Below are positions 1 to 64,000 of a stretch of 64,000 nucleotides of DNA, piece by piece. Positions within the stretch are counted from its first letter, which is position 1. Every line of letters begins with the position of its first letter. The notes under the pieces were generated by a model. The model did no database searches and was not told the origin of the DNA. It saw only the letters and a program-made list of their open reading frames with translations. The DNA is taken from positions 1,788 to 65,787 of the forward strand of contig CAZKPK010000002.1 of the NCBI GenBank assembly GCA_964554645.1, written 5' to 3'. Origin of the DNA: an uncultured Candidatus Saccharibacteria bacterium (lineage in GTDB: Bacteria; Patescibacteriota; Minisyncoccia; Phycocordibacterales; UBA9973). A program made the translations under genes and the position numbers.

Positions 1-129
1 TACTATGACAGTTTTACTTTGAGTTTCTTGTTTTCTAAATTTTAAGTGACTGCCTTTTTGAGATATAAAAACAAAACCATTATTTTCTAGAATTTTTATT
101 ACTTGTCTAGAAGATAAAAGTTTAGGCAT
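1..129 (-). CDS. hicA: HicA-family toxin, N-terminal part; the gene runs off the window start
   Basis: Reverse-strand translation from the ATG at 129-127 reads MPKLLSSRQVIKILENNGFVFISQKGSHLKFRKQETQSKTVIV, which carries the HicA signature (KILEnnGF...kGSH). The ATG overlaps the stop codon of the upstream antitoxin ORF. It is absent from the ORF track because it is truncated by the window edge. Confidence 0.6.
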   Translation of the reverse strand, partial: MPKLLSSRQVIKILENNGFVFISQKGSHLKFRKQETQSKTVIV

Positions 130-340
130 AACTCAACGCTAAAGACATAAGTTCTGCGCTCTTTACTTCTTGTATCTTAGAAATTTTGGCATCTTCAAAA
201 TAAAGATCCAAAGCTTCACTTAAATTTTTCAGGGCCTCGTTTTTAGTTTTACCAAAACTAGAGATATCAATATTCAAACATTGAGAAACATAATATTTTC
301 CTTCTTTCCAAACCACATTTTGGAAGTTAAATTTCTTCAT
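122..340 (-). CDS. hicB: HicB-family antitoxin (UPF0150-like)
   Basis: A 72-aa protein whose size and sequence pattern (KEGKYYVSQCLNIDISSFGKTKNEALKNLSEAL) are typical of HicB. It forms an overlapping pair with hicA. Confidence 0.65.
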   Translation of the reverse strand: MKKFNFQNVVWKEGKYYVSQCLNIDISSFGKTKNEALKNLSEALDLYFEDAKISKIQEVKSAELMSLALSYA

Positions 341-405
341 AAATATATTGTAGCATAACTTATTTATTTGGCAAACGGATGAATTTTAGGGTATGATGGA
401 AGCAT

Positions 406-891
406 ATGCGAGAATATGATCATAAAAAGATAGAACCTCAAAAAGGAATAACTGTTATAGAATTATTGGTGGTCTTGGCAGTGTTAGGTATTATAATGGC
501 AGTCGCGCTTCCGCAGTTTGCTAAAATAAAAGAAAATCAAGTGTTGAAAAATGGAGTTGGAGATATTTTATCGTCTCTAAACAAAGCGCGTTCGCAAACT
601 CTTTCGTCCTTAAATTCTTCGGAATACGGGGCGCATTTTCAATCCGATAAAGTTGTAATTTTTAAAGGCAGAGTTTTTTCGTCTGGGGATGCAAATAATG
701 AAAGTATTAGCGTCACAACGCCCGCCAGTATTACCAATGTTACCTTAGGTGGTGTGAGCGGAACTTTTGGCGATATGTATTTTAATCGTCTCTCTGGAAG
801 TCCAAGCGCGACTGGCGCCGTCACTATCTCTACCCCAAACTATTCAAAAATTATTTCAATTTCTGCCACTGGTATGGCGAGTGTGAATTAG
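406..891 (+). CDS. type IV minor pilin / pseudopilin (GspH/FimT-like)
   Basis: The N-terminus carries a prepilin cleavage/methylation motif (QKG|ITVIELLVVLAVLGII) followed by a hydrophobic helix. It is the first gene of a four-gene pilin cluster. Confidence 0.6.
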   Translation: MREYDHKKIEPQKGITVIELLVVLAVLGIIMAVALPQFAKIKENQVLKNGVGDILSSLNKARSQTLSSLNSSEYGAHFQSDKVVIFKGRVFSSGDANNESISVTTPASITNVTLGGVSGTFGDMYFNRLSGSPSATGAVTISTPNYSKIISISATGMASVN

Positions 892-957
892 GTGGGATTT
901 ACCCCCACACCTTTCCTTGCGTCGCAAAATTTGCCAGTCTATTATCTAGATATAAAA

Positions 958-1434
958 ATGAAACATCTTTTAAAAAACATAATTCTCAGAAAAAATTCCT
1001 ATTTGGCGGGGGCAAAAACGCAAGGAAAGGTGTGGGGGTTTATGGTCGTTGAGGTATTGGTGGCTACCTCGATTATCACCGCTTCCATTTTGGCTACGAT
1101 GGTCGTCGCGCAAAAATCTGTTTATGTTGCTCGCCAAGCTCTTCATACAACCCAAGCAGCCTTTTTATTGGAAGAAGGAGCGGAAGCGGTCCGGATACTT
1201 AGAGACAATGCGTGGAGCAATATAGTTTCTCTTAATTCTTCGGAGTCCATAGGTATTTTTACCAGAACGGTTGTCGCTTCGAGTGTGAATCGTGATAATA
1301 CCACCAAAGATATATCTTCTACGGGCACGGACGATCCCGGAACAAAATTAGTGACCGTGGCAATATCTTGGCCAGAAGGGGGAGTGGTCGTGACCAAGAC
1401 TTTACAATTTTATATATCTGATATTTTTTCTTAA
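958..1434 (+). CDS. type IV minor pilin (PilV-like); the likely true start is the ATG at 958 inside the 892 ORF
   Basis: The region downstream of the internal Met reads ...KVWG|FMVVEVLVATSIITASIL, a prepilin signal. The conserved ...EEGAEAVRILRD motif is also present. Confidence 0.55.
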   Translation: MKHLLKNIILRKNSYLAGAKTQGKVWGFMVVEVLVATSIITASILATMVVAQKSVYVARQALHTTQAAFLLEEGAEAVRILRDNAWSNIVSLNSSESIGIFTRTVVASSVNRDNTTKDISSTGTDDPGTKLVTVAISWPEGGVVVTKTLQFYISDIFS

Positions 1435-1442
1435 CCAAAAAT

Positions 1443-2000
1443 ATGCCCAGCATGATTTTACTAAATCAAATGAAAAATTTTTTCAAACAAAAAAATAAAG
1501 GCCGAAAGGTCCTGAGCGAAGCGAAGGGTTATGCGATCCTAGAACTTCTTTTTTATATTGCCTTTTTTGCCATTTTTTCTTTGATAGTGATTAACGCAAT
1601 GATTACAATGACAAAATCATTTCGAGAAACTTCCATATACGGAGAATTGGCGCAAAGCGGAGTCATAATGGAAAGGATGTCTAGAGAAATTAGGCAAGCT
1701 TATGACATAAGCTCCATTGGCGCGAATAATTTAAAACTCAATACCAAAGATGATGCTGGCGCGAACAAAACAATAGAGTTTTTACTTTCTGGCTTTAATT
1801 TGCAACTTCTTGAGAATAATATTTTTACGGGGAATTTAAATGCGCCCAATATCGCTGTTACCGTCCTCGCTTTTTCACAAATAACCACTGTTAAAGGAAA
1901 AGCGGTCAAAATATTTCTGACAGTCAAGTCAAACAATGACGCGCTAAACCGCACTTTTGATTTTTATGACACGATTGTGCTAAGAGGAGCTTATCAATAA
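1443..2000 (+). CDS. type IV minor pilin (PilW-like)
   Basis: It has the prepilin-like motif AKG|YAILELLFYIAFFAIFSLIV. It lies inside the pilin operon. Confidence 0.5.
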   Translation: MPSMILLNQMKNFFKQKNKGRKVLSEAKGYAILELLFYIAFFAIFSLIVINAMITMTKSFRETSIYGELAQSGVIMERMSREIRQAYDISSIGANNLKLNTKDDAGANKTIEFLLSGFNLQLLENNIFTGNLNAPNIAVTVLAFSQITTVKGKAVKIFLTVKSNNDALNRTFDFYDTIVLRGAYQ

Positions 2001-2001
2001 A

Positions 2002-3294
2002 ATGAAAAAATTAAATTTTAAAAAAATTAAGAAAAATAAAGGAGCGGCTATGCTGATCTCTGTCGTCTTTTTTCTTTTTATTTCTTTGGCGATAATTTCT
2101 GGGCTGGTAGGGCCAACAGTGCGTGAATTTAAAAATGTCACGATGAATTTTGATTCAAAAAAATCTTATTTTTTGGCCGAATCGGGAAGCGAAGACGCGC
2201 TTTATCGGATACTAAACAATCTGGCTATCGGGAGCAGCGAAACAATTACTTTAGATTCTAATTCGGCTACGACAACGGTTGACACTATTTTGGGTAATAA
2301 AGAAATTAGTTCACTTGGAGACGTGGGGAGCTTGCAACGAAAGACAAAGCTTGCGCTTTCCACCGGTCCGGGCGCTTCTTTTAACTATGGTGTGCAAGTT
2401 GGACAGGGAGGGCTTGTTTTAGAAAATACCGCCAGAATAACTGGCAATGTTTATTCCAGTGGAACTATCACTGTTTCTGACAATACTGTATATGGTGACG
2501 CTATTTCAGCTGGCGCAACGGGATTAATTAATAATATCCATACCACAGGCTCTGCTTATGCTCATACAATCCAAAATTCCGACATAGATATGGATGCTTA
2601 TTATGCGATAAAAACCAATACCACAGTTGGTGGAACTTCCTATCCAAATAGCCCAGATCAGCCTGTTGCTAGTATGCCGATTTCTGATAACCAGATTGCC
2701 GATCTGGAAGCTGACGCTCTGGCCGGGGGCATTTTCAGTTCGCCTTGTCCATACACGATTAACTCCGATAGAACATTAGGTCCCGTAAAAATAACTTGTG
2801 ATTTGGAAATTAGCGGCGATCCCACCGTTACCCTTAATGGCTCGGTATGGGTTACTGGTAACGTTTTAATACAAAATAGCGCCATTATTGAAGCTTCCGC
2901 CGATTTGGGAAACAAGAGTGTTGCCATTATCGCTGATAATCCAAACAACAGAACATCAAGCAGTCAAATTGATTTAAAAAATAGTTCTCAATTTTCCGGT
3001 TCCGGATCTGCCGGCTCATTTGTCTTTTTGATCTCTCAAAACAATAGCGCTGAATTGGGAGGAGACGAAGATGCTATTTCTATGGACAACTCTTCCAGCG
3101 GGTCTGTAGTTTTGTATGCCGGTCATGGTTTAATAAACATCCAAAATAGCGCTACCTTGAAAGAGGTGACGGGATACAAATTAAAAGTTAAAAATTCAGC
3201 CAATATTATTTATGATACTGGATTAACGAGCACTTTATTCACATCGGGTCCGGGAGGAGGATACGAAATAATTGGCTGGAAAGAAAGTCAATAA
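2002..3294 (+). CDS. PilX-like pilus assembly / tip-associated minor pilin
   Basis: The N-terminal hydrophobic segment is followed by a PilX_N-like motif (FLAESGSEDALYRIL). The rest is a long Ser/Thr/Asn/Gly-rich extracellular region. Confidence 0.5.
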   Translation: MKKLNFKKIKKNKGAAMLISVVFFLFISLAIISGLVGPTVREFKNVTMNFDSKKSYFLAESGSEDALYRILNNLAIGSSETITLDSNSATTTVDTILGNKEISSLGDVGSLQRKTKLALSTGPGASFNYGVQVGQGGLVLENTARITGNVYSSGTITVSDNTVYGDAISAGATGLINNIHTTGSAYAHTIQNSDIDMDAYYAIKTNTTVGGTSYPNSPDQPVASMPISDNQIADLEADALAGGIFSSPCPYTINSDRTLGPVKITCDLEISGDPTVTLNGSVWVTGNVLIQNSAIIEASADLGNKSVAIIADNPNNRTSSSQIDLKNSSQFSGSGSAGSFVFLISQNNSAELGGDEDAISMDNSSSGSVVLYAGHGLINIQNSATLKEVTGYKLKVKNSANIIYDTGLTSTLFTSGPGGGYEIIGWKESQ

Positions 3295-3300
3295 ATTAGG

Positions 3301-3333
3301 TTGTAGTTTCTAGGTTCTAGGTGCTAGAATAGA
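3301..3333. repeat. CTAG-rich intergenic array (ctaggttctaggtgctagaa)
   Basis: Overlapping palindromic CTAG units are seen directly. Related arrays occur at 18141, 42483 and 48601. Confidence 0.5.
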
Positions 3334-3336
3334 CAA

Positions 3337-4104
3337 ATGTCTAAAAAAATTATTATCGGCAATTGGAAAATGAATCCGCCCACCTTGAAAGAAGCGGAGA
3401 AATTGTTTGCTGACGTGGCGAAAGGTGTTTCGGCGGTAAAAAAAACGGAAATCGTCATATGCCCGCCGTTTATCTACTTAAATAAATTAACAAAAATTAA
3501 AACTGATAAAATAAAGCTCGGCGCGCAGAATGTTTTTTATGAAGAGGCGGGGGCTTATACCGGAGAAGTTTCGGCCCTCATGCTAGAGAACATCGGGGTA
3601 AAATATGTTCTAGTTGGACACTCGAAAAGGCGAGAGCTGGGGGAAACGAATTTTGATGTTAACCGGAAAGTAAAAGTTTCACTGCAAGTGGGGCTTGCGC
3701 CGATACTTTGTGTGGGAGAAAATTTACGGGACGAAAATCATGATTATTTTAAGCTGGTCGAGACCCAAGTTGTTGAATCGCTGGAAGGTGTTTCCAAAGA
3801 CTTTCTCTCCAAAATCATCATTGCTTATGAACCCGTTTGGGCGATTTCTACCACCCCCAACCGCCAGGATGCCACCCCGCATGATTCTGAAGAAATGGCT
3901 ATTTTTATAAAAAGAATTCTGGTTGATAAGTTCGGCGTAAAAATTAAAATGCCAAAAATTATTTATGGAGGAGATATAAATGAAAAAAACATCGGGGAGT
4001 TTTTAAAAGCTGGCGGAGTCGAAGGCGCGCTGATTGGTCGCGCGAGCCTAGATGTGAAAAAATTTATAGAGATTGTTAAAATATGCGAAGCCTTGAGCAA
4101 ATAA
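3337..4104 (+). CDS. tpiA: triosephosphate isomerase
   Basis: The N-terminal IIIGNWKMN motif and the active-site HSKRR and VGE motifs match TIM. Its length is also right for TIM. Confidence 0.9.
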   Translation: MSKKIIIGNWKMNPPTLKEAEKLFADVAKGVSAVKKTEIVICPPFIYLNKLTKIKTDKIKLGAQNVFYEEAGAYTGEVSALMLENIGVKYVLVGHSKRRELGETNFDVNRKVKVSLQVGLAPILCVGENLRDENHDYFKLVETQVVESLEGVSKDFLSKIIIAYEPVWAISTTPNRQDATPHDSEEMAIFIKRILVDKFGVKIKMPKIIYGGDINEKNIGEFLKAGGVEGALIGRASLDVKKFIEIVKICEALSK

Positions 4105-5180
4105 AAGACATCAAAGACAAAACTGTAATCGTGCGGGTGGATTTTAACGTGCCCATCAAGAACGATGAAGTAGAAGATGATTTTAAGATTAGAGCGGCAT
4201 TACCGACGATAAATTTTTTATTAAAAAAAGGCGCGAAAATTATTTTGGTTACCCACTTAGGCAAAAGCCTGTCCGCCTCTGGCGGAATGGTAGCCAACCT
4301 AGAGCCAGTTATTCAACGTTTTTGGGAAGTGGCTAAGTTTAAAAAAGATCGGATAGAATTTTTTGAAAATGCGCGAAAATTTCCGGGGGAAGAAAAAAAT
4401 GACCCTGTTTTTGCAAAAAAGCTTGCCCGCTTGGGTGATATTTATGTGAACGACGCTTTTTCTGTTTCACACAGAGAACATGCTTCTATTGTTTTATTAC
4501 CAAAACTTCTTCCATCTTATGCCGGATTCCAGCTGGAGAAAGAAATAAAAAATTTATCTCGCGCTTTTGAAAAACCGAAGCACCCGTTTTTATTTATTTT
4601 GGGCGGCGCGAAGTTTTCTACTAAAATACCCTTGATTGAAAAATATTTAAAATTGGCCGACCAAGTTTTTGTCGGTGGAGCGTTGGCGCATAACTTTTTT
4701 AGAGCGAAAGGTTATGAGGTGGGGCAATCTTTTATCAATGATCCAAATTATGAAATTAAAAAATTGTTTAAAAATGAAAAATTAATTTTACCAGTTGACG
4801 TGATTGTAAGGTCTGGGAATAAATTAATTAATAAAAGAGCAAATCAGGTTGGGAAAAATGAAATTATTTTAGATATTGGGGCTGAAACGGTAAAAAATCT
4901 GGCATCCATGATTAAAAAATCAAAATTTATTCTCTGGAATGGTCCGCTTGGTAAATATGAGGATAAGGGAGGCAAAGCCACTAAACAAGTTTTAGAATTC
5001 GTCCTAAAATCAAAAGCGGAAATTATAATTGGGGGAGGGGATATCGTGTCTGTTTTTTCTTCGCTAAAACCTAGTAGCTCTCAGCTAGAACCTAATTTAT
5101 TTGTATCTACTGGCGGCGGAGCGACACTGGATTTTCTGGCAAATGGCACTCTCCCGGGCATCAAAGCCCTCCTTCGTTGA
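4083..5180 (+). CDS. pgk: phosphoglycerate kinase
   Basis: The N-terminal KDKTVIVRVDFNVP motif matches PGK. The gene sits immediately downstream of tpiA. Confidence 0.85.
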   Translation: MRSLEQIKDIKDKTVIVRVDFNVPIKNDEVEDDFKIRAALPTINFLLKKGAKIILVTHLGKSLSASGGMVANLEPVIQRFWEVAKFKKDRIEFFENARKFPGEEKNDPVFAKKLARLGDIYVNDAFSVSHREHASIVLLPKLLPSYAGFQLEKEIKNLSRAFEKPKHPFLFILGGAKFSTKIPLIEKYLKLADQVFVGGALAHNFFRAKGYEVGQSFINDPNYEIKKLFKNEKLILPVDVIVRSGNKLINKRANQVGKNEIILDIGAETVKNLASMIKKSKFILWNGPLGKYEDKGGKATKQVLEFVLKSKAEIIIGGGDIVSVFSSLKPSSSQLEPNLFVSTGGGATLDFLANGTLPGIKALLR

Positions 5181-5182
5181 AA

Positions 5183-5602
5183 CTACGGGCGGGCAAGCGC
5201 TTGAGTAATTTTTTTTACCACCACTTTCTCTTCGCCTTTTTGATATAGCCTTTTCCCATGCCACGAGCCAAAACCATCGTTGGCAATTCTCGGAATTACA
5301 TGGATATGCGAATGAAAAACTGCTTGTCCCGCAGCTGGATCATTGTTTATCGTTACATTTATACCGTCGGCGTTTAACCCTTCTTTGATTGCGTGAGATA
5401 TTTTTTTTACAGTTTTCATCATATCCAATAATATTTCTTCCGGAGTTTCATATATATTAATGTAATGTTTTCTCGGTATAACCAAGGAATGTCCAATATT
5501 TACCGGAGTGATGTCTAAAAAAGCCAAAGTGGTTTTATCTTCGTATACCTTTTGACATGGTATTTCTCCTTTAACTATTTTACAAAAAATGCAGTCTGAC
5601 AT
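5183..5602 (-). CDS. HIT-family (histidine triad) nucleotide hydrolase
   Basis: It has the HSHIHVIPR histidine-triad motif and an N-terminal CIFCKI. Its 139-aa length fits the family. Confidence 0.85.
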   Translation of the reverse strand: MSDCIFCKIVKGEIPCQKVYEDKTTLAFLDITPVNIGHSLVIPRKHYINIYETPEEILLDMMKTVKKISHAIKEGLNADGINVTINNDPAAGQAVFHSHIHVIPRIANDGFGSWHGKRLYQKGEEKVVVKKITQALARP

Positions 5603-5638
5603 ACTGCTATTATAGCAAACTGTGGTAAAATTTCATTT

Positions 5639-7366
5639 ATGTCTGAATTACTTGATATTTTGCTTGAAAAAAGAGGAATTGTGGATTCAGCGCAAGCGGA
5701 AATTTTTTTGAACCCAGATTACAAGCGAGATTTATACGACCCTTTTCTGATGAAAGATATGGAAAAAGCTTGTGTTCGTCTTTTTGAAGCAATAGAAGCA
5801 AAAGAAAAAATAGTTATTTACGCGGATTATGATTGCGATGGAATTCCGGGAGCCGTTATTTTGACTGACTTATTTAAGTTATTAAACATACCTGTTGAAG
5901 TTTACCCCCACACCAAATCTTTTGGTGTGGGGGTGTATATTCCGCAAAGAAATTCTGAAGGTTACGGGTTGAATCTTGATGCGATAAAAATTTTTGCCAA
6001 GTCTGAAGTGAAACTTCTAATAACCGTTGACCTTGGCATTACTGCAGTTGCCGAAGTGGCTCAAGCAGAGGTAGATGGTATCGATGTGATAATTACCGAT
6101 CATCATTTACCTCGCCAAAGCTCAAGCGACGGCGGGCCCGCCTTCGATCTTCCCAGAGCTTACGCGATTTTAAATCCAAAAGTGGATAATTATCCGGAAA
6201 AAATGTTGTGCGGGGCAGGTGTGGCATTTAAATTAGCGCAAGGATTCATAAAAAAGTATGGAGAATATTTTAAAATCAAAGATGGCGCGGAAAAATGGAT
6301 GCTGGATATGGCGGGTTTGGCGACGCTTTCTGATATGGTTCCGCTTCTGGGAGAAAACAGGGCTCTGGCGTATTTCGGAGTGAAAGTTTTGAAAAAATCT
6401 CCCCGTCCGGGCTTACAAAAACTTCTGGCAAAAATGAATATTGATCAGAGATATCTTTCGGAAGATGATATTGGTTTTATGATTACCCCCAGACTAAACG
6501 CGGCTTCCAGAATGGGCGATCCAATGCGGGCATTTGAACTTCTGGCGACCGAAGATGAAACGGAAGCCGGCGCGCTCGCAGACCATTTATCTGCAATAAA
6601 TGACGAAAGAAAAACTATCGTTACGGGAATTATGCGCGAAGTCAACAAGAAGTTTCAAAAGCGCGAGTCTCGGGAGGTAATAGTGATAGGCAATCCAAAT
6701 TGGCGCGTGGGAGTTTTAGGGCTGGTGGCCGGGAAAATTTCCGATGAATGTCAAAAACCTGTTTTTGTTTGGGGGAAGGATGAAAACGATTGCATTAAAG
6801 GTTCTTGCCGGAGCGATGGCTCGGTATCCATAGTAGAACTTATGACCGCGACCAGCGAATCATTCATAGATTTCGGCGGACACGAACTGGCTGGAGGATT
6901 TACTGTCCGCAATGATAAAATTCATTTTTTGGAAGAGGCTTTATCTGCGACTTTTAATAAAATGCAAAATTCAGAAAAAGGACAGTCCTTAAAGAATTCA
7001 AAAAGGACAGTCCTTGAAAAAGCTGATTTTGGTGGAGATTTAGATATTGTAAGTATGAAAAATTGGCGAGAAATAGAAAAAATGTCGCCTTTTGGTTTAG
7101 GAAATCCCAAGCCCGTTTTTCTCTTTCCTAATGTCAAAATAGAAAAAATAAAAAAATTCGGCAAAAATGGTTCTGGCGAACATCTGGAAATTACCTTTTC
7201 CGATTCTAGTAAAAATAAAGCGAAAGCTGTTTCTTTTTTTTCTAACATTGATTCTTTTAAAAACACTCTAGCAGAAGGATTAGCCGTGAGCCTGCTCGCT
7301 ACTTTTGATCTATCTAGATTTCGAGGCAGAGAAGAGTTAAGATTAAGAATTGTTGATATACTTTAA
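5639..7366 (+). CDS. recJ: single-stranded-DNA-specific exonuclease RecJ
   Basis: It has the DHH-family motifs DYDCDGI and ITDHH, and is about 575 aa long. Confidence 0.85.
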   Translation: MSELLDILLEKRGIVDSAQAEIFLNPDYKRDLYDPFLMKDMEKACVRLFEAIEAKEKIVIYADYDCDGIPGAVILTDLFKLLNIPVEVYPHTKSFGVGVYIPQRNSEGYGLNLDAIKIFAKSEVKLLITVDLGITAVAEVAQAEVDGIDVIITDHHLPRQSSSDGGPAFDLPRAYAILNPKVDNYPEKMLCGAGVAFKLAQGFIKKYGEYFKIKDGAEKWMLDMAGLATLSDMVPLLGENRALAYFGVKVLKKSPRPGLQKLLAKMNIDQRYLSEDDIGFMITPRLNAASRMGDPMRAFELLATEDETEAGALADHLSAINDERKTIVTGIMREVNKKFQKRESREVIVIGNPNWRVGVLGLVAGKISDECQKPVFVWGKDENDCIKGSCRSDGSVSIVELMTATSESFIDFGGHELAGGFTVRNDKIHFLEEALSATFNKMQNSEKGQSLKNSKRTVLEKADFGGDLDIVSMKNWREIEKMSPFGLGNPKPVFLFPNVKIEKIKKFGKNGSGEHLEITFSDSSKNKAKAVSFFSNIDSFKNTLAEGLAVSLLATFDLSRFRGREELRLRIVDIL

Positions 7367-7368
7367 AT

Positions 7369-7857
7369 ATGTCCAAGAAAGAAGAAATAAAAATTTATAC
7401 CGATGGGGCGGCGAAGGGGAATCCGGGACGTGCTGGCTGGGGCGCTGTATTTTTATTTGGCAAAAAAATCTTGGAAATCGGCGGGGGAATAGATCATGCC
7501 ACAAATAATCAAATGGAATTAACTGCTCCAATAGAGGCTTTAAAATATGTTAAAGATGGTATGTCAAAGAGACACTTTGACATTAAGGAAATAGAAATCA
7601 TTTCTGATTCAAAATATGTGATTTTGGGAATCACTGAATGGATTTTTAATTGGCAGAAAAATAATTGGCGAAATGCCAATAAAAAACCGGTTTTGAATCG
7701 CGAACTCTGGGAAGAACTCTATGAGCTTACGCAAGAATTAAAGCCGAAATGGACGTATGTCAAAGGACACAATGAAAATAAATATAATGACCGCGCCGAT
7801 TTCATCGCCACCAGTTTTGCCGAAGGCGAACCAGTGGAATTTCTAAATGCGAGATAA
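7369..7857 (+). CDS. rnhA: ribonuclease HI
   Basis: It has YTDGAAKGNPG and the acidic DEDD residues (NNQMEL, SDSKYV, NDRADF). Confidence 0.85.
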   Translation: MSKKEEIKIYTDGAAKGNPGRAGWGAVFLFGKKILEIGGGIDHATNNQMELTAPIEALKYVKDGMSKRHFDIKEIEIISDSKYVILGITEWIFNWQKNNWRNANKKPVLNRELWEELYELTQELKPKWTYVKGHNENKYNDRADFIATSFAEGEPVEFLNAR

Positions 7858-8152
7858 AATTTTTTATGCAATTTGTTTTGGTTTTATTTTCGGAGTGCTG
7901 TTGCGCTCTTTTTTATTTATGAATGTTTATTTTGCTATTTTATTTAGTTTAATTTCTTTTGCACTGATTTTATTTTTCTTCGTCCGCCGGAGCTTTAGCG
8001 AAGGAGGATCCTTTACTTCTTTTAATAAATGGGGAATTATAACTTCCGTTTTTGTTCTGACATTCTCACTTGGAATTTTTAGATTTCAGATGCTTGTAGC
8101 CATCCGACGACTCCAATTCGATATTAGTTTTCCACAGCTATGCTTGCACTGA
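7847..8152 (+). pseudogene. displaced and diverged 5' fragment of comEC (101 codons)
   Basis: Its N-terminus (MRDKIFYAICFGFIFGVL...WGIITSVFVLTFSLGIFRFQM) is a diverged duplicate of the first ~80 codons of the full-length ComEC ORF at 8865. It then diverges from that gene and terminates. Confidence 0.6.
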
Positions 8153-8178
8153 AGGTCATCTTAAGTTAAACTTTAAAC

Positions 8179-8445
8179 ATGATTACAAAAACAAAAAATA
8201 TGACCAATATTATTGGTTTTAAGGAGCTTCGACAAAATGCGGATAAATATATTTCTGCCGTAGAAAAAGGCAGGACTTTTACTGTTGTTCGGCGTTCAAG
8301 ACCAATATTTAAAATGATGCCAGTTGACGAGTGGGGGGATGAAGGAGTCTGGGAAACGGTTGTTGATTTCACTAAATTAAAAAAAGGCGGAGTAAAAGCC
8401 GAGGAAGTTCTTGCCAGCTTGAAGCGTCTCGCGGCATATGAATAA
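8179..8445 (+). CDS. Phd/YefM-family antitoxin
   Basis: An 88-aa protein matching the Phd/YefM antitoxin fold pattern (NIIGFKELRQNADKYISAVEKGRTFTVVRRSRPIFKMMPVDEW). Confidence 0.6.
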   Translation: MITKTKNMTNIIGFKELRQNADKYISAVEKGRTFTVVRRSRPIFKMMPVDEWGDEGVWETVVDFTKLKKGGVKAEEVLASLKRLAAYE

Positions 8446-8671
8446 AATTGATAAATTTCTTTTTAAACTGGACAAGAAAATTCGCGCAGTTGCGATGGTG
8501 GCAATTGCTTCAATTTTAAAAAGAGATACATCAATGCTCAATATAAAAAATTAAAAGGAAGTGAAAATAGATATAGAGTGAGAGTTGGTAGAATACGAAT
8601 TACCTTTGACCAGACAAATTACGGAAACAAAATACAGGATATTTCTTTCCGCAACGATAATACATATAACT
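8438..8671 (+). pseudogene. RelE/ParE-family toxin gene, frameshifted
   Basis: The ATG overlaps the antitoxin stop codon (tATGaataa). Frame 1 reads MNKIDKFLFKLDKKIRAVAMVAIASILKRDTSMLNIKN and then stops. A +1 shift at an A-run (ataaaaaattaaaagg) continues as KKLKGSENRYRVRVGRIRITFDQTNYGNKIQDISFRNDNTYN, which has the toxin signature (KkLkGsen.YRvRvG.yRi). Neither piece reaches 60 aa, so neither appears in the ORF track. Confidence 0.55.
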
Positions 8672-8794
8672 AATATCAAAAATTGACAGCCGGGTGAAGA
8701 TGATGACATTATTGCGTTTAGGTAAAGGAAATTAAGGGCTTTTTAACAATCCCGACGACCATCGGGACAAGTTTAATAATTTGACAATTGGGTC

Positions 8795-8822
8795 CCTGGC
8801 CATTTTATGGCCAGGATTTTTG
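8795..8822 (+). terminator. intrinsic terminator-like hairpin (cctggccat-ttt-atggccagg followed by a T-run)
   Basis: A perfect 9-bp stem with a 3-nt loop is followed by atttttggg. It lies downstream of the toxin-antitoxin cassette. Confidence 0.5.
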
Positions 8823-8864
8823 GGTATTATGCCGAAAATTTCGTAAATTTGTTATACTTTTTAA

Positions 8865-10361
8865 ATGCGAGATAGAATTTTTTATGCAATTTGTTTTGGT
8901 TTTATTTTTGGGGTGCTTTGGCGCTCTTTTTTGTTTGTGAATTTTCACTTTATTGTTTTACTGGGTGTAATTTCTTTTGTTTTATTTTTATTTTTTAGTT
9001 TTATTTCAAGAAATAACTGGGGAATAATTATCTCTGTTCTGGTTCTGACATTCTCACTTGGAATTTTTCGTTTTCAGATGGTTGATGTTCCTGCGCCTAA
9101 TATTTTCGAATCACACGTAGGGAAAAATGTTTCTTTTTCTGGAAAAATTATCGATGAACCAGATATGAGAGAAAATAATCAAAAATTAACTATTGAGGTA
9201 GAGGTTGGTGAAAACCCACGCCAAGGCGGGGCAAGCAAAACAAAAATTTTAGTCACGGTTAATTTTGATGAGGATTTTAGATATGGAGATGAAGTTAGTT
9301 TTTCCGGGACATTAAAAAAACCGGAGAATTTTGTAACCGATCAAGGCAAGGATTTTGACTATCTAAATTATTTAAGGAAAAACGGGATTCATTACGTGAT
9401 GAATTACGCAGAGGCTGAAATTATTTCACGGGACCATGGAAATAAAATTAAAAGCGTCCTGTTCTTTGTGAAAGAAAAATTTTTGGAGAAAATCAATTTT
9501 GCTATTAAAAATCCTGATAATTTGCTAATGGGCGGGCTTATTTTAGGAGAGAAAGCGTCTTTTAGTCAAGAGTTGCGACAGAAATTTATCGATACTGGCA
9601 CGATCCATATTGTGGCGCTTTCCGGATACAATGTGACGATTGTCGCTGAATGGATTATGAAAATATTCGCGTTTTTGCCTCGCAATCTCGGCTTTGGCGC
9701 GGGCCTTCTCGGAATTTTGCTTTTTGTCGTGATGGCCGGCGGGCAATCTACCGCTGTCCGAGCTGGGGTGATGGCGTCTTTAGCGCTTATTGCGCGCGCG
9801 ACCGGCCGGAATTACGATGTCGCGCGCGCTCTTCTTCTGGCAGGCGTAGCAATGATTTTGTTAAATCCTTTTATTCTCGTCTATGATGTTTCTTTTCAGC
9901 TTTCTTTTATCGCGACAGTCGCCGTGATTTTTCTGGCGCCGAGAATTGAAAAATATTTTTTATGGGCGCCAGATTATTTTAAACTTCGGGATATTATATC
10001 AGTGACTTGCGCCGCTTATATTTTCGTTTTGCCTTTTATTTTATACAAAATGGGCAATCTTTCTTTAGTTGCTTTGCCGGCCAATATTTTAATTCTTCCT
10101 TTCATACCAATCACGATGATTTTCGGGTTTTTCACCGGTTTGGCGGGACTTATTTCATACATATTTGCCGTGCCATTTGGCTTTGTCTCATATTTGTTTT
10201 TGCATTATGAACTTTGGGTTGTTGATTTTTTCTCTAGTCTTCCGTTTGCTTCTTTTTCTCTTCCCAATTTTCCGCTTTTTCTCACAATTTTAATCTACCT
10301 CTATTTTATTTATAGACTTTTTGGGAGGAACATCAAAAGTTTTTTTACTGAATTCCAATAA
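8865..10361 (+). CDS. comEC: ComEC/Rec2 DNA-uptake channel: N-terminal and competence (membrane) domain, encoded separately from the MBL domain
   Basis: The protein is polytopic, with many hydrophobic helices. Its ...GTIHIVALSGYNVTIVA... region is typical of the ComEC Competence domain, and its 498-aa length fits that domain alone. Confidence 0.7.
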   Translation: MRDRIFYAICFGFIFGVLWRSFLFVNFHFIVLLGVISFVLFLFFSFISRNNWGIIISVLVLTFSLGIFRFQMVDVPAPNIFESHVGKNVSFSGKIIDEPDMRENNQKLTIEVEVGENPRQGGASKTKILVTVNFDEDFRYGDEVSFSGTLKKPENFVTDQGKDFDYLNYLRKNGIHYVMNYAEAEIISRDHGNKIKSVLFFVKEKFLEKINFAIKNPDNLLMGGLILGEKASFSQELRQKFIDTGTIHIVALSGYNVTIVAEWIMKIFAFLPRNLGFGAGLLGILLFVVMAGGQSTAVRAGVMASLALIARATGRNYDVARALLLAGVAMILLNPFILVYDVSFQLSFIATVAVIFLAPRIEKYFLWAPDYFKLRDIISVTCAAYIFVLPFILYKMGNLSLVALPANILILPFIPITMIFGFFTGLAGLISYIFAVPFGFVSYLFLHYELWVVDFFSSLPFASFSLPNFPLFLTILIYLYFIYRLFGRNIKSFFTEFQ

Positions 10362-10372
10362 AACTTGTTGCA

Positions 10373-10465
10373 GGCGTACTTTTTAGAAAGCCTTGCGCAG
10401 GCGGACGCGCCGAGCAGTTCGCTGGCATAGCAATGCCAGATAGATTGCTTTATAAAAAGTATGCC
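10373..10465. repeat. GC-rich palindromic module (outer 19-bp imperfect stem plus inner ctggcat...atgccag hairpin) at a convergent gene junction
   Basis: The core GTTCGCTGGC-hairpin-GCCAGATAGATTGCTTTATAAAAAGTATGCC is repeated in inverted orientation at 36359-36413. Both copies lie between convergent 3' ends. Confidence 0.5.
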
Positions 10466-10556
10466 AAGAAAGAGTTTTATTGAATTGAACCTTTTTTAAA
10501 TTTTCCTCTACAACAACTTCCCCCGCCTTCGCTAAAGCTACGGACGGGCAGGCAGT

Positions 10557-11159
10557 TTAAGATGTTGCCTCAATAAAGTTTTTCTCAATAATCTCCCAGT
10601 TGATGTTGTCGAAGAATGCGTCAACATATTTTTTCTTATCGGTCGCATAATCTAGATAAAAAGAATGTTCCCACATATCAATTCCAAAAATCCATTTGAG
10701 TCCGGTCAAGTGTCCGAGATGTTGTTCATCAATCCAAGCATTGAGAAGTTTTTTATTGATTGGGTCATAATAAAGCACTGCCCAGCCGATGCCTCGGGTC
10801 ATCGCGATTGTTTTGAAGCGCGCGAACCAAAGGTCAACACTGCCCCATTCTTCGATCATCGCTTTTTTGAGCGGACTTTCTCCCTGCATTGTTTTTGCTC
10901 CACCTTCTAAACTTTTGAAATAATATTCATGATTTCTCATTCCATCAAATTCAAAAGCGAAACGGCGTCCCAATTCACCCACCACATACGGCGCAAATGT
11001 GTCTTCCTTTGCATAACCTTCATATTCTGGGATTTTTTCCAAAATTAAATTAGCATTTTTCACATAACCGGCATAAAGTTTCAAATGCTCTTCGATTGTT
11101 TTTTTTGAAATACCCTTTAGCTCTCCAATCTTGAATTTCATTTCTTCAAATTTTTTCAT
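10557..11159 (-). CDS. Fe/Mn-family superoxide dismutase-like protein
   Basis: The C-terminal GIDMWEHSFYLDY motif matches the SOD DxWEHAYY motif. The N-terminal helical region contains the conserved His, and the 200-aa length fits. Confidence 0.65.
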   Translation of the reverse strand: MKKFEEMKFKIGELKGISKKTIEEHLKLYAGYVKNANLILEKIPEYEGYAKEDTFAPYVVGELGRRFAFEFDGMRNHEYYFKSLEGGAKTMQGESPLKKAMIEEWGSVDLWFARFKTIAMTRGIGWAVLYYDPINKKLLNAWIDEQHLGHLTGLKWIFGIDMWEHSFYLDYATDKKKYVDAFFDNINWEIIEKNFIEATS

Positions 11160-11173
11160 GCTAACATTATAAC

Positions 11174-12049
11174 ATGATTAGGAATTTTAAAAAACACAGT
11201 CTGTTAGTTTTTACGTTTTTTCTTCTTTTCATCACTATGTTTCTTTTTTATCTTGATTTTCGAGGTTTCGACAAAGGTTTTACTTTTGCGATGCTGGATA
11301 TCGGTCAAGGCGATGCGCTTTTTATAGAGTCACCGACTGGAACACAGGTGTTAGTGGATGGAGGACCGCCGAGAAAAATATTAAGCCAGCTCTCGCGAGT
11401 TATGTCGCCCTTCGATCGCACAATTGATGGCATCATTATTACTAACCCGGACCAGGATCACATTGGCGGATTTTTGGACGTTTTGAAAGTGTATAAAGTA
11501 GATAAAGTATTTGAGCCCGGCACCTACAATGATTCCAAAACTTATCAGAATCTCAAGACAGAAATAAAAAATAAAAACATTCCCAATATTTTAGCGAGAA
11601 GAGGAATGCGGCTGAATATCGGCGGCGGGGCAGTGATTGATATTTTATTTCCCGACCGGGATGTTTCCACTTGGGCTAATAATGATGGTTCAGTTGTTGC
11701 TAAACTTACCTACGGCAAAACTTCCGTAATGCTTACCGGTGATGCTACGACCGAAACGGAGAAAATAATTTTAGCGGAAAATCCTAAAGCGATGTTAGCA
11801 AGCACTATTTTAAAAGTCGGACATCACGGCTCGCGCACTTCCACTGGTTCTGCATTTGTGCAAGCGGTGACCCCGACTTACGCGCTCATTTCCGACGGCA
11901 AGGACAATAAATATGGGCATCCGCACCAAGACATCTTGAATACTTTAGAGAGATTAGGTGTAAAGATTCTCCGAACTGATATTTTAGGGACAATCATATT
12001 ATCTTGTGATAAGATGGGTACATGCGAGACAAGCAGGTGGAAAAATTGA
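11174..12049 (+). CDS. ComEC C-terminal metallo-beta-lactamase (MBL) domain protein, encoded as a separate ORF
   Basis: After an N-terminal TM helix it reads MLDIGQGDALFIE...VLVDGG...IIITNPDQDHIGG, the HxHxDH-type MBL motif. This is the ComEC lactamase_B-like domain. Confidence 0.7.
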   Translation: MIRNFKKHSLLVFTFFLLFITMFLFYLDFRGFDKGFTFAMLDIGQGDALFIESPTGTQVLVDGGPPRKILSQLSRVMSPFDRTIDGIIITNPDQDHIGGFLDVLKVYKVDKVFEPGTYNDSKTYQNLKTEIKNKNIPNILARRGMRLNIGGGAVIDILFPDRDVSTWANNDGSVVAKLTYGKTSVMLTGDATTETEKIILAENPKAMLASTILKVGHHGSRTSTGSAFVQAVTPTYALISDGKDNKYGHPHQDILNTLERLGVKILRTDILGTIILSCDKMGTCETSRWKN

Positions 12050-13266
12050 TAAAGGCGGAAGAGAAACGACAACGGGAAGGCTTGGAACTCATTCCCTCTG
12101 AAAATTATGTTTCCGAAGATGTTTTGAAGGCGAACGGTTCTGTGTTCACTAATAAATATTCTGAAGGTTATCCGGGCCGGCGTTACTATGGAGGACAGGA
12201 TTTTACCGATGCGGTTGAACGCCTGGCGATTGAACGCGCCTGCAAGTTATTCAACTGCAAGTTTGCTAATGTCCAGCCGCACTCCGGCGCCCCGGCCAAC
12301 TTGGCTGTTTATGCCGCGTTGCTTGAGCCCAGAGATACAGTCTTGGGTATGGATCTTTCCCATGGAGGACATTTGACTCACGGACATCCAATGACTCTTC
12401 CGGCGAAGATTTATAAATTTGTCGCGTATAAAATGAAAAATCTGGAGACAGGAGAGATAGATTATGCAGAGCTTCGCCGAATAGCCTTAGAAAAAAAACC
12501 AAAAATAATTCTCGCTGGTTTTTCCGCCTATTCCCGAACGCTGGATTACAAAAAATTTGTGGAAATTGCCCGGGAAGTTGGCGCTATTACGATGGCGGAT
12601 ATGGCGCACATTGCCGGGCTTATCGCCGCCGGGGTTCTGCGCAATCCATTTGCTGATGGTTTTGATATTATTACTTCCACTACGCACAAAACTCTTCGCG
12701 GTCCAAGAGGAGGCATCATCCTTGTTCGCGAGAATGAAGAAATCGCCAAGAAAATTGACAAAGCAATTTTCCCCGGTATCCAGGGCGGTCCGCATATGCA
12801 CATTATTGCCGCCAAAGCCGTTGCCTTTGGAGAAGCAATGACGCCGAAATTTAAAAAATACTCGCAACAAATTTTGAAAAACGCCAAGGCAATGGAAGAA
12901 ATCTTGCGCAAGAATAATATTCGCATGATCGGTGGCGGCACCGACAATCATCTGATTTTAGCGGACGTTTTTGGTTCTCTGGGGGTGACCGGCAAAGAAG
13001 CGCAGACGGTGCTGGATGAAGTAGGTATTACGCTTAATATGAATGCGATTGCGGGGGACACCAGAAAACCTCTTGATCCTTCCGGTATCAGATTCGGCAC
13101 TCCGGCCATTACCACCCGTGGTTTTAAAGAGAAAGAATGCGCAAAAGTAGCCGAGCTGATGATTAAAGTTTTAAAAAACAAAGACAATGAAAAAATAAAA
13201 GAATCCGCGCGCCAAGAAATAAAAGCTTTAGCCAGAAAGTTTCCGATACCAAAAAGATTTGTGTAA
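12022..13266 (+). CDS. glyA: serine hydroxymethyltransferase
   Basis: It has LELIPSENYVS and the THKTLRGPRGG PLP-lysine region. Its 414-aa length fits. Confidence 0.9.
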   Translation: MRDKQVEKLIKAEEKRQREGLELIPSENYVSEDVLKANGSVFTNKYSEGYPGRRYYGGQDFTDAVERLAIERACKLFNCKFANVQPHSGAPANLAVYAALLEPRDTVLGMDLSHGGHLTHGHPMTLPAKIYKFVAYKMKNLETGEIDYAELRRIALEKKPKIILAGFSAYSRTLDYKKFVEIAREVGAITMADMAHIAGLIAAGVLRNPFADGFDIITSTTHKTLRGPRGGIILVRENEEIAKKIDKAIFPGIQGGPHMHIIAAKAVAFGEAMTPKFKKYSQQILKNAKAMEEILRKNNIRMIGGGTDNHLILADVFGSLGVTGKEAQTVLDEVGITLNMNAIAGDTRKPLDPSGIRFGTPAITTRGFKEKECAKVAELMIKVLKNKDNEKIKESARQEIKALARKFPIPKRFV

Positions 13267-13271
13267 AAATT

Positions 13272-13970
13272 ATGTTAAAAAATAAAAAAGTAATTGTGAT
13301 AACGGGCGGGAATAGCGGATTAGGAAAGGCCACCGCGAAAATTTTGGCTCCGAAAAATTATGTTGTAATTTTGGGCAGAAATGTAAAAGAAGTTGAAAAA
13401 ACTGCCCAAGAATTTAAATGCGATGGCATTATTTGCGATGTTACCGATGCCGGGCAGGTGAAAAACGCGTTTGCCCAAATTATAAAGAAGTACAAAAAAG
13501 TCGACTGCCTGATAAATTGCGCTGGAGTTTGGATCAAGGGTCCGGTTGAAGAAAATAGTCCAGAAGAGATTCGGAATGCTATTTTGGTGAATACTTTCGG
13601 GTCAATTTTGACCGTTAATATTTTAGTGCCACAGTTGAAAAGACAGAAACATGGCAGAATAATAAATATTATTTCTCAATCTGGCCTGAATATAAAAAAA
13701 GATCGGTCTGTTTACTATGCTTCAAAGTGGGCAATGACTGGTTTTATAAAATGTCTTAAATTGGACCTTACTCCTTTCAATATCAGTGTGGTAGGATTTT
13801 ATCCGGGATTTTTTCATACGGGTATTTTTGAAAAGGCCGGAGATTCTAAGACAGATTTTAGCACTGCAATGCCTGTCGAAAAACCAGCCAAAGCCTTGGC
13901 GTATCTAGTTGACGCTGATGACGATTTAGTGGTTAATACTTTAGAAATACAATCTATAAAACAAATCTAG
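13272..13970 (+). CDS. SDR-family short-chain dehydrogenase/reductase
   Basis: It has a TGGNSGLGKA Rossmann motif and a YYASKWA catalytic YxxxK. Confidence 0.75.
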   Translation: MLKNKKVIVITGGNSGLGKATAKILAPKNYVVILGRNVKEVEKTAQEFKCDGIICDVTDAGQVKNAFAQIIKKYKKVDCLINCAGVWIKGPVEENSPEEIRNAILVNTFGSILTVNILVPQLKRQKHGRIINIISQSGLNIKKDRSVYYASKWAMTGFIKCLKLDLTPFNISVVGFYPGFFHTGIFEKAGDSKTDFSTAMPVEKPAKALAYLVDADDDLVVNTLEIQSIKQI

Positions 13971-14006
13971 TTACTTTACTTAACTAAAGTGAAATAAATT
14001 TTAATT

Positions 14007-14699
14007 ATGACTCGAGGAAAATTGATTGTGATAGACGGCACAGATAGTAGCGGCAAAGCGACCCAGACAGAGCTTTTGATCAAGCATTTGAAACGCGATG
14101 GTTGCAAGGTTAAAATCGTTGATTTTCCAGATTATTATTCCAATTTTTTCGGCCAATTTATCGGGCACTGTCTTTCCGAGCAGTATTTCAATTTCGTGAA
14201 AGTGCATCCGAAGATTGCTTCAGTGCTTTACGCGGCGGATCGTTTTGAATCAAAAGACAGAATTAAAAAATGGCTATCCGAAGGAAATATTATTATTGCC
14301 AATAGGTATGCCAGCGCCAATCAAATCCATCAAGGCGGGAAAATTGCAGATATAAAGAAGAGGGAAAATTTTTTAAGGTGGCTGGCCAAGATGGAATACG
14401 AAGTCTTTAAAATTCCAAGACCGGATGCCGTGTTTTATCTTTCGGTGCCGATTCCCATAGTCTTGAAATTGATTCGCGCGCGGAATCAGCAGCGCCACCG
14501 AAGTTACTTGGGGAAGAAAAAAGATGTGCATGAAAAAGATGTAAAATTTTTGGAAAATTCTCGCAGAAGCGCGCTTTGGCTTGCTAAAACGCAAAAGGGC
14601 TGGATTAAAATAGAATGCGCAAAGGATGGCAAATTGGAAACTCGTGAAAATATCCACCAAGAAATTTATGAAAAAGTTAAAAAAATCATTAAAAAATAA
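14007..14699 (+). CDS. tmk: thymidylate kinase
   Basis: It has the IVIDGTDSSGKAT P-loop, the LYAADR motif and the DRY-like region NRYASANQIHQGG. Confidence 0.75.
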   Translation: MTRGKLIVIDGTDSSGKATQTELLIKHLKRDGCKVKIVDFPDYYSNFFGQFIGHCLSEQYFNFVKVHPKIASVLYAADRFESKDRIKKWLSEGNIIIANRYASANQIHQGGKIADIKKRENFLRWLAKMEYEVFKIPRPDAVFYLSVPIPIVLKLIRARNQQRHRSYLGKKKDVHEKDVKFLENSRRSALWLAKTQKGWIKIECAKDGKLETRENIHQEIYEKVKKIIKK

Positions 14700-15258
14700 A
14701 AAACCGGTTACAATTTTTATTTATGGCCCTATGGCGGTAGGGAAGCTTACTGTAGCAAAAATTTTGAGCAAAAAGCTTGAATACAAAATGACGCATAATC
14801 ACTCTTTGAATGATTTGGTAGACGAATTATTTATACGTGGCACTTATGTACGAAATGCCATGGTTGAACGCTTGAGATATAACCTATTAGAAAATGCAGT
14901 CAAAGCAAAAATTAATTTTGTGACAACTCATTGCTATGCACACAATTATATTTCTCCGACTGGTCTCACGGATCCAAAATATGTGAAGACTTTAGAGAAA
15001 AAACTTACCAAACTTGGCGCAAAATTTTACCCTGTTCATTTAAAAGCAAGTTCTAAGGAATTATTGCGTAGAGTAAATATGAATTCACGTAAAACTTTTG
15101 GCAAACTTATAGATAAGAAAATTATGCATAAATTCATATTAAACAAAGATTGGCAAACTTCTCCCAAATTGAAGAATAATCTTGTCATTGACAATACCAA
15201 TCTTTCTCCACAAAAAGTTTCGGGTTTAATTATCAAACACTTCAAAATAAAAACCTAA
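14668..15258 (+). CDS. P-loop NTPase, putative small nucleoside/nucleotide kinase-like protein
   Basis: It has a deviant Walker A (IYGPMAVGKLT). The likely start is the internal Met at 14668, which overlaps the tmk end. No finer family could be assigned. Confidence 0.3.
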   Translation: MKKLKKSLKNKKPVTIFIYGPMAVGKLTVAKILSKKLEYKMTHNHSLNDLVDELFIRGTYVRNAMVERLRYNLLENAVKAKINFVTTHCYAHNYISPTGLTDPKYVKTLEKKLTKLGAKFYPVHLKASSKELLRRVNMNSRKTFGKLIDKKIMHKFILNKDWQTSPKLKNNLVIDNTNLSPQKVSGLIIKHFKIKT

Positions 15259-15273
15259 TAACCTATTTGATAA

Positions 15274-15295
15274 TAACAAACGGTCGTATACTAAT
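15274..15295. promoter_or_regulatory. 3'-side copy of the paralog-specific direct repeat TAACAAACGGTCGTATNCTAAT, bracketing the PaaX-like gene at 15306-15878
   Basis: The near-identical 22-mer recurs at 15895-15916, on the 5' side of the same gene. Both contain a near-palindromic ACGGTCGT core. Confidence 0.5.
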
Positions 15296-15305
15296 GGCAT
15301 AGATA

Positions 15306-15878
15306 TCAGGAAAGCTCAAATTTTTTTATCAAATGCAGTTCGTTATCAATTTCATCCGCTAAAACGAAACGAATATATTTTCTCGCATTATATAATTCAA
15401 TTAAAAACTCTAGTTCTTTGTTGCACGGATAAGGATGTACGAACACTGATTTTTGCAATTCAATAAAACCAAGTCCATGAAAATGTAATCGTAATGAGTC
15501 TCTCAATTTTCTAATTTTTTCAGGGATATCAAACATAACAATTCTCCACTTTCTATCCCATTCAATCGGTTTTTTTATTTTTAGTTGATCTATATTAAAC
15601 ATAAGTGCTTTCTTTTTTCCATTTTCATTTAAAACCAAAGTCGTTGTTCCATCTTTATTGTGTTTTTCTGAAACTAAATGTGATCTGTAAAGGGAATTTA
15701 TAGCTCTGTTTAAAGCACGGCGTTCTATATTTTTAAACTCTTTCGGTATTTGACGCAAAATCCAGAAGTGTCTTTTTACTGATCCGTTTAAACCAAGCGC
15801 AATACCGGCCAAAAGAAGTATCATAACTTTTTTCTTTACTATACCCATTCTCATATTTTTATTATTTTTATTTCCCAT
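15306..15878 (-). CDS. PaaX-like winged-helix transcriptional regulator (paralog 1 of 4)
   Basis: It has the motif WDRKWRIVMFDIPEKIRKLRDSLRLHFHGLGFIELQKSVFVHPYP. From memory of E. coli PaaX this matches WDGKWLLLLSEGLDKSTLADVKKQLIWQGFGALAPSLMASP. An N-terminal wHTH-like region is also present. Confidence 0.6.
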   Translation of the reverse strand: MGNKNNKNMRMGIVKKKVMILLLAGIALGLNGSVKRHFWILRQIPKEFKNIERRALNRAINSLYRSHLVSEKHNKDGTTTLVLNENGKKKALMFNIDQLKIKKPIEWDRKWRIVMFDIPEKIRKLRDSLRLHFHGLGFIELQKSVFVHPYPCNKELEFLIELYNARKYIRFVLADEIDNELHLIKKFELS

Positions 15879-15894
15879 ACTTTCATTATACCAT

Positions 15895-15916
15895 TAACAA
15901 ACGGTCGTATGCTAAT
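15895..15916. promoter_or_regulatory. 5'-side copy of the direct repeat for PaaX-like paralog 1, in the divergent promoter region shared with dut
   Basis: See the entry for 15274-15295. Confidence 0.5.
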
Positions 15917-15972
15917 ATCGAATTATGACTAGTTGGTTTTGGGCGGGGAAAGATATATAATAAAACGATAAA

Positions 15973-16395
15973 ATGATAATCAAAATCAAGAAACTGAAAG
16001 AGAAGGCAAAACTGCCGAAGTATCATCATCCGGGAGATGTGGGGATGGATTTATATGCGATGGAGACGGTGACGATAAAGCCCGGTGAGCATTATCGTTT
16101 CTGGCACGGCTTTGCGCTGGAATTTCCGGAAGGTTATGGGGCTATTATTATGGATAAAGGCAGTATTTCTAAAGCAGGATTTGCTCATATGGGCGGAGTC
16201 TATGATGCGGGGTATAGAGGCGAATACAATACGCTTTTAGTAAATTTATCGGACAAGAGTTATACTTTTGAAGCGGGTGATAAAGTTTCGCAACTGGTGA
16301 TTATCCCGGTGGTTATTGGAAAGTTAAAAGAGGTTGAAAAATTGAATGCATCTGCTCGCGGTGAGGGAAAGTTTGGAAGCACCGGCAGAAAATAA
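15973..16395 (+). CDS. dut: dUTP diphosphatase
   Basis: A 140-aa protein with the dUTPase motifs (HPGDVGMDLYA, GVYDAGYRGE, SARGEGKFGSTG). Confidence 0.85.
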   Translation: MIIKIKKLKEKAKLPKYHHPGDVGMDLYAMETVTIKPGEHYRFWHGFALEFPEGYGAIIMDKGSISKAGFAHMGGVYDAGYRGEYNTLLVNLSDKSYTFEAGDKVSQLVIIPVVIGKLKEVEKLNASARGEGKFGSTGRK

Positions 16396-16396
16396 T

Positions 16397-18139
16397 ATGC
16401 AAGAAAAAATAAAAAATTTAATCAAGGACGCGCTGAAAAATCTAAATATAGAGATGAGCGATGTTGGCTTGGAACATCCGGAAGATCTGAAAAATGGAGA
16501 TTATTCCACGAATGTGGCGCTGGTTGTCGCTAAAAATGTCAAAATCAGTCCAAAAGCATTGGCGGGAAAAATCGTGACAGAAATTTTGAGGTTAAACCTC
16601 GATAAATATATTGAAAAAGTAGAAGTGGCTGGCGCCGGTTTTATAAATTTCTATCTTTCCCGCAAATTTTTTGCCAGCTCGGTTGAAGAAATTGTCAATC
16701 AGGGAGAAAATGCCGGGAAAAATAATGTTCTAGCTGGCAAAAAAATAATGATTGAATACACCGACCCGAATCCTTTCAAGCCATTTCATATTGGACACTT
16801 AATGACGAACGCTATTGGGGAATCCGTAGCGAGAATTTTAGAGCATTCCGGCGCGGAGGTATCTCGGGCCAATTATCAGGGCGATATCGGTTTGCATGTG
16901 GCCAAGGCCATCTACGGCCTTTTGAAAGATGAAAAATTACAGGACAAGGCAGGCTCTCATATCTTGCAGTCGGCAAATATCGGCCAAGCTTATGCTCAAG
17001 GCGCGGAAGTTTACGAAAACAACAAGAAAGCAAAAAAAGAAATAGATGAAATAAATAAAAAAATTTACGCTAAGAGCGATAAAAAAATAAATGAAATGTA
17101 TGATTGGGGTTTCCAAGCGACGATGAAAGCATTTGAAGATTTATACCAAATTCTCGGCACGAAGTTTGATTTTTATTTTTTGGAAAGCCAAATGGCGCCG
17201 ATCGGGGAGAGAATTGTGAGAGATAATTTGGACAAAATTATAGATTCCAAGGGCAGTAAAATGATTTTTGAAGAATCAGAAGGCGCTATTATATTCAAGG
17301 CTGAAAAATACGATTCCCAACTTCACACCCGAGTCTTTATCACTTCGCAAGGTCTGCCTACATATGAAACCAAGGAATTGGGATTGACCGAGGAGAAATT
17401 CAGAACGGAGCCCAATTTAGATCTTTCCATCATTATTACCGCCAATGAACAGGCGGATTATATGAAAGTGGTTGCCAAAGCTGTTTCCCTGATTTATCCC
17501 GAGCACGGGAAAAAGATGCTTCACCTGACACATGGCATGATGCGCCTGCTGGGAGGAAAAATGAGCTCGAGAAAGGGTAATGTTGTAACCGGAGAATCTC
17601 TGCTTCGCGACACGGTGGCGCTAATAAGAGAAAAAATTAAAGAACGTGACTGGGCTGAAGCGGAAAAAAATAAAATTGCGGAAATTGTCGGTGTGGCGGC
17701 GATAAAATATTCGATTCTCCGTTCAGCATCCGGGAGCGATATTGTCTACAATCTAGAGGAATCAATTTCGACGGAAGGAGATTCCGGCCCGTATCTGCAA
17801 TACTCATTTGCGCGGGCAAAATCCATTTTAGAAAAGGCGCAGAAAGAAAATATCTTGCCGGATCCCCATGTTTTTCCGCCAGCAGTCTTTGAAGTGGAGA
17901 GGCTGTTGTACAAATTTCCGGAAGTTGTTCTGCGTTCCGCGCAAGAATACGAACCGCATTATATCGCAAACTATTTGATTGCAGTCGCTCGCGCCTTCAA
18001 TAGTTTTTATGGCAATATCGTTGTGGTGAACAAAAAAGACAAAACTTCCGCTTACAAAGTAGCCCTGACTTACGCTTTTATCTTCGTGATGAAAACCGGC
18101 CTATCTCTCCTCGGCATTCAAGCGCCGGAAAAAATGTAG
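16397..18139 (+). CDS. argS: arginine--tRNA ligase
   Basis: It has the class I HIGH motif (PFHIGHLMT) and a KMSKS-like motif (GKMSSRKG). Its length and overall pattern match ArgRS. The likely start is the ATG at 16397, just after the dut stop. Confidence 0.75.
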   Translation: MQEKIKNLIKDALKNLNIEMSDVGLEHPEDLKNGDYSTNVALVVAKNVKISPKALAGKIVTEILRLNLDKYIEKVEVAGAGFINFYLSRKFFASSVEEIVNQGENAGKNNVLAGKKIMIEYTDPNPFKPFHIGHLMTNAIGESVARILEHSGAEVSRANYQGDIGLHVAKAIYGLLKDEKLQDKAGSHILQSANIGQAYAQGAEVYENNKKAKKEIDEINKKIYAKSDKKINEMYDWGFQATMKAFEDLYQILGTKFDFYFLESQMAPIGERIVRDNLDKIIDSKGSKMIFEESEGAIIFKAEKYDSQLHTRVFITSQGLPTYETKELGLTEEKFRTEPNLDLSIIITANEQADYMKVVAKAVSLIYPEHGKKMLHLTHGMMRLLGGKMSSRKGNVVTGESLLRDTVALIREKIKERDWAEAEKNKIAEIVGVAAIKYSILRSASGSDIVYNLEESISTEGDSGPYLQYSFARAKSILEKAQKENILPDPHVFPPAVFEVERLLYKFPEVVLRSAQEYEPHYIANYLIAVARAFNSFYGNIVVVNKKDKTSAYKVALTYAFIFVMKTGLSLLGIQAPEKM

Positions 18140-18140
18140 A

Positions 18141-18193
18141 TTAAATTAGGTGCTAGGGACTAGTTGCTAGAACCTAGAACCTAGAACCTAACT
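18141..18193. repeat. CTAG-rich array (three tandem ctagaac units)
   Basis: Seen directly; it is related to the arrays at 3301, 42483 and 48601. Confidence 0.5.
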
Positions 18194-18194
18194 T

Positions 18195-19853
18195 ATGACT
18201 CAAAAAGAAGCGTTGAATATTTTAAAAACTGGCGCGAATGTTTTTTTGACCGGCGAGCCGGGAGCGGGGAAGACGCACACCGTCAATAATTTTGTGAATT
18301 ATTTGCGCGCCTGCGATGTGGAGCCAGCGATTACCGCTTCGACTGGTATTGCCGCGACGCATATTGGCGGGATGACGATTCATTCTTGGAGTGGCATCGG
18401 CATTAAAACAAAATTGGATAAATATGATTTAGATAAAATTGCGAGCAGTGAATATATTGTAAGGCGTGTTGCTCGTACGCGGGTCTTGATTATTGATGAG
18501 ATTTCTATGCTCTCTATTAATATGCTCGAGATGGTGGATATAGTCTGTCGAGAAATAAAACAAAGCAGTGAGCCCTTTGGAGGAATTCAGATTATTCTCG
18601 TCGGTGATTTTTTCCAGTTGCCACCGATTATAAAAAGAGATTTTACAGAAGAAAAACAAAACAAACTTCTTGTAGACGTTCTTGTAGACGTCGGACGTCT
18701 ACAAGTGGGGAATTTTGCTTATGATAGCGGGGCCTGGGAGCGAGCGCGAATGGTTACTTGTTATTTGACTGAAAAACATCGGCAAGATGATACTGATTTC
18801 CTCTCGGTGCTGGGAGGCATCCGTTCTAACAATGTTTCGCAGGCGCATCGAAGTTACATTACTGCTCGGCATATTCGCGAGAATCAGACGCCAGAAAATA
18901 TTACTAAACTTTTTTCGCATAATGTGGATGTAAATCGGATAAATAACGTGGAACTTGCGAAATTAAAAAAAGAAATTAAATGTTTCAAAATGTCTGGAAG
19001 TGGAAATGATAAAGTAGTGGAGATACTGAAGAAAGGATGTTTATCGCCGGAGAATTTGGAGCTCAAAATCGGCGCGGTCGTGATGTGCACCAAAAATAAT
19101 CCAAAAGAAAGATTTGTCAATGGCACACTTGGCACGGTGACAGGCTACGAAGAATTTAGCGGACACCCGATTATTAAAACTAAGAATGGACGGAGTCTTG
19201 TAATTGCGCCGATGGATTGGACAGTTGAAGAGAATGGTAAAATTCGCGCGCAAATAACCCAAATTCCGCTTCGCCTCGCGTGGGCGATCACGGTGCACAA
19301 AAGTCAGGGGATGAGTCTGGATGCGGCGGTGATGGATTTGTCGCAAGTGTTTGAATTTGGGCAGGGGTATGTAGCGCTCTCACGCGTGCGCAGACTCTCT
19401 GGATTATATTTGCTTGGTTTCAATGAGCAGGCGCTGAAAGTACATCCAGAAATTCTTAAAAAAGATATTGACTTTAAGAAAAGTTCCGAAGAAACAGCGC
19501 GAGTTTTTGGGGAGATTTTAGAAAATGATCTTCAAAAAATACATAATAATTTTGTATTGGCGTGCGGAGGGAAGGTTTTCCACCTCGACCCGATGGTCAT
19601 CGGGTCACCCCTCAAGAGGGGAATTAAAATGGAAAACACAGAGGGCGCGCCGAGTACGGCGCGCCCAAAAGCATTTGCCGAAATCAGAACAAAACACCCC
19701 AACGCTTATCGAAAATGGATGCCAGAGGAAGAAATGGAAATGGTATCACAATTCAAAAATGGAAAATCTATCAGAAATATTTCTGCGCTTTCTGGTCGAA
19801 AAGTTGGCGGCATACGCGCTCGGCTCGTCAAACTAGGATTAATAGAAAAATAA
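18195..19853 (+). CDS. PIF1/RecD-family ATP-dependent DNA helicase with a C-terminal HTH domain
   Basis: It has the Walker A motif LTGEPGAGKTH and the ILVGDFFQLPP motif, plus a C-terminal helix-turn-helix-like tail. The ORF also contains in-frame GC-rich repeat insertions at 18669-18705 and 19566-19670. Confidence 0.7.
   Translation: MTQKEALNILKTGANVFLTGEPGAGKTHTVNNFVNYLRACDVEPAITASTGIAATHIGGMTIHSWSGIGIKTKLDKYDLDKIASSEYIVRRVARTRVLIIDEISMLSINMLEMVDIVCREIKQSSEPFGGIQIILVGDFFQLPPIIKRDFTEEKQNKLLVDVLVDVGRLQVGNFAYDSGAWERARMVTCYLTEKHRQDDTDFLSVLGGIRSNNVSQAHRSYITARHIRENQTPENITKLFSHNVDVNRINNVELAKLKKEIKCFKMSGSGNDKVVEILKKGCLSPENLELKIGAVVMCTKNNPKERFVNGTLGTVTGYEEFSGHPIIKTKNGRSLVIAPMDWTVEENGKIRAQITQIPLRLAWAITVHKSQGMSLDAAVMDLSQVFEFGQGYVALSRVRRLSGLYLLGFNEQALKVHPEILKKDIDFKKSSEETARVFGEILENDLQKIHNNFVLACGGKVFHLDPMVIGSPLKRGIKMENTEGAPSTARPKAFAEIRTKHPNAYRKWMPEEEMEMVSQFKNGKSIRNISALSGRKVGGIRARLVKLGLIEK
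18669..18705. repeat. GACGTC-type palindromic element inside the helicase CDS, in-frame
   Basis: The unit cttgtagacgtt is followed by the perfect 25-nt palindrome cttgtagacgtcGgacgtctacaag. A related palindrome cluster lies at 58012-58075. Confidence 0.55.
19566..19624 (+). repeat. partial copy (D) of the four-hairpin GC-rich element, in-frame within the helicase CDS
   Basis: cccgatggtcatcggg...cacccctcaagaggggaat matches hairpins 3 and 4 of the elements at 41607, 52756 and 58074. It is followed by a 10-bp GC hairpin (gggcgcgccg-agta-cggcgcgccc). Confidence 0.55.
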
Positions 19854-19992
19854 AATACTAGTTATCCCCATTTGGTTTTGAAAATTACTGGGATATTTTT
19901 TTAACGTCAATGTTCCTAGTTTTTCTAATGCCCTTGCAGGAACCCTTTTAGTCAATCTTGTTTGTTGGTATTTTTTTTGTTATGATTGTGGT

Positions 19993-20409
19993 ATGAAATC
20001 AAAAGAAGCAAAACCGTCTGAGGTAGGAGATAATAAAACAACCCCAGAGGCAAAGTTAACAAAACAAGAAATCTTGGATCTAATTGAAAAAGCATCTCAC
20101 CAAACTTGGATGAGGCAGGCGCATAGGGACAAAGGAACCAACATGGATAAACTTTCACAGGCAGTGTCAGATGGCGATCGCGAAAGGGCGGCAGATGCTT
20201 GGAAAGAGCTAGAGAAAGAAAAACCAAAAACTCGGGCGGAGGCTGTGACTCTGCTGGCTAGAAGGTCTCACGAAATGTGGTTGGCCCATAAAAGAGTGCT
20301 TGTTTCTACAGAAGAATTTGATCTTAATCCAAATGATCATGACCGCGAGCGGGCAGAAGATATCATAAAAGCGCTTGAAGTTCGCGGAGTCTTATCTTAT
20401 GGAGAATAA
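19993..20409 (+). CDS. hypothetical protein (138 aa, charged and helical)
   Basis: The ORF is open but has no recognisable motifs. Its end overlaps the ileS start. Confidence 0.4.
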   Translation: MKSKEAKPSEVGDNKTTPEAKLTKQEILDLIEKASHQTWMRQAHRDKGTNMDKLSQAVSDGDRERAADAWKELEKEKPKTRAEAVTLLARRSHEMWLAHKRVLVSTEEFDLNPNDHDRERAEDIIKALEVRGVLSYGE

Positions 20410-23400
20410 TCAGGATAAAAACAAAAAATCAGACGCAACGTTGCGCGAAGAAAGTGTTTTGGAATTTTGGCGGGAAAATAAAATTTTTGAGAAATCTTTA
20501 AAACAGACAGAAGGGAAAAAAGAATTTATTTTTTTTGAAGGTCCGCCGACAGCGAATGGCAAGCCGGGAATTCATCATCTGGAAGCGCGAGCGTTCAAAG
20601 ACGCTATTCCAAGATATAAAACGATGCAAGGTTTTTACGTCCGTCGCAAGGCCGGGTGGGATACGCACGGGCTAGCGGTAGAAATTCAGACAGAGAAAAA
20701 ACTCGGCCTGAATTCTAAAAAAGCGATTGAAAAATACGGCATCGCCAAGTTCAATCGGGAATGCAAAGAAAATGTTTGGGAATATTTGGATGTTTGGAAT
20801 AAATTTACCGAGCGGATCGGTTTTTGGGTGGATCAGGAGAATCCGTATGTGACATACCGCAATGACTATATTGAATCTGCCTGGAATGTGCTAAAAAAAA
20901 TAAATGACCGGAATTTGCTTTACAAAGATTATAAAGTAGTGCCGTGGTGTCCGAGATGCGGGACCGCTCTTTCCACCCACGAGCTGGTGCAAGGATACGA
21001 GGAGGTGAAAGATTTGTCGGTTTATGTGAAGTTTAAGGTGCGTGGGGGCGGAAATGATGCTTCTGCGGGGTCGCTGTCTCCGTCTGCTGACGGAGCGCTG
21101 CCTCTCGGCTCGTCAGCCTGCGAGACACCCCGACAAAAGCACATTTCCGCCCCCACTTTCGTTCTTGCCTGGACGACGACGCCGTGGACTTTGCCGGGAA
21201 ATGTGGCGCTGGCAGTAGGGAAGGACATTGATTATGTGAAAGTTAAAACTGGAAATGAAATTTACATTTTGGCCAAGGAAAGACTTTCAATACTCACTGA
21301 AGCTTATGAAATTGTTGGAGAAATAAAAGGCAAAGATTTGGTAGGTTTAGAATATGAACCGCTTTTTCCATTTCTGCCTGCCATTATTTCTGAAGCCGAA
21401 AAACCTAAATTAGAAAAAGCTTTTAAAATATATGAAGCGGATTTTGTAAATATACAAGATGGCACAGGGATTGTGCATACGGCGGTAATGTATGGACAAG
21501 ACGATTTTGAACTGGGCGCCAAAGTCGGTTTGCCCAAGCATCACTTGGTTAATCTTGAAGGCAAATTTATAAAAGGCACAGGATTTTTAGAAGGAAGATT
21601 TGTAAAAGAAAAAGACGAAAACGGCAAACCGACTATAGATATAGATATTATCAAATATCTAACGGACAAAAACTTATTTTACAAAAAAGAAAATTATGAA
21701 CATTCCTATCCGCACTGCTGGCGCTGTCACACGGCGCTTATTTATTACGCTCGCGATTCTTGGTATATCAAAATGTCCGACCCGACAATAAAGGAACAGA
21801 TGATAAAAGAGAATAAAGGGATAAATTGGGAGCCGTCATATATTCAAGAAGGGCGTTTCGGCGAATGGCTTCGGGAGATAAAAGACTGGGCAATATCTCG
21901 CGAAAGATATTGGGGGACGCCGCTACCGATATGGGCTTGCGAATCCTGCCAGAAAATCAGCGTCATCGGAAGCATTGCGGAATTGAAAGAAAAAACAAAA
22001 AAGTCCGGCAATACATATTTTGTGATGCGGCATGGGGAAACTACCACCAATTTGAGAAATTTGGTTAGCACGGTAATGAATAGCGGGAGCCATTTGACCG
22101 ATGAAGGAAAAAGAAAGACAAGAGGAATGGGCGAACTTCTGAAGAAAAAAGGTATTGATCTGATTTTTACTTCGCCGTTTAATCGCGGCAGAGAAACGGC
22201 AAAAATAATGCAGGAAATTATAGGTATTGGTGACGAAAATGTTTGTGAAGATAAGCGCTTGGGAGAGATGAATGTAAAAAGTTATGAAGGAAGAACTTGG
22301 GCCGAATATCACAACGACTTTCCGAAAACGCCAGAATATTTTGATAAAGCAAAAAACGGAGATGAATCTTTGAGAGACATAAAAAAAAGAATGATGGATT
22401 TTCTTTTTGAGCTTGAAGAGAAATATCAGAACAAAAAAATTCTCATTATTACTCACGGCGGGCCGACCTGGCTTATGGCCGCGGGGGTGAAAATGTTTGA
22501 TGTGGAAAATACGCTTGCGATGGTTCGCGATAAAGAAAATTTTCATTATCTCAGAAATTCGGAAATACAAAAATTATCATTCACACCTTTTCCTCATGAT
22601 CAATTTGGCGATTTTGACCTGCATCGTCCATATATTGATGAAGTTCCACTTGTTTGTTCCCACTTGACAGGCTCAGGACAGGCCTGTGGCGGAAAATTGA
22701 CGCGCGTTCGCGAAGTGATGGATGTTTGGTTTGATTCCGGTTGTATGCCATTTGCGCAAGATCATTATCCTTTTGACGCCAAAAAAATTCTATATCCGGC
22801 AGATTTTATTTCGGAAGCAATCGATCAGACCCGCGGATGGTTCTACACTTTGCATGCCATCGGAGTGCTGATGGGTCGCGGGAAAGTTTTTAAAAATGTA
22901 ATCTGCCTCGGGCTTCTTTTAGACGCTCAGGGCAAAAAAATGTCCAAATCGCTGGGTAATGTCGTTGATCCTTGGGTGATGATGGATAAATATGGCGTGG
23001 ACACTTTGCGTCTTTGGATGTATTCCGTGAATCAACCGGGCGAATCGAAAAATTTTGACGAGAAAACGATATCTTTGCTTCATCAGCAAGTTTTCGGCTT
23101 GCTTTATAACGTGCTAGCTTTTTACGAACTATATCGAGATAAAGAAAAAGAGATAAATGATCGTCCCAAATCCAAAAATATTTTGGATATTTGGATCTTG
23201 GTCAAATTGGATGAATTAGCAAAATTAATTACCGCGAATCTTGATAATTATAAATTACTTGAACCAACCAGAGCGCTACGAGATTTTATCGGCGATCTTT
23301 CCACCTGGTATCTGCGTCGTTCGCGGGAACGGATCAAAGAAGGAAGCAATGAAGCTAAGCAGACTTTATATTTTGTCCTGAAAACTCTTGCCACAGTCCT

Positions 23401-24022
23401 GGCTCCTTTCGCGCCTTTTGCGGCAGAAGATATTTGGCTGAAATTAAGAAATAAAAATGACGCAGAGAGCGTGCATTTAGTTAAATGGCCAAAAATGCCA
23501 AAGAGTTTCTTTGGCATTTTTGGCAGCAAAGAAAATAAAACTTTGGAAAACATGCAAACAGTCAGGAAAATTGTCACCCTTTGCCTTGAAGCCCGCCAAA
23601 AAGCAGGGATAAAAGTTCGCCAGCCTCTGGCTTCACTTAAATACAAAGTTAAAAACAAAAAATTATCAGGCGAGTATCTTGATCTGATAAAAGATGAGCT
23701 TAACGTGAAAGAAATTATCGAAACAGACTTAATTGAAAATGAAGTTGAACTGGATGTTAAAATCACAGAGGAATTAAAACAGGAAGGAAATTATCGAGAG
23801 CTGGCGCGGGCTTTGCAAGATATGCGCAAAAAACTTGGATTAACTCCGGATGATACAATTTCACTTGTTTTTGAAGCGAATGACGCAGGCAAAAAGTTAA
23901 TTGAAAAATTTGCAACCGATCTTAAAAAAACTGTTTTGGTGTCCAAGATAGAATTTGGAAATAATAATGGCGAAGAAATAAAAATAGATGATTTGGTGTT
24001 TAAAATAAAAATTTATAAGTAG
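20399..24022 (+). CDS. ileS: isoleucine--tRNA ligase with two in-frame insertions: a GC-rich segment and a histidine-phosphatase-like domain
   Basis: It has a HIGH-type motif (PPTANGKPGIHHLEARA), WTTTPWTLPGN, LHRPYIDE, DVWFDSG and KMSKSLGN. The likely start is the ATG at 20399. Residues spanning about 22010-22560 read RHGETT...SPFNRGRETA...ITHGG, which is PGM/His-phosphatase-like. Confidence 0.8.
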   Translation: MENNQDKNKKSDATLREESVLEFWRENKIFEKSLKQTEGKKEFIFFEGPPTANGKPGIHHLEARAFKDAIPRYKTMQGFYVRRKAGWDTHGLAVEIQTEKKLGLNSKKAIEKYGIAKFNRECKENVWEYLDVWNKFTERIGFWVDQENPYVTYRNDYIESAWNVLKKINDRNLLYKDYKVVPWCPRCGTALSTHELVQGYEEVKDLSVYVKFKVRGGGNDASAGSLSPSADGALPLGSSACETPRQKHISAPTFVLAWTTTPWTLPGNVALAVGKDIDYVKVKTGNEIYILAKERLSILTEAYEIVGEIKGKDLVGLEYEPLFPFLPAIISEAEKPKLEKAFKIYEADFVNIQDGTGIVHTAVMYGQDDFELGAKVGLPKHHLVNLEGKFIKGTGFLEGRFVKEKDENGKPTIDIDIIKYLTDKNLFYKKENYEHSYPHCWRCHTALIYYARDSWYIKMSDPTIKEQMIKENKGINWEPSYIQEGRFGEWLREIKDWAISRERYWGTPLPIWACESCQKISVIGSIAELKEKTKKSGNTYFVMRHGETTTNLRNLVSTVMNSGSHLTDEGKRKTRGMGELLKKKGIDLIFTSPFNRGRETAKIMQEIIGIGDENVCEDKRLGEMNVKSYEGRTWAEYHNDFPKTPEYFDKAKNGDESLRDIKKRMMDFLFELEEKYQNKKILIITHGGPTWLMAAGVKMFDVENTLAMVRDKENFHYLRNSEIQKLSFTPFPHDQFGDFDLHRPYIDEVPLVCSHLTGSGQACGGKLTRVREVMDVWFDSGCMPFAQDHYPFDAKKILYPADFISEAIDQTRGWFYTLHAIGVLMGRGKVFKNVICLGLLLDAQGKKMSKSLGNVVDPWVMMDKYGVDTLRLWMYSVNQPGESKNFDEKTISLLHQQVFGLLYNVLAFYELYRDKEKEINDRPKSKNILDIWILVKLDELAKLITANLDNYKLLEPTRALRDFIGDLSTWYLRRSRERIKEGSNEAKQTLYFVLKTLATVLAPFAPFAAEDIWLKLRNKNDAESVHLVKWPKMPKSFFGIFGSKENKTLENMQTVRKIVTLCLEARQKAGIKVRQPLASLKYKVKNKKLSGEYLDLIKDELNVKEIIETDLIENEVELDVKITEELKQEGNYRELARALQDMRKKLGLTPDDTISLVFEANDAGKKLIEKFATDLKKTVLVSKIEFGNNNGEEIKIDDLVFKIKIYK

Positions 24023-24045
24023 TATACTGATACTGAATTAGTATA

Positions 24046-24066
24046 ATAGACACGGCCGTTGTTATT
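24046..24066. promoter_or_regulatory. 5'-side copy of the paralog-specific direct repeat ATAGAYACGGCCGTTGYTATT (palindromic ACGGCCGT core) for PaaX-like paralog 2
   Basis: It is repeated at 24671-24692, downstream of the gene and upstream of recO. Confidence 0.5.
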
Positions 24067-24084
24067 ATGTTATTATAATTTAAT

Positions 24085-24645
24085 ATGAAACTCATTGATA
24101 AAGAATCAAATAACGGGAAAATAATTCGCGCTTTAGGTATGGGGGTTGGAGTAACAGTAGCTTTGGCAAACAGAAGGACAAGTTATAAGGTTACTAAATT
24201 ACTGATTAAAGAAATTTTTGGATTAAATAAAAAACCTAAAAATATGGCTGGTTACTTTTTTAAATTAAGAAAACAAAAATTAATTGAGATTAAAAAAGAG
24301 GGAAACTTTTATAAAATTTTCCTCACCGAAAATGGCCGAGAAATCTTTTTGCGATTTAATTATGAAGAATTGAAAATAAAAAATCCAAAAATCTGGGATA
24401 GAAATTTTCGAGTAATTGTCTTTGATATTCCTGAAAAGAAAAGAGCCGCTCGGGATTCACTGCGGGAGAAAATGAAAGAATTGGGATGTGAAAAATTCAA
24501 TGATAGCGTGTGGGTTTATCCTTATCCATGCCAGCAAGAAATTGACTTCATAGCCAACTATTGGGGAATAGGCAAGTATGTTCACTTTATACTGGCCAAA
24601 GATATAACAAACAGAAGTGTTTTGGAAAAGCACTTTAATTTATAA
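24085..24645 (+). CDS. PaaX-like winged-helix transcriptional regulator (paralog 2 of 4)
   Basis: It has the family motif WDRNFRVIVFDIPEKKRAARDSLREKMKELGCEKFNDSVWVYPYP. Confidence 0.6.
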   Translation: MKLIDKESNNGKIIRALGMGVGVTVALANRRTSYKVTKLLIKEIFGLNKKPKNMAGYFFKLRKQKLIEIKKEGNFYKIFLTENGREIFLRFNYEELKIKNPKIWDRNFRVIVFDIPEKKRAARDSLREKMKELGCEKFNDSVWVYPYPCQQEIDFIANYWGIGKYVHFILAKDITNRSVLEKHFNL

Positions 24646-24670
24646 GTACGCAATTATTGTAGATAATACT

Positions 24671-24692
24671 ATAGATACGGCCGTTGCTATTT
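24671..24692. promoter_or_regulatory. 3'-side copy of the paralog-2 repeat, about 30 nt upstream of the recO start
   Basis: See the entry for 24046-24066. Confidence 0.5.
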
Positions 24693-24720
24693 TACTATCA
24701 GTCTCTGAGGAAGAAACCTA

Positions 24721-25302
24721 ATGCATCACATTTATCACACGGAGGGAATAATCTTGGGGAGCAAAAATTTCGGAGAAGCCGGAAAATATTATCATATTTT
24801 TACCCGTGATTTGGGAATGATAACAGCTGGAGCTCAAGGGGTGCGCAAGATGTCTTCCAAGCTCCGTTTTGTCTTGCAAGATTTTGCCTGTCTTAAAATC
24901 GATTTGGTGCAAGGCAAGAATATCTTTCGGGTAACGAATGCATCCAAGACGGGCATTTTAGAGCAAGTTACTAAACAACCGGAAACTTTTAAAGTTTTTA
25001 CAAACATCACGCGCTTGCTGAAACGTCTGCTGGCTGGTGTTGAGCCGAACGAAACGCTGTTTGTGGATTTGCTCCGCAGCCTATCGGTTTTAGAGAAAGC
25101 CGAAACCAAAGAAAATCTGCGGAATATTGAAGCAATTATTGTTTTGCGCATCTTGGATAATCTGGGGTATATAGGTGAAAATGAAATATTGCAGAGTCTT
25201 ACAAAATCTCCATTTGAAGAGAACCTGATATTTGAAGTTTCAAAAAATAGAAGCAAAGTATTGCGCCAAATCAATAAAGCTCTTAAAGAGACGCATTTAT
25301 AA
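24721..25302 (+). CDS. recO: DNA repair protein RecO (short form without a C-terminal zinc finger)
   Basis: It has the N-terminal OB-fold pattern (EGIILGSKNFGEAGKYYHIFTRDLGMITAGAQGVRK) and a helical C-terminus. It is 193 aa. Confidence 0.6.
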   Translation: MHHIYHTEGIILGSKNFGEAGKYYHIFTRDLGMITAGAQGVRKMSSKLRFVLQDFACLKIDLVQGKNIFRVTNASKTGILEQVTKQPETFKVFTNITRLLKRLLAGVEPNETLFVDLLRSLSVLEKAETKENLRNIEAIIVLRILDNLGYIGENEILQSLTKSPFEENLIFEVSKNRSKVLRQINKALKETHL

Positions 25303-25382
25303 AATGCCAATCTCGCCGAATTTAGCTAAACCTGCTCCGTAATAAATTTTCTAAATTTTGTTTGGGGTGATATAATCCTAGA

Positions 25383-27329
25383 ATGCCACTAAATGACGGG
25401 GACAAATTAAACAGAATAGAGGAACTCAAAAGCAAACTTTTTAGTAAAAATTATCAGATAAAAGTAGAGCATCGAGATGGATTTACTCATCCCAAAAGGG
25501 ACGACATACCGGATGTTTGGGAAAATGAAAGGAAAAATGAGATTGATTCCTTTCCATCTCAAGATAGATTTTTTATGAGAACCTCCATATTTAAGAATTT
25601 TTTCATTTTTTCTTTGGCTTTTTTTATTTTAACGATAGGATACGCTTCCTATGTGTTTTTTGCTGGTGGCAATACTGTTTCTAATGATAATATTGACATT
25701 TCTATACTTGGGAATAATTTTACTGCCGGCGGAGAAGATCTTTCGCTTATTGTCGGGATTACTAATAGAAATAATTCTGCATTGGATTTAGTCGATCTTG
25801 TCATGGAGTATCCAAAAAGCTCTTCGAGTTTGGAAACGGATCCGGCGGGAGTGGAGAGATTCCGGGAATCTTTAGGCACGATTCCGACGGGAACCACGCG
25901 CAACGAGAATCTAAAAGTAGTGCTTTTTGGAGAGCAGGGAAGCGTGCGTCCCATAAAAATTTCTATTGAATATCGAGTGGAAGGATCGAACGGCATTTTT
26001 GTGAAAAATAAAACTTTTGAGGTTACGTTAAGCTCTACGCCGCTTAATCTTTCCGTTGACGCTCCTCTGACCGTAAGTCCGAATCAAGATATCACTCTCA
26101 ACGTAAAAACGGCGCTGAATGCCACTCGCACAGTTTCAAAAATACTTCTTAAATTCGATTATCCGGTTGGATTTCAATTTAAATCATCGGTTCCAGCCCC
26201 TTCGCTTGGAAACAATGTTTGGAACTTAGGAGATCTGGCTCCTGGCGCAGAACGCAATATTTCTGTGACTGGCAAGATGTTTGATGTTACCGATGGGGAA
26301 GAAAAGACTTTCCATATATCCAGCGGATCGCAATCAGGCGGAGATAAATCTGTGATTGATGTAGTTTTTAATTCTCTTTCGCACACCGTCACGGTTAAAA
26401 AACCCTTCGTTGAAGCAAAACTTTTTGTGAATGGCATATCTCAGAGAGAATATGCTACGAATACGAAAACCCCGGTCAATGGCGAAATTAGGTGGACAAA
26501 CAATTTGGATACAAAAGTGAATGATTTGGAAATTCGGGCTAAAATTTCCGGGAATGCCGTTGATCGTAAGACGATAAATGCGCAGCAAGGTTTTTATGAT
26601 TCATTAACCGATACAATAACTTGGGACAAAAATTCCAAAAATGGGTTTAATGAAGTGAACCCGGGCGATTCCGGATCTGTAAATTTTTCCGTTTCCCCGC
26701 TTTCTTTATTCTCGGCCGCCGGCGGGATGCTTTCTAATCCCTCTATTAATATAGAAGTTTCTATTTCCGGCAAGCAATTGATTACTGGCTATGCTACGGC
26801 CAACTTGAATAATTCTGATTCTTCAATAATTAGAATTATTTCGGATGTTGGATTTACAGCCCAGGCGCTTTATTATTCGGGATCTTTTACCAACACTGGT
26901 CCCGTGCCTCCGAAAGTCGGAAAAGAAACTTCTTACACCATAGTTTGGTCTCTTTCCAATACAGCCAATAATATTTCAAAAGCGATCGTTCGTTCTACTA
27001 TTCCTTCGTGGATGAAATTTGCCGGTTCAATTTCACCTTCGGCTGAAGATCTAAATTACAATCCTGTTACTAAAGAAATAGTTTGGAATATAAGTGGGAT
27101 ACCAAAGGGGACCGGAATTACCGCGGCCGACCGTAGCGTTTCCTTTCAAGTTGTATTTACCCCCTCCCTTTCTCAAATTCGCACTATGCCAATTATTATA
27201 AATGACGCAATTTTGACTGGACATGACGATTTTGCTAATGTGGATGTGAGAGTGAATAAAGCATCGCTCCGCACGCAACTGGACAATGATCCGCTATTTC
27301 CTCCTAATGGAGGCTCGGTAGTTGAATAA
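25383..27329 (+). CDS. hypothetical membrane-anchored extracellular protein with repeated beta-rich (DUF11/CARDB-like) domains
   Basis: It has a single N-terminal TM helix (IFKNFFIFSLAFFILTIGYASYVFFAG). The remainder has long Ser/Thr/Asn-rich beta-strand character. Confidence 0.45.
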   Translation: MPLNDGDKLNRIEELKSKLFSKNYQIKVEHRDGFTHPKRDDIPDVWENERKNEIDSFPSQDRFFMRTSIFKNFFIFSLAFFILTIGYASYVFFAGGNTVSNDNIDISILGNNFTAGGEDLSLIVGITNRNNSALDLVDLVMEYPKSSSSLETDPAGVERFRESLGTIPTGTTRNENLKVVLFGEQGSVRPIKISIEYRVEGSNGIFVKNKTFEVTLSSTPLNLSVDAPLTVSPNQDITLNVKTALNATRTVSKILLKFDYPVGFQFKSSVPAPSLGNNVWNLGDLAPGAERNISVTGKMFDVTDGEEKTFHISSGSQSGGDKSVIDVVFNSLSHTVTVKKPFVEAKLFVNGISQREYATNTKTPVNGEIRWTNNLDTKVNDLEIRAKISGNAVDRKTINAQQGFYDSLTDTITWDKNSKNGFNEVNPGDSGSVNFSVSPLSLFSAAGGMLSNPSINIEVSISGKQLITGYATANLNNSDSSIIRIISDVGFTAQALYYSGSFTNTGPVPPKVGKETSYTIVWSLSNTANNISKAIVRSTIPSWMKFAGSISPSAEDLNYNPVTKEIVWNISGIPKGTGITAADRSVSFQVVFTPSLSQIRTMPIIINDAILTGHDDFANVDVRVNKASLRTQLDNDPLFPPNGGSVVE

Positions 27330-27332
27330 TTT

Positions 27333-28586
27333 ATGTTAAAAAACAATAAAAAGGAAAATGATTTGATGGAAAAAATAGTTTCGCTTTGTAAAAGGCGCGG
27401 TTTCGTTTTTGCTGGTTCAGAGATTTACGGAGGGCTCGCAGGCACTTATGATTGGGGGCATTACGGGGTTGCTTTGAAAAATAATATCAAGCAAAGTTGG
27501 TGGAAAAAATTTGTGGATGGCCGGAGAGACATATACGGCATAGATACAGCAATTTTAATGAGTAGTAAAGTTTGGGAAGCCGCAGGGCATGTGGCCAATT
27601 TTGCGGATCCGCTTGATGGTAAGCAATTCAATACAATGCTTCAGACGTCTGTCGGGGCGAAAAAAGATGAAATTGCAATTTCTTACTTGCGTCCAGAAAC
27701 AGCCCAGGGAATGTTTGTAAATTTCAAGAATATTATTGATGCCCTGCATCCTAAATTACCTTTCGGAATGGCGCAGATAGGCAAAGCGTTTAGGAACGAA
27801 ATAGCGCCTCGAGATTTTCTTTTTCGCCAACGAGAATTTGAACAAATGGAAATTGAGTATTTTATAAGACAAGAAGATTGGGAAAAATATTTTGAATATT
27901 GGAAAAGCGAGATGCTTGATTGGATGGAGGAAATTGGGCTTGATCTGGCAAAGATTCACGAGTTGGAAGTGCCATCTCTGGATCGCGCTCATTATTCTAA
28001 AAGAACAATTGACTTTGAATTTGATTATCCTTTTGGCAGAAAAGAACTTTTTGGTCTTGCTTATAGAGCGGATTTTGATTTAAAGAATCACCAGCTTGAA
28101 TACATAGATGAACCCTCCGACGCTGAAGCTAAGACGGGCAATGGAAAAAGCGAGAAAATAATTCCGCATGTTATAGAACCGACTTTTGGTGTTGATCGCG
28201 CCGTGCTCGCGTTGCTTCTTTCTGTTTATGCTGAGGATGAGAAAGATGGAGAGATGCGTTCATATTTAAAATTTAAACCTTCCATTGCGCCAGTTATATG
28301 CGCCGTTTCGCCATTACTTAAAAATAAACCAGAGCTTGTAGAATATGCCAATACTAAAATCTATGCCCCGCTTAAAGCAGAATTCGGACGGGTAGCATGG
28401 GACGATAATGGCAATATTGGAAAACGCTATCGCCGACAAGACGAAATCGGTACGCCATTTTGCATTGTGGTAGACTTTGATACGCTGACAGATAATATGG
28501 TAACAGTCCGCGATCGCGATACGGGGAAGCAAGAAAGAATAAAAGTGGAAGATTTAAAGAAATATATCAAAGAAAAAATAATTTAA
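27333..28586 (+). CDS. glyQS: glycine--tRNA ligase (dimeric class II type)
   Basis: The N-terminus reads RRGFVFAGSEIYGGLAGTYDWGHYGVALKNNIKQSW, the GlyRS signature. Class II motifs are present and the length is 417 aa. Confidence 0.8.
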   Translation: MLKNNKKENDLMEKIVSLCKRRGFVFAGSEIYGGLAGTYDWGHYGVALKNNIKQSWWKKFVDGRRDIYGIDTAILMSSKVWEAAGHVANFADPLDGKQFNTMLQTSVGAKKDEIAISYLRPETAQGMFVNFKNIIDALHPKLPFGMAQIGKAFRNEIAPRDFLFRQREFEQMEIEYFIRQEDWEKYFEYWKSEMLDWMEEIGLDLAKIHELEVPSLDRAHYSKRTIDFEFDYPFGRKELFGLAYRADFDLKNHQLEYIDEPSDAEAKTGNGKSEKIIPHVIEPTFGVDRAVLALLLSVYAEDEKDGEMRSYLKFKPSIAPVICAVSPLLKNKPELVEYANTKIYAPLKAEFGRVAWDDNGNIGKRYRRQDEIGTPFCIVVDFDTLTDNMVTVRDRDTGKQERIKVEDLKKYIKEKII

Positions 28587-29086
28587 TGACAACTTGCACT
28601 TTAGGATTTTTATTTAAAAATGGGAAGATAATTCTCGCAAAAAAGAAGCGTAAATTTGGTGTAGATAAATGGAATGGATACGGAGGTGTAATGGAAAAAG
28701 GGGAAACAAAAGCAAAATGTCTTGCGCGTGAGACGAAAGAAGAATGTGGAGTGATTATTAGGTTAGAGAAATGTAAAGAATTGGGATATATAGTTTTCTC
28801 TTTTGAAGGCAAAAGTGAACGAGATATGAAGGTATATATGTATCGGGTAGATGAATTTTTGGGCGAACCAGAGGAATCAGAAGAAATGGGTGAGCCAAGA
28901 GAATTTGATGTGGATAAAATTCCATATAATGAAATGATAGTCGGGGATGATAAATTTATTCCCTTTGTTGTTGAGGGTAAAAAATTTGAAGGTAGGATTT
29001 ATTTTTCGGAAAATGGAGAAAAATTGCTAAGGTATAAGGTCTTTGAAATAAAAAACGATAAAGACAATGAAATTAAATTAAAATAA
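28586..29086 (+). CDS. NUDIX hydrolase
   Basis: It has the Nudix box GGVMEKGETKAKCLARETKEECGV. Confidence 0.8.
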   Translation: MTTCTLGFLFKNGKIILAKKKRKFGVDKWNGYGGVMEKGETKAKCLARETKEECGVIIRLEKCKELGYIVFSFEGKSERDMKVYMYRVDEFLGEPEESEEMGEPREFDVDKIPYNEMIVGDDKFIPFVVEGKKFEGRIYFSENGEKLLRYKVFEIKNDKDNEIKLK

Positions 29087-29127
29087 TTAAGTTATTTTAT
29101 TTTAATTTAATTTCATTGTCTTTATTC

Positions 29128-29152
29128 ACGCTATAGCGTAATAATAGACAAT
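29128..29152. promoter_or_regulatory. 5'-side copy of the paralog-specific direct repeat ACGCTATAGCGTnnTnATAGACAAT (palindromic CGCTATAGCG core) for PaaX-like paralog 3, overlapping its promoter
   Basis: It sits immediately upstream of an extended -10 (ttgTATAAT at 29154-29162). It is repeated at 29786-29810. Confidence 0.55.
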
Positions 29153-29153
29153 C

Positions 29154-29753
29154 TTGTATAATGTAAATATGGGGAAATTGGAAAAAGAATTTAAGAAAAG
29201 GGAAAGAAAGGCTAATATTCAAAAGATTATTCTTTCAAGTATTGCCACAGTTGGACTTTTGAGTGTGGCAGTTTTGGCGCCGAATGCTCTACAGGCTTTA
29301 AAATTTTTCGGTATTGAACCAAAAAGTAAATGGCAAAAATATAATATTAATCACAGCGTTAAAAGATTGAAAGATCATGGTCTTATCTGTTTTGAAACAA
29401 CCAGTAGGGGGACTTTTACGCGCCTTACTCCAAAAGGGGAAGATAAGTTGAGAAAATTTAGACTTTTAGGTTATAAACTTAAGAAACCAAGAAAGTGGGA
29501 TAAAAAATGGCGTATGCTTATTTTTGATATCAAGGAAAAAAGAAAGGGAACAAGAGATAAAATTCGCTTTACCTTAAAAAGAATTGGATTTTTGCGTCTT
29601 CAAGATAGTGTTTGGGTTTATCCTTATGACTGCGAAGATCTAGTAACTCTAATGAAAGCTGATTTTAAAATCGGAAAGGATTTACTTTATTTAATAGTTG
29701 ATACCATTGAAGGGGATACAAAAATAAAAAATTATTTTAAACTTCCTATTTAA
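29154..29753 (+). CDS. PaaX-like winged-helix transcriptional regulator (paralog 3 of 4); the track start is a TTG, and a more likely ATG lies at 29169 (possibly leaderless)
   Basis: It has the family motif WDKKWRMLIFDIKEKRKGTRDKIRFTLKRIGFLRLQDSVWVYPYD. Confidence 0.6.
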   Translation: MYNVNMGKLEKEFKKRERKANIQKIILSSIATVGLLSVAVLAPNALQALKFFGIEPKSKWQKYNINHSVKRLKDHGLICFETTSRGTFTRLTPKGEDKLRKFRLLGYKLKKPRKWDKKWRMLIFDIKEKRKGTRDKIRFTLKRIGFLRLQDSVWVYPYDCEDLVTLMKADFKIGKDLLYLIVDTIEGDTKIKNYFKLPI

Positions 29754-29785
29754 TAATTAATTTAATATTATTATTGTTTATAATT

Positions 29786-29810
29786 ACGCTATAGCGTGGT
29801 GATAGACAAT
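29786..29810. promoter_or_regulatory. 3'-side copy of the paralog-3 repeat, about 60 nt upstream of the downstream NUDIX gene and followed by a tagaat -10-like hexamer
   Basis: See the entry for 29128-29152. Confidence 0.55.
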
Positions 29811-29873
29811 ATTTAGAATATTTAGTTTACCTTTCCATTGATAATTATGTCTATTTTGTGATATATTTTATTC

Positions 29874-30305
29874 ATGCAAAAGGGAATTGATTACATTGGA
29901 ATTTCTGTGGTTTATTTTTGCCACGACGGCAATGGTAAGGTATTGTTGGCTAAAAGGGGAAAAAACGCCAGAGATGAACGAGGTAATTGGGATATAGGGG
30001 GAGGTGGAGTGGAGTTTGGAGATACCGCTACCAATACTTTAAGAAAAGAAATCAAGGAAGAATATTGTACCGATGTTTTGGATTATAAATTTCTGGGATA
30101 TCGAGACGTGCATAGAGAACAGAACGGCAAAAAAACTCACTGGATTACACTTGATTTCAAAGTTTTCGTTGATCCCAAAAAAGTAGAAAATGGCGAACCG
30201 CATAAATTTGATGCTTTAGAATGGTTTACGTTGGAAAATCTACCTTCACCAATACATTCTCAGTTGCCAAATTTTTTAAAATTATATAAAGATAAATTAA
30301 AATAA
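29874..30305 (+). CDS. NUDIX hydrolase (MutT-like)
   Basis: It has the Nudix box GGGVEFGDTATNTLRKEIKEEYC. Confidence 0.8.
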   Translation: MQKGIDYIGISVVYFCHDGNGKVLLAKRGKNARDERGNWDIGGGGVEFGDTATNTLRKEIKEEYCTDVLDYKFLGYRDVHREQNGKKTHWITLDFKVFVDPKKVENGEPHKFDALEWFTLENLPSPIHSQLPNFLKLYKDKLK

Positions 30306-30316
30306 AATTTTTAATC

Positions 30317-31585
30317 ATGAAATTTTCAAAAAAATTTTTAAAGAATGGACTGCGGGTAATTACTGTGCCAATGAAAGACAATCCGACAGTGACAGTACTG
30401 GTTTTGGTGGAAACCGGCTCCAAATATGAAACCAAAAAAATAAATGGCATTTCACACTTTTTGGAGCATATGTGTTTTAAAGGCACTATTAAAAGGCCAA
30501 AAGCAGTTGATATTTCAAAGGAATTAGACGCGTTGGGTAGTCAATACAATGCTTTTACGGCGCAAGAATATACGGGATATTATGCCAAATCTGATGCTCG
30601 GCATTTTGAGCGGATTTTTGATATTGTTTCCGATATCTATTTAAATTCCATTTTCCCTCCGGCTGAAGTGCAAAAAGAAAAGGGCGTGATCATAGAGGAA
30701 ATAAACATGTACGAAGATATGCCACAGAAGCATGTGCAGGACCTGATGATGAAATTGCTATATGGAGATCAGCCGGCCGGCTGGAATATTGCCGGAGAAA
30801 AGAAAAATATTTTGAATATGAAACGGGATGATTTCGTTAATTATCACCAGAAACATTATTTGCCAGAGGCTACTGTGCTAGTGGTTGCGGGGCAGGTGAC
30901 CGAAAAGCAAGTGATGAGCGAGGTAAATAAAATTTTTGGAAAAATTCAACATGGAAAGAAAGGGGCGAAGGTCAAAGTAAAAGAAAAACAGACAAAACCG
31001 CAAGTATTAATTAATTATAAAAAAACGGATCAGACACATTTTGTTTTTGGGATACGCACTTATGATTTATTCAGCCGGCAAAATGCGATTTTGTCCGTGC
31101 TTGGCGGAATCCTTGGCGGAGGAATGAGTTCTCGGCTTTTTGTGAAGCTTCGTGAAGAGATGGGCGTTGGCTATTATGTTCGGGCCTATAACGATTCTTT
31201 TACCGATCATGGATTTTTTCAAATCTCTGCCGGAGTGGATAATAAAAGAATCAACGAAGTATTACAGGCCGTGCTTCTTGAATGCAAAAAATTAAAAGTT
31301 GCATTAGTAAGTGAGGAAGAATTAAGCAAAGTTAAAGAGTGCTTGATAGGCAACATGAAGCTCTCTCTTGAGTCGAGCGATGACATTGCCAATTTTTACG
31401 GCGGGCAGGAACTTTTGAAACGCGAAATAGATGGAGCGCAAGAGAAAGCGAAAAAAATACGCAAAGTTACGACGAGTCAAATCCAAACTCTCGCCAAAGA
31501 TATTTTTAAAAACGATAGGCTTAACTTAGCGCTGATCGGTCCTTTTAGAGAAAAAGCTAAGTTTTTGAAGATACTGAAATTGTAA
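30317..31585 (+). CDS. M16-family (pitrilysin/insulinase-like) zinc peptidase
   Basis: It has the inverted zinc-binding motif HFLEHMCFKGT (HxxEH). Confidence 0.8.
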   Translation: MKFSKKFLKNGLRVITVPMKDNPTVTVLVLVETGSKYETKKINGISHFLEHMCFKGTIKRPKAVDISKELDALGSQYNAFTAQEYTGYYAKSDARHFERIFDIVSDIYLNSIFPPAEVQKEKGVIIEEINMYEDMPQKHVQDLMMKLLYGDQPAGWNIAGEKKNILNMKRDDFVNYHQKHYLPEATVLVVAGQVTEKQVMSEVNKIFGKIQHGKKGAKVKVKEKQTKPQVLINYKKTDQTHFVFGIRTYDLFSRQNAILSVLGGILGGGMSSRLFVKLREEMGVGYYVRAYNDSFTDHGFFQISAGVDNKRINEVLQAVLLECKKLKVALVSEEELSKVKECLIGNMKLSLESSDDIANFYGGQELLKREIDGAQEKAKKIRKVTTSQIQTLAKDIFKNDRLNLALIGPFREKAKFLKILKL

Positions 31586-31622
31586 TCTTTCTCTGCGAGT
31601 AGTTTTGTGGTAATATACTTCT

Positions 31623-32696
31623 ATGTTTGAAAAGAGCAATACCACTTCTATTTCTATAACTACGGGTACAATGGTCCGAGCCGTTTTAGTGCTTCTCTCT
31701 GTTTTTTTATTATGGTTTTTGCGGGATTTAGCCTTGGTGCTTTTAACGGCTATTGTCATCGCTTCTTTTGTCGAGTCAGCGGTTCCTTATTTTGGCAGAA
31801 TAGGAATTAATCGGGTATTTGGAATTGTAGTCTTATACGCCACATCGCTTTTTGCTTTAGCCGGAGTATTTTATCTTTTTGCTCCCCTTTTGATAACTGA
31901 AGTTTATAATTTTTCTACTTTCATTTCAACTTATATTCCGGGTGTTTCCTTTCTAAATTATTTCCAAGATGAAGCATTTTCTGGCGCCAAGGACATAGTG
32001 AGTTCTCTAGGAAACGATTTTTCGTTAGCCGCACTGTTTTCAGTATCCAAAGCTTTTGTCTTGAATATCTCTGGGGGATTTTTTCAAACACTTTCTATCG
32101 CTTTCGGAAGCGTCTTTAATTTCATACTGATTGTCCTTATTTCTTTTTATCTTTCAATTCAAGAAAGAGGAATAGAAAATTTTCTTCGGCTTATTTTTCC
32201 GGCTCAGCATGAGGATTATGTGGTGGATCTTTGGGAGCGTTCTCGCCGAAAAATTGCCTTATGGATGAAAGGGCAGATGGTTCTGGGAGTGGTTGTAGCG
32301 GTTCTCATCTATTTAATACTTTCCCTTTTAGGCATAGAATATGCGCTTCTTTTGGCCATTATCGCGGGAGTAATGGAAATTATTCCTTATGGCATCTGGG
32401 TTGCCATGATTCCTGCTTTTACCTTTTCTTATCTTTCCGGAGGAATATCCAGCGCGTTGATGGTCGCCGGAGCTTATTTGATTATTCATCAATTTGAAGT
32501 TTTTCTTTTTGCCCCGCTTATTATTAAAAAAATAGTTGGCCTTTCGCCGATTGTCATTATCCTGTCTGCTTTGATTGGTTTCGAATTGGGCGGATTCTGG
32601 GGATTGGTGCTGGCTATTCCGGTCGCTGTTATCGTGATGGAATTTTTGAGTGATATTGAAAAGAATAAAACTTTAGCTCGAACCAGCACTAAATAA
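31623..32696 (+). CDS. AI-2E family transporter (PerM/UPF0118-like) membrane protein
   Basis: It is polytopic and has the characteristic length and helix pattern of the family (...ALWMKGQMVLGVVVAVL...). Confidence 0.6.
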   Translation: MFEKSNTTSISITTGTMVRAVLVLLSVFLLWFLRDLALVLLTAIVIASFVESAVPYFGRIGINRVFGIVVLYATSLFALAGVFYLFAPLLITEVYNFSTFISTYIPGVSFLNYFQDEAFSGAKDIVSSLGNDFSLAALFSVSKAFVLNISGGFFQTLSIAFGSVFNFILIVLISFYLSIQERGIENFLRLIFPAQHEDYVVDLWERSRRKIALWMKGQMVLGVVVAVLIYLILSLLGIEYALLLAIIAGVMEIIPYGIWVAMIPAFTFSYLSGGISSALMVAGAYLIIHQFEVFLFAPLIIKKIVGLSPIVIILSALIGFELGGFWGLVLAIPVAVIVMEFLSDIEKNKTLARTSTK

Positions 32697-34150
32697 TGAC
32701 AAAAAAAAATCCTTTCTATATTACGACCACGATTCCTTATGTGAATGCGGATCCCCATATCGGTTTTGCGCTGGAGCTGGTGCAATCAGACGCTATCGCG
32801 CGCTATCAGCGAATCATCGGGCGCGAAGTTTTTTTTAGTACAGGTACGGATGAGCACGGTCAAAAAATCTGGGAGGCAAGTCAGAAAGAAGGCAAGACCG
32901 TTCAAGATTATGTGGATTATTATGCGAAAAAATTTTTAGATCTTAAAAATATATTAAATCTTTCGTATGATAATTTTATTCGAACCATAAACCCTCTCCA
33001 CATTCAGGCAGTGCAAGAATTTTGGCGTTTATGTTTTGAGCAAGGTGATATTTATAAAAAAAAATACAAAGGGCTTTACTGCGTCGGATGCGAGAAATTT
33101 ATTACTGAAAAAGACTTGATTGACGGCAAGTGTTTATTGCATCCTCTCCAAAAGCCGGAAGTGGTCGAAGAAGAGAATTATTTTTTTAAATTAACGAACT
33201 ATCGGAAAAAGCTTCTGGAATACTTGTCAAAGGAAAAAGTTATTATTCCAGAATGGCGCAGGATTGAAGCGATTGATTTTGTGAAAGATGGGATGGAGGA
33301 TTTTTCAATTTCTCGCAGCAAAGAGCGTTTTTCTTGGGGTGTGCCGATCCCGGGAGACGAGAGTCAAATTATGTATGTCTGGTTTGATGCATTTATAAAT
33401 TATATTTCAACATTAGGCTGGCCTCGGTCCGCTGAAGCCTCCGGCGAAGGAGACCTCGATAATCTTTTTGAAAAGTTTTGGATCAACGGAGAAAAAGTCC
33501 AAACGGCTGGCAAAGATATGGTCAAATTTCAGTCAGTGATGTGGCAGGGGATGTTAATGTCCGCTGGTTTGCCGACAACAGATAAAATTGTCTACCACGG
33601 TTTTATTACCGGCGAGGGCGGAATTAAAATGTCTAAATCTATCGGAAATGTAATTAACCCAAACGACATTGTGAAAGAATATGGCACCGATGCCTTGCGG
33701 TATTTTCTTTTGCGCGAGATTTCTCCTTTTGAAGACAGTCCGTTTACGATGGAACGTTTCAAGGATGCTTACAACGCAAATTTAGCAAATGGGCTGGGGA
33801 ATTTGGTGAGTCGGATCTTAACAATGGCAGAAAATTATAATGTGTCTCTCATTGACTCAATATTTGACCGTACTGATTTGGATATTCAAGATTTTGATGT
33901 AAAAAAATACATGGATAAAATTTGGATAAAAATTCAGGAAGCAGATAAGAAAATTCAGGAAAAAGAGCCATACAAATTATTTAAAACCAAAAAAGATTTC
34001 GCAATCGAAATTGTTTCTGATTTATGTACCGATTTATCTATCATTGCAAAATTACTTCTTCCGACAATGCCAGAGACTGCAGAAAAGATACTTTATTATC
34101 TAAAAGAAAACAAAAAACCGGAAAAACCTTTATTTTTGCGCAAAGACTAA
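32696..34150 (+). CDS. metG: methionine--tRNA ligase
   Basis: It has the class I signature PYVNADPHIGF, a zinc-knuckle (CVGCEKF...CLLH) and a KMSKS motif (IKMSKSIGN). Confidence 0.85.
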   Translation: MTKKNPFYITTTIPYVNADPHIGFALELVQSDAIARYQRIIGREVFFSTGTDEHGQKIWEASQKEGKTVQDYVDYYAKKFLDLKNILNLSYDNFIRTINPLHIQAVQEFWRLCFEQGDIYKKKYKGLYCVGCEKFITEKDLIDGKCLLHPLQKPEVVEEENYFFKLTNYRKKLLEYLSKEKVIIPEWRRIEAIDFVKDGMEDFSISRSKERFSWGVPIPGDESQIMYVWFDAFINYISTLGWPRSAEASGEGDLDNLFEKFWINGEKVQTAGKDMVKFQSVMWQGMLMSAGLPTTDKIVYHGFITGEGGIKMSKSIGNVINPNDIVKEYGTDALRYFLLREISPFEDSPFTMERFKDAYNANLANGLGNLVSRILTMAENYNVSLIDSIFDRTDLDIQDFDVKKYMDKIWIKIQEADKKIQEKEPYKLFKTKKDFAIEIVSDLCTDLSIIAKLLLPTMPETAEKILYYLKENKKPEKPLFLRKD

Positions 34151-34151
34151 T

Positions 34152-34994
34152 ATGCAATCCAAATACATAGACATCCATAGCCATCTTAATTTCAAGGCTT
34201 TTGACGAAGACAGAGACGAGGTCATAAAACGCGCCTTAGATAATGATACTTGGGTGATAAATGTCGGCACGCAAATGGATACTTCCAAAAAAGCGGTGGA
34301 GATGGCGAATCAGTATCAAGCGGGAGTCTACGCGATTATCGGATTGCATCCTATCCATACCGGAGCGTCTTATCACGATGAAAAAGAACTTGGTTTTGGC
34401 GGAAAAGAATTTACTTCTCGCGGAGAAGTTTTTAACAAAAAAATTTACCGAGAACTTTTGCAAGATAAAAAGGTGGTCGGGATAGGAGAGTGCGGACTCG
34501 ATTATTATCGAATGGATTCTGAATCAATTGAAAAACAAAAAAAAGCATTTATAGAACAAATAGAACTGGCGAACGAATTTAACAAACCTCTAATGTTGCA
34601 TCTACGCCATGGCGTAGATCATATAGAGCATAATGCGTACGTTGATGCATTGGAAATTTTAAAAAAATGTTCGAGAGTGAGAGGCAACGTTCATTTTTTT
34701 GCCGGGACTTGGATTGAGGCAAAAGCCTTTTTGAATTTCGGTTTTTCTCTTTCTTTTACTGGGGTGATAACTTTCACGCATGATTATGATGAAGTTATAA
34801 AAAATACTCCTCTTGAGATGATTATGTCAGAAACAGATTCTCCCTATGTTGCTCCTATTCCATACCGAGGAAAGCGCAACGAACCCTCTTATGTCAGAGA
34901 AATTGTTAAAAAGATTGCCGAAATAAAAAATTTATCTGAAAAAGAAGTAGCCGAAGCGATTGTCGGGAATGCCAGGCGAATATTTGCTATTTGA
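34152..34994 (+). CDS. tatD: TatD-family metal-dependent deoxyribonuclease
   Basis: It has IDIHSHLNF and GECGLDY, plus the conserved His/Asp positions. Confidence 0.8.
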   Translation: MQSKYIDIHSHLNFKAFDEDRDEVIKRALDNDTWVINVGTQMDTSKKAVEMANQYQAGVYAIIGLHPIHTGASYHDEKELGFGGKEFTSRGEVFNKKIYRELLQDKKVVGIGECGLDYYRMDSESIEKQKKAFIEQIELANEFNKPLMLHLRHGVDHIEHNAYVDALEILKKCSRVRGNVHFFAGTWIEAKAFLNFGFSLSFTGVITFTHDYDEVIKNTPLEMIMSETDSPYVAPIPYRGKRNEPSYVREIVKKIAEIKNLSEKEVAEAIVGNARRIFAI

Positions 34995-35027
34995 GAGGAT
35001 TTTTGATATCATTCCAAAATAGCAGAA

Positions 35028-35516
35028 ATGGAAAATGATACGTTAAAAGAAGAACAGGAGGGAGTAAGCAGAGTTTATGAGCTTGGCTATCTTTTAGTGC
35101 CGACGATTAAGGAAGAAGATGTCTCGGTTAATTATGGCAACCTTAAAGAACTTATTTCTTCTTTCGGTAGCGAGATTATAACGGACGAGATGCCGAAAAT
35201 GATCAACCTCGCTTATTCTGTGCGGAAAGTCATATCTAATGTACGCAGTAATTTTAATAAGGCATATTTTGGCTGGACCAAATTTACGATGAACGGAGAA
35301 CAAGTTTTGGAGCTGAAAAAGAATCTTAATCTCAATCCCAATTTTATTCGATTTTTGATATTGAAAACAGTAAAAGAAAACACTATCGCTGCAAAGAGAT
35401 TTGTTCGCGGGGAAATATACAGAAAGCCAAAGTTGAAAAATATAGAAGACGAAACTGTTGTTCCTATTAATAAAGAAGAAATAGATAAAGAGATAGACGC
35501 ATTAGTAGCAGTTTAG
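35028..35516 (+). CDS. rpsF: 30S ribosomal protein S6
   Basis: It has the S6 fold pattern (YELGYLLVP...LAYSVRK...). The conserved rpsF-ssb-rpsR gene order supports the call. Confidence 0.65.
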   Translation: MENDTLKEEQEGVSRVYELGYLLVPTIKEEDVSVNYGNLKELISSFGSEIITDEMPKMINLAYSVRKVISNVRSNFNKAYFGWTKFTMNGEQVLELKKNLNLNPNFIRFLILKTVKENTIAAKRFVRGEIYRKPKLKNIEDETVVPINKEEIDKEIDALVAV

Positions 35517-35553
35517 GTGAAAATCAATGAACGAAGTGAATATGATTTTCCCT

Positions 35554-35656
35554 ATCCAGCTCCACTTTTAACATTAACATTTATTGAACAATTAAAATTT
35601 TACAAGCAATGAACTTTAGGTTATAATCAGATTAATTGTTAAAAGTGGGGCTGGAT
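35554..35656. promoter_or_regulatory. 19-bp inverted-repeat arms (35554-35572 and 35638-35656) enclosing a strong sigma70-like promoter (TTACAA-16 nt-TATAAT) for ssb
   Basis: atccagctccacttttaac pairs with gttaaaagtggggctggat with one mismatch. The promoter hexamers lie in the 65-nt spacer. Confidence 0.5.
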
Positions 35657-35695
35657 GACGATTTTTATAGTCATTTCATTCCTTAAAAATCAGCC

Positions 35696-36145
35696 ATGTA
35701 TTTAAATAAAGTAATAATTGTAGGTAATCTGACCCGAGATCCAGAGCTTGCCACTATCCCTTCTGGGCAAAAAGTTTGCAAGTTCGGGGTAGCAACCAAT
35801 CGTGTTTGGAAGGACAAAAGTGGCGCCAAACAAGAGTCAGTCAGTTATCACAATATCGTAGTCTGGGGCAGACAAGCAGAAACTTCTGCTCAATATCTAA
35901 AAAAAGGTCAGCAAGTAATGGTGGAAGGTCGGATCGAAACACGCAGTTGGGATGACAAGACCAGCGGAGAGAAAAAGTATAGGACCGAAATTATTGCGGA
36001 CCGAGTGCAATTTGGAGCCAAAAGCGGGGGAGCGAATACTGGAGCATCAGGCGCAGGGGCTCAAAAATCATCTTCTGAAAACAAAGAAGTCGATTCCATT
36101 GAATATCCAGAAGAAGACATCAATCCCGAAGACATACCATTTTAA
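35696..36145 (+). CDS. ssb: single-stranded DNA-binding protein
   Basis: It has an OB-fold N-terminus (VIIVGNLTRDPEL...), a Gly-rich tail and an acidic C-terminus ending DIPF. Confidence 0.9.
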   Translation: MYLNKVIIVGNLTRDPELATIPSGQKVCKFGVATNRVWKDKSGAKQESVSYHNIVVWGRQAETSAQYLKKGQQVMVEGRIETRSWDDKTSGEKKYRTEIIADRVQFGAKSGGANTGASGAGAQKSSSENKEVDSIEYPEEDINPEDIPF

Positions 36146-36148
36146 TTT

Positions 36149-36349
36149 ATGAAGCAAGATTATTTTTCAGCCAACAATATAAAATATATAGACTACAAGG
36201 ATGTTGAAATTTTAAAGAAATTTTTAAATCCTAATGGCAAAATTATGAGCCATAAGCGTACTGGCGTGACCGCCAAAAATCAGCGCGCTTTAGCTTCAGC
36301 TATCAAACACGCAAGATTTTTTGGTTTGTTGCCTTTTGTGGTGAAATAA
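36149..36349 (+). CDS. rpsR: 30S ribosomal protein S18
   Basis: A 66-aa protein with the S18 signature ([28 protein letters not shown]). Confidence 0.85.
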
Positions 36350-36358
36350 CTCTTTTTT

Positions 36359-36413
36359 GGCATACTTTTTATAAAGCAATCTATCTGGCCAAGCTTGGCC
36401 AGCGAACTTCTCA
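36359..36413. repeat. inverted-orientation copy of the GCCAG-hairpin module; here the hairpin is the perfect palindrome ctggccaagcttggccag
   Basis: It matches 10417-10465 in reverse complement. It lies between the convergent rpsR and efp 3' ends. Confidence 0.5.
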
Positions 36414-36501
36414 TCGCTCAAAAAAATAATAAATGGATTACCATTTTTATTTTCTAAGCTCCTGCGAAAGGCTTTCTAAAAAGTATGCCTGCAACGAGTT
36501 T

Positions 36502-37083
36502 TTACACTCTCTCCACATATTCTCCAGTTTCCGTATTTACGCTAATTACATCTCCTTCACTTATAAACATCGGAGCGTTAAGGGTCGCTCCATTTTCCAG
36601 AGTAATGACTTTCATTCCTCCCTTGGAGGTGTCTCCGCGGACGGCCGGTGGAGCCTCTTTTACTTTGAAATTAATTTTGATGGGCAGAGTAACTTTGATA
36701 ATTTGCTCGATTTCATCTTCATTTTCCCAAATTACAGCTTCTACATCGCCGTTCTGTTTCAGAAATTTTGAAGCATTTCCAATCAGCGCGACATCCAGCT
36801 TGAATCTTTTGCTTTTGTCATTTTTGTCGCAGAACCAATATTCACCCCGGTTATGGTAGAGAAAAGTAATAGGCCTTTTTATTATTTCCGCTTCGTCAGC
36901 TGATTCGGAGACATGAAAAGTGGCGTTGATAGTCTTGCCTGAAATCAGAGTTTTTAGTTTGACCTGATTTTGGGGTTTTCGCTGTTGAGTTCTGGCGACA
37001 TGGGATTCAATAACTTCACAGGGCTCGCCGTCGTAAATTATTATTTTCTTCTCGCGAATTTCGCTGTATTCCAGTTTTGACAT
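36502..37083 (-). CDS. efp: elongation factor P
   Basis: It has the EF-P pattern (MSKLEYSEIREKKIIIYDGEPCEV...KPQNQVKLKTLISGK...). The likely start is the Met at 37083 within the longer ORF. Confidence 0.7.
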   Translation of the reverse strand: MSKLEYSEIREKKIIIYDGEPCEVIESHVARTQQRKPQNQVKLKTLISGKTINATFHVSESADEAEIIKRPITFLYHNRGEYWFCDKNDKSKRFKLDVALIGNASKFLKQNGDVEAVIWENEDEIEQIIKVTLPIKINFKVKEAPPAVRGDTSKGGMKVITLENGATLNAPMFISEGDVISVNTETGEYVERV

Positions 37084-37142
37084 GTGAAATATCTTAACAG
37101 ATACAACCTTATTTCGCAACCTTCTGTTGACACTGCACTTAC

Positions 37143-37181
37143 TTCTACTACAAAAACGGTCGTTGTTATGGTAGAATTTAC
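37143..37181. promoter_or_regulatory. 5'-side copy of the paralog-specific direct repeat TTCTACYAYAAAAACGGTCGTYRTTAYRGTAGAAT for PaaX-like paralog 4, including an extended -10 (tgGTAGAAT)
   Basis: It is repeated at about 85% identity at 37791-37828, downstream of the gene. Confidence 0.5.
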
Positions 37182-37186
37182 ATGTT

Positions 37187-37780
37187 ATGCCGAGAGGAAA
37201 AATTTTAATAAAAATTTTAGAATTACTTTATGATCAAGCCATGAATCAGGTTGATTTTTTCAGCGCAGTTTTAGTAAGTGGTTATGGAGCTAGTGCTCGC
37301 AAGATTGATTATGAATATCAAAAACGTCGAAGACTTGCTTCTAAATCAGAGTTAGATATACAAGATTTTAGCAATAAGAAACTACGCTTGCAAAAATTTT
37401 TATCCAAGTTAAAACATGACGGTCTTATAAGACAAACGGAAGGTGTCAGTGGCAGATTCACCATCTCAAGTAAAGGGAGAACTAAGCTCGCGGAACTAAA
37501 GAAAAAATTTCAGAACAAATATTATGAGGTTGAGGATAAAAAAGTCAGTCCGATAATAATTAGTTTCGATGTTCCAGAAGAGTTCAAAAGAAAGAGAGCT
37601 TGGTTGCGCGCAGTAATTCAAAATCTTGGATTTGAAATGGTGCATAAAAGTGTATGGATGGGAAATACTAAGTTACCCAAGCAATTAATACTGGATTTAG
37701 AAAAAATGAACATTTTAGAGTTCATTGAGATTTTCGAAATTACTAAAACTGGAACGTTAAAAAAAGTCGATAAAGCTTAG
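37187..37780 (+). CDS. PaaX-like winged-helix transcriptional regulator (paralog 4 of 4, the most divergent)
   Basis: It has the family motif ...PIIISFDVPEEFKRKRAWLRAVIQNLGFEMVHKSVWMGNTKLP. Confidence 0.5.
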   Translation: MPRGKILIKILELLYDQAMNQVDFFSAVLVSGYGASARKIDYEYQKRRRLASKSELDIQDFSNKKLRLQKFLSKLKHDGLIRQTEGVSGRFTISSKGRTKLAELKKKFQNKYYEVEDKKVSPIIISFDVPEEFKRKRAWLRAVIQNLGFEMVHKSVWMGNTKLPKQLILDLEKMNILEFIEIFEITKTGTLKKVDKA

Positions 37781-37790
37781 TTTTTAATAG

Positions 37791-37828
37791 TTCTACCATA
37801 AAAACGGTCGTCATTACAGTAGAATCCA
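37791..37828. promoter_or_regulatory. 3'-side copy of the paralog-4 repeat, facing the 3' end of the convergent recA
   Basis: See the entry for 37143-37181. Confidence 0.5.
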
Positions 37829-37850
37829 CACAAGTTACAAAAGTAAAGTT

Positions 37851-38975
37851 TTAGGTTTCTTCCGCGAATTTCTTCTTGATTTCTTTCAAAATCTGATCTG
37901 AGATTTTTTTATTTTCTTTCAGAAACGTGCGAGTGGAATCATAACCCACGCCCAGTTTTACCTTGTCCGCCGTAGCTTTGGCGGAGGAGGATTCACTCGG
38001 CATACTCGCCTTCGCCGAGGCTATGACGGGCAAGTAGAAATACGAATTCCCAGTTTTTTCGATTATTTTAAATCTTTCTCCGAGCGCCATAATTTCACCT
38101 TCTTTAGAAATACCCTCATTGTAAATAATATCAAATTCTGTCTGTTTGAATGGAGCGGAGACTTTATTTTTCACCACTTTGACACGAGTGCGTGAGCCCA
38201 CGACTTCCTCTCCTTTTTTGATTTGGGCGATTTTGCGGATATCCAGCCGGACGGAGGTATAAAACTTCAACGCCTTGCCTCCCGGAGTCGTTTCCGGGTT
38301 GCCGAACATCACTCCAATTTGCATTCTGATTTGATTTATAAAGATAACAACGGTTTTGGATCTGGCGACAATGGCAGTCAATTTGCGGAGCGCTTGAGAC
38401 ATCAGCCGGGCTTGTTTGCCGACATGATAGGCGCCCATATCGCCTTCGATTTCGTCTTTTGGGGTGAGCGCCGCCACCGAATCGATCACAATAACATCGA
38501 TCTTGCCGGTGCGCACCAAGCTCTCTACTATTTCCAGCGCCTGTTCGCCGTTATCTGGCTGGGAAATAAGCAATTCATTTATGTTCACTCCGAGCTTCTT
38601 TGTATATTCAGGATCCATTGCGTGTTCAGCGTCTATATATGCGCAAACGCCCCCTAGTTTCTGCGCTTCCGCCACGATATGAAGGGACAATGTTGTTTTT
38701 CCGGAAGATTCAGGTCCGAATATTTCAATGATTCGGCCACGCGGTATTCCGCCTACCCCCAAAGCCATATCCAGGCCGATAGAACCGGTCGGAATTACAT
38801 TCACATCTACTTTCGGCGAGTCGCCAAATTTCATTATTGATCCTTCTCCAAACTTGGTTTGGATTGATTTTAGGGTGTCTTCAAGCACCGCTATTCCCAT
38901 AGTTTTATTTTCTTTTTTTTCCCCGCCTGCAACGCTATGCGTAGCATTGCGGGCAGGTTTTTTCTTATTTATCAT
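37851..38975 (-). CDS. recA: recombinase RecA
   Basis: It has the Walker A motif [10 protein letters not shown] and [13 protein letters not shown] (a loop L2 region). The N-terminus extends beyond the usual RecA start, so the true start may be internal. Confidence 0.9.
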
Positions 38976-39328
38976 ATATTTTCGTATATTATCTTATAAT
39001 TTTTTTCATCAGTATATCCGAATTTATCTTGCGCTCTGATGTTGATTATATTATATCCCGGCAAGAGCGCAATTGTCTCATTGAAATCGCCAGTTTCACT
39101 TATTGAAATTTCTCGACCATTCAAAGTCAAATTTACCGCATTTTTTGCATTCCCCTTTATTTCAATAATACTATTCGCAACTTTTATCCCGTCCATTATA
39201 TTTACATCTTTTATTTTCACTCCGTAAATTAAATCACGAGAGCCAAAAAGAGCGTAAATAATGATAAAGAGAAAAAAGGCAACGAGAATCGCTATTTGCA
39301 ATATTTTTTTAGCATCGGGATTCATCAT
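38972..39328 (-). CDS. small membrane-anchored hypothetical protein
   Basis: The likely start is the ATGATG at 39328-39323, overlapping the ftsK stop. One TM helix ([20 protein letters not shown]) is present. Confidence 0.45.
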
Positions 39329-39329
39329 A

Positions 39330-41573
39330 TTATGTTTCCTGCCTGCCGGCAGGCAGGTCTCCGGTTTCCGTGCGTTCAATTTTTTCTAATACCTCTCTCG
39401 GTTTTGCGCCTTCTCCCGGACCGATTACTCCGCGTTCTTCCAGTTTGTCCATCAGGCGCGCCGCGCGCGCGTATCCTAATTTTAATTTTCTTTGCAGATA
39501 GGAAGTTGAGGCCTTGCCGGCTTCTATTACGCAAGCCCTCGCTTCCTCATACAATTCATCATCTTCTTCAGAGTCTTCATCATACAAGCTTTCTCCGCCC
39601 AGGGCGGATCCGCCTTGGGCGGAAAAAATACTCTTATCAGCCGAAATAGAGCCTGTAGTCAGGGTTATCTCTCCCAATATTTCATCTTTGTAAGCGTCCG
39701 CTAGATAATTAACAACCTTTTTAACTTCGGTTTCTGAAATAAACGCGCTCTGCAAGCGTTCTGGTTGAGCGTCGCCCGAGGCATAGAGCATATCGCCGGC
39801 TCCCAAAAGTTTCTCTGCACCGCCAGCATCCAAGATAGTGCGCGAGTCCACTTGCGAAGAAACTTTCAGGGCGACGCGGGCTGGGATATTCGCCTTGATC
39901 AAACCAGTGATGACATTTACTTCCGGGCGCTGGGTGGAAATTATCAAGTGTATGCCCACAGCTCTGGACATCTGAGCGAGGCGGACAATAGCCGATTCCA
40001 GCTCCCTAGGATAGGAACTCATTATGTCTGCTAACTCGTCTATTATGATGATGATATACGGCAGGCGATCCCTAAACGCCTCACTTTGCGAGGCGTCGGG
40101 CGAACCGCCTTTGGCGGTTTTAGCCACACCACTGTAGACATTGTTGTGATAAGATTCTATATCTCGCACCGATTCTGCTTCCAATATATCGTAACGGCGG
40201 TCCATTTCCTTGGCCGCCCATTTCAAAGCTAAAATCGTTTTTTTAGGATCGGTTATGACCGGAGTCAATAAATGCGGAATGTTGTTGTAAAGGGTTAGTT
40301 CTACCCGTTTTGGATCGATCAGTATGAATTTTAGGTCATCCGGCCCGTTTCGGTATAAGAGAGAAGTAATCATAGAATGAATAGCGACTGATTTTCCGGA
40401 GCCGGTTGTTCCGGCGACTAAGCAATGAGGCATTTTGGCAAGATTGCCGAAGATTGATTTGCCTCCGATATTGCGGCCGAGAGCGATCGTCAGAGGTTTG
40501 GAAGAATTTTGGAATTTGTCGTCGGCCAGAAGAGTGGCCAGACCGACCAAAGATTTTGTCCTATTTGGAATTTCAATGCCGACCAAGGATTTTCCCGGGA
40601 TTGGCGCTTCTATTCGTATCGGGTGCGCCGCCAGCGCAAGCGAGAGATCATTCTGCAGAGCGACGATGCGCGAAAGTTTCATTCCTTCGGCTGGTTTCAA
40701 TGCATAACGAGTAACGGTCGGTCCGACTGTTACTTCGTCCATTTCCACTTCGATGCCGAAGTTCAAGAGCGTGCGCTTTATTATGTTTGCGTTCGCTTTT
40801 ATGTCGCCCGTATTCGGTTTTCCTTGATCTTCTTCCAAGAGGGACAACGGGGGAGGGACGTAGGTGGAAACTAATCCGCCGCGCCTCTTTTTAATCGGAA
40901 TTTCTTCTTCTTCATCTTCCCCTTTTTTTATACCCAATGCTTTTTTTATTTTTTCACCAGTAGTTTCCGTTTCTCTTTCTTCCCTAAACACTTCTTCTGA
41001 AGCGTCGGGCGATCCAGCTTCGCTGGATTTAGCCTCCTCCTCTTCCACTTTTCTTCTGGTAATAAAATCCCAAATTTTTTTGAAAAATGGCAGGAGATCC
41101 AATTTTGTATCGAATATCACCAGAATTGAAATTATTAAAATCGCGCCGAGAAAAATAATACTGGCATATACATCAAAGAGGGAAACAAGAGGTATTGATA
41201 AAACTTCTCCTAATAATCCGCCGGAACGCCTGCCCGCCAATTGGGCGGGTGAACCTCCCGCGATGTCTATCAAACCCAATCCAGAGAGAAGAAACATTAC
41301 CGCGCTGATCGCGCTTCTCCATCCGATTTCTGGAGTTTCTGATCTGACAAATGAAGACCCCAAAAGAACAAGCAGAGCCGGTAAAAGAATATAGCCGACA
41401 CCCAACAAGTAATAAAGTTTTTCATAAATAAACTTGCCTGCGATTCCCGTCATATCAAATGCGGACATCAAAAAAAATAATGCCAAAACAAAAAAAACTA
41501 TTGCCATAATGCCATGTTTGGTATTGCTCTTTAGTCCGGGACCTTCCTGATTTTTCTCTTTCTTATTTGCCAT
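39330..41573 (-). CDS. ftsK: DNA translocase FtsK/SpoIIIE
   Basis: It has N-terminal TM helices, a low-complexity acidic linker, a motor domain with the Walker A motif GTTGSGKS, and a C-terminal gamma-like winged helix. Confidence 0.85.
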   Translation of the reverse strand: MANKKEKNQEGPGLKSNTKHGIMAIVFFVLALFFLMSAFDMTGIAGKFIYEKLYYLLGVGYILLPALLVLLGSSFVRSETPEIGWRSAISAVMFLLSGLGLIDIAGGSPAQLAGRRSGGLLGEVLSIPLVSLFDVYASIIFLGAILIISILVIFDTKLDLLPFFKKIWDFITRRKVEEEEAKSSEAGSPDASEEVFREERETETTGEKIKKALGIKKGEDEEEEIPIKKRRGGLVSTYVPPPLSLLEEDQGKPNTGDIKANANIIKRTLLNFGIEVEMDEVTVGPTVTRYALKPAEGMKLSRIVALQNDLSLALAAHPIRIEAPIPGKSLVGIEIPNRTKSLVGLATLLADDKFQNSSKPLTIALGRNIGGKSIFGNLAKMPHCLVAGTTGSGKSVAIHSMITSLLYRNGPDDLKFILIDPKRVELTLYNNIPHLLTPVITDPKKTILALKWAAKEMDRRYDILEAESVRDIESYHNNVYSGVAKTAKGGSPDASQSEAFRDRLPYIIIIIDELADIMSSYPRELESAIVRLAQMSRAVGIHLIISTQRPEVNVITGLIKANIPARVALKVSSQVDSRTILDAGGAEKLLGAGDMLYASGDAQPERLQSAFISETEVKKVVNYLADAYKDEILGEITLTTGSISADKSIFSAQGGSALGGESLYDEDSEEDDELYEEARACVIEAGKASTSYLQRKLKLGYARAARLMDKLEERGVIGPGEGAKPREVLEKIERTETGDLPAGRQET
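39591..39629. repeat. CCGCC double-hairpin element inserted in-frame in the C-terminal low-complexity region of ftsK
   Basis: ttctccgcccagggcggatccgccttgggcggaaaaaat closely matches the intergenic copy at 42846-42882. On the coding strand it encodes FSAQGGSALGGE. Confidence 0.55.
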
Positions 41574-41606
41574 GAAAGTATTTTAGCATATTTTTAGAAT
41601 TTAAAA

Positions 41607-41699
41607 TTCTCCTCTTTGAGGAGTACCCGTTACAGCGGGGGAGGTGGAATATATCCACCCCGTCCCGATGAACATCGGGGCACCCTTCAAGAGGGGAAT
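41607..41699 (+). repeat. four-hairpin GC-rich structured element, copy A (candidate sRNA or repeat family)
   Basis: The element reads ttCTCCTCtttGAGGAG - GGGGGAGGTGGA-loop-TCCACCCCG - CCCGATGaaCATCGGG - CCCTTCaaGAGGGGaat. A TAGAAT -10-like hexamer lies 6 nt upstream. Copies occur at 52756, 58074 and 19566. Confidence 0.55.
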
Positions 41700-41740
41700 G
41701 AAATGCTTGCTTTTCTTCATGTCCCATATATAATGGACAA

Positions 41741-42502
41741 ATGTTAGCAGGAGATAAAAATCTTAAAGACTCTACTAAGGACACGAATATTTCTTTAACG
41801 GACATTTCTTTTTCTATTTCTTATACTAAGACACATAAGCTTATTACAGCGCTTTATATGGTAACGGACATAATGGACCGAGGTGAGCCGCTTAGAAATA
41901 AATTAAGGACATTAGGGGTAGAAATTCTATCAGACACTATATCAATGTCAAGGTTGAACCTTGATAAAAAGATCCAAGAAGTTTTGTCCTTTATAGATGT
42001 AGCTTTAACTTTGAATTTTATTTCAGAGATGAATTGTGCTATCTTAAAAAAAGAGTTTCTTGAATTAAAAACATCTATTGGACATCTAGATGTAAAACCT
42101 ATGTGGCTTGAAGAACTTTTTTCCGTTCCTCAACCTAAAGGACATTATATTGGACAATCATTAAGGACACGAATTGGTGTCCAAAAGGGAAGTACTTTAA
42201 TGAAGGCTCTGTCTGATCTAGAAGCAAAACCTAATATATTAGGTCTTGCTTCACATTTTGGTTTTAATATATTAAAAAAACAAAGGCAAAATGATATAAT
42301 CGATATTGTAAAAAGTAATGGAGGAAACGCTACTATAACGGACATTAGAACAAAGATAAATACTGAGATCCATAAATCACTTGCCTCTTGCAGTGAAAAA
42401 ACATTACAAAGAGAATTAATGTCCATGACAAAAGACGGTGTCCTTAATAAGACAGGTGAAAAACGCTGGAGCAGGTATTTTATCAAGGTTCTAGGTTCAT
42501 AG
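41741..42502 (+). CDS. hypothetical protein with a possible C-terminal winged-helix domain
   Basis: It has no catalytic motifs. The C-terminal segment (ITDIR...TLQRELMSMTKDGVLNKTGEKRWSRYFI) resembles wHTH DNA-binding domains. Confidence 0.4.
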   Translation: MLAGDKNLKDSTKDTNISLTDISFSISYTKTHKLITALYMVTDIMDRGEPLRNKLRTLGVEILSDTISMSRLNLDKKIQEVLSFIDVALTLNFISEMNCAILKKEFLELKTSIGHLDVKPMWLEELFSVPQPKGHYIGQSLRTRIGVQKGSTLMKALSDLEAKPNILGLASHFGFNILKKQRQNDIIDIVKSNGGNATITDIRTKINTEIHKSLASCSEKTLQRELMSMTKDGVLNKTGEKRWSRYFIKVLGS

Positions 42503-42615
42503 GGGCTAGTTTCTAGTAAAAATTCTTGCTTTTGATTAAAGAATATGCAATAATTGACCTGTGGAGTTTTCTCCGCAAGTCTTATCTTCTAGAACCTAGT
42601 AAACTAGCTGCTAGA
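42483..42615. repeat. CTAG-rich intergenic array
   Basis: It contains ctagtttctagt...cttctagaacctagtaaactagctgctagaacctaa. Confidence 0.5.
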
Positions 42616-42629
42616 ACCTAATTCTGGAG

Positions 42630-42638
42630 TTATCCACA
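42630..42638 (+). promoter_or_regulatory. TTATCCACA box (DnaA-box consensus 9-mer) upstream of the surface-protein gene
   Basis: It is an exact 9-mer. It recurs in the same orientation at 48682, 53458 and 58649, each upstream of a large secreted-protein gene. Confidence 0.4.
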
Positions 42639-42845
42639 TAATATATTGCTCTATTTTTGAGCTATGTATTATAATGTATCTGTGTTTAGCGATTGCGCGC
42701 TTTTATGCGTGTTATCTTGAACACAAAATTTGTGTATTTATTTTCGCTTTTGTTTTTCGTTTGCGATTTCGTCGAAAAAATTTCAAATGAACTTGGTGAA
42801 AATAAATGTCCATTGAAAACTGAATAGCAAATTTTTTGTTCAGTC

Positions 42846-42882
42846 TTCTCCGCCCAAAGCGGATCCGCCTCAGGCGGAAATG
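42846..42882. repeat. CCGCC double-hairpin element, intergenic copy
   Basis: It reads ttctccgcccaaagcggatccgcctcaggcggaaatg, with two adjacent short GC hairpins. Confidence 0.55.
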
Positions 42883-43100
42883 TTTAGTTTACATCTGTTC
42901 TTTATTTTTTTATTCGCTGCATTACAAATTGTTTTTAAATTGTGCTGACTAGCGAGGAGCATATGAAAATAAAATTTTCGTAATGTCCGAGCGACGTCGA
43001 AAATATTGCACGCAATATTATTATTTATTGGCGGATAAAAAATAGAGATAGAAAAAAAATACGCTTTTAGTCAAGTCGAAACTAATTAATGGCGTAGAAT

Positions 43101-43134
43101 CCCTCACCAAATTTTTAGAAAAATTTAGTGAGGG
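43101..43134. promoter_or_regulatory. 16-bp inverted repeat with a 2-nt loop (ccctcaccaaattttt-ag-aaaaatttagtgaggg), 20 nt upstream of the surface-protein ATG
   Basis: The arms are near-perfect with one mismatch. The element lies in the 5' leader or operator position of the 43155 gene. Confidence 0.5.
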
Positions 43135-43154
43135 ACAAGAATTAGAAAAAATTT

Positions 43155-46100
43155 ATGAGTAAATTATTAAAATCAAAATATCTTCTTGGAATTATGCTTG
43201 TTGCAACTCTTGCCGTTGCTTTCGTTTTCGCAATGTTTGCGACGACAGCTTTTGCGCAAACTGCTTGCTCAACAGGCACGACTACACTAAGAGTAGGTTC
43301 GAAAGGTGACGCAGTTAAGTGTCTTCAGTCCGCTGTTGGAGTAACTGCCGATGGTAGCTTCGGTCCAATCACCAAAGCCGCCGTGCAAACTTGGCAAACT
43401 TCCAAAAGTTTAGTGGCTGATGGAATATTCGGCAGATTGTCCCGAGCCGCTTTCACGGGTGGCACGGTTACAGTAAGTGGAACGACTCTTCCAGCAGGCT
43501 GTACTTCAACTTCCGGATATAGTCCTACGACTGGAACAAAATGTGATACTGCCGTTGCGGTGTCCACGACTCTTCCAGCCGGCTGTACATCGACGGCAGG
43601 ATACAGTCCTACCACTGGTACCAAATGCGACTCTGGCGGCACAACCACCACTACGACAAATCCTACTGGTCCCGTATCAGTTGCGCTTGCAACGGATAAT
43701 CCTGCATCCCGTTCCGTGACAACCACGGAAGCTGGCGCTGATTTAGCGCATTTCTCATTCACAGGTTCTGGGACGGTTACGAATATCACTTTGAAGCGTA
43801 CTGGTATTTCTGCCGATGCTTCTCTCTCAAGCGTCTACCTCTATGATGGAGCCCTTCGTTTGACGGATGCCGCTTCGGTATCGAGTGGCAGTATGATTAC
43901 CTTCAATGACCCCAACGGTCTCTTTGTTGTCAATGGCTCAAGGACCATTTCCATCAAATCTGATATGGCAGGAAATTCTGGCGAAACCATTGGTGTTGCC
44001 TTGGTTTCATTCACAGCTTCCGGTCAAGCTATTGTTACACTCAGTGCTCCGCTTTCCGGTAATTTGATGACGGTTGCTTCAGCAACTCTGGCTGGAGTTT
44101 CGTTCGGCACCATTACCCCTGCGGCCAATGCTAACTTGACTCCTGATAACGATGTTATTGTCTGGCAGAGCACAGCTGCAATTACCACTCGCGATGTATG
44201 GCTATCTCGCTTTACAATTCGTGAAGTCGGCTCAATCGCAAAGACCGATATTTCCAATCTTCGCTTGATAATTGATGCGACGACGGTGGCGACAGTGGCA
44301 AATCCAGATGCAAACGGTTATTCAACTTTTGCTCTTACTTCACCGCTAAAACTTATAACCGGTTCCCATACCTTCAAAGTTTTAGCTGATGTTACGGGAG
44401 GTTCATCTCTAACCTTTACTTTCTCCATAAGAAACAGAACAGATATCGGTTTGGTGGACAGCCAATACAATGTAGGCTTCTTGACCTCCACCGTTGTCGG
44501 TTCTCTGACTGCCGGCCAACAGACAATTTCAACTGGATATGTCACGGTCCAAAAGGCGACCGACTCTCCAACGAGCACGATTGTTTTGGCTGGTACGGAT
44601 GTGGTTTTGGGACGCTTTACAGCTAAAACATACGGCGAGAAAGTTAAGGTTGATACTATGCTGGTTGATTTCTCGGGTACTTCCGGCACGACCCTTCGCA
44701 ATGGACGCATCTTGGTTGATGGTCAGCAAGTTGGTTCAACCACTACCATCAATCCCGCATCGACCGGTACATCATTTAATGTAAATCATACTTTCTTGCC
44801 TGGCGCTACTGCCATCATTGAAGTTCGCGCTGATATTTACAACAATGATGCTGATGCTCTTCCTGCTTACGCGGCTGGAGACACTATTCAAGTAATTTTG
44901 TCTACCGGTGTCAACAATGCTCAAGGACTAGTATCTGGGGATGCTACTCTGGATGTTCCTACAGCAAATGTTAATGCCAATAGCCTGACTGTGGGTTCCG
45001 GAAGCATCACTCTTGCCAAAGACCAGGTTTACGGTAACCAATCAGTGGTTGTTCCTACGACGGCAACTCTGCTTGGTTCTTGGGTTTTGACTTCAGGCAC
45101 AACTGAAGCTCTAAACCTCGATACTATTCAGGTTGACCTTGCTTTTCTTAATGAATTTGCGGCGGCTGACCTCTCTAATGTCTATGTGATGTATGGTTCT
45201 AAGATCACTTCCAGCAAAGCGACAGTTTCAGCTACGGCCGGGGCAAACACTTGGAATATATCCGAAGCGATGGCGGTTAATAGCACAATGACTTTCAAAG
45301 TATATGGCGATATTGCGACTGGCGCTGTGGTTGATACTGTAAATGCCGACACCGTTATCCCGTCTCTCTTGGTTTCCGGTACATCCGCTTCTGGCACAGC
45401 TGTGAATACGAATAGCAATACCGTGCTTGCAGGTCAGACAATTACCGCGGTAAACTCGGGCTCGCTTACGGTATCTCTTGACGCTAACACTCCAATAGCC
45501 GCGCAGGTAGTGGCTGGAACTACCGATTCAGGTGGTTCTCTTAAGATTAAACTTGCCGGTACCAACGAAGATCAATATGTAAAGACTGTAAGGATTTACG
45601 CAAATACCAGCGCTAACTCAGCGGCTATCTCTTCAATGAATCTTGCCTGGTCTGCGACTTCCAATGGAGCTTACGCTACTGTTGGGCAGGATCAAACATT
45701 GACTAACGACGGCACCAATCCTGGTTACAGCGTTTGGAGCTTAACCGGCGCTAGTCGGGTGACTGTTCCTAAGAATGGTTCAATCTACCTGAAGGTTACG
45801 CCTTCATATGTTTCTTCAGGCCAAACGGAAGTTTCCGGCTTAACGCCTAAACTCTTCTTGGGCGACCTTCAAGCTGAAGGCACATCCCTATTGGCGGCAG
45901 GCGGAACAACTGCTACTCTTATAAACTCAACTGGTATTATCATTCAAGCGAACAGCTCGGCTGTGGCTGGACGCACGTATATTGATTCAACAGAGAATAG
46001 GCTTGCTGCTGCTATAACTGCTACTGCAACAACTATTACTACAGCAGGCGGTCAAACGTTTTTGCCAGGTGATATCATCTTTGTTGATTGGAGTGGTCCT

Positions 46101-47327
46101 ACTTCTGGCACTGGCGACGAACAATGGACACCAGCGGATGAGGAACTTATGGTTGTTCTAGCTGATGCTGGTGCAAACCTTACAGTAAAACGTGGTGCAT
46201 TTGGAACAACTGCTACAGCAATAGATGCAACAGGTACTGACAGTATCTTCCGCTTGAACACCGCTACTATGACTACGTCTGCTGGCTTGGTGGGCAACGC
46301 AATGACAGTTCTTGAAACCAAACTTGGCTTTGCCATCAAGTCTGATGCGCCTTCTGGCGCCTTTACTGGCGGTACTGATAAATACTTGTTCGGTGTTACT
46401 GTTACGGCGGCCAATAACTCTGCTGATACAGCTACCAATACCGCGACAATTAACCGCATTGATGTAACCAGCAACAAGTCTGCCGCTTCAGTGGCAAATT
46501 TGAAAGCTTACCCATCTGAGTACAACCAAAACTCAACTTACGCCACAACTTGTGTCGGTCTATCTGAAACAAAGTGGCGCTGTACTTTGAGCTCAACCGG
46601 TTCTACTAATCTAGTTGACGAGAATTCTTCCAGAAGCTACACCTTCCGCGGAGACCTTGGTTACTCGGCCGCGGGTTCAGTTGACTTCAGTATTGCGGCT
46701 TTAGGTACCTCTGACACATCCACCAACTCTGTTTCTTGGTCAGACGGCGCGGCTACCCCGACTACACAGGTATGGGTAAATCAAGCCACGACGGTTATCC
46801 AGGGAGGTTCTTTGACCACGACTGCCGCTTCTGGCACTCGTGACCAGACAGTTCCGACAATGACAGCAATTGGTGTTGCAAGTAGTGGTACTACAGATGA
46901 CAGTGTTGATGCAGGTGATATCATTACAATTACGCTTAGCGAAATGATTGATCCTTCAAACATCAATGCCTCATTGGTTCCTGGTGGTTCAGCAGTGACT
47001 GGTGTTGCCGCTACCGCAACTGGTGGCGTGACTGGAGTTCAAGCCGATGGTATTATAACCGTTACTAATATCACCACATTTGACTCCGGCGCTTCTATCG
47101 CCGCGGCTGCAAGCTTCACCACGGACTTGACTCTTAACTCAGCGGGTACATTGCTCACGATTACCTTAAACACAGGTACTGCGAGAGTCGTTACTACCCC
47201 TGCTCTAGGCGCCGGTACGACTGTTGTCGGTACGGCGACTGTGGGCATCAAAGATGTCAACGGAAATGTGATGGCTTCTGCCGCATCTCCAGTGCCAACA
47301 CAGACTGGTGGCGGCACAGCCTTCTAG
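43155..47327 (+). CDS. very large secreted cell-surface protein with an N-terminal peptidoglycan-binding (PG_binding_1-like) domain and repetitive beta-rich domains
   Basis: It has a signal peptide (LLGIMLVATLAVAFVFAMFATTAFA) and a PG-binding-like segment (GSKGDAVKCLQSAVGVTADGSFGPITKAAVQTWQ...LVADGIFG). A duplicated Cys-pair module (TTLPAGCTSTSGYSPTTGTKCD) occurs twice. The 1390-aa protein is rich in Thr, Ala, Gly and Ser. Confidence 0.7.
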   Translation: MSKLLKSKYLLGIMLVATLAVAFVFAMFATTAFAQTACSTGTTTLRVGSKGDAVKCLQSAVGVTADGSFGPITKAAVQTWQTSKSLVADGIFGRLSRAAFTGGTVTVSGTTLPAGCTSTSGYSPTTGTKCDTAVAVSTTLPAGCTSTAGYSPTTGTKCDSGGTTTTTTNPTGPVSVALATDNPASRSVTTTEAGADLAHFSFTGSGTVTNITLKRTGISADASLSSVYLYDGALRLTDAASVSSGSMITFNDPNGLFVVNGSRTISIKSDMAGNSGETIGVALVSFTASGQAIVTLSAPLSGNLMTVASATLAGVSFGTITPAANANLTPDNDVIVWQSTAAITTRDVWLSRFTIREVGSIAKTDISNLRLIIDATTVATVANPDANGYSTFALTSPLKLITGSHTFKVLADVTGGSSLTFTFSIRNRTDIGLVDSQYNVGFLTSTVVGSLTAGQQTISTGYVTVQKATDSPTSTIVLAGTDVVLGRFTAKTYGEKVKVDTMLVDFSGTSGTTLRNGRILVDGQQVGSTTTINPASTGTSFNVNHTFLPGATAIIEVRADIYNNDADALPAYAAGDTIQVILSTGVNNAQGLVSGDATLDVPTANVNANSLTVGSGSITLAKDQVYGNQSVVVPTTATLLGSWVLTSGTTEALNLDTIQVDLAFLNEFAAADLSNVYVMYGSKITSSKATVSATAGANTWNISEAMAVNSTMTFKVYGDIATGAVVDTVNADTVIPSLLVSGTSASGTAVNTNSNTVLAGQTITAVNSGSLTVSLDANTPIAAQVVAGTTDSGGSLKIKLAGTNEDQYVKTVRIYANTSANSAAISSMNLAWSATSNGAYATVGQDQTLTNDGTNPGYSVWSLTGASRVTVPKNGSIYLKVTPSYVSSGQTEVSGLTPKLFLGDLQAEGTSLLAAGGTTATLINSTGIIIQANSSAVAGRTYIDSTENRLAAAITATATTITTAGGQTFLPGDIIFVDWSGPTSGTGDEQWTPADEELMVVLADAGANLTVKRGAFGTTATAIDATGTDSIFRLNTATMTTSAGLVGNAMTVLETKLGFAIKSDAPSGAFTGGTDKYLFGVTVTAANNSADTATNTATINRIDVTSNKSAASVANLKAYPSEYNQNSTYATTCVGLSETKWRCTLSSTGSTNLVDENSSRSYTFRGDLGYSAAGSVDFSIAALGTSDTSTNSVSWSDGAATPTTQVWVNQATTVIQGGSLTTTAASGTRDQTVPTMTAIGVASSGTTDDSVDAGDIITITLSEMIDPSNINASLVPGGSAVTGVAATATGGVTGVQADGIITVTNITTFDSGASIAAAASFTTDLTLNSAGTLLTITLNTGTARVVTTPALGAGTTVVGTATVGIKDVNGNVMASAASPVPTQTGGGTAF

Positions 47328-47375
47328 TAGTTAATAAAATTTTGCAGAGGTCGAAATACTGCAAACTTCAAAAAA

Positions 47376-47406
47376 CACCCTGAGAGAAATCGAAGGGTGT
47401 TTTTTG
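47376..47406 (+). terminator. intrinsic terminator (caccct...agggtg stem followed by a T-run)
   Basis: It reads aaaaaacaccctgagagaaatcgaagggtgttttttg and lies immediately after the 43155 gene. Confidence 0.6.
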
Positions 47407-47442
47407 TTGCGTAAAAGATTTTATTTGCTATACTCAAACAAC

Positions 47443-48171
47443 ATGAATAAAAATGCGCAAACATATATTGGTTTTGTTGTCTTGGTTTTGATTGTCGGGG
47501 CCGGGTTCTTTCTGCTGAGAGATAAAAAAGAAAATATTCCGATTGACGTTAACAATAATGTGACAGAAGTGCCGGATAACATTACGCCCGCGCCGGAAAA
47601 ACCGATTGAAACAAAACCGGATGCCAACAAACAAACCGGCCTTACGGCAGGGCAAAAAACCCTCTTGGCGAAATTGCAGAAGTCCGTGGATGCCCGAGAT
47701 TTTGAAACTTTTGCCGGTATTCTTCTTGAAGTCTATAAAAAAGAATGGGGCGGAATCAAGGAATTTGGCGCCTTGGAAAGCAAACTGTATGTCTATGCCA
47801 CGAATGAGTATTGGGTAAAGGGGGATTTGGGGAATTCCCTCAAGGTTTCCACTATCGTGTATAATAAAGTTCCGGAGGCATGGCGTTTCCGTTATCTTCG
47901 CATTATTACCCTTCATAAATATGGCAGAAATGCTTTTGAGAAAGGGGATTTGTCCGTCGCGGAGGACTACGCAAATCAAATTTTACAGATGATGTATCGG
48001 CCGGAAGGGGCGCATTTGCTGGCGGATGTGTACATTTCCAGGATTGAAACTAATCTAAAAGATGGTAATATGAATATGGCCAAGCAAAATTTAGACTTTA
48101 TTTGGGATTTTGAGGTAAGTCAAGACCGCCGGGATAAGCTAAATGAGCTTAAAAGGCAGATAGAGAAGTAA
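47443..48171 (+). CDS. hypothetical membrane-anchored protein with a helical-repeat (possibly TPR-like) domain
   Basis: The likely start is the Met at 47443. One N-terminal TM helix (IGFVVLVLIVGAGFFLL) is followed by a helical region. Confidence 0.4.
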   Translation: MNKNAQTYIGFVVLVLIVGAGFFLLRDKKENIPIDVNNNVTEVPDNITPAPEKPIETKPDANKQTGLTAGQKTLLAKLQKSVDARDFETFAGILLEVYKKEWGGIKEFGALESKLYVYATNEYWVKGDLGNSLKVSTIVYNKVPEAWRFRYLRIITLHKYGRNAFEKGDLSVAEDYANQILQMMYRPEGAHLLADVYISRIETNLKDGNMNMAKQNLDFIWDFEVSQDRRDKLNELKRQIEK

Positions 48172-48181
48172 TTATTATAAG

Positions 48182-48228
48182 TCCCGACGTAAAGTCGGGA
48201 TCCCGACAATGAAATTCGTCGGGATTTA
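48182..48228. repeat. two tandem hairpins sharing the stem TCCCGAC/GTCGGGA
   Basis: It reads tcccgacgtaaagtcggga followed by tcccgacaatgaaattcgtcggga. A related hairpin lies at 8737-8757. Confidence 0.5.
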
Positions 48229-48243
48229 ATTAAAACCAATAGC

Positions 48244-48600
48244 ATGTCAAAAAAAAATATTGTAATAGCAATTATAGTAGTTGTGATTGTGATAGGAGTT
48301 GGTTTTTGGTTTAATAAAAAGACTGTGGAGAATGTTTATTCTGTGGTGTATATGACGACAGGGGAAGTATATGTCGGCAAATTAACAACTTTTCCCGAGT
48401 TAGAGCTTAAAAATGCCTATATCTTACAAGTAGTTAAGGATGAAAAAGACACTACTAAGAACAATTTCCAGTTGAATCCTATAAAGGACGCTCTTTGGGC
48501 GCCGGAGAGTATGCATCTCATAAAGGACAATGTCGCTTTTTTTGGGACCCTCTTGTCCGATAGCGCGATTGCTCAAACTTTGGCGGAGAAGGGAAAATAA
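48244..48600 (+). CDS. small membrane-anchored hypothetical protein
   Basis: It has an N-terminal TM helix (IVIAIIVVVIVIGVGFWF). Confidence 0.4.
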   Translation: MSKKNIVIAIIVVVIVIGVGFWFNKKTVENVYSVVYMTTGEVYVGKLTTFPELELKNAYILQVVKDEKDTTKNNFQLNPIKDALWAPESMHLIKDNVAFFGTLLSDSAIAQTLAEKGK

Positions 48601-48668
48601 AGAATTAGGTTTTAGTCACTAGGTTCTAGCTTCTAGTATGTTACTAGTTACTAGCACCTAGAAACTAG
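48601..48668. repeat. CTAG-rich intergenic array
   Basis: It contains cactaggttctagcttctagtatgttactagttactagcacctagaaactagcacctaa. Confidence 0.5.
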
Positions 48669-48681
48669 CACCTAACTAAAG

Positions 48682-48690
48682 TTATCCACA
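48682..48690 (+). promoter_or_regulatory. TTATCCACA box
   Basis: It is an exact 9-mer in the same context as 42630, following a CTAG array and preceding a tgtataat -10. Confidence 0.4.
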
Positions 48691-48780
48691 GTTTTTCTTG
48701 TGTTCTAATATTTGTTTGTATTGTATAATTATAAGTGCATAAAAGTCCTGCCTGCGGTAGGCAGGGTCGAATACTTTTTT

Positions 48781-48864
48781 GTTCGCCCGCCAAAATTTTC
48801 TTTACCCGCCTGAAATTTTCTTTGTAAAATTTCGGTGGGTGAATAAATTTAGGCGGGTAAATCT
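48781..48864. promoter_or_regulatory. array of three CCCGCC-containing half-sites (two direct, one inverted) upstream of the glycine-rich surface-protein gene
   Basis: The sites are gcccgccaaaatttt, acccgcctgaaatttt and the inverted aaatttaggcgggt. Confidence 0.4.
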
Positions 48865-48977
48865 TGAATTGTTTATAAATGCATTATTAAGCAATTGAGG
48901 AAGTTATTTTTATTATTAGAAATTATTATTAGCTTGTCCCGCGAAGCCTTGGCGTAGTGGGATAAAATTATCAATTT

Positions 48978-51545
48978 ATGAAAAAATTATTTAAAGGTTT
49001 AGGTTTGAGTTTTCTGGCGCTGGCGCTCGTCGTCGGAGTAGGGGCCCAATCTGCGAGTGCCACACTTACCGTGGCCGCTTTAGCGGCTACCAGTGATGGA
49101 GCTCTTACACTGAGTAGCAGTTCAATCACCAGCGCCATTACCGTCGGCACATCAACCATGACGACCGGCGCGACTACCATTTATGGCGGCACAGGAACAG
49201 GAGCCATCACTCTCACCCCGGGCACTGCCGGCACAATTGTCATCGGCGCGGCAGCTGGTACAGGAGCAATTACTCTTGGTTCGTCCACCGCGGCGCAAAC
49301 GGTTAACATTGGCAACGGTGTCCCTGCCGCTGACCAAACAGTAAATATCATGTCAGGCGCTGCTGCTTCTGCAGGCGCGGGTACTCTCAATATCGGTAAC
49401 AGCGACCGAATCACAACTATCAATCTCGGCAATGTGGCTCCTGATGCCGCAAGAACAACAACTGTTGCTGGAGGAGCTGCGGCTGTGGTAGATACGGTTA
49501 ACATTGGTACGGGTGCGGCAACAGCCGCTGGTGGTAAGACAATTCACATTGGCGATACTGACCCAACCGGTTCAGGCACAAATTTAATTACAATCGGTAG
49601 CAATGGAGCTTTCGCGTCCACTACTACCATTAAGGGTGGTAACGGCGCAACAGCTATCAACTTAACACCCTCCGATGCTGGAGGTATCGTCATCGGCACA
49701 GCCACTCAAACCACTAACGGCACTATCGTTTACGGTGGTACAAACACTGGCACCAACGCTTCAGGTATCTCTGGTATCGCTTTGACTCCCGGAACTGCTG
49801 GTACAATTAACATCGGTAAATCAGATGGTACTGGCATAATTACAGTTGGTTCGTCTTCTGGCACTCAATCTGTTCTAATCGGTAACGGCGCAGGTGTTGC
49901 AACTGTTTCTCTTGCGAACGCAGGTACTGCCGGCAACACAGTTAACATTGCCACTGCGGCTACTGCCGACACTAAGACAGACACGGTCAACATCGCAACT
50001 GGCAACGCAGCTGGCGGCACTTCTGGCGGAAAGACAGTAAACATTGCTACCGGTGTTCCGGGCGCGAGTGCGGTTAACACCGTTTCTATTGCTAGTGGTG
50101 GCACCACAACAGGTACTGCTGTTGTTACGATTGGTAGCAATGGCGCTGCCGCTCATACTACTACCATTAAGGGTGGTAATGGCGCAGGCGCTATTACCCT
50201 AACTCCGGAAGCAACTGCCGGTACTATTGTCATCGGAGCAACTGCTGGCGCTGGAGCAATTACCGTTGGTTCTTCTTCTACGACTCAGTCAGTCTTGATT
50301 GGTAACGGCGCAGGTGTGGCAACAGTTTCTATCGCTCATACTGGCACAGCGGGTAATACTGTGAACATCGCTGGCGCGGCAACGGCCGACACCAAGACAG
50401 ACACGGTCAACATCGCAACCGGAAATGCCGCCGCTCAAGCGGGAGCCACAACAGTGAAGGCTGTCAATATTGCTACCGGAACTCCTGGCGCGAATGGTAG
50501 AAACTATGTTACTATCGGCACGAATGCGCTTGCTTCTAAAACTTTGCTTCTTGGTGGTACTGGCGCAACTGGCACCACGGCTGCTACAGCCGCTATCGGT
50601 TTGTCTTCGGACACTGCCGGTACTATCGTTATCGGTGGTCCTGCGCAGACGGGAGCTATCTACCTTGGCGACAACGCTTCAACTGCCATAACAACTGTCA
50701 ATATCGGGACGGACTCAACTGGGCAAGATGTCGTGGTTGTCGGTTCCGCGCACGCAAGCTCTACTTTCACTCTTGAAGCTGGAACAGGCGCTACCGCTAT
50801 CCAAATCGGTAATGGCGCTACTGCTCATGGAATTAAGATTGGGACAAATGCTACCGGAGATAATGATATTTCCATAGGCGGGGCCAATGCGGGTTCTACG
50901 GTTATTGTTGAAGCTGGAACTGCCGCTGGCGCTATCTTGATCGGTAACGGCGCGACTGCGCACGGAATTCAAATCGGTAACGGCGCGTCTGTCAACACGA
51001 TTATCCTTGGTTCTACCAACACCACATCTACCTTGGCGCTTAACGCAGGTGTAGATGATACTACAGGCGGTATAACTATCTCTGGAGCAATAAACGGCGC
51101 TTCGCCTTTGGTTTTTGAAGGCGTAACAGTCAACGGTTTTGAGACTACCATAGCTGTTACAGATCCTACAGCTGACAAGACGGTTACTATTCCAAACAGA
51201 ACCGGACAAGTACAAATTGCCGGCGCATGTACGGCTTTGACGGCGGGCGCGGCGGTTACCTTAACTGTTGGGTCAAACTGCTACACTGATACCATTACAA
51301 CTGACAACGAAGACCAGACAATCACATTCTCCGGCGCAGGTGTAGCGGGTGAAATGGTAACAATTATCTTCATAACAGATGCCGCTGGCGCCAATGATGA
51401 AGTTATTACATTTCATACAACATTAACAAGCACTGTTGGCACATTGACTCTCGCCAATGTTGCTTCGCAACGTTATGCTGTTAGTTTCATGAGTGATGGC
51501 ACGATTTGGAATGAAATAGCAAGAACAGCGGTACAACCTTCATAA
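48978..51545 (+). CDS. secreted glycine/alanine/threonine-rich repeat protein (beta-helix or filamentous-adhesin-like)
   Basis: It has a signal peptide and dozens of GTAGTIVIGxxAGTGAITLGSS-type repeats. It contains an about 420-nt intragenic tandem duplication (49590-50010 / 50010-50430). Confidence 0.65.
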   Translation: MKKLFKGLGLSFLALALVVGVGAQSASATLTVAALAATSDGALTLSSSSITSAITVGTSTMTTGATTIYGGTGTGAITLTPGTAGTIVIGAAAGTGAITLGSSTAAQTVNIGNGVPAADQTVNIMSGAAASAGAGTLNIGNSDRITTINLGNVAPDAARTTTVAGGAAAVVDTVNIGTGAATAAGGKTIHIGDTDPTGSGTNLITIGSNGAFASTTTIKGGNGATAINLTPSDAGGIVIGTATQTTNGTIVYGGTNTGTNASGISGIALTPGTAGTINIGKSDGTGIITVGSSSGTQSVLIGNGAGVATVSLANAGTAGNTVNIATAATADTKTDTVNIATGNAAGGTSGGKTVNIATGVPGASAVNTVSIASGGTTTGTAVVTIGSNGAAAHTTTIKGGNGAGAITLTPEATAGTIVIGATAGAGAITVGSSSTTQSVLIGNGAGVATVSIAHTGTAGNTVNIAGAATADTKTDTVNIATGNAAAQAGATTVKAVNIATGTPGANGRNYVTIGTNALASKTLLLGGTGATGTTAATAAIGLSSDTAGTIVIGGPAQTGAIYLGDNASTAITTVNIGTDSTGQDVVVVGSAHASSTFTLEAGTGATAIQIGNGATAHGIKIGTNATGDNDISIGGANAGSTVIVEAGTAAGAILIGNGATAHGIQIGNGASVNTIILGSTNTTSTLALNAGVDDTTGGITISGAINGASPLVFEGVTVNGFETTIAVTDPTADKTVTIPNRTGQVQIAGACTALTAGAAVTLTVGSNCYTDTITTDNEDQTITFSGAGVAGEMVTIIFITDAAGANDEVITFHTTLTSTVGTLTLANVASQRYAVSFMSDGTIWNEIARTAVQPS

Positions 51546-51583
51546 TTATTTTGTTTCTTAAGTCTTAAATTATCAGCAAATAA

Positions 51584-51629
51584 ATATACGGGATTTTTCG
51601 CGAAGCTCTCTAGGTTGAATCCCGTATAT
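51584..51629. promoter_or_regulatory. perfect 12-bp inverted repeat (atatacgggatt...aatcccgtatat) with a 22-nt spacer, overlapping the promoter (gtatatataat) of the downstream gene
   Basis: Seen directly in the sequence. Confidence 0.5.
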
Positions 51630-51647
51630 ATAATCTTAAAAAACAAA

Positions 51648-52748
51648 ATGATTAAAAAATTAAAAATTGGTTTGTTGGTGGCTGTATTAACCTTGGCTGT
51701 CGGAGTCGGCTCCGCTTCTGCGGCTGACTTGATTTTCAGCGTGGATACGAATGTTACCATTGGTAGCGCCACCTACACTATTGCGAGCGGTTCCCAGGCG
51801 ACTACCATTGCTCCAGGCGCCTCCTCCATTGAAGTTGTGATTCCCGCCGATGTCTTCTTTACTTTCAAGTCAGCGGACAAATACACACTCAATAGTTCTT
51901 ATGGCGCTATGCAGTGCGGCGCGTCTTTCAGTTCTATCACTATAGAACGCGCTGGGACTTACACCATTACCCCGGACACTAATGCCGTATGTACTAGCGG
52001 TAGCGGTGGTACGCCCTCCGGCGGCTCGGCTCCTTCAGGTAGCGTAGCCCCAGCGGCTACTCCAACCGCTCCAGTCGTATCTGTAGCTCCTCCGGCTTTG
52101 GTTGTTCCGGATTTAGGCTGTACCGGCGGAGCTTTTAGCACGACAACAGGCAAAGCTTGCGCGGCGGCTACGGTTACTCCTGCCACTCCGGCTACCCCAG
52201 CAGTTCCGGGAGTAACTTCTGCCACTCCCGCTACCCCGGCAAAAGTCTACAACTTCGGCACCGCTACCTTGAAAAATGGCAGTAAAGGCGAAGCGGTCAA
52301 GGAATTACAAAGATTTCTGAATGCCAAACTGAATCTTGGTTTGGTAGTTGACGGAGCTCTAGGTCCAAAGACGATTGCCGTGATCAAACAATGGCAATCT
52401 GACAATGGTCTAGTGGCTGACGGTCTCATCGGCGCTAAAACAAAAGCGATGATGAACTCACAGGCTGATACAGCTACAACCCCAGCTACTGCTCCTTCGG
52501 CAAGCTCAGGATCTACGACCTACAACTTCGGCACCACTACTCTCAAAAACGGCAGCCGAGGCGAAGCGGTCAAGGAACTGCAGAGATTCTTGAATGCAAA
52601 GTTGAATCTAGGCTTGTCCATAGACGGAGCGCTCGGTCCAAAGACGATTGCCGTGATTAAACAATGGCAATCGGACAATGGTCTGGTAGCTGATGGTCTC
52701 ATCGGAACCAAAACAAAAGCGATGATGAACGCGCAGGCGGGTCAGTAG
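51648..52748 (+). CDS. secreted protein with two C-terminal peptidoglycan-binding (PG_binding_1-like) repeats
   Basis: The likely start is the ATG at 51648; the track's 51615 start is a TTG. It has a signal peptide (MIKKLKIGLLVAVLTLAVGVGSASA) and two nearly identical 70-aa repeats (GSKGEAVKELQRFLNAKLNLGLVVDGALGPKTIAVIKQWQSDNGLVADGLIG). Confidence 0.7.
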   Translation: MIKKLKIGLLVAVLTLAVGVGSASAADLIFSVDTNVTIGSATYTIASGSQATTIAPGASSIEVVIPADVFFTFKSADKYTLNSSYGAMQCGASFSSITIERAGTYTITPDTNAVCTSGSGGTPSGGSAPSGSVAPAATPTAPVVSVAPPALVVPDLGCTGGAFSTTTGKACAAATVTPATPATPAVPGVTSATPATPAKVYNFGTATLKNGSKGEAVKELQRFLNAKLNLGLVVDGALGPKTIAVIKQWQSDNGLVADGLIGAKTKAMMNSQADTATTPATAPSASSGSTTYNFGTTTLKNGSRGEAVKELQRFLNAKLNLGLSIDGALGPKTIAVIKQWQSDNGLVADGLIGTKTKAMMNAQAGQ

Positions 52749-52755
52749 AGTTTAA

Positions 52756-52848
52756 TTCTCCTCTTTGAGGAGTACCCTTTCAGGGGGAGGTGGACGAATT
52801 TATCCACCCCGCTCCGGCTTTTTGTCGGAGCACCCCTCAAGAGGGGAA
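52756..52848 (+). repeat. four-hairpin GC-rich structured element, copy B
   Basis: It has the same architecture as copy A. Hairpin 3 is replaced by a compensatory variant (ctccg-gctttttgt-cggag). A TAGAGT hexamer lies 4 nt upstream, and an intrinsic terminator follows. Confidence 0.55.
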
Positions 52849-52861
52849 TAGATTCTACAAA

Positions 52862-52887
52862 AAATCCGCTTTCTGGCGGATTTTTTG
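52862..52887 (+). terminator. intrinsic terminator (aaaatccgc-tttctg-gcggatttttt)
   Basis: It has a stem of 7-8 bp followed by a T6 run. Confidence 0.65.
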
Positions 52888-52910
52888 TGTGCTTGCAGTT
52901 TTTATTTTGA

Positions 52911-53153
52911 TTGTGTTATACTCAGTTTATGATTACGGTAACAATACCTAAAACTAAATATCAAGTAATTGTTCGTCAAGCTAATGCTTATCGCAAACTT
53001 GCTTCTAGTTTTGCTTCTCAAATGATTGAAACGCCGATTAATGTTGTAGTGGATAATTTTAATGCGACGGGGAAATATTCTCAGGCGTTTCTTAATGACC
53101 TTGAAGATGGTCTGAATGATCTTCGTGAATCAAGATTATGGAAATCAAAATAG
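52911..53153 (+). CDS. hypothetical small protein (80 aa)
   Basis: The ORF is open but has no recognisable motifs. Confidence 0.35.
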   Translation: MCYTQFMITVTIPKTKYQVIVRQANAYRKLASSFASQMIETPINVVVDNFNATGKYSQAFLNDLEDGLNDLRESRLWKSK

Positions 53154-53277
53154 TAACACCGAAAGTAACGCGTTATATTATTCTTCATGGTCTTCAATCA
53201 AAGTGGGAAAAATGCAAAATTCTTTTTTTTGGAAAATCCAAAGCATCCAAGTTTGCGTACCGAATGACTTGAACCAA

Positions 53278-53306
53278 AAGACGAAATGATTTTTTCATTT
53301 CGTCTT
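53278..53306. other. perfect 12-bp stem hairpin (aagacgaaatga-ttttt-tcatttcgtctt) in a 500-bp region with no long ORF
   Basis: Seen directly. It lies between gene ends and a downstream terminator, so it may be part of an sRNA or a transcription attenuator. Confidence 0.4.
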
Positions 53307-53419
53307 GATAAAAAATATAGAGCTCTGTTTATGATTAAAAATTCTGTTGCTTTTGTGTTTAGGATTACAAATCATTATCGATAGCGGAGAAATAAAAAAC
53401 TAAGATAGTTTTACAAAAA

Positions 53420-53446
53420 ATCCCCATATAGGGGATTTTTTGTTTT
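53420..53446 (+). terminator. intrinsic terminator (atcccc-atata-ggggat followed by a T-run; an A-run upstream makes it potentially bidirectional)
   Basis: It reads aaaaaatccccatataggggattttttgtttt. Confidence 0.6.
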
Positions 53447-53457
53447 ACCGTCCGAAG

Positions 53458-53466
53458 TTATCCACA
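53458..53466 (+). promoter_or_regulatory. TTATCCACA box within a conserved promoter module
   Basis: The about 45-nt module (ttatccacagg-taag-gtgg-ataataaattagtggtataataaa) is nearly identical to the one at 58649-58695. It includes an extended -10 (tgGTATAAT). Confidence 0.5.
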
Positions 53467-53648
53467 GGCTAAGTGTGGTATAATAAATTAGTGGTATAAT
53501 AAACTTATTATTAGAAAAATAACGAGCATAGCGAGATAGTTTTCTAACCCCGTCAAATAGCTTTTGTAAAACAAAAGCTAAAATCCGAAGGATTTTGTTT
53601 GACATGGGTAAAGATTTTTATATTTACTACGTTCATTAAAAATCATTT

Positions 53649-53918
53649 ATGGAGAATATTAATAAAAAAAATATGTGGATAGGGATTATTGTTTTAGTGG
53701 CAGTAATAGCGCTGGGTCTTTGGTATTCCGGCGCGAGGTACGATCAAGGATATGAAGCGGCTATCGCCGATATCAAAGCCCAGCAAGAAGAAGCTGGCAA
53801 CAAAGCGGCTCAAGCGGCATCCGATGAAGCTAATCCTTTCAAAGTATCCAATCCTTTGCAAGGGGTTGAAGCCAATCCGTTTGAAAAAGCCAAGAAAACT
53901 TTAAATCCGTTTGATTAA
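53649..53918 (+). CDS. small membrane-anchored hypothetical protein
   Basis: It has an N-terminal TM helix (MWIGIIVLVAVIALGLWY). Confidence 0.4.
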   Translation: MENINKKNMWIGIIVLVAVIALGLWYSGARYDQGYEAAIADIKAQQEEAGNKAAQAASDEANPFKVSNPLQGVEANPFEKAKKTLNPFD

Positions 53919-53949
53919 AACAAATTTTATTATTAGCAAATATATTCGT

Positions 53950-56900
53950 ATGATTTTAACTAAAAGAATAAATCTATTTGGGTTAGCCATAGGGCTGGTA
54001 TTGGTCTCGTTACCGGTGTCAAGCGTCGCTTTAGCTCAAACCGAAACTGTCGCTGTCTCCGCCGATGTTCCCAAAGAACTAGTTTCCTTGGCGCAAGATT
54101 TAGGCTGTCAAACTAAAGTTGAATGCGCTGAAAAATTTGACGCGAACATAGAGCAAGGCATCGCTTTGGCTCAAAAATATGATATCTATACTCCGGAACA
54201 AGAAAAAGTGGCCGCTACTTTCAAGACAGAAGTTTTGGAAAGATTACGTGGAGTCAGTCAGGATAATTTTGAGGAAGAAATCTTGGTTTTGGCCAATAAA
54301 ATTTTAAAAGAAAAGCCGGCCTTAGCTAGGACTATAAGCCTTACTCGGCAAACAGTAAATGCGGCTGAAACGATTATAAATACCGTTAAAGAAGCCGGTG
54401 TGGACATTAGAGTTTGTCAAAAATCGCCGGAAGACTTGTCGCGTGAACAGTTGATTGCCTGCGTCAAGGCCGGCAATAATTTATCCAGCAAAGAAAAAAC
54501 AGCTGGAGATTATATTCCAAAAGGAAATGTAAAAGCGGAAGAGGCGGGACGAATGCTTGACCTTGAAGATTCACTCCTAGCCGGAGAATATTCTAGTTTG
54601 GGTAAGATTAACGCTGAAGAAGCTGGACGAATTTGCCTGAAGCCCGGTTCAGAATCTATCGCCGATTGCGACCAAATTGCCCAAAAATTCTTCGGCAATG
54701 AAGGGGTAAAGCAGTTGCAGGAAGCCAGGCAACAAACAACTCGTATCAAAGAATACTATACGAAGGGCATAGAAAAAATGGAATTAGTAACGCCGGACGG
54801 GCAGAAACTAATCGGTAAAGGCGCAATAAAGAATGCCTGTGATCTGGCTTTTGAGAAAAATAATTTGGGCTTAGCCAGAGCCTGCGGAAATTTTGCCGTC
54901 AAGAACGGATATGCTTCCCAGGAAGAAATTGAAAGCGGGTTAAAACTTTTGGAGTCTTTTTCGCAAAAAGCGGGGAATGTCAATTTTGACGATTGCCGTT
55001 TCAATCCGGAGTCCTGCCGGGAGTTTCTGCCGGATGAATTTCGTCCGCAATTTGACTCCCAATTTGAAATTTTCAGAATAATGTCCGAATCCATCGGTTT
55101 TGACCCGGCGCGCTGTGAAAATTCTTACGACCCCGATATCGGCAAGCGATGTTTGGAAGGCGCTAAAAAGGCTTTGAGCCGGGTGGAAGAAATTGCCAAG
55201 AATTCTCCGGAAGCGCGCAGAATTGTCGATGAAATCAGAGGTCATATTGCTGAAGGAGAGAGAATGACGGAAAAATTGGGCGAGTTTCATCAAGATTCGG
55301 ACAGAGGAGGAAATGCCGGACCCGGAGGCTGTCGCGGGCCGGAAGAATGTTTCAAATACTGCACCCAGCCCGGAAATTCAGCCGAGTGTATTTCTTTTGG
55401 AGCGAAAAGTCAGATTTTTGACAGAGACACAGCCGCCCAAAAATTTAATATGGTAAATGAAAGATTTAACACCTTACCAGGACAATACCCGGGATTTACC
55501 GAGCCGGGAAAAGGAGATTACAGGTCTTATCCAAATGGACCGGATTATTCAGATCGGTCTAGGCAACAACCTGGATTTGATCAGTATCCTCAATACCCTT
55601 ACCCTTACCCACCACAGCAGCCAGTCGGTCCAAGTCCGGAATGTTTCGCGGCCGTCAGTAGTGGCGATTTTACTAAAGCCAAAATTGCCTGCTCTTCCAC
55701 AACGGAAAATTATCCTAAACCAATAGCCGAACCGTTCCCTGTTTGCCCGGCCTATTCTATGCCGTCACCTTGTCCGGAAGGCCAAATGCGGCAAGCGGCT
55801 AGCGACGCCAAGGGGTGTGTGGCTTACGGCGCCTGCACGGTGATAGAAAATTACAAACCGATTGACACCACTCCAAAATCTTGTCCTTCTGGTCAATATT
55901 GGGATGGTCGGTCTTGTGTTGCTCAACCGACAACCCAGTGCTCTTCCGGCCAGTGGTGGGATCCAGCCACCCAAGCTTGCCGATCTTCCACAGTTCCGAT
56001 GGTAGGTTCATGCGATTATTCTACCCAATACTGGAAAGCCTCAACTAGCCAATGCCAGCCCCGAACAAATTGTTATGACACAGCTAATTCTGAATATAAC
56101 TCTCAAGAATGCCAGGGCGTGCGCGGTTCAACGACAGTTAGTTATGGTTGCGGAAGTTTGACTACTCAAGCTACCTGCCAGGCAAGTCCCGGTTGCGGTT
56201 GGGCTAACGGCGCCTGCGGGGGAAACACCTCTACAGTTCCGGACCCAACTTATAGCAGTTGTCCTGCAAATATTAAAACTCTGCTTGGCGATGGCTGTCA
56301 TTCTATGTCCGTCGGCTACTTTAACAGCGGGATGACTTCTTATGTCCTCTTTGGCAGTACGGCCGTTAATAATTGTTCAACTTCGTCGGTTACTGGTTGT
56401 AGCGGTAACACAACTACCACTACCTGTCCGACCGGTCAATGGTGGAATGGAACTGCTTGTACATCATCTACATCTACATCTACATCTACAACCAGTCAAT
56501 GCTCTCCAGGGCAGTACTGGTACACTCCGCCTGGAGGCGGGGCAGGATACTGCACAGGCAATCCTAGCAGTAGCGGCGCTTGTCCAGCTGGATATCACCC
56601 TCATGGCGAGAGCGGCGGGTTCTGCATGAATGACCAAGAAAATTACAGCGGGACCTGTTATAATTCCGCCGGCACATCCACGATCACTTGTCCGCAACAG
56701 ACTTATACCCCGCCCGCCAGCGGCTGTTCGTCTGGACAATACTGGTACACGCCACCCGGAGGCGGGGCAGGATACTGTCAATCCTCATCTACAACCACCT
56801 GTCCTTCCAATCAATGGTGGGATTCTAGTACTGGCGCTTGTCGTGATAATTCATCAGCTTGCGCGCAAGCCGGCGGCACTTGGAATTCTTCAACCAATTA

Positions 56901-57528
56901 TTGCCAAATGCCGACTTGTCCCTCTGGTCAGTATTGGTTTACTCCTTCAGGCGGAGGCGCAGGATACTGCATGTCTAACACTACCAGTACTACCACTTGC
57001 GCTTCAGGACAGTACTGGAATGGTTCGTCTTGTGCAAGCTCATCTACAACTTCAAGTGACGGAGCTACTGCTTGCGCTCAAGCAGGTGGAACATGGAACA
57101 GCAGTATGACACCTCCCTGTCAAATGCCGAATACAACCACCAGCGGCGCATCTTCCTGTTCTTCCGGACAATACTGGAATGGTTCAGCCTGCGTAAGTTC
57201 AACTCCGTCAACTTACACTTCGCCTTCATACACTCCGCCTTCAGATACCTCAACATACACTTCTCCACCAACCTATACACCTCCTTCAGACACTTCTGGA
57301 ACATATACTTCACCACCCTCTTACACCCCGCCTCCAGACACCTCAACCTACACCCCGCCTCCATCTGCTATGATTTTGTGCTCGCAAACTGGTGGAAATT
57401 GGACCGGCGCCGCCTGCAACTTGGCCAAAAATATATCTGACCAAAAAGCTTACCTTAGCTATTTCCAAAAAGATTCTGACGGATTGTTAGCTCAAGTCTT
57501 TGGAGCATTTGCTGATTTATTCAGATAA
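53950..57528 (+). CDS. large secreted cysteine-rich repeat protein
   Basis: The likely start is the Met at 53950, followed by a signal peptide. It has many repeats of a Cys-loop motif C-x-[ST]-[GN]-Q-[YW]-W-x(3-12)-C (for example CSPGQYWYTPPGGGAGYC), and a Pro/Thr/Ser/Tyr-rich C-terminal repeat (YTSPPSYTPPSDTS). Confidence 0.65.
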   Translation: MILTKRINLFGLAIGLVLVSLPVSSVALAQTETVAVSADVPKELVSLAQDLGCQTKVECAEKFDANIEQGIALAQKYDIYTPEQEKVAATFKTEVLERLRGVSQDNFEEEILVLANKILKEKPALARTISLTRQTVNAAETIINTVKEAGVDIRVCQKSPEDLSREQLIACVKAGNNLSSKEKTAGDYIPKGNVKAEEAGRMLDLEDSLLAGEYSSLGKINAEEAGRICLKPGSESIADCDQIAQKFFGNEGVKQLQEARQQTTRIKEYYTKGIEKMELVTPDGQKLIGKGAIKNACDLAFEKNNLGLARACGNFAVKNGYASQEEIESGLKLLESFSQKAGNVNFDDCRFNPESCREFLPDEFRPQFDSQFEIFRIMSESIGFDPARCENSYDPDIGKRCLEGAKKALSRVEEIAKNSPEARRIVDEIRGHIAEGERMTEKLGEFHQDSDRGGNAGPGGCRGPEECFKYCTQPGNSAECISFGAKSQIFDRDTAAQKFNMVNERFNTLPGQYPGFTEPGKGDYRSYPNGPDYSDRSRQQPGFDQYPQYPYPYPPQQPVGPSPECFAAVSSGDFTKAKIACSSTTENYPKPIAEPFPVCPAYSMPSPCPEGQMRQAASDAKGCVAYGACTVIENYKPIDTTPKSCPSGQYWDGRSCVAQPTTQCSSGQWWDPATQACRSSTVPMVGSCDYSTQYWKASTSQCQPRTNCYDTANSEYNSQECQGVRGSTTVSYGCGSLTTQATCQASPGCGWANGACGGNTSTVPDPTYSSCPANIKTLLGDGCHSMSVGYFNSGMTSYVLFGSTAVNNCSTSSVTGCSGNTTTTTCPTGQWWNGTACTSSTSTSTSTTSQCSPGQYWYTPPGGGAGYCTGNPSSSGACPAGYHPHGESGGFCMNDQENYSGTCYNSAGTSTITCPQQTYTPPASGCSSGQYWYTPPGGGAGYCQSSSTTTCPSNQWWDSSTGACRDNSSACAQAGGTWNSSTNYCQMPTCPSGQYWFTPSGGGAGYCMSNTTSTTTCASGQYWNGSSCASSSTTSSDGATACAQAGGTWNSSMTPPCQMPNTTTSGASSCSSGQYWNGSACVSSTPSTYTSPSYTPPSDTSTYTSPPTYTPPSDTSGTYTSPPSYTPPPDTSTYTPPPSAMILCSQTGGNWTGAACNLAKNISDQKAYLSYFQKDSDGLLAQVFGAFADLFR

Positions 57529-57585
57529 AGTACTCCGCTTTACTTTTGTAATAAATTTTGGCAGTTAATTATTAACCAAACAAAT

Positions 57586-57996
57586 ATGAAAACATCGGGC
57601 CAAAAGGAGGAAAAAATGAATACTGCAGAAACAGAGCCGCTCCAACCGGTTTTCCAGATTCTAAGGGAAACAGCGAAAAAATTTCGTTCTTTGAAGGCTG
57701 AAGCAACCACAGCACTTTTGGATCAAGAAAATCCTACGGGCTATAAAGAAAGGTTAGAAGAACGGGCTAGGCTTTTGGTTAATCTACCTGAAAGTTTAGA
57801 AAGCGTCCTAAAGCAAATTGACCCGCAAGTCAAAAATAAAATAGAATCTTATGTGAAAATATTTGCTACTATAGCACAGGAACGTATTGATATTGGAGAA
57901 GAGGTTGGGCTTGCTACATTATTAGTTGACAAGGGGGCGAGAAAAGACGATAAAAATAACCTTGAGAAATTAATTGACTCTCTAGAAAACAAATAA
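57586..57996 (+). CDS. hypothetical helical/coiled-coil protein (136 aa)
   Basis: The ORF is open but has no recognisable motifs. Confidence 0.35.
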   Translation: MKTSGQKEEKMNTAETEPLQPVFQILRETAKKFRSLKAEATTALLDQENPTGYKERLEERARLLVNLPESLESVLKQIDPQVKNKIESYVKIFATIAQERIDIGEEVGLATLLVDKGARKDDKNNLEKLIDSLENK

Positions 57997-58011
57997 ACTG
58001 CCAAAATTTTG

Positions 58012-58075
58012 GTTTGTAGACGCCGGACGTCTCCAAGCAGACGTCTTCAAACATTCGGACGTCCAACGTCCGAAT
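58012..58075. repeat. cluster of GACGTC-containing palindromes/hairpins, including a 10-bp stem cattcggacg...cgtccgaatg
   Basis: gtagacgccggacgtct is related to the in-frame palindrome at 18681-18705. Confidence 0.5.
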
Positions 58076-58155
58076 GAGGAGTACCCTTTAGGGGGAGGTG
58101 GAAAATTCATCCACCCCGCCCCCGATGAACATCAGGGCACCCCTCAAGAGGGGAA
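58074..58155 (+). repeat. four-hairpin GC-rich structured element, copy C (hairpin 1 replaced by the preceding GACGTC hairpin)
   Basis: It reads gaggagtaccc...gggggaggtgga-aaattca-tccaccccgcccc-cgatgaacatcaggg-cacccctcaagaggggaat and is followed by a terminator. Confidence 0.55.
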
Positions 58156-58165
58156 TCTATTAACA

Positions 58166-58199
58166 AAAAATCCCTCATCCGCCAGCTGGCGGAAGGGTT
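58166..58199 (+). terminator. intrinsic terminator (ccctcatccgccagc/gctggcggaaggg stem followed by T6)
   Basis: Seen directly in the sequence. Confidence 0.6.
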
Positions 58200-58291
58200 T
58201 TTTGTTTTGCCCTTGACTTTTAAATTACTTTGTATATACTTTAGGTATTCTCCTTCGTTCTGAGCTAATACAGAACTACGGACGGACAAGT

Positions 58292-58561
58292 ATGAAAACA
58301 TCAGCATTAAGTATTAAAATAGATCCAAAAGTAAAGTATGAAGCGCAGAAAGTTGCTGACCAGCTTGGTTTTTCTCTTTCTGCTATTATAAACGCTTCTC
58401 TTAAGAATTTAACTCGTTCTAAAACAGTATCTTATTCACTTCTTGAACCTACTCCACTTTTAAAAAATGCTATTAATTCTGCTCGCAAAGACAGAGTTCT
58501 TGGGAAGTCTGTCGGGCATTTTAGGTCTTCTTCAGAAATGATGAAATCACTTTTGTCATAA
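58292..58561 (+). CDS. RelB/DinJ-family antitoxin, orphan (no adjacent toxin ORF)
   Basis: It reads LSIKIDPKVKYEAQKVADQLGFSLSAIINASLKNLTRSKTVSYSLLEPTPLLKNAINSARKD, which follows the DinJ pattern (rIDedlK.qA..vl...GLt.S.ai...L.kva.e..lPf.l.ePn). It is preceded by a TTGACT-16 nt-TATACT promoter. Confidence 0.6.
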   Translation: MKTSALSIKIDPKVKYEAQKVADQLGFSLSAIINASLKNLTRSKTVSYSLLEPTPLLKNAINSARKDRVLGKSVGHFRSSSEMMKSLLS

Positions 58562-58648
58562 TCTTTGTGAGCTATTTTCTTAATTCCAGATAGGGTTTAA
58601 GGCGCTAGCGGTTGGGGAGAGGCAGCTCCCTTATTAAAGTAGACGCAC

Positions 58649-58657
58649 TTATCCACA
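58649..58657 (+). promoter_or_regulatory. TTATCCACA box within the conserved promoter module of the giant surface-protein gene
   Basis: See the entry for 53458-53466; it is the same module. Confidence 0.5.
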
Positions 58658-58700
58658 GGGCAAGGGTGGCGTAATAAATTAGTGGTATAATAAAAAGATT

Positions 58701-61700
58701 ATGAAGAAAATATTTTCTCGTTTTTGTTTTGCAGTAATTTTATTAATAATTTTTTCGTTTTCCTTTTTTAATATTTCTGATGCTATTGTAACTACTCTTA
58801 TCACCGATCTCACTCCGTTGTTCGGTGGACAAAAGCTCAAAGCTTCTAGTGATAATACCGCGGTGCTTAAAGTACAATTTGGTTCTGACTCAAATGCTGA
58901 AACCTTAACTTCAATTAAAGTAACTTTTGTTTCGGTTACTGGTTGTGCTGGTTGTTGGACCTCTGGAGCTGCTACTTCGTCAGAGTTGGCTGATTTAGCC
59001 ACAACGAACGGTGGTATTCAGCTTTGGAAAGATGCGGGCGCGGCCGGATTTCAAGGCCAGGGGACAGACACACAAGTCACTTTAGCCGCCACTCCGCAAT
59101 ATGCTTCAGCTACAACTTTCATTATTACTCCCGCTTCCGCGCCAACGCTTACGACTGATGATATTTATTTTATTGTTCTTAAAACTGATTCAACTGGATT
59201 AACTCATAACAACGCCTTCACTATCGCGGTGGCGGCCAATGGAGATATTATCACTTCTGCCAGCAATCCAGTTATCACTGCGGTTACTAGTCGCACCATT
59301 ACTATTGATACTACCGCTCCAACATTAACTTCCGCTTCTAGTTTTCCTGCCAATGGTGCCACCGTGCCTATCAGCACTTTTCCTCATATGACTTTTTCGG
59401 AACAACTGGATCAAACAACTTTAACTTCAGCTAATATTTCTTTAGCTGCCGGAAGCGCTGTTAATGGCGCGATTCGTCTATTTCCAGACGGATTTGATTT
59501 TGTGGTTTCCAGTCCACCTACTTATGCGATCGGCTCCAGATTTGCCAAACTGACCACCGCTGCAACCGCTTTTTTCCAAATTGCCGGCACCAATCCGATT
59601 AGCCCGCAAGGAAGTTATTCAGCGCCAGTGGTGGGCGATATTGTAATTTCCCAAAGAGAAACTTTTCCAGCTGAGCTTGGTTTAGTCACTGCTTCTGGTT
59701 TAACTTCCGGCACATTTGCGGTCAACGGTTTTCCAGCCTTCAATTCTCAACAGATTACCAAGGTTGCCATACCAGCCGCTACCGGCGCTGTCACTGCGTC
59801 TACCGTGGTAACCACTGGGGACATTATTGTAGTAAATACCACAGCCAATCCGACTTCACAAAGATATGACTGGCACATTGTAACTACTGGCGCAGCTGTG
59901 AATCATGCCACAGACTTAAGATTAGATGGAGCAAGCGGTGTGCCTGCATATGTTTCCGGTTCCAGATTTTCAACCATTGCTCCGAATGACACTTCAGCAA
60001 TTAATGCTTCAAATGCAGTGGTTGGAACCGCCAATAGTGGGATTGATTTTGTTGTTGGCGACTTAGTTTTTGCTAAAGTTACTGCCAATGCTGACAATCT
60101 TGGCGTTTATGCTTGGCATGTTGTTACTACAGCTCAGAATATTACAACCGATATTGCGCCAACCACTTTGCGTTTGGATGGCAATACTACCGGCGCTCCG
60201 ACTTTTGTCGCCAGTTCGCAAGTTTCTAAAATTACTCCAGCGGCGCAGGGTATTGCGGAGGGCGCGGGCGTTGATACCGCTACCGCTTTTTCTCTAGGAG
60301 ATATAGTTTTGGCGAAAACGACAGCCAATGCCTCAAACAATAACGCTTACAACTTTCACATTATTAACAATGGAGCAACCGGCGCAAACTCCGCTAGCTT
60401 GCGCTTTGATAATGTGCCGGGAAACTTAATCACTGCCACCACTTATACTTTGACGATGACGACCGGAATTAAAGACTCGGCTGGTAATCCTTTGGCTGCC
60501 AACAATACTGTAACCTTTACTACTGGTTCTACCAGTACAACGAATACTACACCGCCGTTTATTCAGTCCAGCCAGCCACAATCGGGCTCACAAACTCATC
60601 CGATCAGCGCGCCAATTAAGTTAACTTTCAGCGTGGATATGAAGACGACAGACGGCAACAGCGGCGCTAACTCTGTGACTAATCCCGCCAATGTAGGATT
60701 GTTTACTGATAATTTTGGTACGCCGGGGACCGCCATTGCGACCACCAATACATATGATTCCGCCAGCAAAACTGTAACCATCACTCCTTCAACCGCTATG
60801 AACAGTGGAGTGGCGGCCAATCTGACTGCTAGCACTGCTTATGTAGTCAAGGTGCTTCCTGCTACGCAAAGCAGTACGGGTACCGCTTTCCCCCCAACCC
60901 CGCCTTTACCTTTCAAAACTCCTTCCGGCGCGGCGGATACAACCGCGCCAACAGTGCTGGGAGTAAATCCTGCCAATGCGGCCACCGGCGCGGCTCTCGG
61001 CACGGTGGTGACCGCCGGTTTTTCCGAGGATATAAATCCAGCGACCATTACAACTTCTACCGTTACCTTAAGCGGGGGGATTACTGGCACTGTTACCTAT
61101 AATCCGCAGAGCCGTAGCGCTTCTTTTGCTCCTTCTGCCGCGCTTACCGCAAACACCAGTTACACCTTTACGATAGTTTCCGGGGCGAGTGGAGTAAAAG
61201 ATTTGTCTGGCAATGCTCTGGCCTCTAACTACACTTCCACTTTTACCACTACCGCGACCGCTGACGAAGTCAAACCCTTTTTGACATTTGCTAATGCGGA
61301 TGACTTTAGCGTGGCGGTTACTTTCTCCGAACAAGTGAAGTCCGGCGGAGGTCCGAATGCAGCCGACAATATTGCCAACTATACTTTAGAAAGTCCGGTT
61401 GGTTCAACTATAGCGCTGGGAGGAAAGACTGTTACCTATGAAGCAGGAACAAAAACTGCGCGTATTACAGGTTTAAGTTTGCAAAATGGCGCTACTGCAA
61501 CTTACAAAGTGACAGTTCTTCCATTTGTTCAAGACTTGGCTGGTAACGTGATGGACGACACCAATGTTCCTCCGCCTAGGAACACTCAATTTGGAACAGT
61601 TGCCAGCGCTTCCGCTACCGGTGGTCAAATCGGTCCGGGCGGGGGCGCGATTGATGCCTCTATGCAAGGAATGAATCCAAGTCGAGTGATGCCGATGAGT

Positions 61701-64000
61701 CGGGGAGCGGGAGCCACTTCCAACTATCATGTGGAATTTTTAGCCAGCGCTTCCGTTCCGGCTACCGGCCAAATTGTTCTGACTTTCCCCGCCGGCTTTA
61801 CTCTGGCGAACGCCGCAGCGGTAAGTACGGCGAATAGTTTTTGCAATGCAGATTTAAATGGTCCGGCCACCGGTGTTCCGCTCATTGATACCGTGGTTGG
61901 CAATAATGACGCGGGGACTGTGACTATTACCACTACCGCCGCGGCCGCTACTGGCGCTAATGCCTTTTTGTGTCTGGACCTTTCCGGTATTGTCAATTCA
62001 ACAGTGCCTTCAAGCAGCGGTTATACCGTTACTATTCAGACTAAAAATACCGCCACCGCTAACCGAGCCACTCTGCAGAATATAACCACCGCGTCTTTCT
62101 ATCTAGGAACAGCCGGTACTCGCACCTTGACGGTGAATGTATTTAAAGACGCCAACAGCAATGGCACTAATGATGATAATGAAGGAATAGATGGTGTTAC
62201 TGTTTATTTATTTTCTCCGGCTACCGGCGGGCAGGAAGCAACTACGGCCACTAATGTAATTGAAGGCAAGGCAACATTCTTAAGTTTGGCTGACGGCGAT
62301 TATATGATTGGATTAAAGCCGACGGATGCGATTAATGTGGCCTTTAATTCCGCGCCCCAACCTTTTACAGTTTCGGCTACTAGTTTAACCAAAAACTTTG
62401 CCTTGAGTAATGCGGTGGCTAAAACTATTTCCGGGACGATTACGGTTGCTAGCGGATTAAATAATACCAAAGTTGACGTGTTTGCCTCTTCTCCCAATGG
62501 CTTTGCTAAAAAGACTCTCACTTTACTTACCGGTTCCAATAATTATTCTCTGCCGGTCAACACCAATACTTCTTACAATATCGGAATAGGTCCTTATATG
62601 CCGGAATCTTCCTTCACTCCCGGTTCTCCGCCTCCACCACCTCCAGACTTCACTTTTATGCCGCCACCGAATCTTCAAGTGGCAGTGGCTTCTGCGAGCG
62701 TAACTGGTCAGAACTTTACTTTATCAACTGCTAATAAGTTTATTACCGGAACGGTAGTTGATTCTTCGGGTACTGGAATATCCAATGCTGGTCTATTTTG
62801 CCGTCCTGTTTCCAGTTCAACAACCGGAGGCACATCGGGTGGTTTCGGCACGGGCGGACAGACCAATACCAGCGGAGCATTTTCTCTTAAAACAATAGAA
62901 GGAGTTTACCTCTGCGGAGTCTTCAAACCGGGTATGCCGCCGGTTGCCGAGAAACAAATCACCGTTGGAGCGCTCGCCAATACTCCAACTACGCTAGCTT
63001 TCGTGCTTGATGCCGCCACCACTTTGACTATCACTGGAACTATCAAAGATGATTCAGGCAATGCTATTCCTTACGCCGGAGTTTCCGGCCGCAAGGTTGT
63101 TTCTACTTCCAACACCACAGCCGTAGGAGGCGATAGCGGAAACTTTGTCGGCGGACCGACTGATGCTAATGGTGCTTACACTTTGTATGTTTCTGCCGGC
63201 ACATGGGTTGTGGAAGCTTTTGCTCCGGGATTCGGGCGTTTGGGAACCAAGACTATTACCATTACTACCAGCAGTTCTTCCGGTCAGGATTTCTCCGCGC
63301 AAAACTTAGCTATGGGAACTATTACTGGTACGGCTACGCAAGCATTAACTGCGGTGCAGGGTGTAATGGTACGGGCGGAAAGTTCTGATCAAACCAGCGG
63401 CAATATGGCTGTTTCCGGCTCGGACGGCACTTACAGTATCAAGGTTCCAGCCGGCACCTACTCGCTTGTTTGTTATTTCCCGGGAGTGGGTGAAGGCACA
63501 CCAGTAACTGGAATTACTGTCACAGCCAACACTACTACTTCTGGTAAAAATTGCACGCAATTAGCTCCTATCACTATCACAGTTAATGTTACTGACGGAA
63601 CTAATGCTATTGCCAATGCCGGGGTGGAAGTTCGCGACTCCAGTGGCCGCGGCAACTTTACTTCTACTTCAACCACTACGGGTGCCAATGCTGTTTATAC
63701 TCTGACTGTTCCGCCCGGCACTTACACAGTTCGTGTAGGTCATCCGGCTTACGGCAGTGTGGGAACAACCACTGGTGTTAACACTACGCGCACAATTACC
63801 TATACGGCCTCCGCTGGAGTGCTATACGCCGTGACTGGAACAGTGACCGGCGATGGTACGGCGCTTTCCGGGGCTTGGGTGTCTTTGAATGGCACACCGA
63901 CCGGACAGACCAATACTATATTCTTAGGCGGGCAAACTATTGCAAACGGAACATTCAGTATTAGCGTGCCACCGGGCATATACAAAGTTCGCGCGGACAA
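58701..64000 (+). CDS. giant secreted surface (S-layer/adhesin-like) protein; 5' end present, runs off the window end (more than 1766 codons)
   Basis: Frame 0 from the ATG at 58701 is open to position 64000; this was checked codon by codon at multiple points, and the track lists no frame-0 plus-strand ORFs here. It has a signal peptide (MKKIFSRFCFAVILLIIFSFSFFNISDA) and repeated bacterial Ig-like modules (DTTAPTV...NPANGATGV..., SGNAL). Later there are carboxypeptidase-regulatory-like beta-sandwich repeats (GTVVDSSGTGISNAGL..., TGTIKDDSGNAIPYAGV...). All track ORFs in this span are antisense or off-frame shadows. Confidence 0.75.
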   Translation, partial: MKKIFSRFCFAVILLIIFSFSFFNISDAIVTTLITDLTPLFGGQKLKASSDNTAVLKVQFGSDSNAETLTSIKVTFVSVTGCAGCWTSGAATSSELADLATTNGGIQLWKDAGAAGFQGQGTDTQVTLAATPQYASATTFIITPASAPTLTTDDIYFIVLKTDSTGLTHNNAFTIAVAANGDIITSASNPVITAVTSRTITIDTTAPTLTSASSFPANGATVPISTFPHMTFSEQLDQTTLTSANISLAAGSAVNGAIRLFPDGFDFVVSSPPTYAIGSRFAKLTTAATAFFQIAGTNPISPQGSYSAPVVGDIVISQRETFPAELGLVTASGLTSGTFAVNGFPAFNSQQITKVAIPAATGAVTASTVVTTGDIIVVNTTANPTSQRYDWHIVTTGAAVNHATDLRLDGASGVPAYVSGSRFSTIAPNDTSAINASNAVVGTANSGIDFVVGDLVFAKVTANADNLGVYAWHVVTTAQNITTDIAPTTLRLDGNTTGAPTFVASSQVSKITPAAQGIAEGAGVDTATAFSLGDIVLAKTTANASNNNAYNFHIINNGATGANSASLRFDNVPGNLITATTYTLTMTTGIKDSAGNPLAANNTVTFTTGSTSTTNTTPPFIQSSQPQSGSQTHPISAPIKLTFSVDMKTTDGNSGANSVTNPANVGLFTDNFGTPGTAIATTNTYDSASKTVTITPSTAMNSGVAANLTASTAYVVKVLPATQSSTGTAFPPTPPLPFKTPSGAADTTAPTVLGVNPANAATGAALGTVVTAGFSEDINPATITTSTVTLSGGITGTVTYNPQSRSASFAPSAALTANTSYTFTIVSGASGVKDLSGNALASNYTSTFTTTATADEVKPFLTFANADDFSVAVTFSEQVKSGGGPNAADNIANYTLESPVGSTIALGGKTVTYEAGTKTARITGLSLQNGATATYKVTVLPFVQDLAGNVMDDTNVPPPRNTQFGTVASASATGGQIGPGGGAIDASMQGMNPSRVMPMSRGAGATSNYHVEFLASASVPATGQIVLTFPAGFTLANAAAVSTANSFCNADLNGPATGVPLIDTVVGNNDAGTVTITTTAAAATGANAFLCLDLSGIVNSTVPSSSGYTVTIQTKNTATANRATLQNITTASFYLGTAGTRTLTVNVFKDANSNGTNDDNEGIDGVTVYLFSPATGGQEATTATNVIEGKATFLSLADGDYMIGLKPTDAINVAFNSAPQPFTVSATSLTKNFALSNAVAKTISGTITVASGLNNTKVDVFASSPNGFAKKTLTLLTGSNNYSLPVNTNTSYNIGIGPYMPESSFTPGSPPPPPPDFTFMPPPNLQVAVASASVTGQNFTLSTANKFITGTVVDSSGTGISNAGLFCRPVSSSTTGGTSGGFGTGGQTNTSGAFSLKTIEGVYLCGVFKPGMPPVAEKQITVGALANTPTTLAFVLDAATTLTITGTIKDDSGNAIPYAGVSGRKVVSTSNTTAVGGDSGNFVGGPTDANGAYTLYVSAGTWVVEAFAPGFGRLGTKTITITTSSSSGQDFSAQNLAMGTITGTATQALTAVQGVMVRAESSDQTSGNMAVSGSDGTYSIKVPAGTYSLVCYFPGVGEGTPVTGITVTANTTTSGKNCTQLAPITITVNVTDGTNAIANAGVEVRDSSGRGNFTSTSTTTGANAVYTLTVPPGTYTVRVGHPAYGSVGTTTGVNTTRTITYTASAGVLYAVTGTVTGDGTALSGAWVSLNGTPTGQTNTIFLGGQTIANGTFSISVPPGIYKVRAD

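Follow-up and report, generated by a model that had tools for sequence, protein, structure and literature searches.

Integrative elements that replace the end of the gene in which they insert include phages and islands at the 3' ends of tRNA and tmRNA genes, the A118-like prophage in comK of Listeria, and the AbaR islands in comM of Acinetobacter. Two further processes, homology-facilitated illegitimate recombination and Campbell-type integration by a single crossover, have been described for naturally transformable bacteria, namely Acinetobacter and Streptococcus pneumoniae. The locus presented here, a toxin-antitoxin-bearing segment of about 1.0 kb at the rnhA–comEC junction in the chromosome of an uncultured member of the Nomurabacteria (CPR), resembles both in part. 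As in the gene-end-replacing elements, the insert is flanked by diverged direct repeats of the end of its target, and the target is a competence gene that is intact or able to become so. Unlike those elements, it is only about 1 kb long and lacks both an integrase and any other genes of an element. Its duplicated segment, at about 250 nt, is long and resembles a second functional allele, and in the candidate excision product the crossover lies at the outer end of the repeat. With homology-facilitated illegitimate recombination and Campbell-type integration, the locus shares one homologous arm (the comEC 5' end or rnhA), one non-homologous joint (8096/8097), a host equipped with RecA and ComEC uptake machinery, and a donor that is proposed here to be a related species. 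The duplication of the anchor, read here from the sequence alone, is an outcome of Campbell-type integration and is not usual for homology-facilitated illegitimate recombination.

Anatomy of the rnhA–comEC junction

All coordinates refer to the window, i.e., the whole stretch of 64,000 nucleotides that was analysed. The features of the junction are as follows:

7369..7857, plus strand: rnhA (RNase HI; Pfam PF00075, E 4.4e-38)
7840..8096, plus strand: copy A, the 5' end of a comEC allele in truncated form, with 83 codons of homology (repeat comparison; inside ORF 7847-8152)
7858..7890, plus strand: block i, 33 nt identical in both copies (second copy at 8876-8908), the longest perfect identity between them
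7979..8008, plus strand: 30-nt GC-rich in-frame insert FVRRSFSEGG, in copy A only and absent from copy B (dispersed motif family)
8097..8125, plus strand: left junction, 29 nt that separate the last comEC-homologous position from the conserved cassette, without a homologue in any locus or a significant flanking repeat
8126..8178, plus strand: cassette upstream region, AGTTTTCCAC...ATCTTAAGTTAAACTT, presumed promoter/operator (conserved with cassettes at other loci; function inferred)
8179..8445, plus strand: Phd/YefM-family antitoxin, intact, 88 aa (PF02604, E 3.8e-7; TIGR01552, E 6.9e-6)
8438..8673, plus strand: RelE-like toxin pseudogene, overlapping the antitoxin by 8 nt, with a -1 frameshift at the A6 run 8545-8550
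8674..8849, plus strand: spacer, with a terminator-like hairpin (8795-8815) and a T-run behind it
8850..8858, plus strand: TGTTATACT, an extended -10-like box read from the sequence, ending 6 nt 5' of the comEC ATG
8865..10361, plus strand: functional comEC, 498 aa, N-terminal/OB domain and Competence channel domain (PF13567, PF03772; TIGR00361 positions 59-361; PDB 30bt_A residues 10-441)

The earlier note had described the comEC 5' end as duplicated and diverged, and this description holds. The direct repeats (7840-8096 and 8858-9084) are about 80% identical with one 30-nt indel. The repeat search resolves them into blocks of 83% (7840-7977 against 8858-8995) and 81% (8012-8096 against 9000-9084), the identity over 222 aligned coding nucleotides is 80%, and the local alignment score of the cassette flanks is 136, compared with 21 ± 2.6 for shuffled sequences. 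Homology begins about 6 nt 5' of the ATG. The last codons of rnhA do lie inside the repeat, as had been claimed, but this is simply due to the overlap of the two genes: the 11 nt from the copy-A ATG to the end of the rnhA stop codon belong to both, and the same overlap of -11 is seen in three relatives (L016, L022, and L064). Copy B (repeat 8858-9084) forms the first 220 nt of the functional comEC. The two blocks of perfect identity (33 and 27 nt) fall on the codons that are best conserved in comEC. A homologous insert occupies the same loop as the 30-nt insert of copy A in the comEC of one other genome (L024); the copy-A insert was considered as proof of foreign origin and rejected as such, as the motif is also present elsewhere in the genome analysed here.

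The open frame of copy A (7847-8152) comprises 101 codons, of which the last 18 are unrelated read-through and not comEC, and copy A alone gives no Pfam or NCBIfam match. The open codons, together with an rnhA-coupled start, three hydrophobic segments, and a divergence that resembles purifying selection, would suit an independent, conserved gene for a small membrane protein. However, no relative has a second N-terminal comEC copy, the truncated ORF was not seen conserved elsewhere, the protein search with copy A returned only fragments of ordinary ComEC N-termini (identity at most 61%), and the final 18 codons run into the cassette promoter region. We consider it very improbable that the fragment is an independent gene.

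The order of copy A, cassette, and copy B could in principle result from an assembly that merged two strains, since the 33-nt identical block confuses graphs built with k = 31; within the window, 31-mers are shared only by the block i pair and by 10435-10437/36357-36359. The same order is nevertheless present in two independent NCBI assemblies, and a Logan unitig (L042) found in three samples, 100% identical to 7861-8905, connects copy A, the cassette, and the region upstream of copy B. We give an artefact of this kind hardly any credence.

The cargo proved to be what had been read from it earlier: a Phd/YefM antitoxin, a frameshifted RelE-like toxin, and a terminator-like hairpin. The antitoxin exceeds the cutoffs of both of its models (PF02604, 30.2 bits against 29.8; TIGR01552, 25.3 bits against 20.8) and has 316 homologues, the closest of them (86–91%) in other CPR genomes. 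As in type II Phd/YefM-RelE/ParE modules, the antitoxin lies upstream of a small toxin, with an 8-nt overlap, and the pair occurs patchily at different loci. In contrast to the usual modules of this type, the toxin is frameshifted and matches no Pfam or NCBIfam model. Its tentative placement in the RelE family comes from the match of a profile built from three toxins to PDB 3bpq_B, RelE3 (E 1.6e-4 over 26 residues); the motif KxLKG...YRxRVGxxRI is a further likeness to RelE toxins. The reading frame is broken by a one-base deletion, the run at 8545-8550 having 6 A where intact 77-aa homologues have 7, and the identical deletion is present in the Logan unitig from three samples. Programmed -1 frameshifting at A_AAA_AAT was considered and dropped, since the relatives simply have one extra A.

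Neither the spacer (8667-8864) nor the filler (8097-8125) has a homologue in any fetched locus, an apparent remnant of an htrA end in the spacer failed on alignment, and a short repeat shared by the cassette flanks, CCGACGAC, is at chance level (score 16 against 14.7 ± 2.2). At the 8096/8097 joint, no microhomology or other signature can be read, and an Rfam scan of 7000-12500 gave nothing meaningful. Boxes resembling TGTTATACT stand at the same place in L005 and L018/L025, and the box could serve as a cassette-side promoter for a leaderless comEC transcript.

Relatives, a candidate insert-free allele and the divergence of the copies

The comparison with related genomes that the earlier note had proposed was carried out on 37 species-level relatives and the closest genome, L064; none of these 38 contains the toxin-antitoxin cassette or a second comEC copy. 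In most of them rnhA and comEC directly abut or overlap, and in a few, other genes stand between. Since differing genes are inserted at the rnhA–comEC and recJ–rnhA junctions in several relatives, the region can be called a hotspot.

In a sibling metagenome, a Logan contig (L002) matches positions 5673-7890 of the window at 100% identity and continues for 55 nt along copy B. The switch from the copy-A context falls inside block i, and rnhA is thus joined to copy-B sequence within the first 45 nt. This suggests an insert-free allele; a k-mer or PCR chimera is possible, because the contig spans a repeat only 2 nt longer than the assembler k of 31 and ends in a Nextera adapter.

The two copies differ at 44 of 222 nucleotides with dN/dS of 0.30 (bootstrap 95% interval 0.14–0.61; P(≥1) = 0.001). 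Their differences fall at sites that vary among orthologues (mean conservation 0.43 versus 0.81, p 7.5e-11), and nine orthologues are equally similar to copy A and to copy B. The comEC of L064 is about equally distant from both; with it as the outgroup, 15 changes are specific to copy A and 21 to copy B, and hence copy A is not rate-accelerated. Because of the low dN/dS, the concentration of differences at ortholog-variable sites, and the absence of acceleration in copy A, one of the two 5' ends is probably foreign and derived from another comEC lineage. Judged from their substitutions, copies A and B are best described as alleles of two related lineages about 20% apart. The earlier statement that they are not a simple target-site duplication is borne out by the same values, which are like those of two functional alleles.

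The alternative is that the comEC start was duplicated in tandem in place when the cassette inserted, and that the dead copy A then diverged over a long time. That the copies are each other's closest sequences (80%, compared with 72–75% to L064) and have 7 derived sites in common speaks for such an origin. However, the dN/dS of 0.30 is below the value of about 0.55–0.6 expected with one neutral copy (P = 0.05), copy A has kept its pace and its open frame through all 44 substitutions (17% of neutral simulations remain stop-free), the insert seems to be missing from a contig that matches over 2.2 kb without a single SNP, and the duplication and the cassette are both absent from the 38 related genomes. 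We regard decay in place as quite unlikely.

A donor allele was found neither among the 37 GTDB species nor in the protein collection or the JGI contigs. The protein search and the metagenome scan yielded no comEC nearer to copy A than copy B is. The 28-mer of block i used for the scan occurred in two other species, both with ordinary rnhA–comEC junctions, and exact-protein look-ups of ComEC, RnhA, and copy-A ORF variants returned single-member clusters with no variant allele.

Possible routes of the insert and the cassette family

The explanation that we favour, with confidence that stops at about an even chance, is that the cell took up DNA of a related species, which RecA-type recombination then inserted here without a dedicated integrase. 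The window encodes machinery for both uptake and recombination, i.e., comEC (as two genes), recJ, and recA (37851-38975), and comEC-dependent natural transformation was shown experimentally in CPR Saccharibacteria (PMC10633639). It is proposed that the donor was a related species with the cassette just upstream of its comEC, whose DNA was taken up by a competent cell. The incoming DNA, about 1.0 kb, would have consisted of the Phd/YefM-RelE cassette, the 185-nt spacer with terminator and promoter-like box, and about 250 nt of extra comEC, and RecA-type recombination would have integrated it, the 5' end of comEC serving as homology arm. One possible route is of the Campbell type: the fragment would have closed into a hypothetical 1-kb circle and entered by a single crossover, most probably within the 33-nt block. 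The other is homology-facilitated illegitimate recombination, in which 8096/8097 would be the illegitimate joint. Because of the proposed recombination, comEC would remain intact, severed from the recJ-rnhA operon by the terminator and driven from the incoming promoter, and a 101-codon comEC stub would be left translationally coupled to rnhA. The toxin would have been inactivated after insertion. The direct repeats would also permit RecA-mediated loss of the insert, giving an insert-free junction as in L002.

The main rival of recombination of taken-up DNA is a decayed island. The earlier note had read the locus as the footprint of such an element, bringing copy B with it. On this model, an integrase-borne element would have inserted in the 5' part of comEC, supplying its own promoter and copy B as the replacement, and would later have lost everything except the addictive toxin-antitoxin module. 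Toxin-antitoxin modules can outlast the elements that carried them. The diverged rather than identical duplicates, the intact target gene, and the promoter-like box and terminator on the element side are all consistent with an island, and the identical 33- and 27-nt blocks could act as att cores. However, the search along the contig that had been recommended revealed no integrase or recombinase in the 1-kb insert, among the genes called as far as about 21 kb, or in another 10 ORFs. A lost integrase is compatible with this, as the gene may since have been deleted. An island remnant further predicts that copy A is native and that excision crosses over at the inner boundary of the repeat; the candidate empty site, L002, has copy B beside rnhA, which is not the expected excision product. 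Taken with the distribution of related cassettes described below, these data do not bear out the mechanism of the earlier reading, and we consider an island remnant possible but doubtful.

The cassette (8126-8676) is 77–79% identical at the DNA level to cassettes in other groundwater CPR genomes. There the family occupies two or three further loci: some copies lie upstream of tkt, others downstream of htrA, in one case with an MFS gene next. The overlap of antitoxin and toxin has the same arrangement in L044, L051, and L060. The related cassettes are surrounded by housekeeping genes, with neither a called recombinase gene nor adjoining island genes, and the antitoxin had no match in a scan of viral contigs; both observations count against an island. 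At the htrA locus of L051, 22 nt of the htrA 3' end recur as a direct repeat on either side of the cassette (score 34, where shuffled sequences average 18.4 and reach at most 33); L060 has a weaker version of it. Such gene-end duplications around a cassette at a second locus are also what an island would leave. No duplicated tkt 5' end was found in the tkt context (L044 and others).

A broader proposal, which we put forward as a rather unlikely speculation, is that the cassette family spreads among CPR without its own recombinase. Captured fragments of gene ends would act as homology arms, through which transformation and RecA could insert the cassette beside the same gene and also remove it. 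The traces of such spread would be diverged duplicates of gene ends (the 5' end of comEC at the present locus, the 3' end of htrA in L051 and L060) and presence/absence polymorphism inside a single population. If the recombination of taken-up DNA proposed for the present locus is correct, then a selfish toxin-antitoxin module enters a CPR chromosome through the transformation and recombination machinery of its host, and the gene of the DNA-uptake channel is its landing site, kept intact by a spare 5' end and promoter. In that case, the locus would make gene flow between CPR species readily testable in existing groundwater datasets.

ComEC encoded by two genes

Downstream of the insert, two further features complete the comEC region:

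10557..11159, minus strand: Fe/Mn superoxide dismutase gene (sodA) between the two ComEC genes (PF02777, PF00081)
11174..12049, plus strand: the metallo-beta-lactamase (nuclease) domain from the C-terminal part of ComEC, here a gene of its own whose product has an N-terminal membrane helix (PF00753; TIGR00361 positions 427-661, E 3.8e-44; PDB 30bt_A residues 516-787, E 1.6e-33)

Domain matches confirm the earlier observation that ComEC is encoded here by two ORFs with sodA between them; the arrangement is not special to this locus. All three domains of ComEC/Rec2 (B. subtilis type; structures 30bt and 9vc6) are present, OB/DUF4131 and the Competence channel in 8865-10361 and the MBL nuclease in 11174-12049, and the two products, covering residues 10-441 and 516-787 of the 801-aa 30bt_A, add up roughly to the full-length protein, as had been estimated. 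Unlike the three-domain protein, however, they come from two genes. The split falls between membrane helices, and in Nomurabacteria the oppositely oriented sodA separates the genes. A single-ORF ComEC, which would have contradicted this picture, was seen in none of the relatives in which both parts were found (two genes at 32 of 32 loci).

The split is lineage-wide: over 30 related species share it, as do database proteins in the thousands; it is partly annotated already and is not new to databases. With channel and nuclease as separate membrane-anchored proteins, it may serve work on the interplay of the domains. The dismutase gene occupies the same place in about 30 related genomes and is missing between the ComEC genes at two loci (L026 and L041). 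The top 120 homologues of the MBL gene are all 286–297 aa long. In a further difference from ComEC/Rec2, most relatives have Asn in place of the first His of the metal motif HxDxDH, the form TNPDxDHxGG accounting for 22 of the 23 motifs detected in their MBL genes.

The comEC 5' repeat and its insert

The locus is arranged as HIT (reverse strand), recJ, rnhA, a 101-codon ORF, the antitoxin, the broken toxin, comEC, sodA (reverse strand), the MBL gene and glyA.

Features of the comEC locus (window positions)
7840-8096: copy A, truncated comEC start
7847-8152: 101-codon ORF
29-nt stretch directly after copy A, before the cassette
8126-8676: cassette, DNA 77-79% identical to toxin-antitoxin cassettes of other groundwater CPR genomes
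8179-8445: Phd/YefM antitoxin
8438-8673: broken toxin
8795-8815: terminator-like hairpin, in the 185-nt spacer
8858-9084: copy B, start of functional comEC
8865-10361: comEC
10557-11159 (-): sodA
11174-12049: MBL gene

The diverged duplicate of the comEC 5' end described in the earlier note was recovered as direct repeats (copies A and B) matching in two blocks at 81-83% identity, between which copy A has an in-frame indel of 30 nt. Across 222 aligned coding nt the copies are 80% identical, with identity peaking at the repeat ends (97% and 93%) and falling to 67-73% in the middle; perfect blocks of 33 nt (7858-7890 = 8876-8908) and 27 nt are present. Homology starts about 6 nt 5' of the ATG and stops at 8096/9084, after codon 83. 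The last rnhA codons are included, as had been claimed, but solely through an 11-nt overlap between rnhA and the comEC start, an overlap shared with two relatives (L016, L022) and with L064, the closest genome found, which has no insert.

The toxin-antitoxin insert between the copies was also found as described. The antitoxin scores above both Pfam and NCBIfam thresholds; the toxin is frameshifted, one A being gone from an A7 run, and its intact homologues are 77 aa. "RelE-like" is a weak assignment, because the profile match to RelE3 (PDB 3bpq, E 1.6e-4) is accompanied by no match to Pfam and NCBIfam models. The frameshift site (8541-8556) reads ATA AAA AAT TAA, where a -1 slip on A_AAA_AAT would give back the full RelE-like frame; a simple deletion seems likelier, because relatives carry one A more. 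The spacer, for which no homologue was detectable, lies 3' of the cassette and contains the reported terminator in the form of a terminator-like hairpin. Its last bases are TGTTATACT, 6 nt 5' of the comEC ATG; similar -10-like boxes stand immediately 5' of the ATG in the relatives L005 and L018/L025, and comEC may be transcribed leaderless from the TGTTATACT box.

The window is matched by contig JACPLP010000014 of a groundwater Candidatus Nomurabacteria (Patescibacteria/CPR) MAG, GCA_016186455.1, the only differences being one SNP and 24 nt within sodA; another NCBI contig, 73.9 kb long, encodes the same proteins. An assembly artefact is the least probable of the explanations considered. The 24 nt (11090-11113) occur in the window and four Logan contigs (SodA 200 aa) and are missing from the GCA_016186455.1 contig (192 aa). 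The window's final ~6 kb (~58000-64000) has almost no ORFs of at least 100 aa and may hold an rRNA operon or some other non-coding sequence.

Origin of the two copies

A neutral dead copy is expected to show an excess of replacement changes and usually stops. Between copies A and B, dN/dS is 0.30 (dS 0.54; bootstrap 95% interval 0.14-0.61; P(>=1) = 0.001; P(>=0.55) = 0.05), and copy A is open, as it stays in just 17% of neutral simulations; both results argue against duplication in place, which is improbable. The 44 differences sit at ortholog-variable positions (mean conservation 0.43, against 0.81 where the copies agree; p 7.5e-11). Nine orthologues are as similar to copy A as they are to copy B, and private changes, with L064 as outgroup, number 15 in A and 21 in B. 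It therefore appears that copy A diverged mostly inside the working comEC of another lineage, and that the copies are two alleles and not a decayed duplicate; the claim of diverged duplicates, as opposed to an identical target duplication, is upheld. In this segment both copies show 72-75% identity to L064, compared with 80% between A and B and about 80-83% for L064 elsewhere at the locus; the source lineage of copy A would lie at roughly sister-species distance from this genome. The 30-nt insert of copy A has a clear homologue in the same loop of comEC in the relative L024, but is no guide to which copy is native, because the motif occurs elsewhere in this genome too.

An integrase was not found in the insert or the examined ORFs, RecA, RecJ and ComEC are encoded in the window, and CPR Saccharibacteria have been shown to need ComEC for natural transformation (PMC10633639). 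For these reasons uptake followed by RecA-type recombination is favoured, with roughly even confidence. It is proposed that DNA was taken up from a related species with the cassette upstream of its comEC, and that the comEC 5' end served as homology, either through Campbell-type crossing-over within the 33-nt block or through homology-facilitated illegitimate recombination with its joint at 8096/8097. The main rival, which builds on the island proposed in the earlier note, is that copy B was supplied by an integrase-borne island that has since decayed. The diverged copies fit this rival and the fruitless integrase search speaks against it; it is kept as a less likely but serious alternative. 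The observation is confirmed and its interpretation partly supported. The feature is best read as a small toxin-antitoxin insertion, probably recent and probably made by recombination, accompanied by a xenologous stub of comEC.

An insert-free allele may also exist. Logan contig L002, from SRR12113385, matches window 5673-7890 at 100% identity, rnhA TAA included, and continues with exact copy-B sequence for 55 nt before a Nextera adapter; the switch falls within the 33 nt that the copies share perfectly. Logan unitig L042, present in 3 samples, runs from 7861 to 8905 exactly, the loop that a k = 31 graph should give between both block copies. L002 may be a k-mer or PCR chimera; to derive it from the insert-bearing allele alone, one has to assume that the k-mers into copy A are absent and so are those from the spacer, and a real rnhA-to-copy-B molecule is the likelier reading. 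A genuine L002 would mean that the population holds alleles with and without the insert on backgrounds identical over 2.2 kb.

Relatives and related cassettes

Among GTDB species representatives, 37 loci were recovered, nearly all of them from Nomurabacteria/Paceibacterota. The cassette is missing from every one, as is any further comEC start; the order recJ-rnhA-comEC-sodA(-)-MBL is common to about 30 of them. Since relatives lack a second comEC start, copy A was ruled out as a conserved small gene; its database matches are pieces of ordinary ComEC proteins, and a functional small gene is very improbable. The rnhA/comEC and recJ/rnhA junctions are insertion hotspots, because several species hold differing inserted genes there. 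The small genes differ species by species (L013, L015, L017, L020, L031, L034-L038), their ORFs looking, by eye, like acetyltransferase, Nudix hydrolase or PaaX/Cas2-like regulator genes. A possible second toxin-antitoxin pair lies at 9000-11100 of L005.

Antitoxins at 86-91% identity are found 5' of transketolase (tkt) in L043-L050, and likewise 3' of an htrA-like protease in L051, L052, L060 and L063, with an MFS gene next in one case. No recombinase was called near the related cassettes in any context, the cassette standing alone amid housekeeping genes. In L051 a near-identical direct repeat of the final htrA codons, 22 nt long and differing at 2 positions, stands on both sides of it (score 34; shuffles mean 18.4, max 33); L060 has a weaker, more diverged form at the same position, and no gene-end flanking repeat was seen in the tkt context. 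The htrA 3'-end repeat parallels the comEC 5' duplication.

Direct repeats of the htrA end (last ~8 codons, LE.AKDN*)
L051: ~497-518 and ~1109-1130
L060: ~60-85 and ~660-685

The split ComEC and small repeated elements

The earlier note described ComEC as two ORFs with an oppositely oriented sodA between them, an arrangement that the gene order in relatives bears out, and as roughly summing to full length. The 498-aa protein spans TIGR00361 positions 59-361 and, in the ComEC structure 30bt_A (801 aa), residues 10-441. The 291-aa protein spans positions 427-661 and residues 516-787, with a membrane helix preceding the MBL domain; nothing is missing. All relatives in which both genes were found have two separate intact ORFs, and the split is a lineage trait, neither a sequencing error nor particular to this locus. 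The two genes are adjacent without sodA in L026 and L041; at 8450-12350 of L026, sodA is lost and four unrelated genes are gained 3' of the MBL gene. The MBL metal motif is TNPDxDH in most relatives. Where solved ComEC structures have THPDADH, asparagine replaces the first histidine in nearly all Nomurabacteria, histidine being retained in L026 alone. The MBL query returned 6,842 homologues, the best 120 of which are all 286-297 aa, and several carry ComEC/Rec2 names at NCBI or JGI. No paper treating the split was found in the literature collection searched.

Two small repeated elements were also observed. A GC-rich mini-element of ~30 nt (GTCCGCCG.AGCTTTAGCGAAGGAGGAT) lies in frame within coding genes, namely comEC copy A (RRSFSEGGSF), recA (in an extra stretch of ~20 aa) and the same loop of L024 comEC, and in one intergenic region. 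It recalls Rickettsia in-frame palindromic elements. Further in-frame GC-rich inserts (PARPPDWSGAGG, GGPASGWE) occur in relatives' ComEC.

Sites of the two elements
Mini-element, window: 7979-8008 (+), 10515-10555 (-), 37960-38000 (+)
Mini-element, relatives: L024 6130-6175; L011 ~4223; L031 ~1748
~120-nt element, window: 10362-10482; 36348-36500 (inverted second copy)
~120-nt element, relatives: L021 5008-5125; L024 7556-7670

The second, a ~120-nt element with 36-nt inverted arms between comEC and sodA, has no Rfam match. Its identity across species (88-94%) is well above that of coding DNA (~65-70%), which points to a MITE-like mobile element or to a structured RNA.

Follow-up and report, generated by a model that had tools for sequence, protein, structure and literature searches.

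Short PaaX-like proteins of Patescibacteria are encoded between paired palindromes that may serve as their own operators

In the DNA analysed here, 64,000 nucleotides from an uncultured Candidatus Saccharibacteria bacterium (the window), four genes named P1 to P4 encode short proteins that have in common the motif FD[IV]PE...R..LR...G....SV, and each of these genes lies between two copies of a repeat (Table 1). No fifth paralog was found within the 64-kb window.

Table 1. Mini-PaaX genes, their paired palindromes and associated elements, in window coordinates.
Feature	Position	Strand	Remarks
P1 3' copy	15274-15295		10 nt beyond stop codon; P1 and the dNK-like kinase gene converge here
P1 gene	15306-15878	-	190-aa winged helix + Cas2-like (PaaX_M) protein
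P1 extended -10, TGGTATAAT	15885-15893	-	6 nt 5' of P1 ATG, leaderless layout; pattern repeated in 12 orthologs
P1 5' copy, promoter operator (predicted)	15895-15916		also upstream of divergent dut (15973-16395)
P2 5' copy, core ACGGCCGT	24039-24073		centre 29 nt before ATG; then TATAAT 24074-24079
P2 gene	24085-24645	+	186 aa; PF20803 match
P2 3' copy	24664-24698		upstream of recO (24721-25302)
AT-rich 68-nt palindrome	29058-29125		across NUDIX stop codon; outer arms supply a third AGACAAT half-site beside the P3 5' copy
P3 5' copy	29108-29155		38-nt palindrome 29115-29152, core CGCTATAGCG; TATAAT 29157-29162
P3 gene	29169-29753	+	likely start ATG 29169; ORF open from TTG 29154
P3 3' copy	29766-29813		palindrome 29773-29810, then TAGAAT; upstream of NUDIX gene (29874-30305)
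P4 5' copy, core AACGGTCGT	37140-37182		palindrome 37143-37176; TGGTAGAAT 37169-37177, 9 nt before ATG
P4 gene	37187-37780	+	197 aa; most divergent of the four paralogs
P4 3' copy	37788-37830		palindrome 37791-37824; keeps TAGAAT; faces 3' end of convergent recA (37851-38975)

A reading of this DNA made from the sequence alone (the sequence-only reading) had assigned the four proteins to the PaaX central domain. A Pfam profile search bore this out, since all four match PF20803 (PaaX_M) with E-values from 2e-21 to 5e-9 and scores of 36.6-76.1 bits, above the gathering cut-off of 24. An AF2 model of a mini-PaaX protein (pLDDT 81) was compared with the PDB by Foldseek; the best matches were E. 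coli PaaX (8a39), which fits the fold best, Rv0674 and 3l09, and the alignment with PaaX is full-length (E 6.6e-5), the TM-score being low (0.39). In its N-terminal half the model also matches the winged helices of MarR, PadR and RosR, and in Pfam neither the PaaX N-terminal domain nor PaaX_C is matched by P1-P4, whose chains (186-199 aa) stop directly after the Cas2-like domain. With TIGR02277, the NCBIfam PaaX equivalog, P1-P3 reached about 26-43 bits against a cut-off of 264.55 and P4 gave no match. P1-P4 are not full PaaX proteins: the C-terminal ligand domain is missing.

The C-terminal domain of these proteins is matched by Cas2 chains (5zyf, 5xvn, 6jhz and others by Foldseek) at 20-28% identity and an rmsd of 2-4 Å. 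Its FDI motif aligns with the YDV of Cas2 3exc, which contains the catalytic beta1 aspartate of that enzyme, and the PaaX-like Rv0674 does not have this aspartate. The Cas2 model TIGR01573 gives 27.8 and 24.8 bits for P1 and P4, passing its cut-off of 24.5, and of the Cas2 profile mini-PaaX proteins match the N-terminal half alone. Pfam, NCBIfam and PADLOC gave PaaX_M, Cas2 and winged helix only, and an HUH (Y1) transposase-like domain was absent; for the window, the PADLOC output consists of Cas2 and LmuC-like winged-helix noise. A repeat scan of the window found no CRISPR array with its short, spaced repeats, and the immediate neighbours of the mini-PaaX genes are housekeeping genes. The Cas2 dimer of the Cas1-Cas2 complex runs along duplex DNA. 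The mini-PaaX domain shares with Cas2 (TIGR01573/PF09827) the fold and a YDI-type beta1 aspartate motif, but it is fused to a winged helix and, as described below, appears to read sequence at the dyad of a palindrome. In the ultra-small Patescibacteria the mini-PaaX proteins form a very large, undescribed family, with 3,923 clusters at 50% identity (E <= 1e-10); literature on PaaX together with Patescibacteria, CPR or Cas2 yielded nothing relevant and no prior description.

The two repeat copies measure 22 nt for P1 (95% identical, spacing 621), 35 nt for P2 (spacing 625), 48 nt for P3 (spacing 658) and 43 nt for P4 (spacing 648), and an unbiased repeat scan of the whole window independently returned the P1, P3 and P4 pairs. 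They lie where the sequence-only reading had placed them. That reading had described direct repeats with a palindromic core, but the imperfect palindrome takes in more than the core of each repeat, so that the two copies are also inverted with respect to each other. In the window, AACGGTCGT has four matches where 0.24 is expected and CGCTATAGCG two where 0.04 is expected; ACGGCCGT has one match beyond its flanking sites, for which chance suffices. Relaxed patterns (16-27 nt, 3 mismatches) revealed no further credible repeat copy in the 64 kb, the sole extra match being to the 16-nt P1 pattern and within chance expectation. The repeats are thus specific to their paralogs, and in the window they are confined to the gene flanks; genome-wide they are not so confined, as P1-type sites also occur singly elsewhere.

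The same arrangement was found in other Patescibacteria, where 70 of 80 homologous loci carry matched 5' and 3' palindromes of 26-48 nt, often perfect, a locus being counted as matched from a 5'/3' score of 14 upwards (null mean 8). Around half of the long palindromes present in 472 kb (121/234) fall within 130 nt of the ends of a mini-PaaX gene. The distance from the stop codon to the second copy reaches about 110 bp and is mostly 10-70 bp, and as the sequence-only reading had proposed from four cases this copy is present whatever lies downstream, in 30/32 loci with a convergent downstream gene and 32/39 with a co-directional one. The two copies change together, their identity at variable columns being 0.68 versus 0.45 ± 0.03 when permuted. 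In many sites the palindrome is perfect over 34-46 nt and the same on both sides, which exceeds the needs of a protein footprint alone. An early idea of compensatory arm changes between the 5' and 3' copies failed with 87 sites, and the helical phasing of the two P1 copies was uninformative, with spacings of 603-622 bp among orthologs and offsets out of phase. The proposal that these genes keep company with DNA-repair and nucleotide-hygiene genes did not survive: the 149 neighbours of the 80 homologs contain 175 Pfam families with no dominant function, and P1-type single sites also adjoin varied genes.

The 5' copy had been placed over the -35/-10 region of the gene that it precedes, and 13 P1 orthologs, as well as the P2 orthologs, keep exactly this position. 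In 13/13 P1 orthologs we observed ...TTAATGCTATAAT followed by 6 nt and ATG, i.e. TGnTATAAT, then exactly 6 nt, then the start codon, which implies a leaderless mRNA. In P2 orthologs the element TGnTAT[CT]AT also stands 6 nt before ATG, and the site is centred at -27.5. A generic two-hexamer promoter scan detected no promoter above shuffle expectation at the window sites. Leaderless layout was found in 21 of 50 diverse loci as compared with 20% of control genes; we therefore rejected it as a family-wide rule and limit the claim to the four genes of the window and to the families of P1 and P2.

Covariation between proteins and repeats, a relation that the sequence-only reading had raised as a check, was found; with it and with the matched repeats around homologs elsewhere, that reading withstood the refutation test it had set itself. 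The third residue after FD[IV]PE varies with the base pair found at +/-4 from the dyad, Arg going with A.T and Lys with G.C, in 45 of 49 cases. Family-wide, the counts are 31 for G.C with Lys, 1 for G.C with Arg, 14 for A.T with Arg and 3 for A.T with Lys (p = 1.4e-8), and window P4 is among the four exceptions. In 23 P1-type proteins, Arg at residue 123 goes with A-CGACCG-T in 11/12 and Lys with G-CGACCG-C in 11/11; protein identity is 0.728 within states versus 0.718 between states, and the tree implies at least six switches. In the P2 family, the site base was predicted beforehand from the protein alone and was right in 5/5 prospective cases (9/9 overall). The P1 site itself is made of invariant outer inverted repeats, the covarying R-CGACCG-Y core and an inner segment that is conserved but does not pair, an anatomy that suggests a protein site and not a hairpin. 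The Cas2-fold domain thus apparently shares in base-specific reading at the palindrome dyad.

P1-type sites also occur singly in related genomes, always past the 3' end of a gene, next to SpoU, Fpg, CCA-adding enzyme, ABC ATPase, VanY, ScpB or K+ channel genes. Among 18 single sites, 10 lie between convergent and 8 between co-directional genes and none between divergent ones (baseline junctions: 18% convergent, 19% divergent). There are about 1-2 of them per P1 gene, and none in the 64-kb window. Their conservation at orthologous junctions, e.g. between SpoU and Fpg in genomes about 70% identical, argues for function over scars. We rejected the idea that the sites replace terminators at convergent junctions, since terminator-like hairpins, called with a crude detector, are commoner beside long palindromes (20/39 junctions) than where these are lacking (24/103).

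Taken from these sequence patterns, the explanation that we find rather likely is that mini-PaaX proteins are autorepressing dimers, with an operator at the promoter and a second operator at the gene end that acts as a boundary or auxiliary site. A protein of about 190 aa, with an N-terminal winged helix and a C-terminal Cas2-like domain and without the ligand-binding PaaX_C, would bind as a dimer to its 26-48-bp palindrome. The Cas2-like dimer would sit on the dyad, the third residue past FD[IV]PE varying with the base pair at 4 bp, and the two winged helices would extend to the paralog-specific outer arms. One copy of the site would cover the -35/spacer of an extended -10 promoter, with its centre 26-30 nt before ATG; this promoter would start a leaderless mRNA, and binding there would exclude RNA polymerase and switch the gene off. 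The layout and the covariation are seen directly in the loci, and we infer repression itself from PaaX. The proposed mode of binding resembles that of PaaX in E. coli, which shuts down its own promoter Px by occluding RNA polymerase and recognises two inverted hexamers with a 27-bp spacing, TGATTC-N27-GAATCA (PMC9493321). The absence of a sensor domain from mini-PaaX counts against a repressor, as nothing accounts for the relief of repression.

Mini-PaaX proteins resemble PaaX (phenylacetate catabolon of E. coli and Pseudomonas; 8a39, TIGR02277) by the Cas2-like central dimerisation domain PF20803, which comes after a probable winged helix, by a fold similarity that spans the full length at a low TM-score and by a long putative operator with inverted half-sites far apart; PaaX occludes its own promoter, and the layout of the mini-PaaX sites is consistent with this. 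They differ by their size (about 190 aa vs about 305 aa), by the lack of PaaX_C and therefore of a phenylacetyl-CoA sensor, and by the retention of the Cas2 beta1 aspartate. Unlike PaaX, they also have many paralogs per genome with a private site each, a second copy past the stop codon, single copies at the 3' ends of other genes, and no aromatic-catabolism genes nearby.

The second copy is not simply the operator of the downstream gene, because it is indifferent to what follows and because single P1 copies stand at unrelated gene ends. Most likely it acts as a boundary or in looping: it would be a protein-occupied boundary that keeps transcription from running into or out of the regulator gene, or an auxiliary operator through which looping raises the occupancy of the weaker promoter copy, or both. 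Among the mechanisms listed by the sequence-only reading, looping, roadblock or insulation and a mobile cassette are possible, and an antisense promoter is plausible for P4 only, whose 3' copy retains TAGAAT. A repressor gene between its own operators, of which a strong distal one can aid a weaker promoter-proximal one, recalls the lambda-type immunity region and the auxiliary-operator looping of lac O1/O2/O3, gal OE/OI and deo. In contrast to these systems, the distal mini-PaaX site is intergenic, just beyond the stop codon, and looping leaves the single sites at other gene ends unexplained. Sequence-specific sites at the ends of transcription units are known for mTERF1, TTF-I/Reb1 and bacterial repressor roadblocks, and TTF-I has sites ahead of the promoter as well as after the gene; these proteins are however unrelated, and terminator-like hairpins are often present alongside the mini-PaaX sites.

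Alternatively, site, gene and site could together form a mobile or formerly mobile cassette, as in REP/RAYT or by target-site duplication, single sites being empty targets or excision scars and the Cas2-like domain cutting or helping to recombine at the palindrome. We hold this to be unlikely, although several observations are in its favour. One contig (L194) keeps the order dut, kinase and tmk with the P1 gene absent and one hybrid site, in which a 5'-type left flank is joined to a 3'-type right arm; but an ordinary deletion between 30-40-bp direct repeats accounts for it. P1-like modules with both sites stand in at least four distinct conserved contexts, and in two loci (L027, L034) the recA-efp slot holds another paralog in the opposite orientation. 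However, about 20 contigs keep the order dut, P1 and tmk, and P2 is still found beside IleRS or MBL-recO when identity has fallen to 66%, so that inheritance is mostly vertical. Hopping between pre-existing single sites was rejected, since in genomes with P1 elsewhere the alternative slot that was examined had no single site. The concerted evolution of the two copies, many of them perfect palindromes, and the Cas2-type aspartate with the TIGR01573 scores of P1 and P4 would also suit a mobile element, but a recombinase or transposase is absent, and in three loci (L038, L041, L043) the two copies are inverted at their centre, which simple target duplication would not give.

Like REP elements, the single sites occupy intergenic spacers on the 'safe' 3' side of genes, but they are few, and their conservation at orthologous junctions counts against this origin. 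Like REP/REPIN with RAYT, mini-PaaX is a single-copy, vertically inherited gene between two cognate palindromes, with other copies in 3' spacers between convergent genes and a repeat family of its own for each paralog. Unlike RAYT, it is not an HUH/Y1 transposase, its 5' copy would double as a promoter operator, and there are two flanking copies with about 1-2 single sites instead of tens to hundreds. In a more specific form, which we consider a long shot, the winged-helix/Cas2-like protein would insert the element into, or excise it from, a palindrome of about 40 bp and duplicate the whole palindrome, single sites being empty targets. If this were true, the process would formally resemble the repeat duplication in CRISPR spacer integration, and in the mini-PaaX family PaaX-type regulators would have a living link to Cas2 and to the way in which palindromic CRISPR repeats are recognised.

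It seems quite improbable to us that the 3' copy simply serves the next gene as operator and promoter, each protein being an ordinary local regulator of its downstream neighbour such as recO or a NUDIX gene. The window offers some examples, as TAGAAT and a NUDIX gene in the same direction come after the 3' copy of P3, and recO after that of P2 (in P2 orthologs usually an MBL-fold gene, then recO), and the P1 5' copy adjoins the divergent dut promoter. Against this, the 3' copy is kept beside convergent genes and P1-type single sites are never (0/18) found in divergent, promoter-only spacers. Furthermore, the -10 is specifically missing from the 3' copy of P1 orthologs, where TGCTAAAT replaces TGCTATAAT, and in P2 orthologs the next gene carries a -10 of its own, at least about 60 nt past the site.

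That the palindromes would be RNA or single-stranded DNA hairpins, terminators or mRNA 3'-end stabilisers, with an incidental link to the protein, is highly improbable: the sites stand at gene 3' ends, the palindrome would fold in either transcript and G.T mismatches mildly exceed A.C ones on the sense strand (35 vs 15 in 3' copies, 20 vs 22 in 5' copies), but no T-tract terminator was called at the eight window sites whereas canonical A-tract/T-tract terminators occur elsewhere in the window, Rfam has no matches in the window, the inferred transcription start lies beyond the 5' copies, and the covariation of a protein residue with a base pair indicates that the protein reads duplex sequence. 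We therefore rejected both intrinsic terminators and an RNA-hairpin signature, the G.T bias being weak and seen in 3' copies only and the pair table of P1 being non-pairing inside.

Patescibacteria (CPR) represent a large share of bacterial diversity, with tiny genomes in which gene regulation has been little studied. The mini-PaaX family may rank among their principal groups of sequence-specific DNA binders, and the probable binding site of each member comes free, because the site brackets the gene. The recognition rule, by which a single residue is Arg where the pair is A.T and Lys where it is G.C, is directly testable, and the apparent part of a Cas2 fold in reading the dyad bears on how Cas2-like proteins came to palindromic repeats. 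Finally, the second copy at the gene end and the single sites raise the prospect of protein-defined boundaries of transcription units in streamlined genomes, or of a new minimal mobile module.

Four PaaX-like genes, numbered P1 to P4 by position, are present in the window (see the table). The sequence-only reading had attributed a PaaX domain to their products, and Pfam PaaX_M indeed matched 4/4 (E 2e-21 to 5e-9). P2-P4 are paralogs of P1, with 26-35% identity to it, and a profile built from P1-P4 found no fifth paralog in the window. A private repeat had also been proposed on both flanks of every paralog. We observed that the repeat cores are restricted to these flanks, far above shuffle expectation, and a relaxed search (3 mismatches) gave no further credible copy in 64 kb. 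The repeats are extended imperfect palindromes (ATTGTCT..CACGCTATAGCGT..AGACAAT for P3, TTCTAC..AACGGTCGTT..GTAGAA for P4), so the two copies of each pair, the 5' copy before the start codon and the 3' copy after the stop codon, are inverted as well as direct repeats.

PaaX-like genes of the window, with their flanking repeats and neighbours
Gene	ORF	Strand	Product	Flanking repeat	Repeat positions	Repeat length	Start-to-start	Gene order
P1	15306-15878	minus	190 aa	TAACAAACGGTCGTAT[A/G]CTAAT	15274-15295 and 15895-15916	22 nt	621 bp	dNK-like kinase / P1 / dut
P2	24085-24645				 	35 nt	625 bp	IleRS / P2 / recO
P3	29154-29753				 	48 nt	658 bp	NUDIX / P3 / NUDIX
P4	37187-37780				 	43 nt	648 bp	EF-P / P4 / recA

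At the P1 sites (15891-15920 and 15268-15300) the outermost arms no longer match the family consensus TAGCA/TGCTA, having drifted to GATA..TGGT in the 5' copy and GCCA..TATC in the 3' copy; left and right arms are complementary across the two copies, over 4 nt, which may be chance. Near P3, a 68-nt AT-rich near-perfect palindrome (29058-29125) runs across the upstream NUDIX stop codon, and in its outer arms (ATAAAGACAAT / ATTGTCTTTAT) the P3 half-site recurs, whereby a third AGACAAT adjoins the predicted P3 promoter operator.

The AlphaFold2 model of P1 (pLDDT 81) shows a winged helix, then a ferredoxin-like beta-alpha-beta-beta-alpha-beta domain. When this model was compared with the PDB by Foldseek, E. 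coli PaaX (8a39) ranked first, followed by Rv0674 and a Jannaschia PaaX-like protein, and the C-terminal domain alone matched many Cas2 chains at 20-28% identity. The Cas2 profile TIGR01573 is matched above its cut-off by P1 and P4, over the N-terminal half of the profile. When profiles are aligned, the family's invariant FDI falls on the YDV motif of a Cas2 structure, with an aspartate that the PaaX-like Rv0674 lacks at this position. The PaaX_C effector domain is missing from P1-P4, and the NCBIfam PaaX equivalog (cut-off 264.55) gave only about 26-43 bits for P1-P3 and no match for P4. Because of this absence, the low equivalog score and the Cas2-like domain, we named these winged-helix/Cas2-like proteins mini-PaaX. 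Their DNA-binding end is predicted to work as in PaaX, although they fail as members of the PaaX equivalog. A full HMMER scan at E <= 1e-3 gave 5,936 clusters (50% identity), 3,923 of which reach E <= 1e-10; the best 150 of the 5,936 matches are mostly of 180-200 aa. Many genomes of Nomurabacteria, Paceibacteria and Parcubacteria encode orthologs of P1 and of P2, each at 65-88% identity, and the two are found together in the same genomes.

Flanking palindromes are conserved across the mini-PaaX family. At 80 homolog loci from GTDB species genomes, the 120 nt ahead of the first ATG were matched against the 120 nt that follow the stop. The best ungapped 5'/3' score had a median of 22, against a mean of 8 for mismatched loci, and matched flanking repeats are thus found at homologs elsewhere. 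This null was exceeded at its 99th percentile by 41/80 loci, and with a 160-nt window 70/80 loci scored at least 14. The matched elements measure 26-48 nt in most loci, and about 40% of the copies at 50 well-paired loci are perfect palindromes; at locus L034, TCCCAGCAATAGCACGCTATAGCGTGCTATTGCTGGGA stands at each side of the gene. Within the 472 kb fetched, 121 of 234 long palindromes lie at most 130 nt from the ends of PaaX-like genes. Paralogs of one genome have common core types (GCTATAGC, CGATCG, CGACCG) and different arms.

Locus L060 (2794-4204) departs from the usual count of two: the homolog's palindrome (..TATTTTGCTATAGCAAAATA..) occurs at least 5 times in 1.5 kb, one copy upstream of the gene and four downstream. 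L074 carries tandem PaaX-like genes (2941-3537 and 4146-4763), of which the latter has a 3' palindrome of its own (4800-4829). A perfect PaaX-type palindrome of 60 nt directly precedes a YebC gene (L015, 343-402), and one of 38 nt lies 3 nt past the uvrB stop, facing a convergent gene (L068, 5688-5725). Both are unlike the site of the local PaaX-like gene and probably belong to paralogs encoded elsewhere.

In 13/13 P1 orthologs, the 5' copy reads ..TTAGCATTAG-N4-5-CGACCG-N4-5-TTAATGCTATAAT, followed by exactly 6 nt and the ATG. The sequence-only reading had placed the 5' copy over the promoter, and these orthologs agree, with an extended -10 in the right arm and a -35-like TTAGCA in the left arm; the layout implies a leaderless P1 mRNA. 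P2 orthologs have TGnTAT[CT]AT, 6 nt and the ATG, with the site centred 27.5 nt before the ATG, and the 5' copy overlaps the promoter in both families. P1-P4 of the window have TATAAT or TAGAAT 5-9 nt before the ATG. Since the leaderless layout was found in only 21/50 diverse loci, we claim it for P1, P2 and the window genes only. The 3' copy of P1 orthologs starts 0-10 nt past the stop and forms a fuller palindrome (ATTTAGCA...TGCTAAAT), the -10 being lost by a one-base difference. Both copies of a locus co-evolve (variable-column identity 0.68 vs 0.45 ± 0.03 permuted). A generic two-hexamer promoter scan found promoters at the window sites no more often than expected from shuffling, and the same scan gave no terminator-like hairpin at any of the eight sites. 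The idea that the palindromes stand in for intrinsic terminators is unsupported. Similar bidirectional A-tract/T-tract terminator hairpins lie at 52853-52885 and 53409-53441, 556 bp apart, with no ORF of at least 100 aa between them, which indicates that the source genome does have canonical terminators, distinct from the PaaX-type palindromes.

In a metagenome scan, 120 contig stretches matched CGACCGNTNNTTAWTGCTA; removal of chance matches left 77 P1-type sites, palindromes of the P1 kind with a CGACCG core. A P1-like gene adjoins 35 of them, 24 are too near a contig end to judge, and 18 are single, lacking a PaaX-like ORF in the vicinity. Every single site is of the 3' type; their junctions are convergent (10) or co-directional (8), never divergent (n = 18), against a baseline of 18% convergent and 19% divergent. 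The co-directional ones are usually closer to the stop codon of the upstream gene, and several single sites take up the entire 40-60-nt spacer between two stop codons. Their neighbours are functionally unrelated: SpoU/Fpg (recurring on several contigs), CCA-adding enzyme/ABC ATPase, VanY/ScpB, a TMEM175 channel, a reverse transcriptase and YafQ. From these positions, P1 has a few conserved extra sites that are gene-end elements rather than promoter operators. The DNA-repair theme suggested for the neighbourhoods was lost in the wider sample, 149 neighbours being spread over 175 Pfam families.

Because the sites stand at gene ends whatever the orientation of the next gene, the second copy and the single sites might, when occupied by protein, form a boundary of the roadblock or insulator kind and/or serve as an auxiliary operator looping to the promoter copy. 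It is unlikely that the site-gene-site unit is instead a REP-RAYT-like cassette. P1-like modules with both sites do occur in at least 3 other conserved contexts, the recA-efp slot of L027 and L034 holds a different paralog in the opposite orientation, and contig L194 reads dut / one site / kinase / tmk, the P1 gene being absent. The L194 site joins a 5'-type left flank to a 3'-type right arm, which is what excision, or equally a plain deletion between two direct repeats, would leave. However, the dut / P1 / (kinase) / tmk context is kept in about 20 contigs, and the linkage of P2 to IleRS and/or an MBL-fold gene and recO is maintained. The 3' copy as operator of the next gene is quite improbable: it had been noted whatever lies downstream, and was found at 32/39 loci with a co-directional next gene, where this explanation may hold in individual cases, but also at 30/32 with a convergent one, so it is not just the next gene's operator. 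In the main P1 context, the 5' site could also act on the divergent dut promoter.

Pair counts over 87 distinct P1-type sites revealed three zones. The outer inverted repeats (TAGCAWTA / TAWTGCTA) do not vary, an inner segment of 3-4 nt is conserved, non-pairing and asymmetric, and in the core, R-CGACCG-Y, the flanking pair covaries (G-C 35, A-T 28). With these zones the site has the shape of a protein site, and an RNA hairpin is very improbable.

We then related the flanking pair to the protein in 23 P1-type proteins with readable flanking sites. The core A-CGACCG-T goes with Arg at residue 123 of P1 (the third after FD[IV]PE) in 11/12 cases and G-CGACCG-C with Lys in 11/11. Proteins of one core class are overall no more alike than proteins of different classes (identity 0.728 vs 0.718); on a neighbour-joining tree the site state switches at least 6 times, and residue 123 switches in step. 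Diverse paralog families gave G.C/Lys 31, G.C/Arg 1, A.T/Arg 14 and A.T/Lys 3 (Fisher's test, p = 1.4e-8, phylogeny not corrected for), window P4 being among the exceptions. In a prospective test on P2, the residue was read in five database proteins (three Arg, two Lys) and the DNA was fetched afterwards: both copies had A..T for 3/3 Arg and G..C for 2/2 Lys, which with L201-L203 and window P2 makes 9/9 for this family. The supposed match of paralog and repeat therefore extends to co-variation, Arg/Lys at residue 123 tracking the core-flanking pair. No other binary protein column showed a comparable association, and with one codon and two sites on opposite sides of the gene, physical linkage is a poor explanation.

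This covariation of protein and site is the strongest evidence for the predicted binding. We infer that helix 1 of the Cas2-like domain would have its N-terminus on the dyad, with the winged helices at the paralog-specific arms. This arrangement fits the operator of E. coli PaaX, TGATTC-N27-GAATCA, and the occlusion by PaaX of its own promoter (PMC9493321). Mini-PaaX proteins thus probably bind their palindromes as dimers and are predicted to repress their own genes by promoter occlusion.

The window has other features. Its isoleucyl-tRNA synthetase (20375-24022) contains an inserted His_Phos_1 (histidine-phosphatase) domain (residues 549-712), a fusion also present in the relatives L201-L203 and L206 and hence a conserved lineage feature. 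CTAG-rich, partly palindromic intergenic runs (18147-18184, 42583-42614 and 48605-48675; e.g. CTAGAACCTAGAACCTAG) place stop codons in several frames. A 36-nt palindrome, TCCCTCACCAAATTTTTAGAAAAATTTAGTGAGGGA (43100-43135), just upstream of a 1390-aa ORF (43155-47327), could be an operator for a regulator encoded elsewhere. Large repetitive protein genes (43155-47327, 48978-51545, 53911-57528) have internal coding repeats, and an ORF of at least 1772 codons (58683-63998) runs past the window end.

Full-text literature searches gave nothing relevant on PaaX in connection with Patescibacteria, CPR or Cas2. Autorepression and auxiliary operators are already known, as is the architecture of PaaX. 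Four things appear to be new: the truncated winged-helix/Cas2-like form with its expansion across Patescibacteria, the regular enclosure of its genes between two copies of the cognate palindrome, the occurrence of single sites at the ends of genes, and the Arg/Lys rule, which would put the Cas2-fold domain on the dyad.

What the first reader, a model, noticed from the sequence alone, without database searches (positions are those of the whole stretch)
21041..21165. Short GC-rich palindromic elements inserted in-frame inside essential genes (ileS, ftsK, PIF1 helicase)
Several GC-rich palindromic repeats that also occur intergenically are found inside long ORFs without breaking the frame. There is an about 125-nt segment (about 65% GC against about 38% flanking) in ileS at 21041-21165. 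It encodes RGGGNDASAGSLSPSADGALPLGSSACETPRQKHISAPT immediately before the conserved WTTTPWTLP motif. A CCGCC double hairpin lies at 39591-39629 in the ftsK linker, identical in type to the intergenic copy at 42846. A 25-nt perfect GACGTC palindrome lies at 18681-18705, and four-hairpin element copy D plus a 10-bp GC hairpin lie at 19566-19670, in the PIF1 helicase between its core and C-terminal HTH. In-frame invasion of coding sequences by palindromic elements is established for Rickettsia palindromic elements. I am not aware of an equivalent description for this kind of genome, so this may be analogous behaviour.
Basis: partly seen in the sequence, partly recalled or inferred. Interest (0 to 1): 0.6.

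Follow-up and report, generated by a model that had tools for sequence, protein, structure and literature searches.

The report
In-frame palindromic repeat element in Patescibacteria genes
The GC-rich segment inside the isoleucyl-tRNA synthetase gene is one copy of an apparently undescribed, highly structured palindromic repeat that sits in frame inside many housekeeping genes of ultra-small Patescibacteria, as Rickettsia palindromic elements do in Rickettsia.

Summary
Window 21042-21156 is a 115-nt imperfect hairpin (63% GC against 41% for the window) read in frame within ileS of a Candidatus Nomurabacteria contig. It adds 33 residues just before the WTTTPW editing motif. About half of 120 orthologues and all solved IleRS structures lack it.

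It belongs to a large family. Its core occurs in 85 Patescibacteria genomes and in at least 120 metagenome contigs. Of 200 verified copies, 154 lie in long open frames of TGT, UvrD, IleRS, LeuRS, TsaD, Fmt, Def, UvrB, RecG, MnmA and other genes, on either strand. Ninety per cent use just two of six reading frames.

The anatomy is unusual. A roughly 65-nt three-way junction is nearly invariant in loops and junctions, all helices covary, and the 20-30 bp outer stem differs from site to site. The same codon can be empty, filled, or filled in the opposite orientation.

Two more diverged copies lie between genes in the window. The ftsK double hairpin (10 residues) and the PIF1 fragment (about 12 residues) are also real in-frame insertions of other small repeat families.

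Best reading: a mobile or converting selfish palindromic element tolerated in surface loops, like Rickettsia palindromic elements. There was no Rfam match and I found no description in the literature. How it moves, and whether it serves the host, is unknown.

The parts
20399..24022 (+). ileS (type 2 IleRS, 1207 aa) of a Candidatus Nomurabacteria bacterium; host gene of the element.
   Evidence: 100% identical protein P0001. Pfam tRNA-synt_1, Anticodon_1 and an inserted His_Phos_1 domain. PDB 8c8w E = 7.5e-226.
21042..21156 (+). Whole palindromic element (long hairpin). The net insertion relative to the empty site is 33 codons, roughly 21050-21148.
   Evidence: Covariance model R1 scores it 110.7 bits, E = 1.8e-25.
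21042..21071 (+). 5' arm of the outer stem P1. Its sequence is specific to the ileS site.
   Evidence: Pairs with 21127-21156. Compensatory changes among ileS orthologues, e.g. GGCGGAAATG/CATTTCCGCC versus GGCAAAAATG/CATTTTTGCC. 26 of 27 P1 pairs show changes on both sides.
21078..21095 (+). Hairpin 1: a 7-bp stem with five freely covarying pairs and a conserved UGCU loop.
   Evidence: 98.8% of cells paired, 4-6 pair types per position. Highest mutual information in the alignment.
21103..21125 (+). Hairpin 2: TCTC-GGCT-CGTC-AGCC-[TGC bulge]-GAGA. This is the most conserved module.
   Evidence: The upper stem covaries in copies selected without reference to it: GGCC/GGCC, GCGC/GCGC, GACT/AGTC, GTGC/GCAC. 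A closing pair, columns 63:89, switches G:C (67 copies) to C:G (24 copies).
21127..21156 (+). 3' arm of the outer stem P1.
10358..10480 (-). Diverged member of the same family, lying between two convergent genes.
   Evidence: R1 54.4 bits, E = 2.6e-11; hairpin 2 shows a compensatory change to GGCG/CGCC. ORF map.
36359..36489 (+). Second diverged member, between convergent genes, with a 50-nt AT-rich insertion in hairpin 2. It shares the arms GGCATACTTTTTATAAAGC with 10358-10480.
   Evidence: R1 22.5 bits, E = 0.0028. (D19). The same arms occur in other genomes: L051, L039, L068.
39595..39623 (-). Double-hairpin repeat CCGCCC-nnn-GCGG-AT-CCGCC-nnn-GGCGG in frame in ftsK. It is a 10-residue insertion (SAQGGSALGG) between the motor and gamma domains.
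   Evidence: The same repeat lies inside ileS of two other genomes.
42850..42878 (+). Intergenic copy of the double-hairpin repeat.
   Evidence: It lies between ORFs ending at 42502 and starting at 43155.
19579..19628 (+). Partial copy of the four-hairpin repeat, in frame in the PIF1-like helicase gene. It is an insertion of about 12 residues relative to orthologues.
   Evidence: (D5).
41605..41703 (+). Full four-hairpin repeat, in the intergenic region between the divergent ftsK gene and the next ORF. Further copies lie at 52754-52863 and 58104-58170.
   Evidence: (D5, D17, D18).
18681..18705 (+). 25-nt perfect palindrome CTTGTAGACGTC-G-GACGTCTACAAG inside PIF1. It lies in a variable region, and an insertion is not shown.
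   Evidence: related copy at 58013-58037.

Best explanation
The ileS segment is one resident copy of a family of non-autonomous palindromic repeat elements specific to Paceibacteria-type Patescibacteria.

Each copy is about 96-115 nt. It has a roughly 65-nt core that folds, as a single strand, into a three-way junction: an outer stem, a hairpin with a free stem and a UGCU loop, and a bulged hairpin with a CGUC loop. A 20-30 bp outer stem encloses the core.

Shown:
- The family occupies many unrelated sites in genes and between genes.
- Sites exist as empty, filled and opposite-orientation alleles.
- Copies decay or are deleted, leaving stem remnants.
- The variable hairpin is more alike among copies within one genome than among orthologous copies.

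Inferred:
- The core is copied or converted between sites inside a genome, probably as a folded single strand handled by a protein not yet identified.
- It can be flipped by recombination between its own arms.
- In these gene-dense genomes most landings are inside genes. Only copies that keep the frame and are read in one of two benign frames survive. Those frames encode GSLS..ALPLGSSACETP or GVSQADEPRGSA..GDSDP, both rich in small and polar residues.
- Surviving copies add about 33 residues of flexible loop at a tolerant surface site. In IleRS this is the turn of the beta-hairpin that leads into the CP1 editing domain.
For: Distribution.
- The 21-nt core motif gives 109 stretches in 85 genomes, all Patescibacteria by title apart from one MAG labelled Burkholderiales (L090) and several labelled only 'bacterium'.
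- A pattern from the 5' half gives at least 120 further metagenome loci. There are none in 2.9 million viral contigs.

Coding context.
- Of 200 verified copies, 154 lie in open stretches of at least 150 aa. Of those, 138 use the frames 'same strand 0' or 'opposite strand 2'.
- The copies fall into 45 site clusters, 30 of which use these two frames. Ten of the other 15 lie within the first 30 codons of the open stretch.
- Frame 'same 1' is free of stop codons in 77 of 95 copies yet is almost never used.
- Host genes include TGT, UvrD, IleRS, LeuRS, TsaD, Fmt, Def, a CCA-adding enzyme, RecG, UvrB, MnmA and RluA.

Alleles and turnover.
- Filled, empty and flipped alleles occur at the same codon in UvrD, TsaD, Fmt, Def and TGT.
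- Remnants or decayed copies occur in L001, L105 and L113.
- The insert is scattered across the IleRS tree.

Structure.
- Covariation score is 0.408 against 0.142 in shuffles (0 of 500 reach it). Hairpin 1 is 98.8% paired. Hairpin 2 covaries.

Conservation.
- The core is 92% identical among ileS copies, against 48% at flanking third codon positions and 64% in the arms.
- The hairpin-1 stem is identical in 6 of 20 same-genome, different-site pairs, against 4.4% of pairs from different genomes and sites.

Protein context.
- AlphaFold2 gives insert residues 220-249 pLDDT below 50 and coil, between strands 201-215 and 254-260.
Against: - No transposase, target-site duplication or autonomous parent element was found.
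- Copy number per genome is low for the exact core: 67 of 85 genomes have one.
- The same few codons are occupied in many species, and the outer arms are site-specific. This fits old resident insertions with conversion better than frequent transposition.
- Near-invariance of loops and junctions, together with covariation in every helix, is what a functional RNA or single-stranded DNA motif looks like.
- A:C mismatches outnumber G:U 125 to 37 on the strand that is sense in ileS, whatever the host gene orientation. This points to the opposite strand as the folded one, and a purely passive element does not explain it.
Confidence: 0.6

Rival explanations
1. The core is a functional structured nucleic-acid motif kept by selection. 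It could be a binding site or substrate for a dedicated protein, folded on the strand complementary to the ileS mRNA. It could also be an invertible in-frame cassette that switches a surface loop between two peptides. In-frame residence in genes would then be a consequence of very dense genomes, not of parasitism.
For: - Loops (UGCU, CGUC), the UGC bulge and the junction strands are nearly invariant, while all three helices covary.
- The core is 92% identical where flanking synonymous sites are 48% identical.
- The wobble asymmetry depends on the strand and not on host gene orientation.
- Both orientations occur at the same codon in at least four genes, and both keep the frame open.
- Orientation differs in about 30% of same-site pairs once flanks fall below 95% identity.
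Against: - Many lineages have lost it or let the core decay at the same site while keeping a hairpin.
- About half of IleRS orthologues do well without it.
- Either orientation relative to transcription argues against a role in the host mRNA.
- There was no Rfam match, no partner gene was found, and none of 9 near-identical pairs was flipped.
- Template switching at quasi-palindromes can keep arms paired without selection (established in E. coli; my own knowledge).
Confidence: 0.25
2. The segments are ordinary lineage-specific loop expansions of each protein, that is, ancestral coding sequence. Their palindromic nature would be incidental or generated locally by hairpin-templated mutation.
For: - Insertions sit in variable loops or linkers.
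- IleRS orthologues carry several different insert types at this one site.
- ileS copies share homologous arms, as vertical descent predicts.
Against: - The same 65-nt core, identical at nearly every base, occurs in unrelated genes, on either strand and between genes.
- Independent local origin cannot produce that.
Confidence: 0.04
3. The segment is an assembly chimera or a sequencing artefact at a GC-rich hairpin.
For: The window comes from a metagenome-assembled genome, and read support could not be inspected.
Against: - The same insertion at the same codon occurs in many independent assemblies from different studies. It always preserves the frame and shows compensatory substitutions.
Confidence: 0.01
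4. The segment is an intervening sequence removed after transcription or translation, such as a mini-intron, an intein-like segment or translational bypassing. It would then never appear in the mature IleRS.
For: - A strong hairpin inside a coding region.
- A precedent exists in mitochondrial 'byp' elements and T4 gene 60 (my own knowledge).
Against: - Copies inside genes always keep the frame, avoid stop codons and use only two benign frames. A removed segment would not need any of this.
- There were no intron or ribozyme matches in Rfam.
- At 33 residues it is far too short for an intein.
Confidence: 0.03

Closest known systems
Rickettsia palindromic elements (RPE; Ogata et al. 2000, as summarised in PMC10969869)
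   Same: - Palindromic repeats of about 100-150 bp in a small, AT-rich, reduced genome.
- Many copies are inserted in frame in unrelated housekeeping genes.
- They encode a conserved peptide at sites compatible with the protein fold.
- No transposase is associated.
   Different: - A different phylum and an unrelated sequence.
- Here the conserved part is a central three-way junction with covarying helices, and the outer arms are site-specific.
- Both orientations are used at the same codon.
- The same sites are occupied across many species and families.
REP / REPIN elements and CGTC-tagged REPs (PMC3733652)
   Same: - Short GC-rich hairpins that can form larger hairpins.
- Some copies lie inside replication and repair genes.
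- The CGTC class has no dedicated transposase. RPE-4 and RPE-6 are classed as CGTC REPs.
- TGTC and CCTC, which that paper lists as variants of the CGTC tag, precede the two small hairpins here.
   Different: - REP stems are 8-9 bp with A/T first pairs and a CCA tail. That is not seen here.
- In REPINs the conserved units are the arms and the spacer varies, which is the reverse of this element.
- REPs are overwhelmingly extragenic.
Bacterial MITEs that fuse in frame (Coxiella QMITE, PMC5896051; ERIC/RU, PMC2759123)
   Same: Small non-autonomous repeats that occasionally extend or interrupt ORFs in frame.
   Different: - MITEs have conserved terminal inverted repeats and target-site duplications and derive from insertion sequences.
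- Neither conserved termini (in copies within genes) nor duplications were found here.
- Three quarters of copies are inside genes.
Coding palindromes in Nematomorpha mitochondrial genes (PMC6649704)
   Same: Long inverted repeats embedded in protein-coding genes, with both arms translated.
   Different: Those are gene-specific perfect inverted repeats with no shared core. They are not a dispersed family.
Intragenic invertons (DNA inversions within genes that recode proteins; my own knowledge, not checked here)
   Same: A segment flanked by inverted repeats inside a gene, found in both orientations with the frame kept.
   Different: - Inversion here is seen only between species.
- No invertase was found, and no within-population switching has been shown.

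Membership tests
RPE-like in-frame palindromic repeats (functional class) | Short palindromic repeat present in many copies. | tested here: met
   115-nt hairpin. 200 verified copies. Three copies in the window.
RPE-like in-frame palindromic repeats (functional class) | Inserted in frame in unrelated protein-coding genes, encoding a conserved peptide. | tested here: met
   154 of 200 copies lie in long open frames, 138 of them in two frames. Host genes are listed.
RPE-like in-frame palindromic repeats (functional class) | Insertion site compatible with the protein fold (a surface loop). | tested here: met
   IleRS insert residues have pLDDT below 50 and are coil, between two confident strands. 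There is a gap at residues 217/218 of structure 8c8w. The model is of moderate overall quality (mean pLDDT 66.5).
Rickettsia RPE families proper | Sequence homology to RPE-1 to RPE-10. | not tested
   No RPE sequences were available in the tools. The host phylum differs, and homology is not expected.
MITE | Conserved terminal inverted repeats shared by all copies. | tested here: not met
   Arms of copies within genes differ between sites. Only the intergenic subfamily shares arms across genomes.
MITE | Target-site duplication. | tested here: inconclusive
   Filled and empty comparisons for ileS, UvrD, TsaD, Fmt and Def show no clear direct repeat. Flanks are diverged.
MITE | A related autonomous insertion sequence with a transposase. 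| not testable with these tools
   Whole genomes could not be scanned. Genes between paired copies are a methyltransferase and others, not transposases.
REP / REPIN | A 20-40 nt hairpin with a terminal GTAG or CGTC tag, an 8-9 bp stem and a short tail. | tested here: not met
   TGTC and CCTC precede the hairpins, but the stems are 7 bp and a bulged 8 bp, begin with C:G or T:A, and lack a CCA tail (against the description read).
REP / REPIN | Association with a RAYT (Y1 transposase) gene. | not testable with these tools
   This needs a census of complete genomes.
Any Rfam RNA family (including self-cleaving ribozymes and introns) | Match to a curated covariance model. | tested here: not met
   No match at the gathering threshold in the window. 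Only chance-level miRNA and snoRNA matches at E up to 10. A hammerhead reading of CUGACGAG was examined by eye and rejected, because that sequence lies inside hairpin 2.
Intragenic inverton | A segment flanked by inverted repeats, found in both orientations within one population. | not testable with these tools
   Both orientations were seen between species only. None of 9 flipped among pairs with at least 98% identical flanks.

The most novel reading that the evidence does not exclude
The three-way-junction core is a functional single-stranded nucleic-acid motif of Paceibacteria, folded on the strand opposite to the ileS mRNA and recognised by a dedicated, still unknown protein. It copies or converts itself into palindromic landing sites and can be inverted in place. 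If so, dozens of housekeeping proteins carry a switchable two-peptide loop. This would be a new kind of site-resident, invertible, in-frame genetic element, not a decaying MITE.
Probability: 0.22. Interest if true: 0.85.

Novelty: new variant of a known kind. Interest (0 to 1): 0.72.

Why it matters
Patescibacteria have some of the smallest and densest bacterial genomes, and they are usually described as poor in repeats. This analysis shows that their core translation, tRNA-modification and DNA-repair enzymes carry a shared, highly structured repeat read through as protein.

Three consequences follow:
- Part of the puzzling length variation and low-complexity inserts in proteins of this group is explained. 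That matters for annotation, alignment and phylogenomics.
- The element is a candidate new structured RNA or single-stranded DNA motif, with covariation strong enough for a curated family.

The two-orientation, two-frame design also makes concrete hypotheses about inversion and gene conversion directly testable with existing metagenomic reads.

Tried and rejected
- **Rfam.** Searches of the region and of the whole window found nothing meaningful.
- **Hammerhead reading.** CUGACGAG on the minus strand resembles a hammerhead box. I rejected this because the box is paired inside hairpin 2 and no GAAA junction exists.
- **Single long hairpin.** The minimum-free-energy fold is not the structure that covariation supports. 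The three-way junction is.
- **Inverted target copy.** I considered that one arm is an inverted copy of the host target, suggested by a QEN-like stretch in L101. I dropped it after aligning ileS arms, which are homologous to each other.
- **Target-site duplication.** None was recognisable.
- **Orientation versus GC skew.** The result is confounded by the purine richness of the coding strand and is uninformative.
- **Simple flip between close relatives.** The best pair (L078/L139, 92% flank identity) turned out to have different arms, so it is not a clean inversion.
- **Terminator role of the intergenic copies.** The consensus scanner finds no terminator there. This remains speculation.
- **Transposase between paired copies.** I found a methyltransferase, DsbA-like, PD-(D/E)XK and LTD proteins, not a transposase.
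- **Viral contigs.** No copy was found.
- **Sister orthologues.** DNA for two empty-site sister orthologues (P0104, P0118) was unavailable.
- **Four-hairpin repeat.** Its pattern was not found in the other loci, so it may be specific to this genome.
Full report
**The sequence itself.** The window is a contig of a Candidatus Nomurabacteria bacterium (Patescibacteria, also called the Candidate Phyla Radiation). The IleRS encoded at 20399-24022 is 100% identical to an NCBI protein of that name.

- Positions 21041-21165 are 63% GC in a 41% GC window. Only 0.1% of 125-nt windows reach 64%.
- The segment is a long imperfect hairpin. Its arms are 21042-21071 and 21127-21156, with perfect 15-nt ends.
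- It folds far better than shuffled sequence: -75.7 kcal/mol, z = -7.1.
- It is read through in frame.
- In the alignment to the closest solved structure, IleRS2 8c8w, residues 222-254 have no counterpart between residues 217 and 218 of the structure.
- An AlphaFold2 model built with 71 homologues gives residues 220-249 pLDDT below 50 and coil. They sit between confident strands 201-215 and 254-260, at the entry to the CP1 editing domain, which has pLDDT above 90.

**Orthologues.** I aligned 120 IleRS orthologues at 62-83% identity.
- About half have an empty site (K-G-QENT-YILAWTTTPW).
- Thirteen carry the same peptide family (SAGSLSPSADGALPLGSSACETPR).
- Many others carry different inserts at the same position. 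At the DNA level these are also hairpins.
- The closest relative (83% identity) keeps only GGCGG-TATCTCT-GCCGGC, a remnant of the outer stem.
- On a neighbour-joining tree the insert is scattered in at least eight places, each next to empty-site sisters.
- An empty site reads AGA GGA CAA GAA AAT GTA TAT, which makes the net insertion 33 codons.

**A large family.**
- The 21-nt core motif CTCGGCTCGTCAGCCTGCGAG gives 109 stretches in 85 species-representative genomes. By record title all are Patescibacteria, apart from one MAG labelled Burkholderiales (L090) and several labelled only 'bacterium'. The named groups are Nomura-, Kaiser-, Zambryskii- and Moranii-bacteria, Paceibacterota and Minisyncoccia; the labelled Patescibacteria also include some MAGs titled Saccharibacteria.
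- Only nine of these are in ileS.
It gave nothing in 2.9 million viral contigs.
- After filtering, 200 true copies remain, and 154 of them lie in stop-free stretches of at least 150 aa.
- Host genes include TGT (two sites), UvrD/PcrA (two sites), IleRS, LeuRS, TsaD, Fmt, Def, a CCA-adding enzyme, RecG, UvrB (two sites, both filled in one genome), MnmA, an RluA-like synthase and a ComEA-like protein.

**Anatomy.** An ungapped alignment of 95 copies shows the following core:

GGGGT-CGCTGT-[CT nnnnn TGCT nnnnn AG]-CGCTGCC-[TCTC GGCT CGTC AGCC (TGC) GAGA]-C-ACCCC

- It is enclosed by a 20-30 bp stem whose sequence differs from site to site.
- Covariation is strong. Hairpin 1 is 98.8% paired, with 4-6 pair types at each of five positions.
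- In the outer stem, 26 of 27 pairs change on both sides.
- The overall covariation score is 0.408 against 0.142 in shuffles, and 0 of 500 shuffles reach it. Slid registers score 0.10-0.22.
- An extra pair, columns 63:89, switches G:C (67 copies) to C:G (24 copies).
- In copies chosen without reference to hairpin 2, its upper stem covaries freely, while its loop, bulge and lower stem stay fixed.
- No Rfam family matches.

**Reading frames.**
- Ninety per cent of copies within genes use either 'same strand, frame 0' (..GSLSxxxxALPLGSSACETP..) or 'opposite strand, frame 2' (..GVSQADEPRGSAxxxxGDSDP..).
- Counted by independent site, 30 of 45 clusters use these frames. Ten of the other 15 lie in the first 30 codons of the open stretch, so they are probably upstream of the true start.
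- This is more than avoidance of stop codons. Frame 'same 1' is open in 77 of 95 copies but would encode an Arg/Cys/Leu-rich peptide, and it is almost never used.

**Dynamics.**
- Filled, empty and opposite-orientation alleles occur at the same codon in UvrD, TsaD, Fmt, TGT and Def. Decayed copies also exist.
- Among ileS copies, the core outside the search motif and outside the free stem is 92% identical. Flanking third codon positions are 48% identical and the arms 64%.
- The free stem of hairpin 1 is identical in 6 of 20 same-genome, different-site pairs. The figure is 4.4% for pairs from different genomes and sites, and 10.4% for orthologous pairs. This indicates copying or conversion of cores within a genome, while the arms stay with the site.
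- One ileS orthologue (L113) keeps arms homologous to those of the window copy around a different, apparently decayed core.
- A:C mismatches in the outer stem outnumber G:U 125 to 37 on the strand that is sense in ileS, whatever the host orientation. The wobble-tolerant strand is therefore the other one. The host mRNA does not impose the structure.

**The rest of the window.**
- Model R1 finds two diverged members, at 10358-10480 (-) and 36359-36489 (+). Both lie between convergent genes and share arms that also occur in other genomes.
- The ftsK double hairpin (39595-39623) is a 10-residue insertion relative to an orthologue. It recurs between genes at 42850-42878 and inside ileS of two other genomes.
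- The PIF1 segment 19579-19628 is a partial four-hairpin repeat. It is an insertion of about 12 residues, with three intergenic copies in the window.
- The 25-nt palindrome in PIF1 exists and has a relative at 58013-58037, but it is not a clear insertion.
- The peptide of the 10-bp GC hairpin is shared by orthologues.
- IleRS orthologues also carry several other short, recurrent insert peptides. Small in-frame palindromes therefore seem to be a general feature of these genomes.

**Interpretation.** The best-supported reading (confidence 0.6) is a selfish, non-autonomous palindromic element family. It is tolerated in frame in surface loops, and it spreads or converts within genomes.

- It works like Rickettsia palindromic elements (reviewed in PMC10969869).
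- It fails the tests for a classical MITE, because copies within genes have no shared termini and no duplication was found.
- It fails the tests for REP elements as described in PMC3733652.
- The main rival (0.25) is that the core is a selected, functional folded motif or an invertible cassette. The data do not exclude this, and the conservation pattern positively suggests it.
- Against that rival are frequent loss and decay, and the fact that arms stay paired even around a decayed core. The latter points to a mechanical cause such as quasi-palindrome template switching (my own knowledge).

I found no description of such elements in Patescibacteria.

Noticed in passing
window 22019-22510 (IleRS residues about 542-705): A complete histidine-phosphatase domain (PF00300, with the RHGET motif) is inserted inside the IleRS catalytic core. 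All 120 top homologues share it, and a few also carry an HD domain.
   Followed up: partly
L082:2566-5556 (LeuRS of another Paceibacteria genome): This LeuRS carries a NUDIX domain (PF00293, residues 406-521) inserted after the editing domain. It is a second tRNA synthetase in this clade with an embedded hydrolase domain.
   Followed up: no
window 22667-22687: A small hairpin, ACAGGC-n9-GCCTGT, lies inside ileS. It encodes an 8-residue insert (HLTGSGQA) that the structure 8c8w lacks and that 26 of 120 orthologues share.
   Followed up: partly
window 901-1039 and 5904-5934: A 22-bp perfect inverted repeat (ACCCCCACACCTTTCCTTGCGT) surrounds a 95-nt AT-rich spacer. A separate 14-bp hairpin shares the ACCCCCACACC end, so this may be another repeat family.
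   Followed up: no
window 3279-3330, 18129-18180, 48588-48639: A CTAG-rich repeat of about 50 nt (AATTAGGT..CTAGG..CTAG); the 18129-18180 copy overlaps the 3' end of the ORF that ends at 18139. Its function is unknown (family D8).
   Followed up: no
window 29058-29125: A perfect 29-bp inverted repeat made only of A and T lies at the end of ORF 28586-29086. It could be a terminator or a recombination site (I3).
   Followed up: no
window about 41010-41025 and 40075-40100 (ftsK, minus strand): Two more small GC hairpins lie inside ftsK: CCAGC-gaa-GCTGG and ACGCCTC-gcaaagt-GAGGCGT. Each lies beside a ..GSPDAS.. peptide, and neither changes the length relative to the orthologue.
   Followed up: partly
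window 43155-47327 and 49200-57200: Very large ORFs with internal tandem and dispersed repeats of 84 to 420 nt. They look like surface or adhesin-type repeat proteins (families D1-D3, D6, D7, D9, D11, D12, D14).
   Followed up: no
IleRS orthologues P0002-P0120 (alignment): Several other short insert peptides recur at scattered sites in scattered lineages: PVRNDGSQSEPVSNGTR, PAPEQARYGAS, SPLSLLRRGVGE and EPVRNASGITDAG. This suggests further in-frame repeat families.
   Followed up: no
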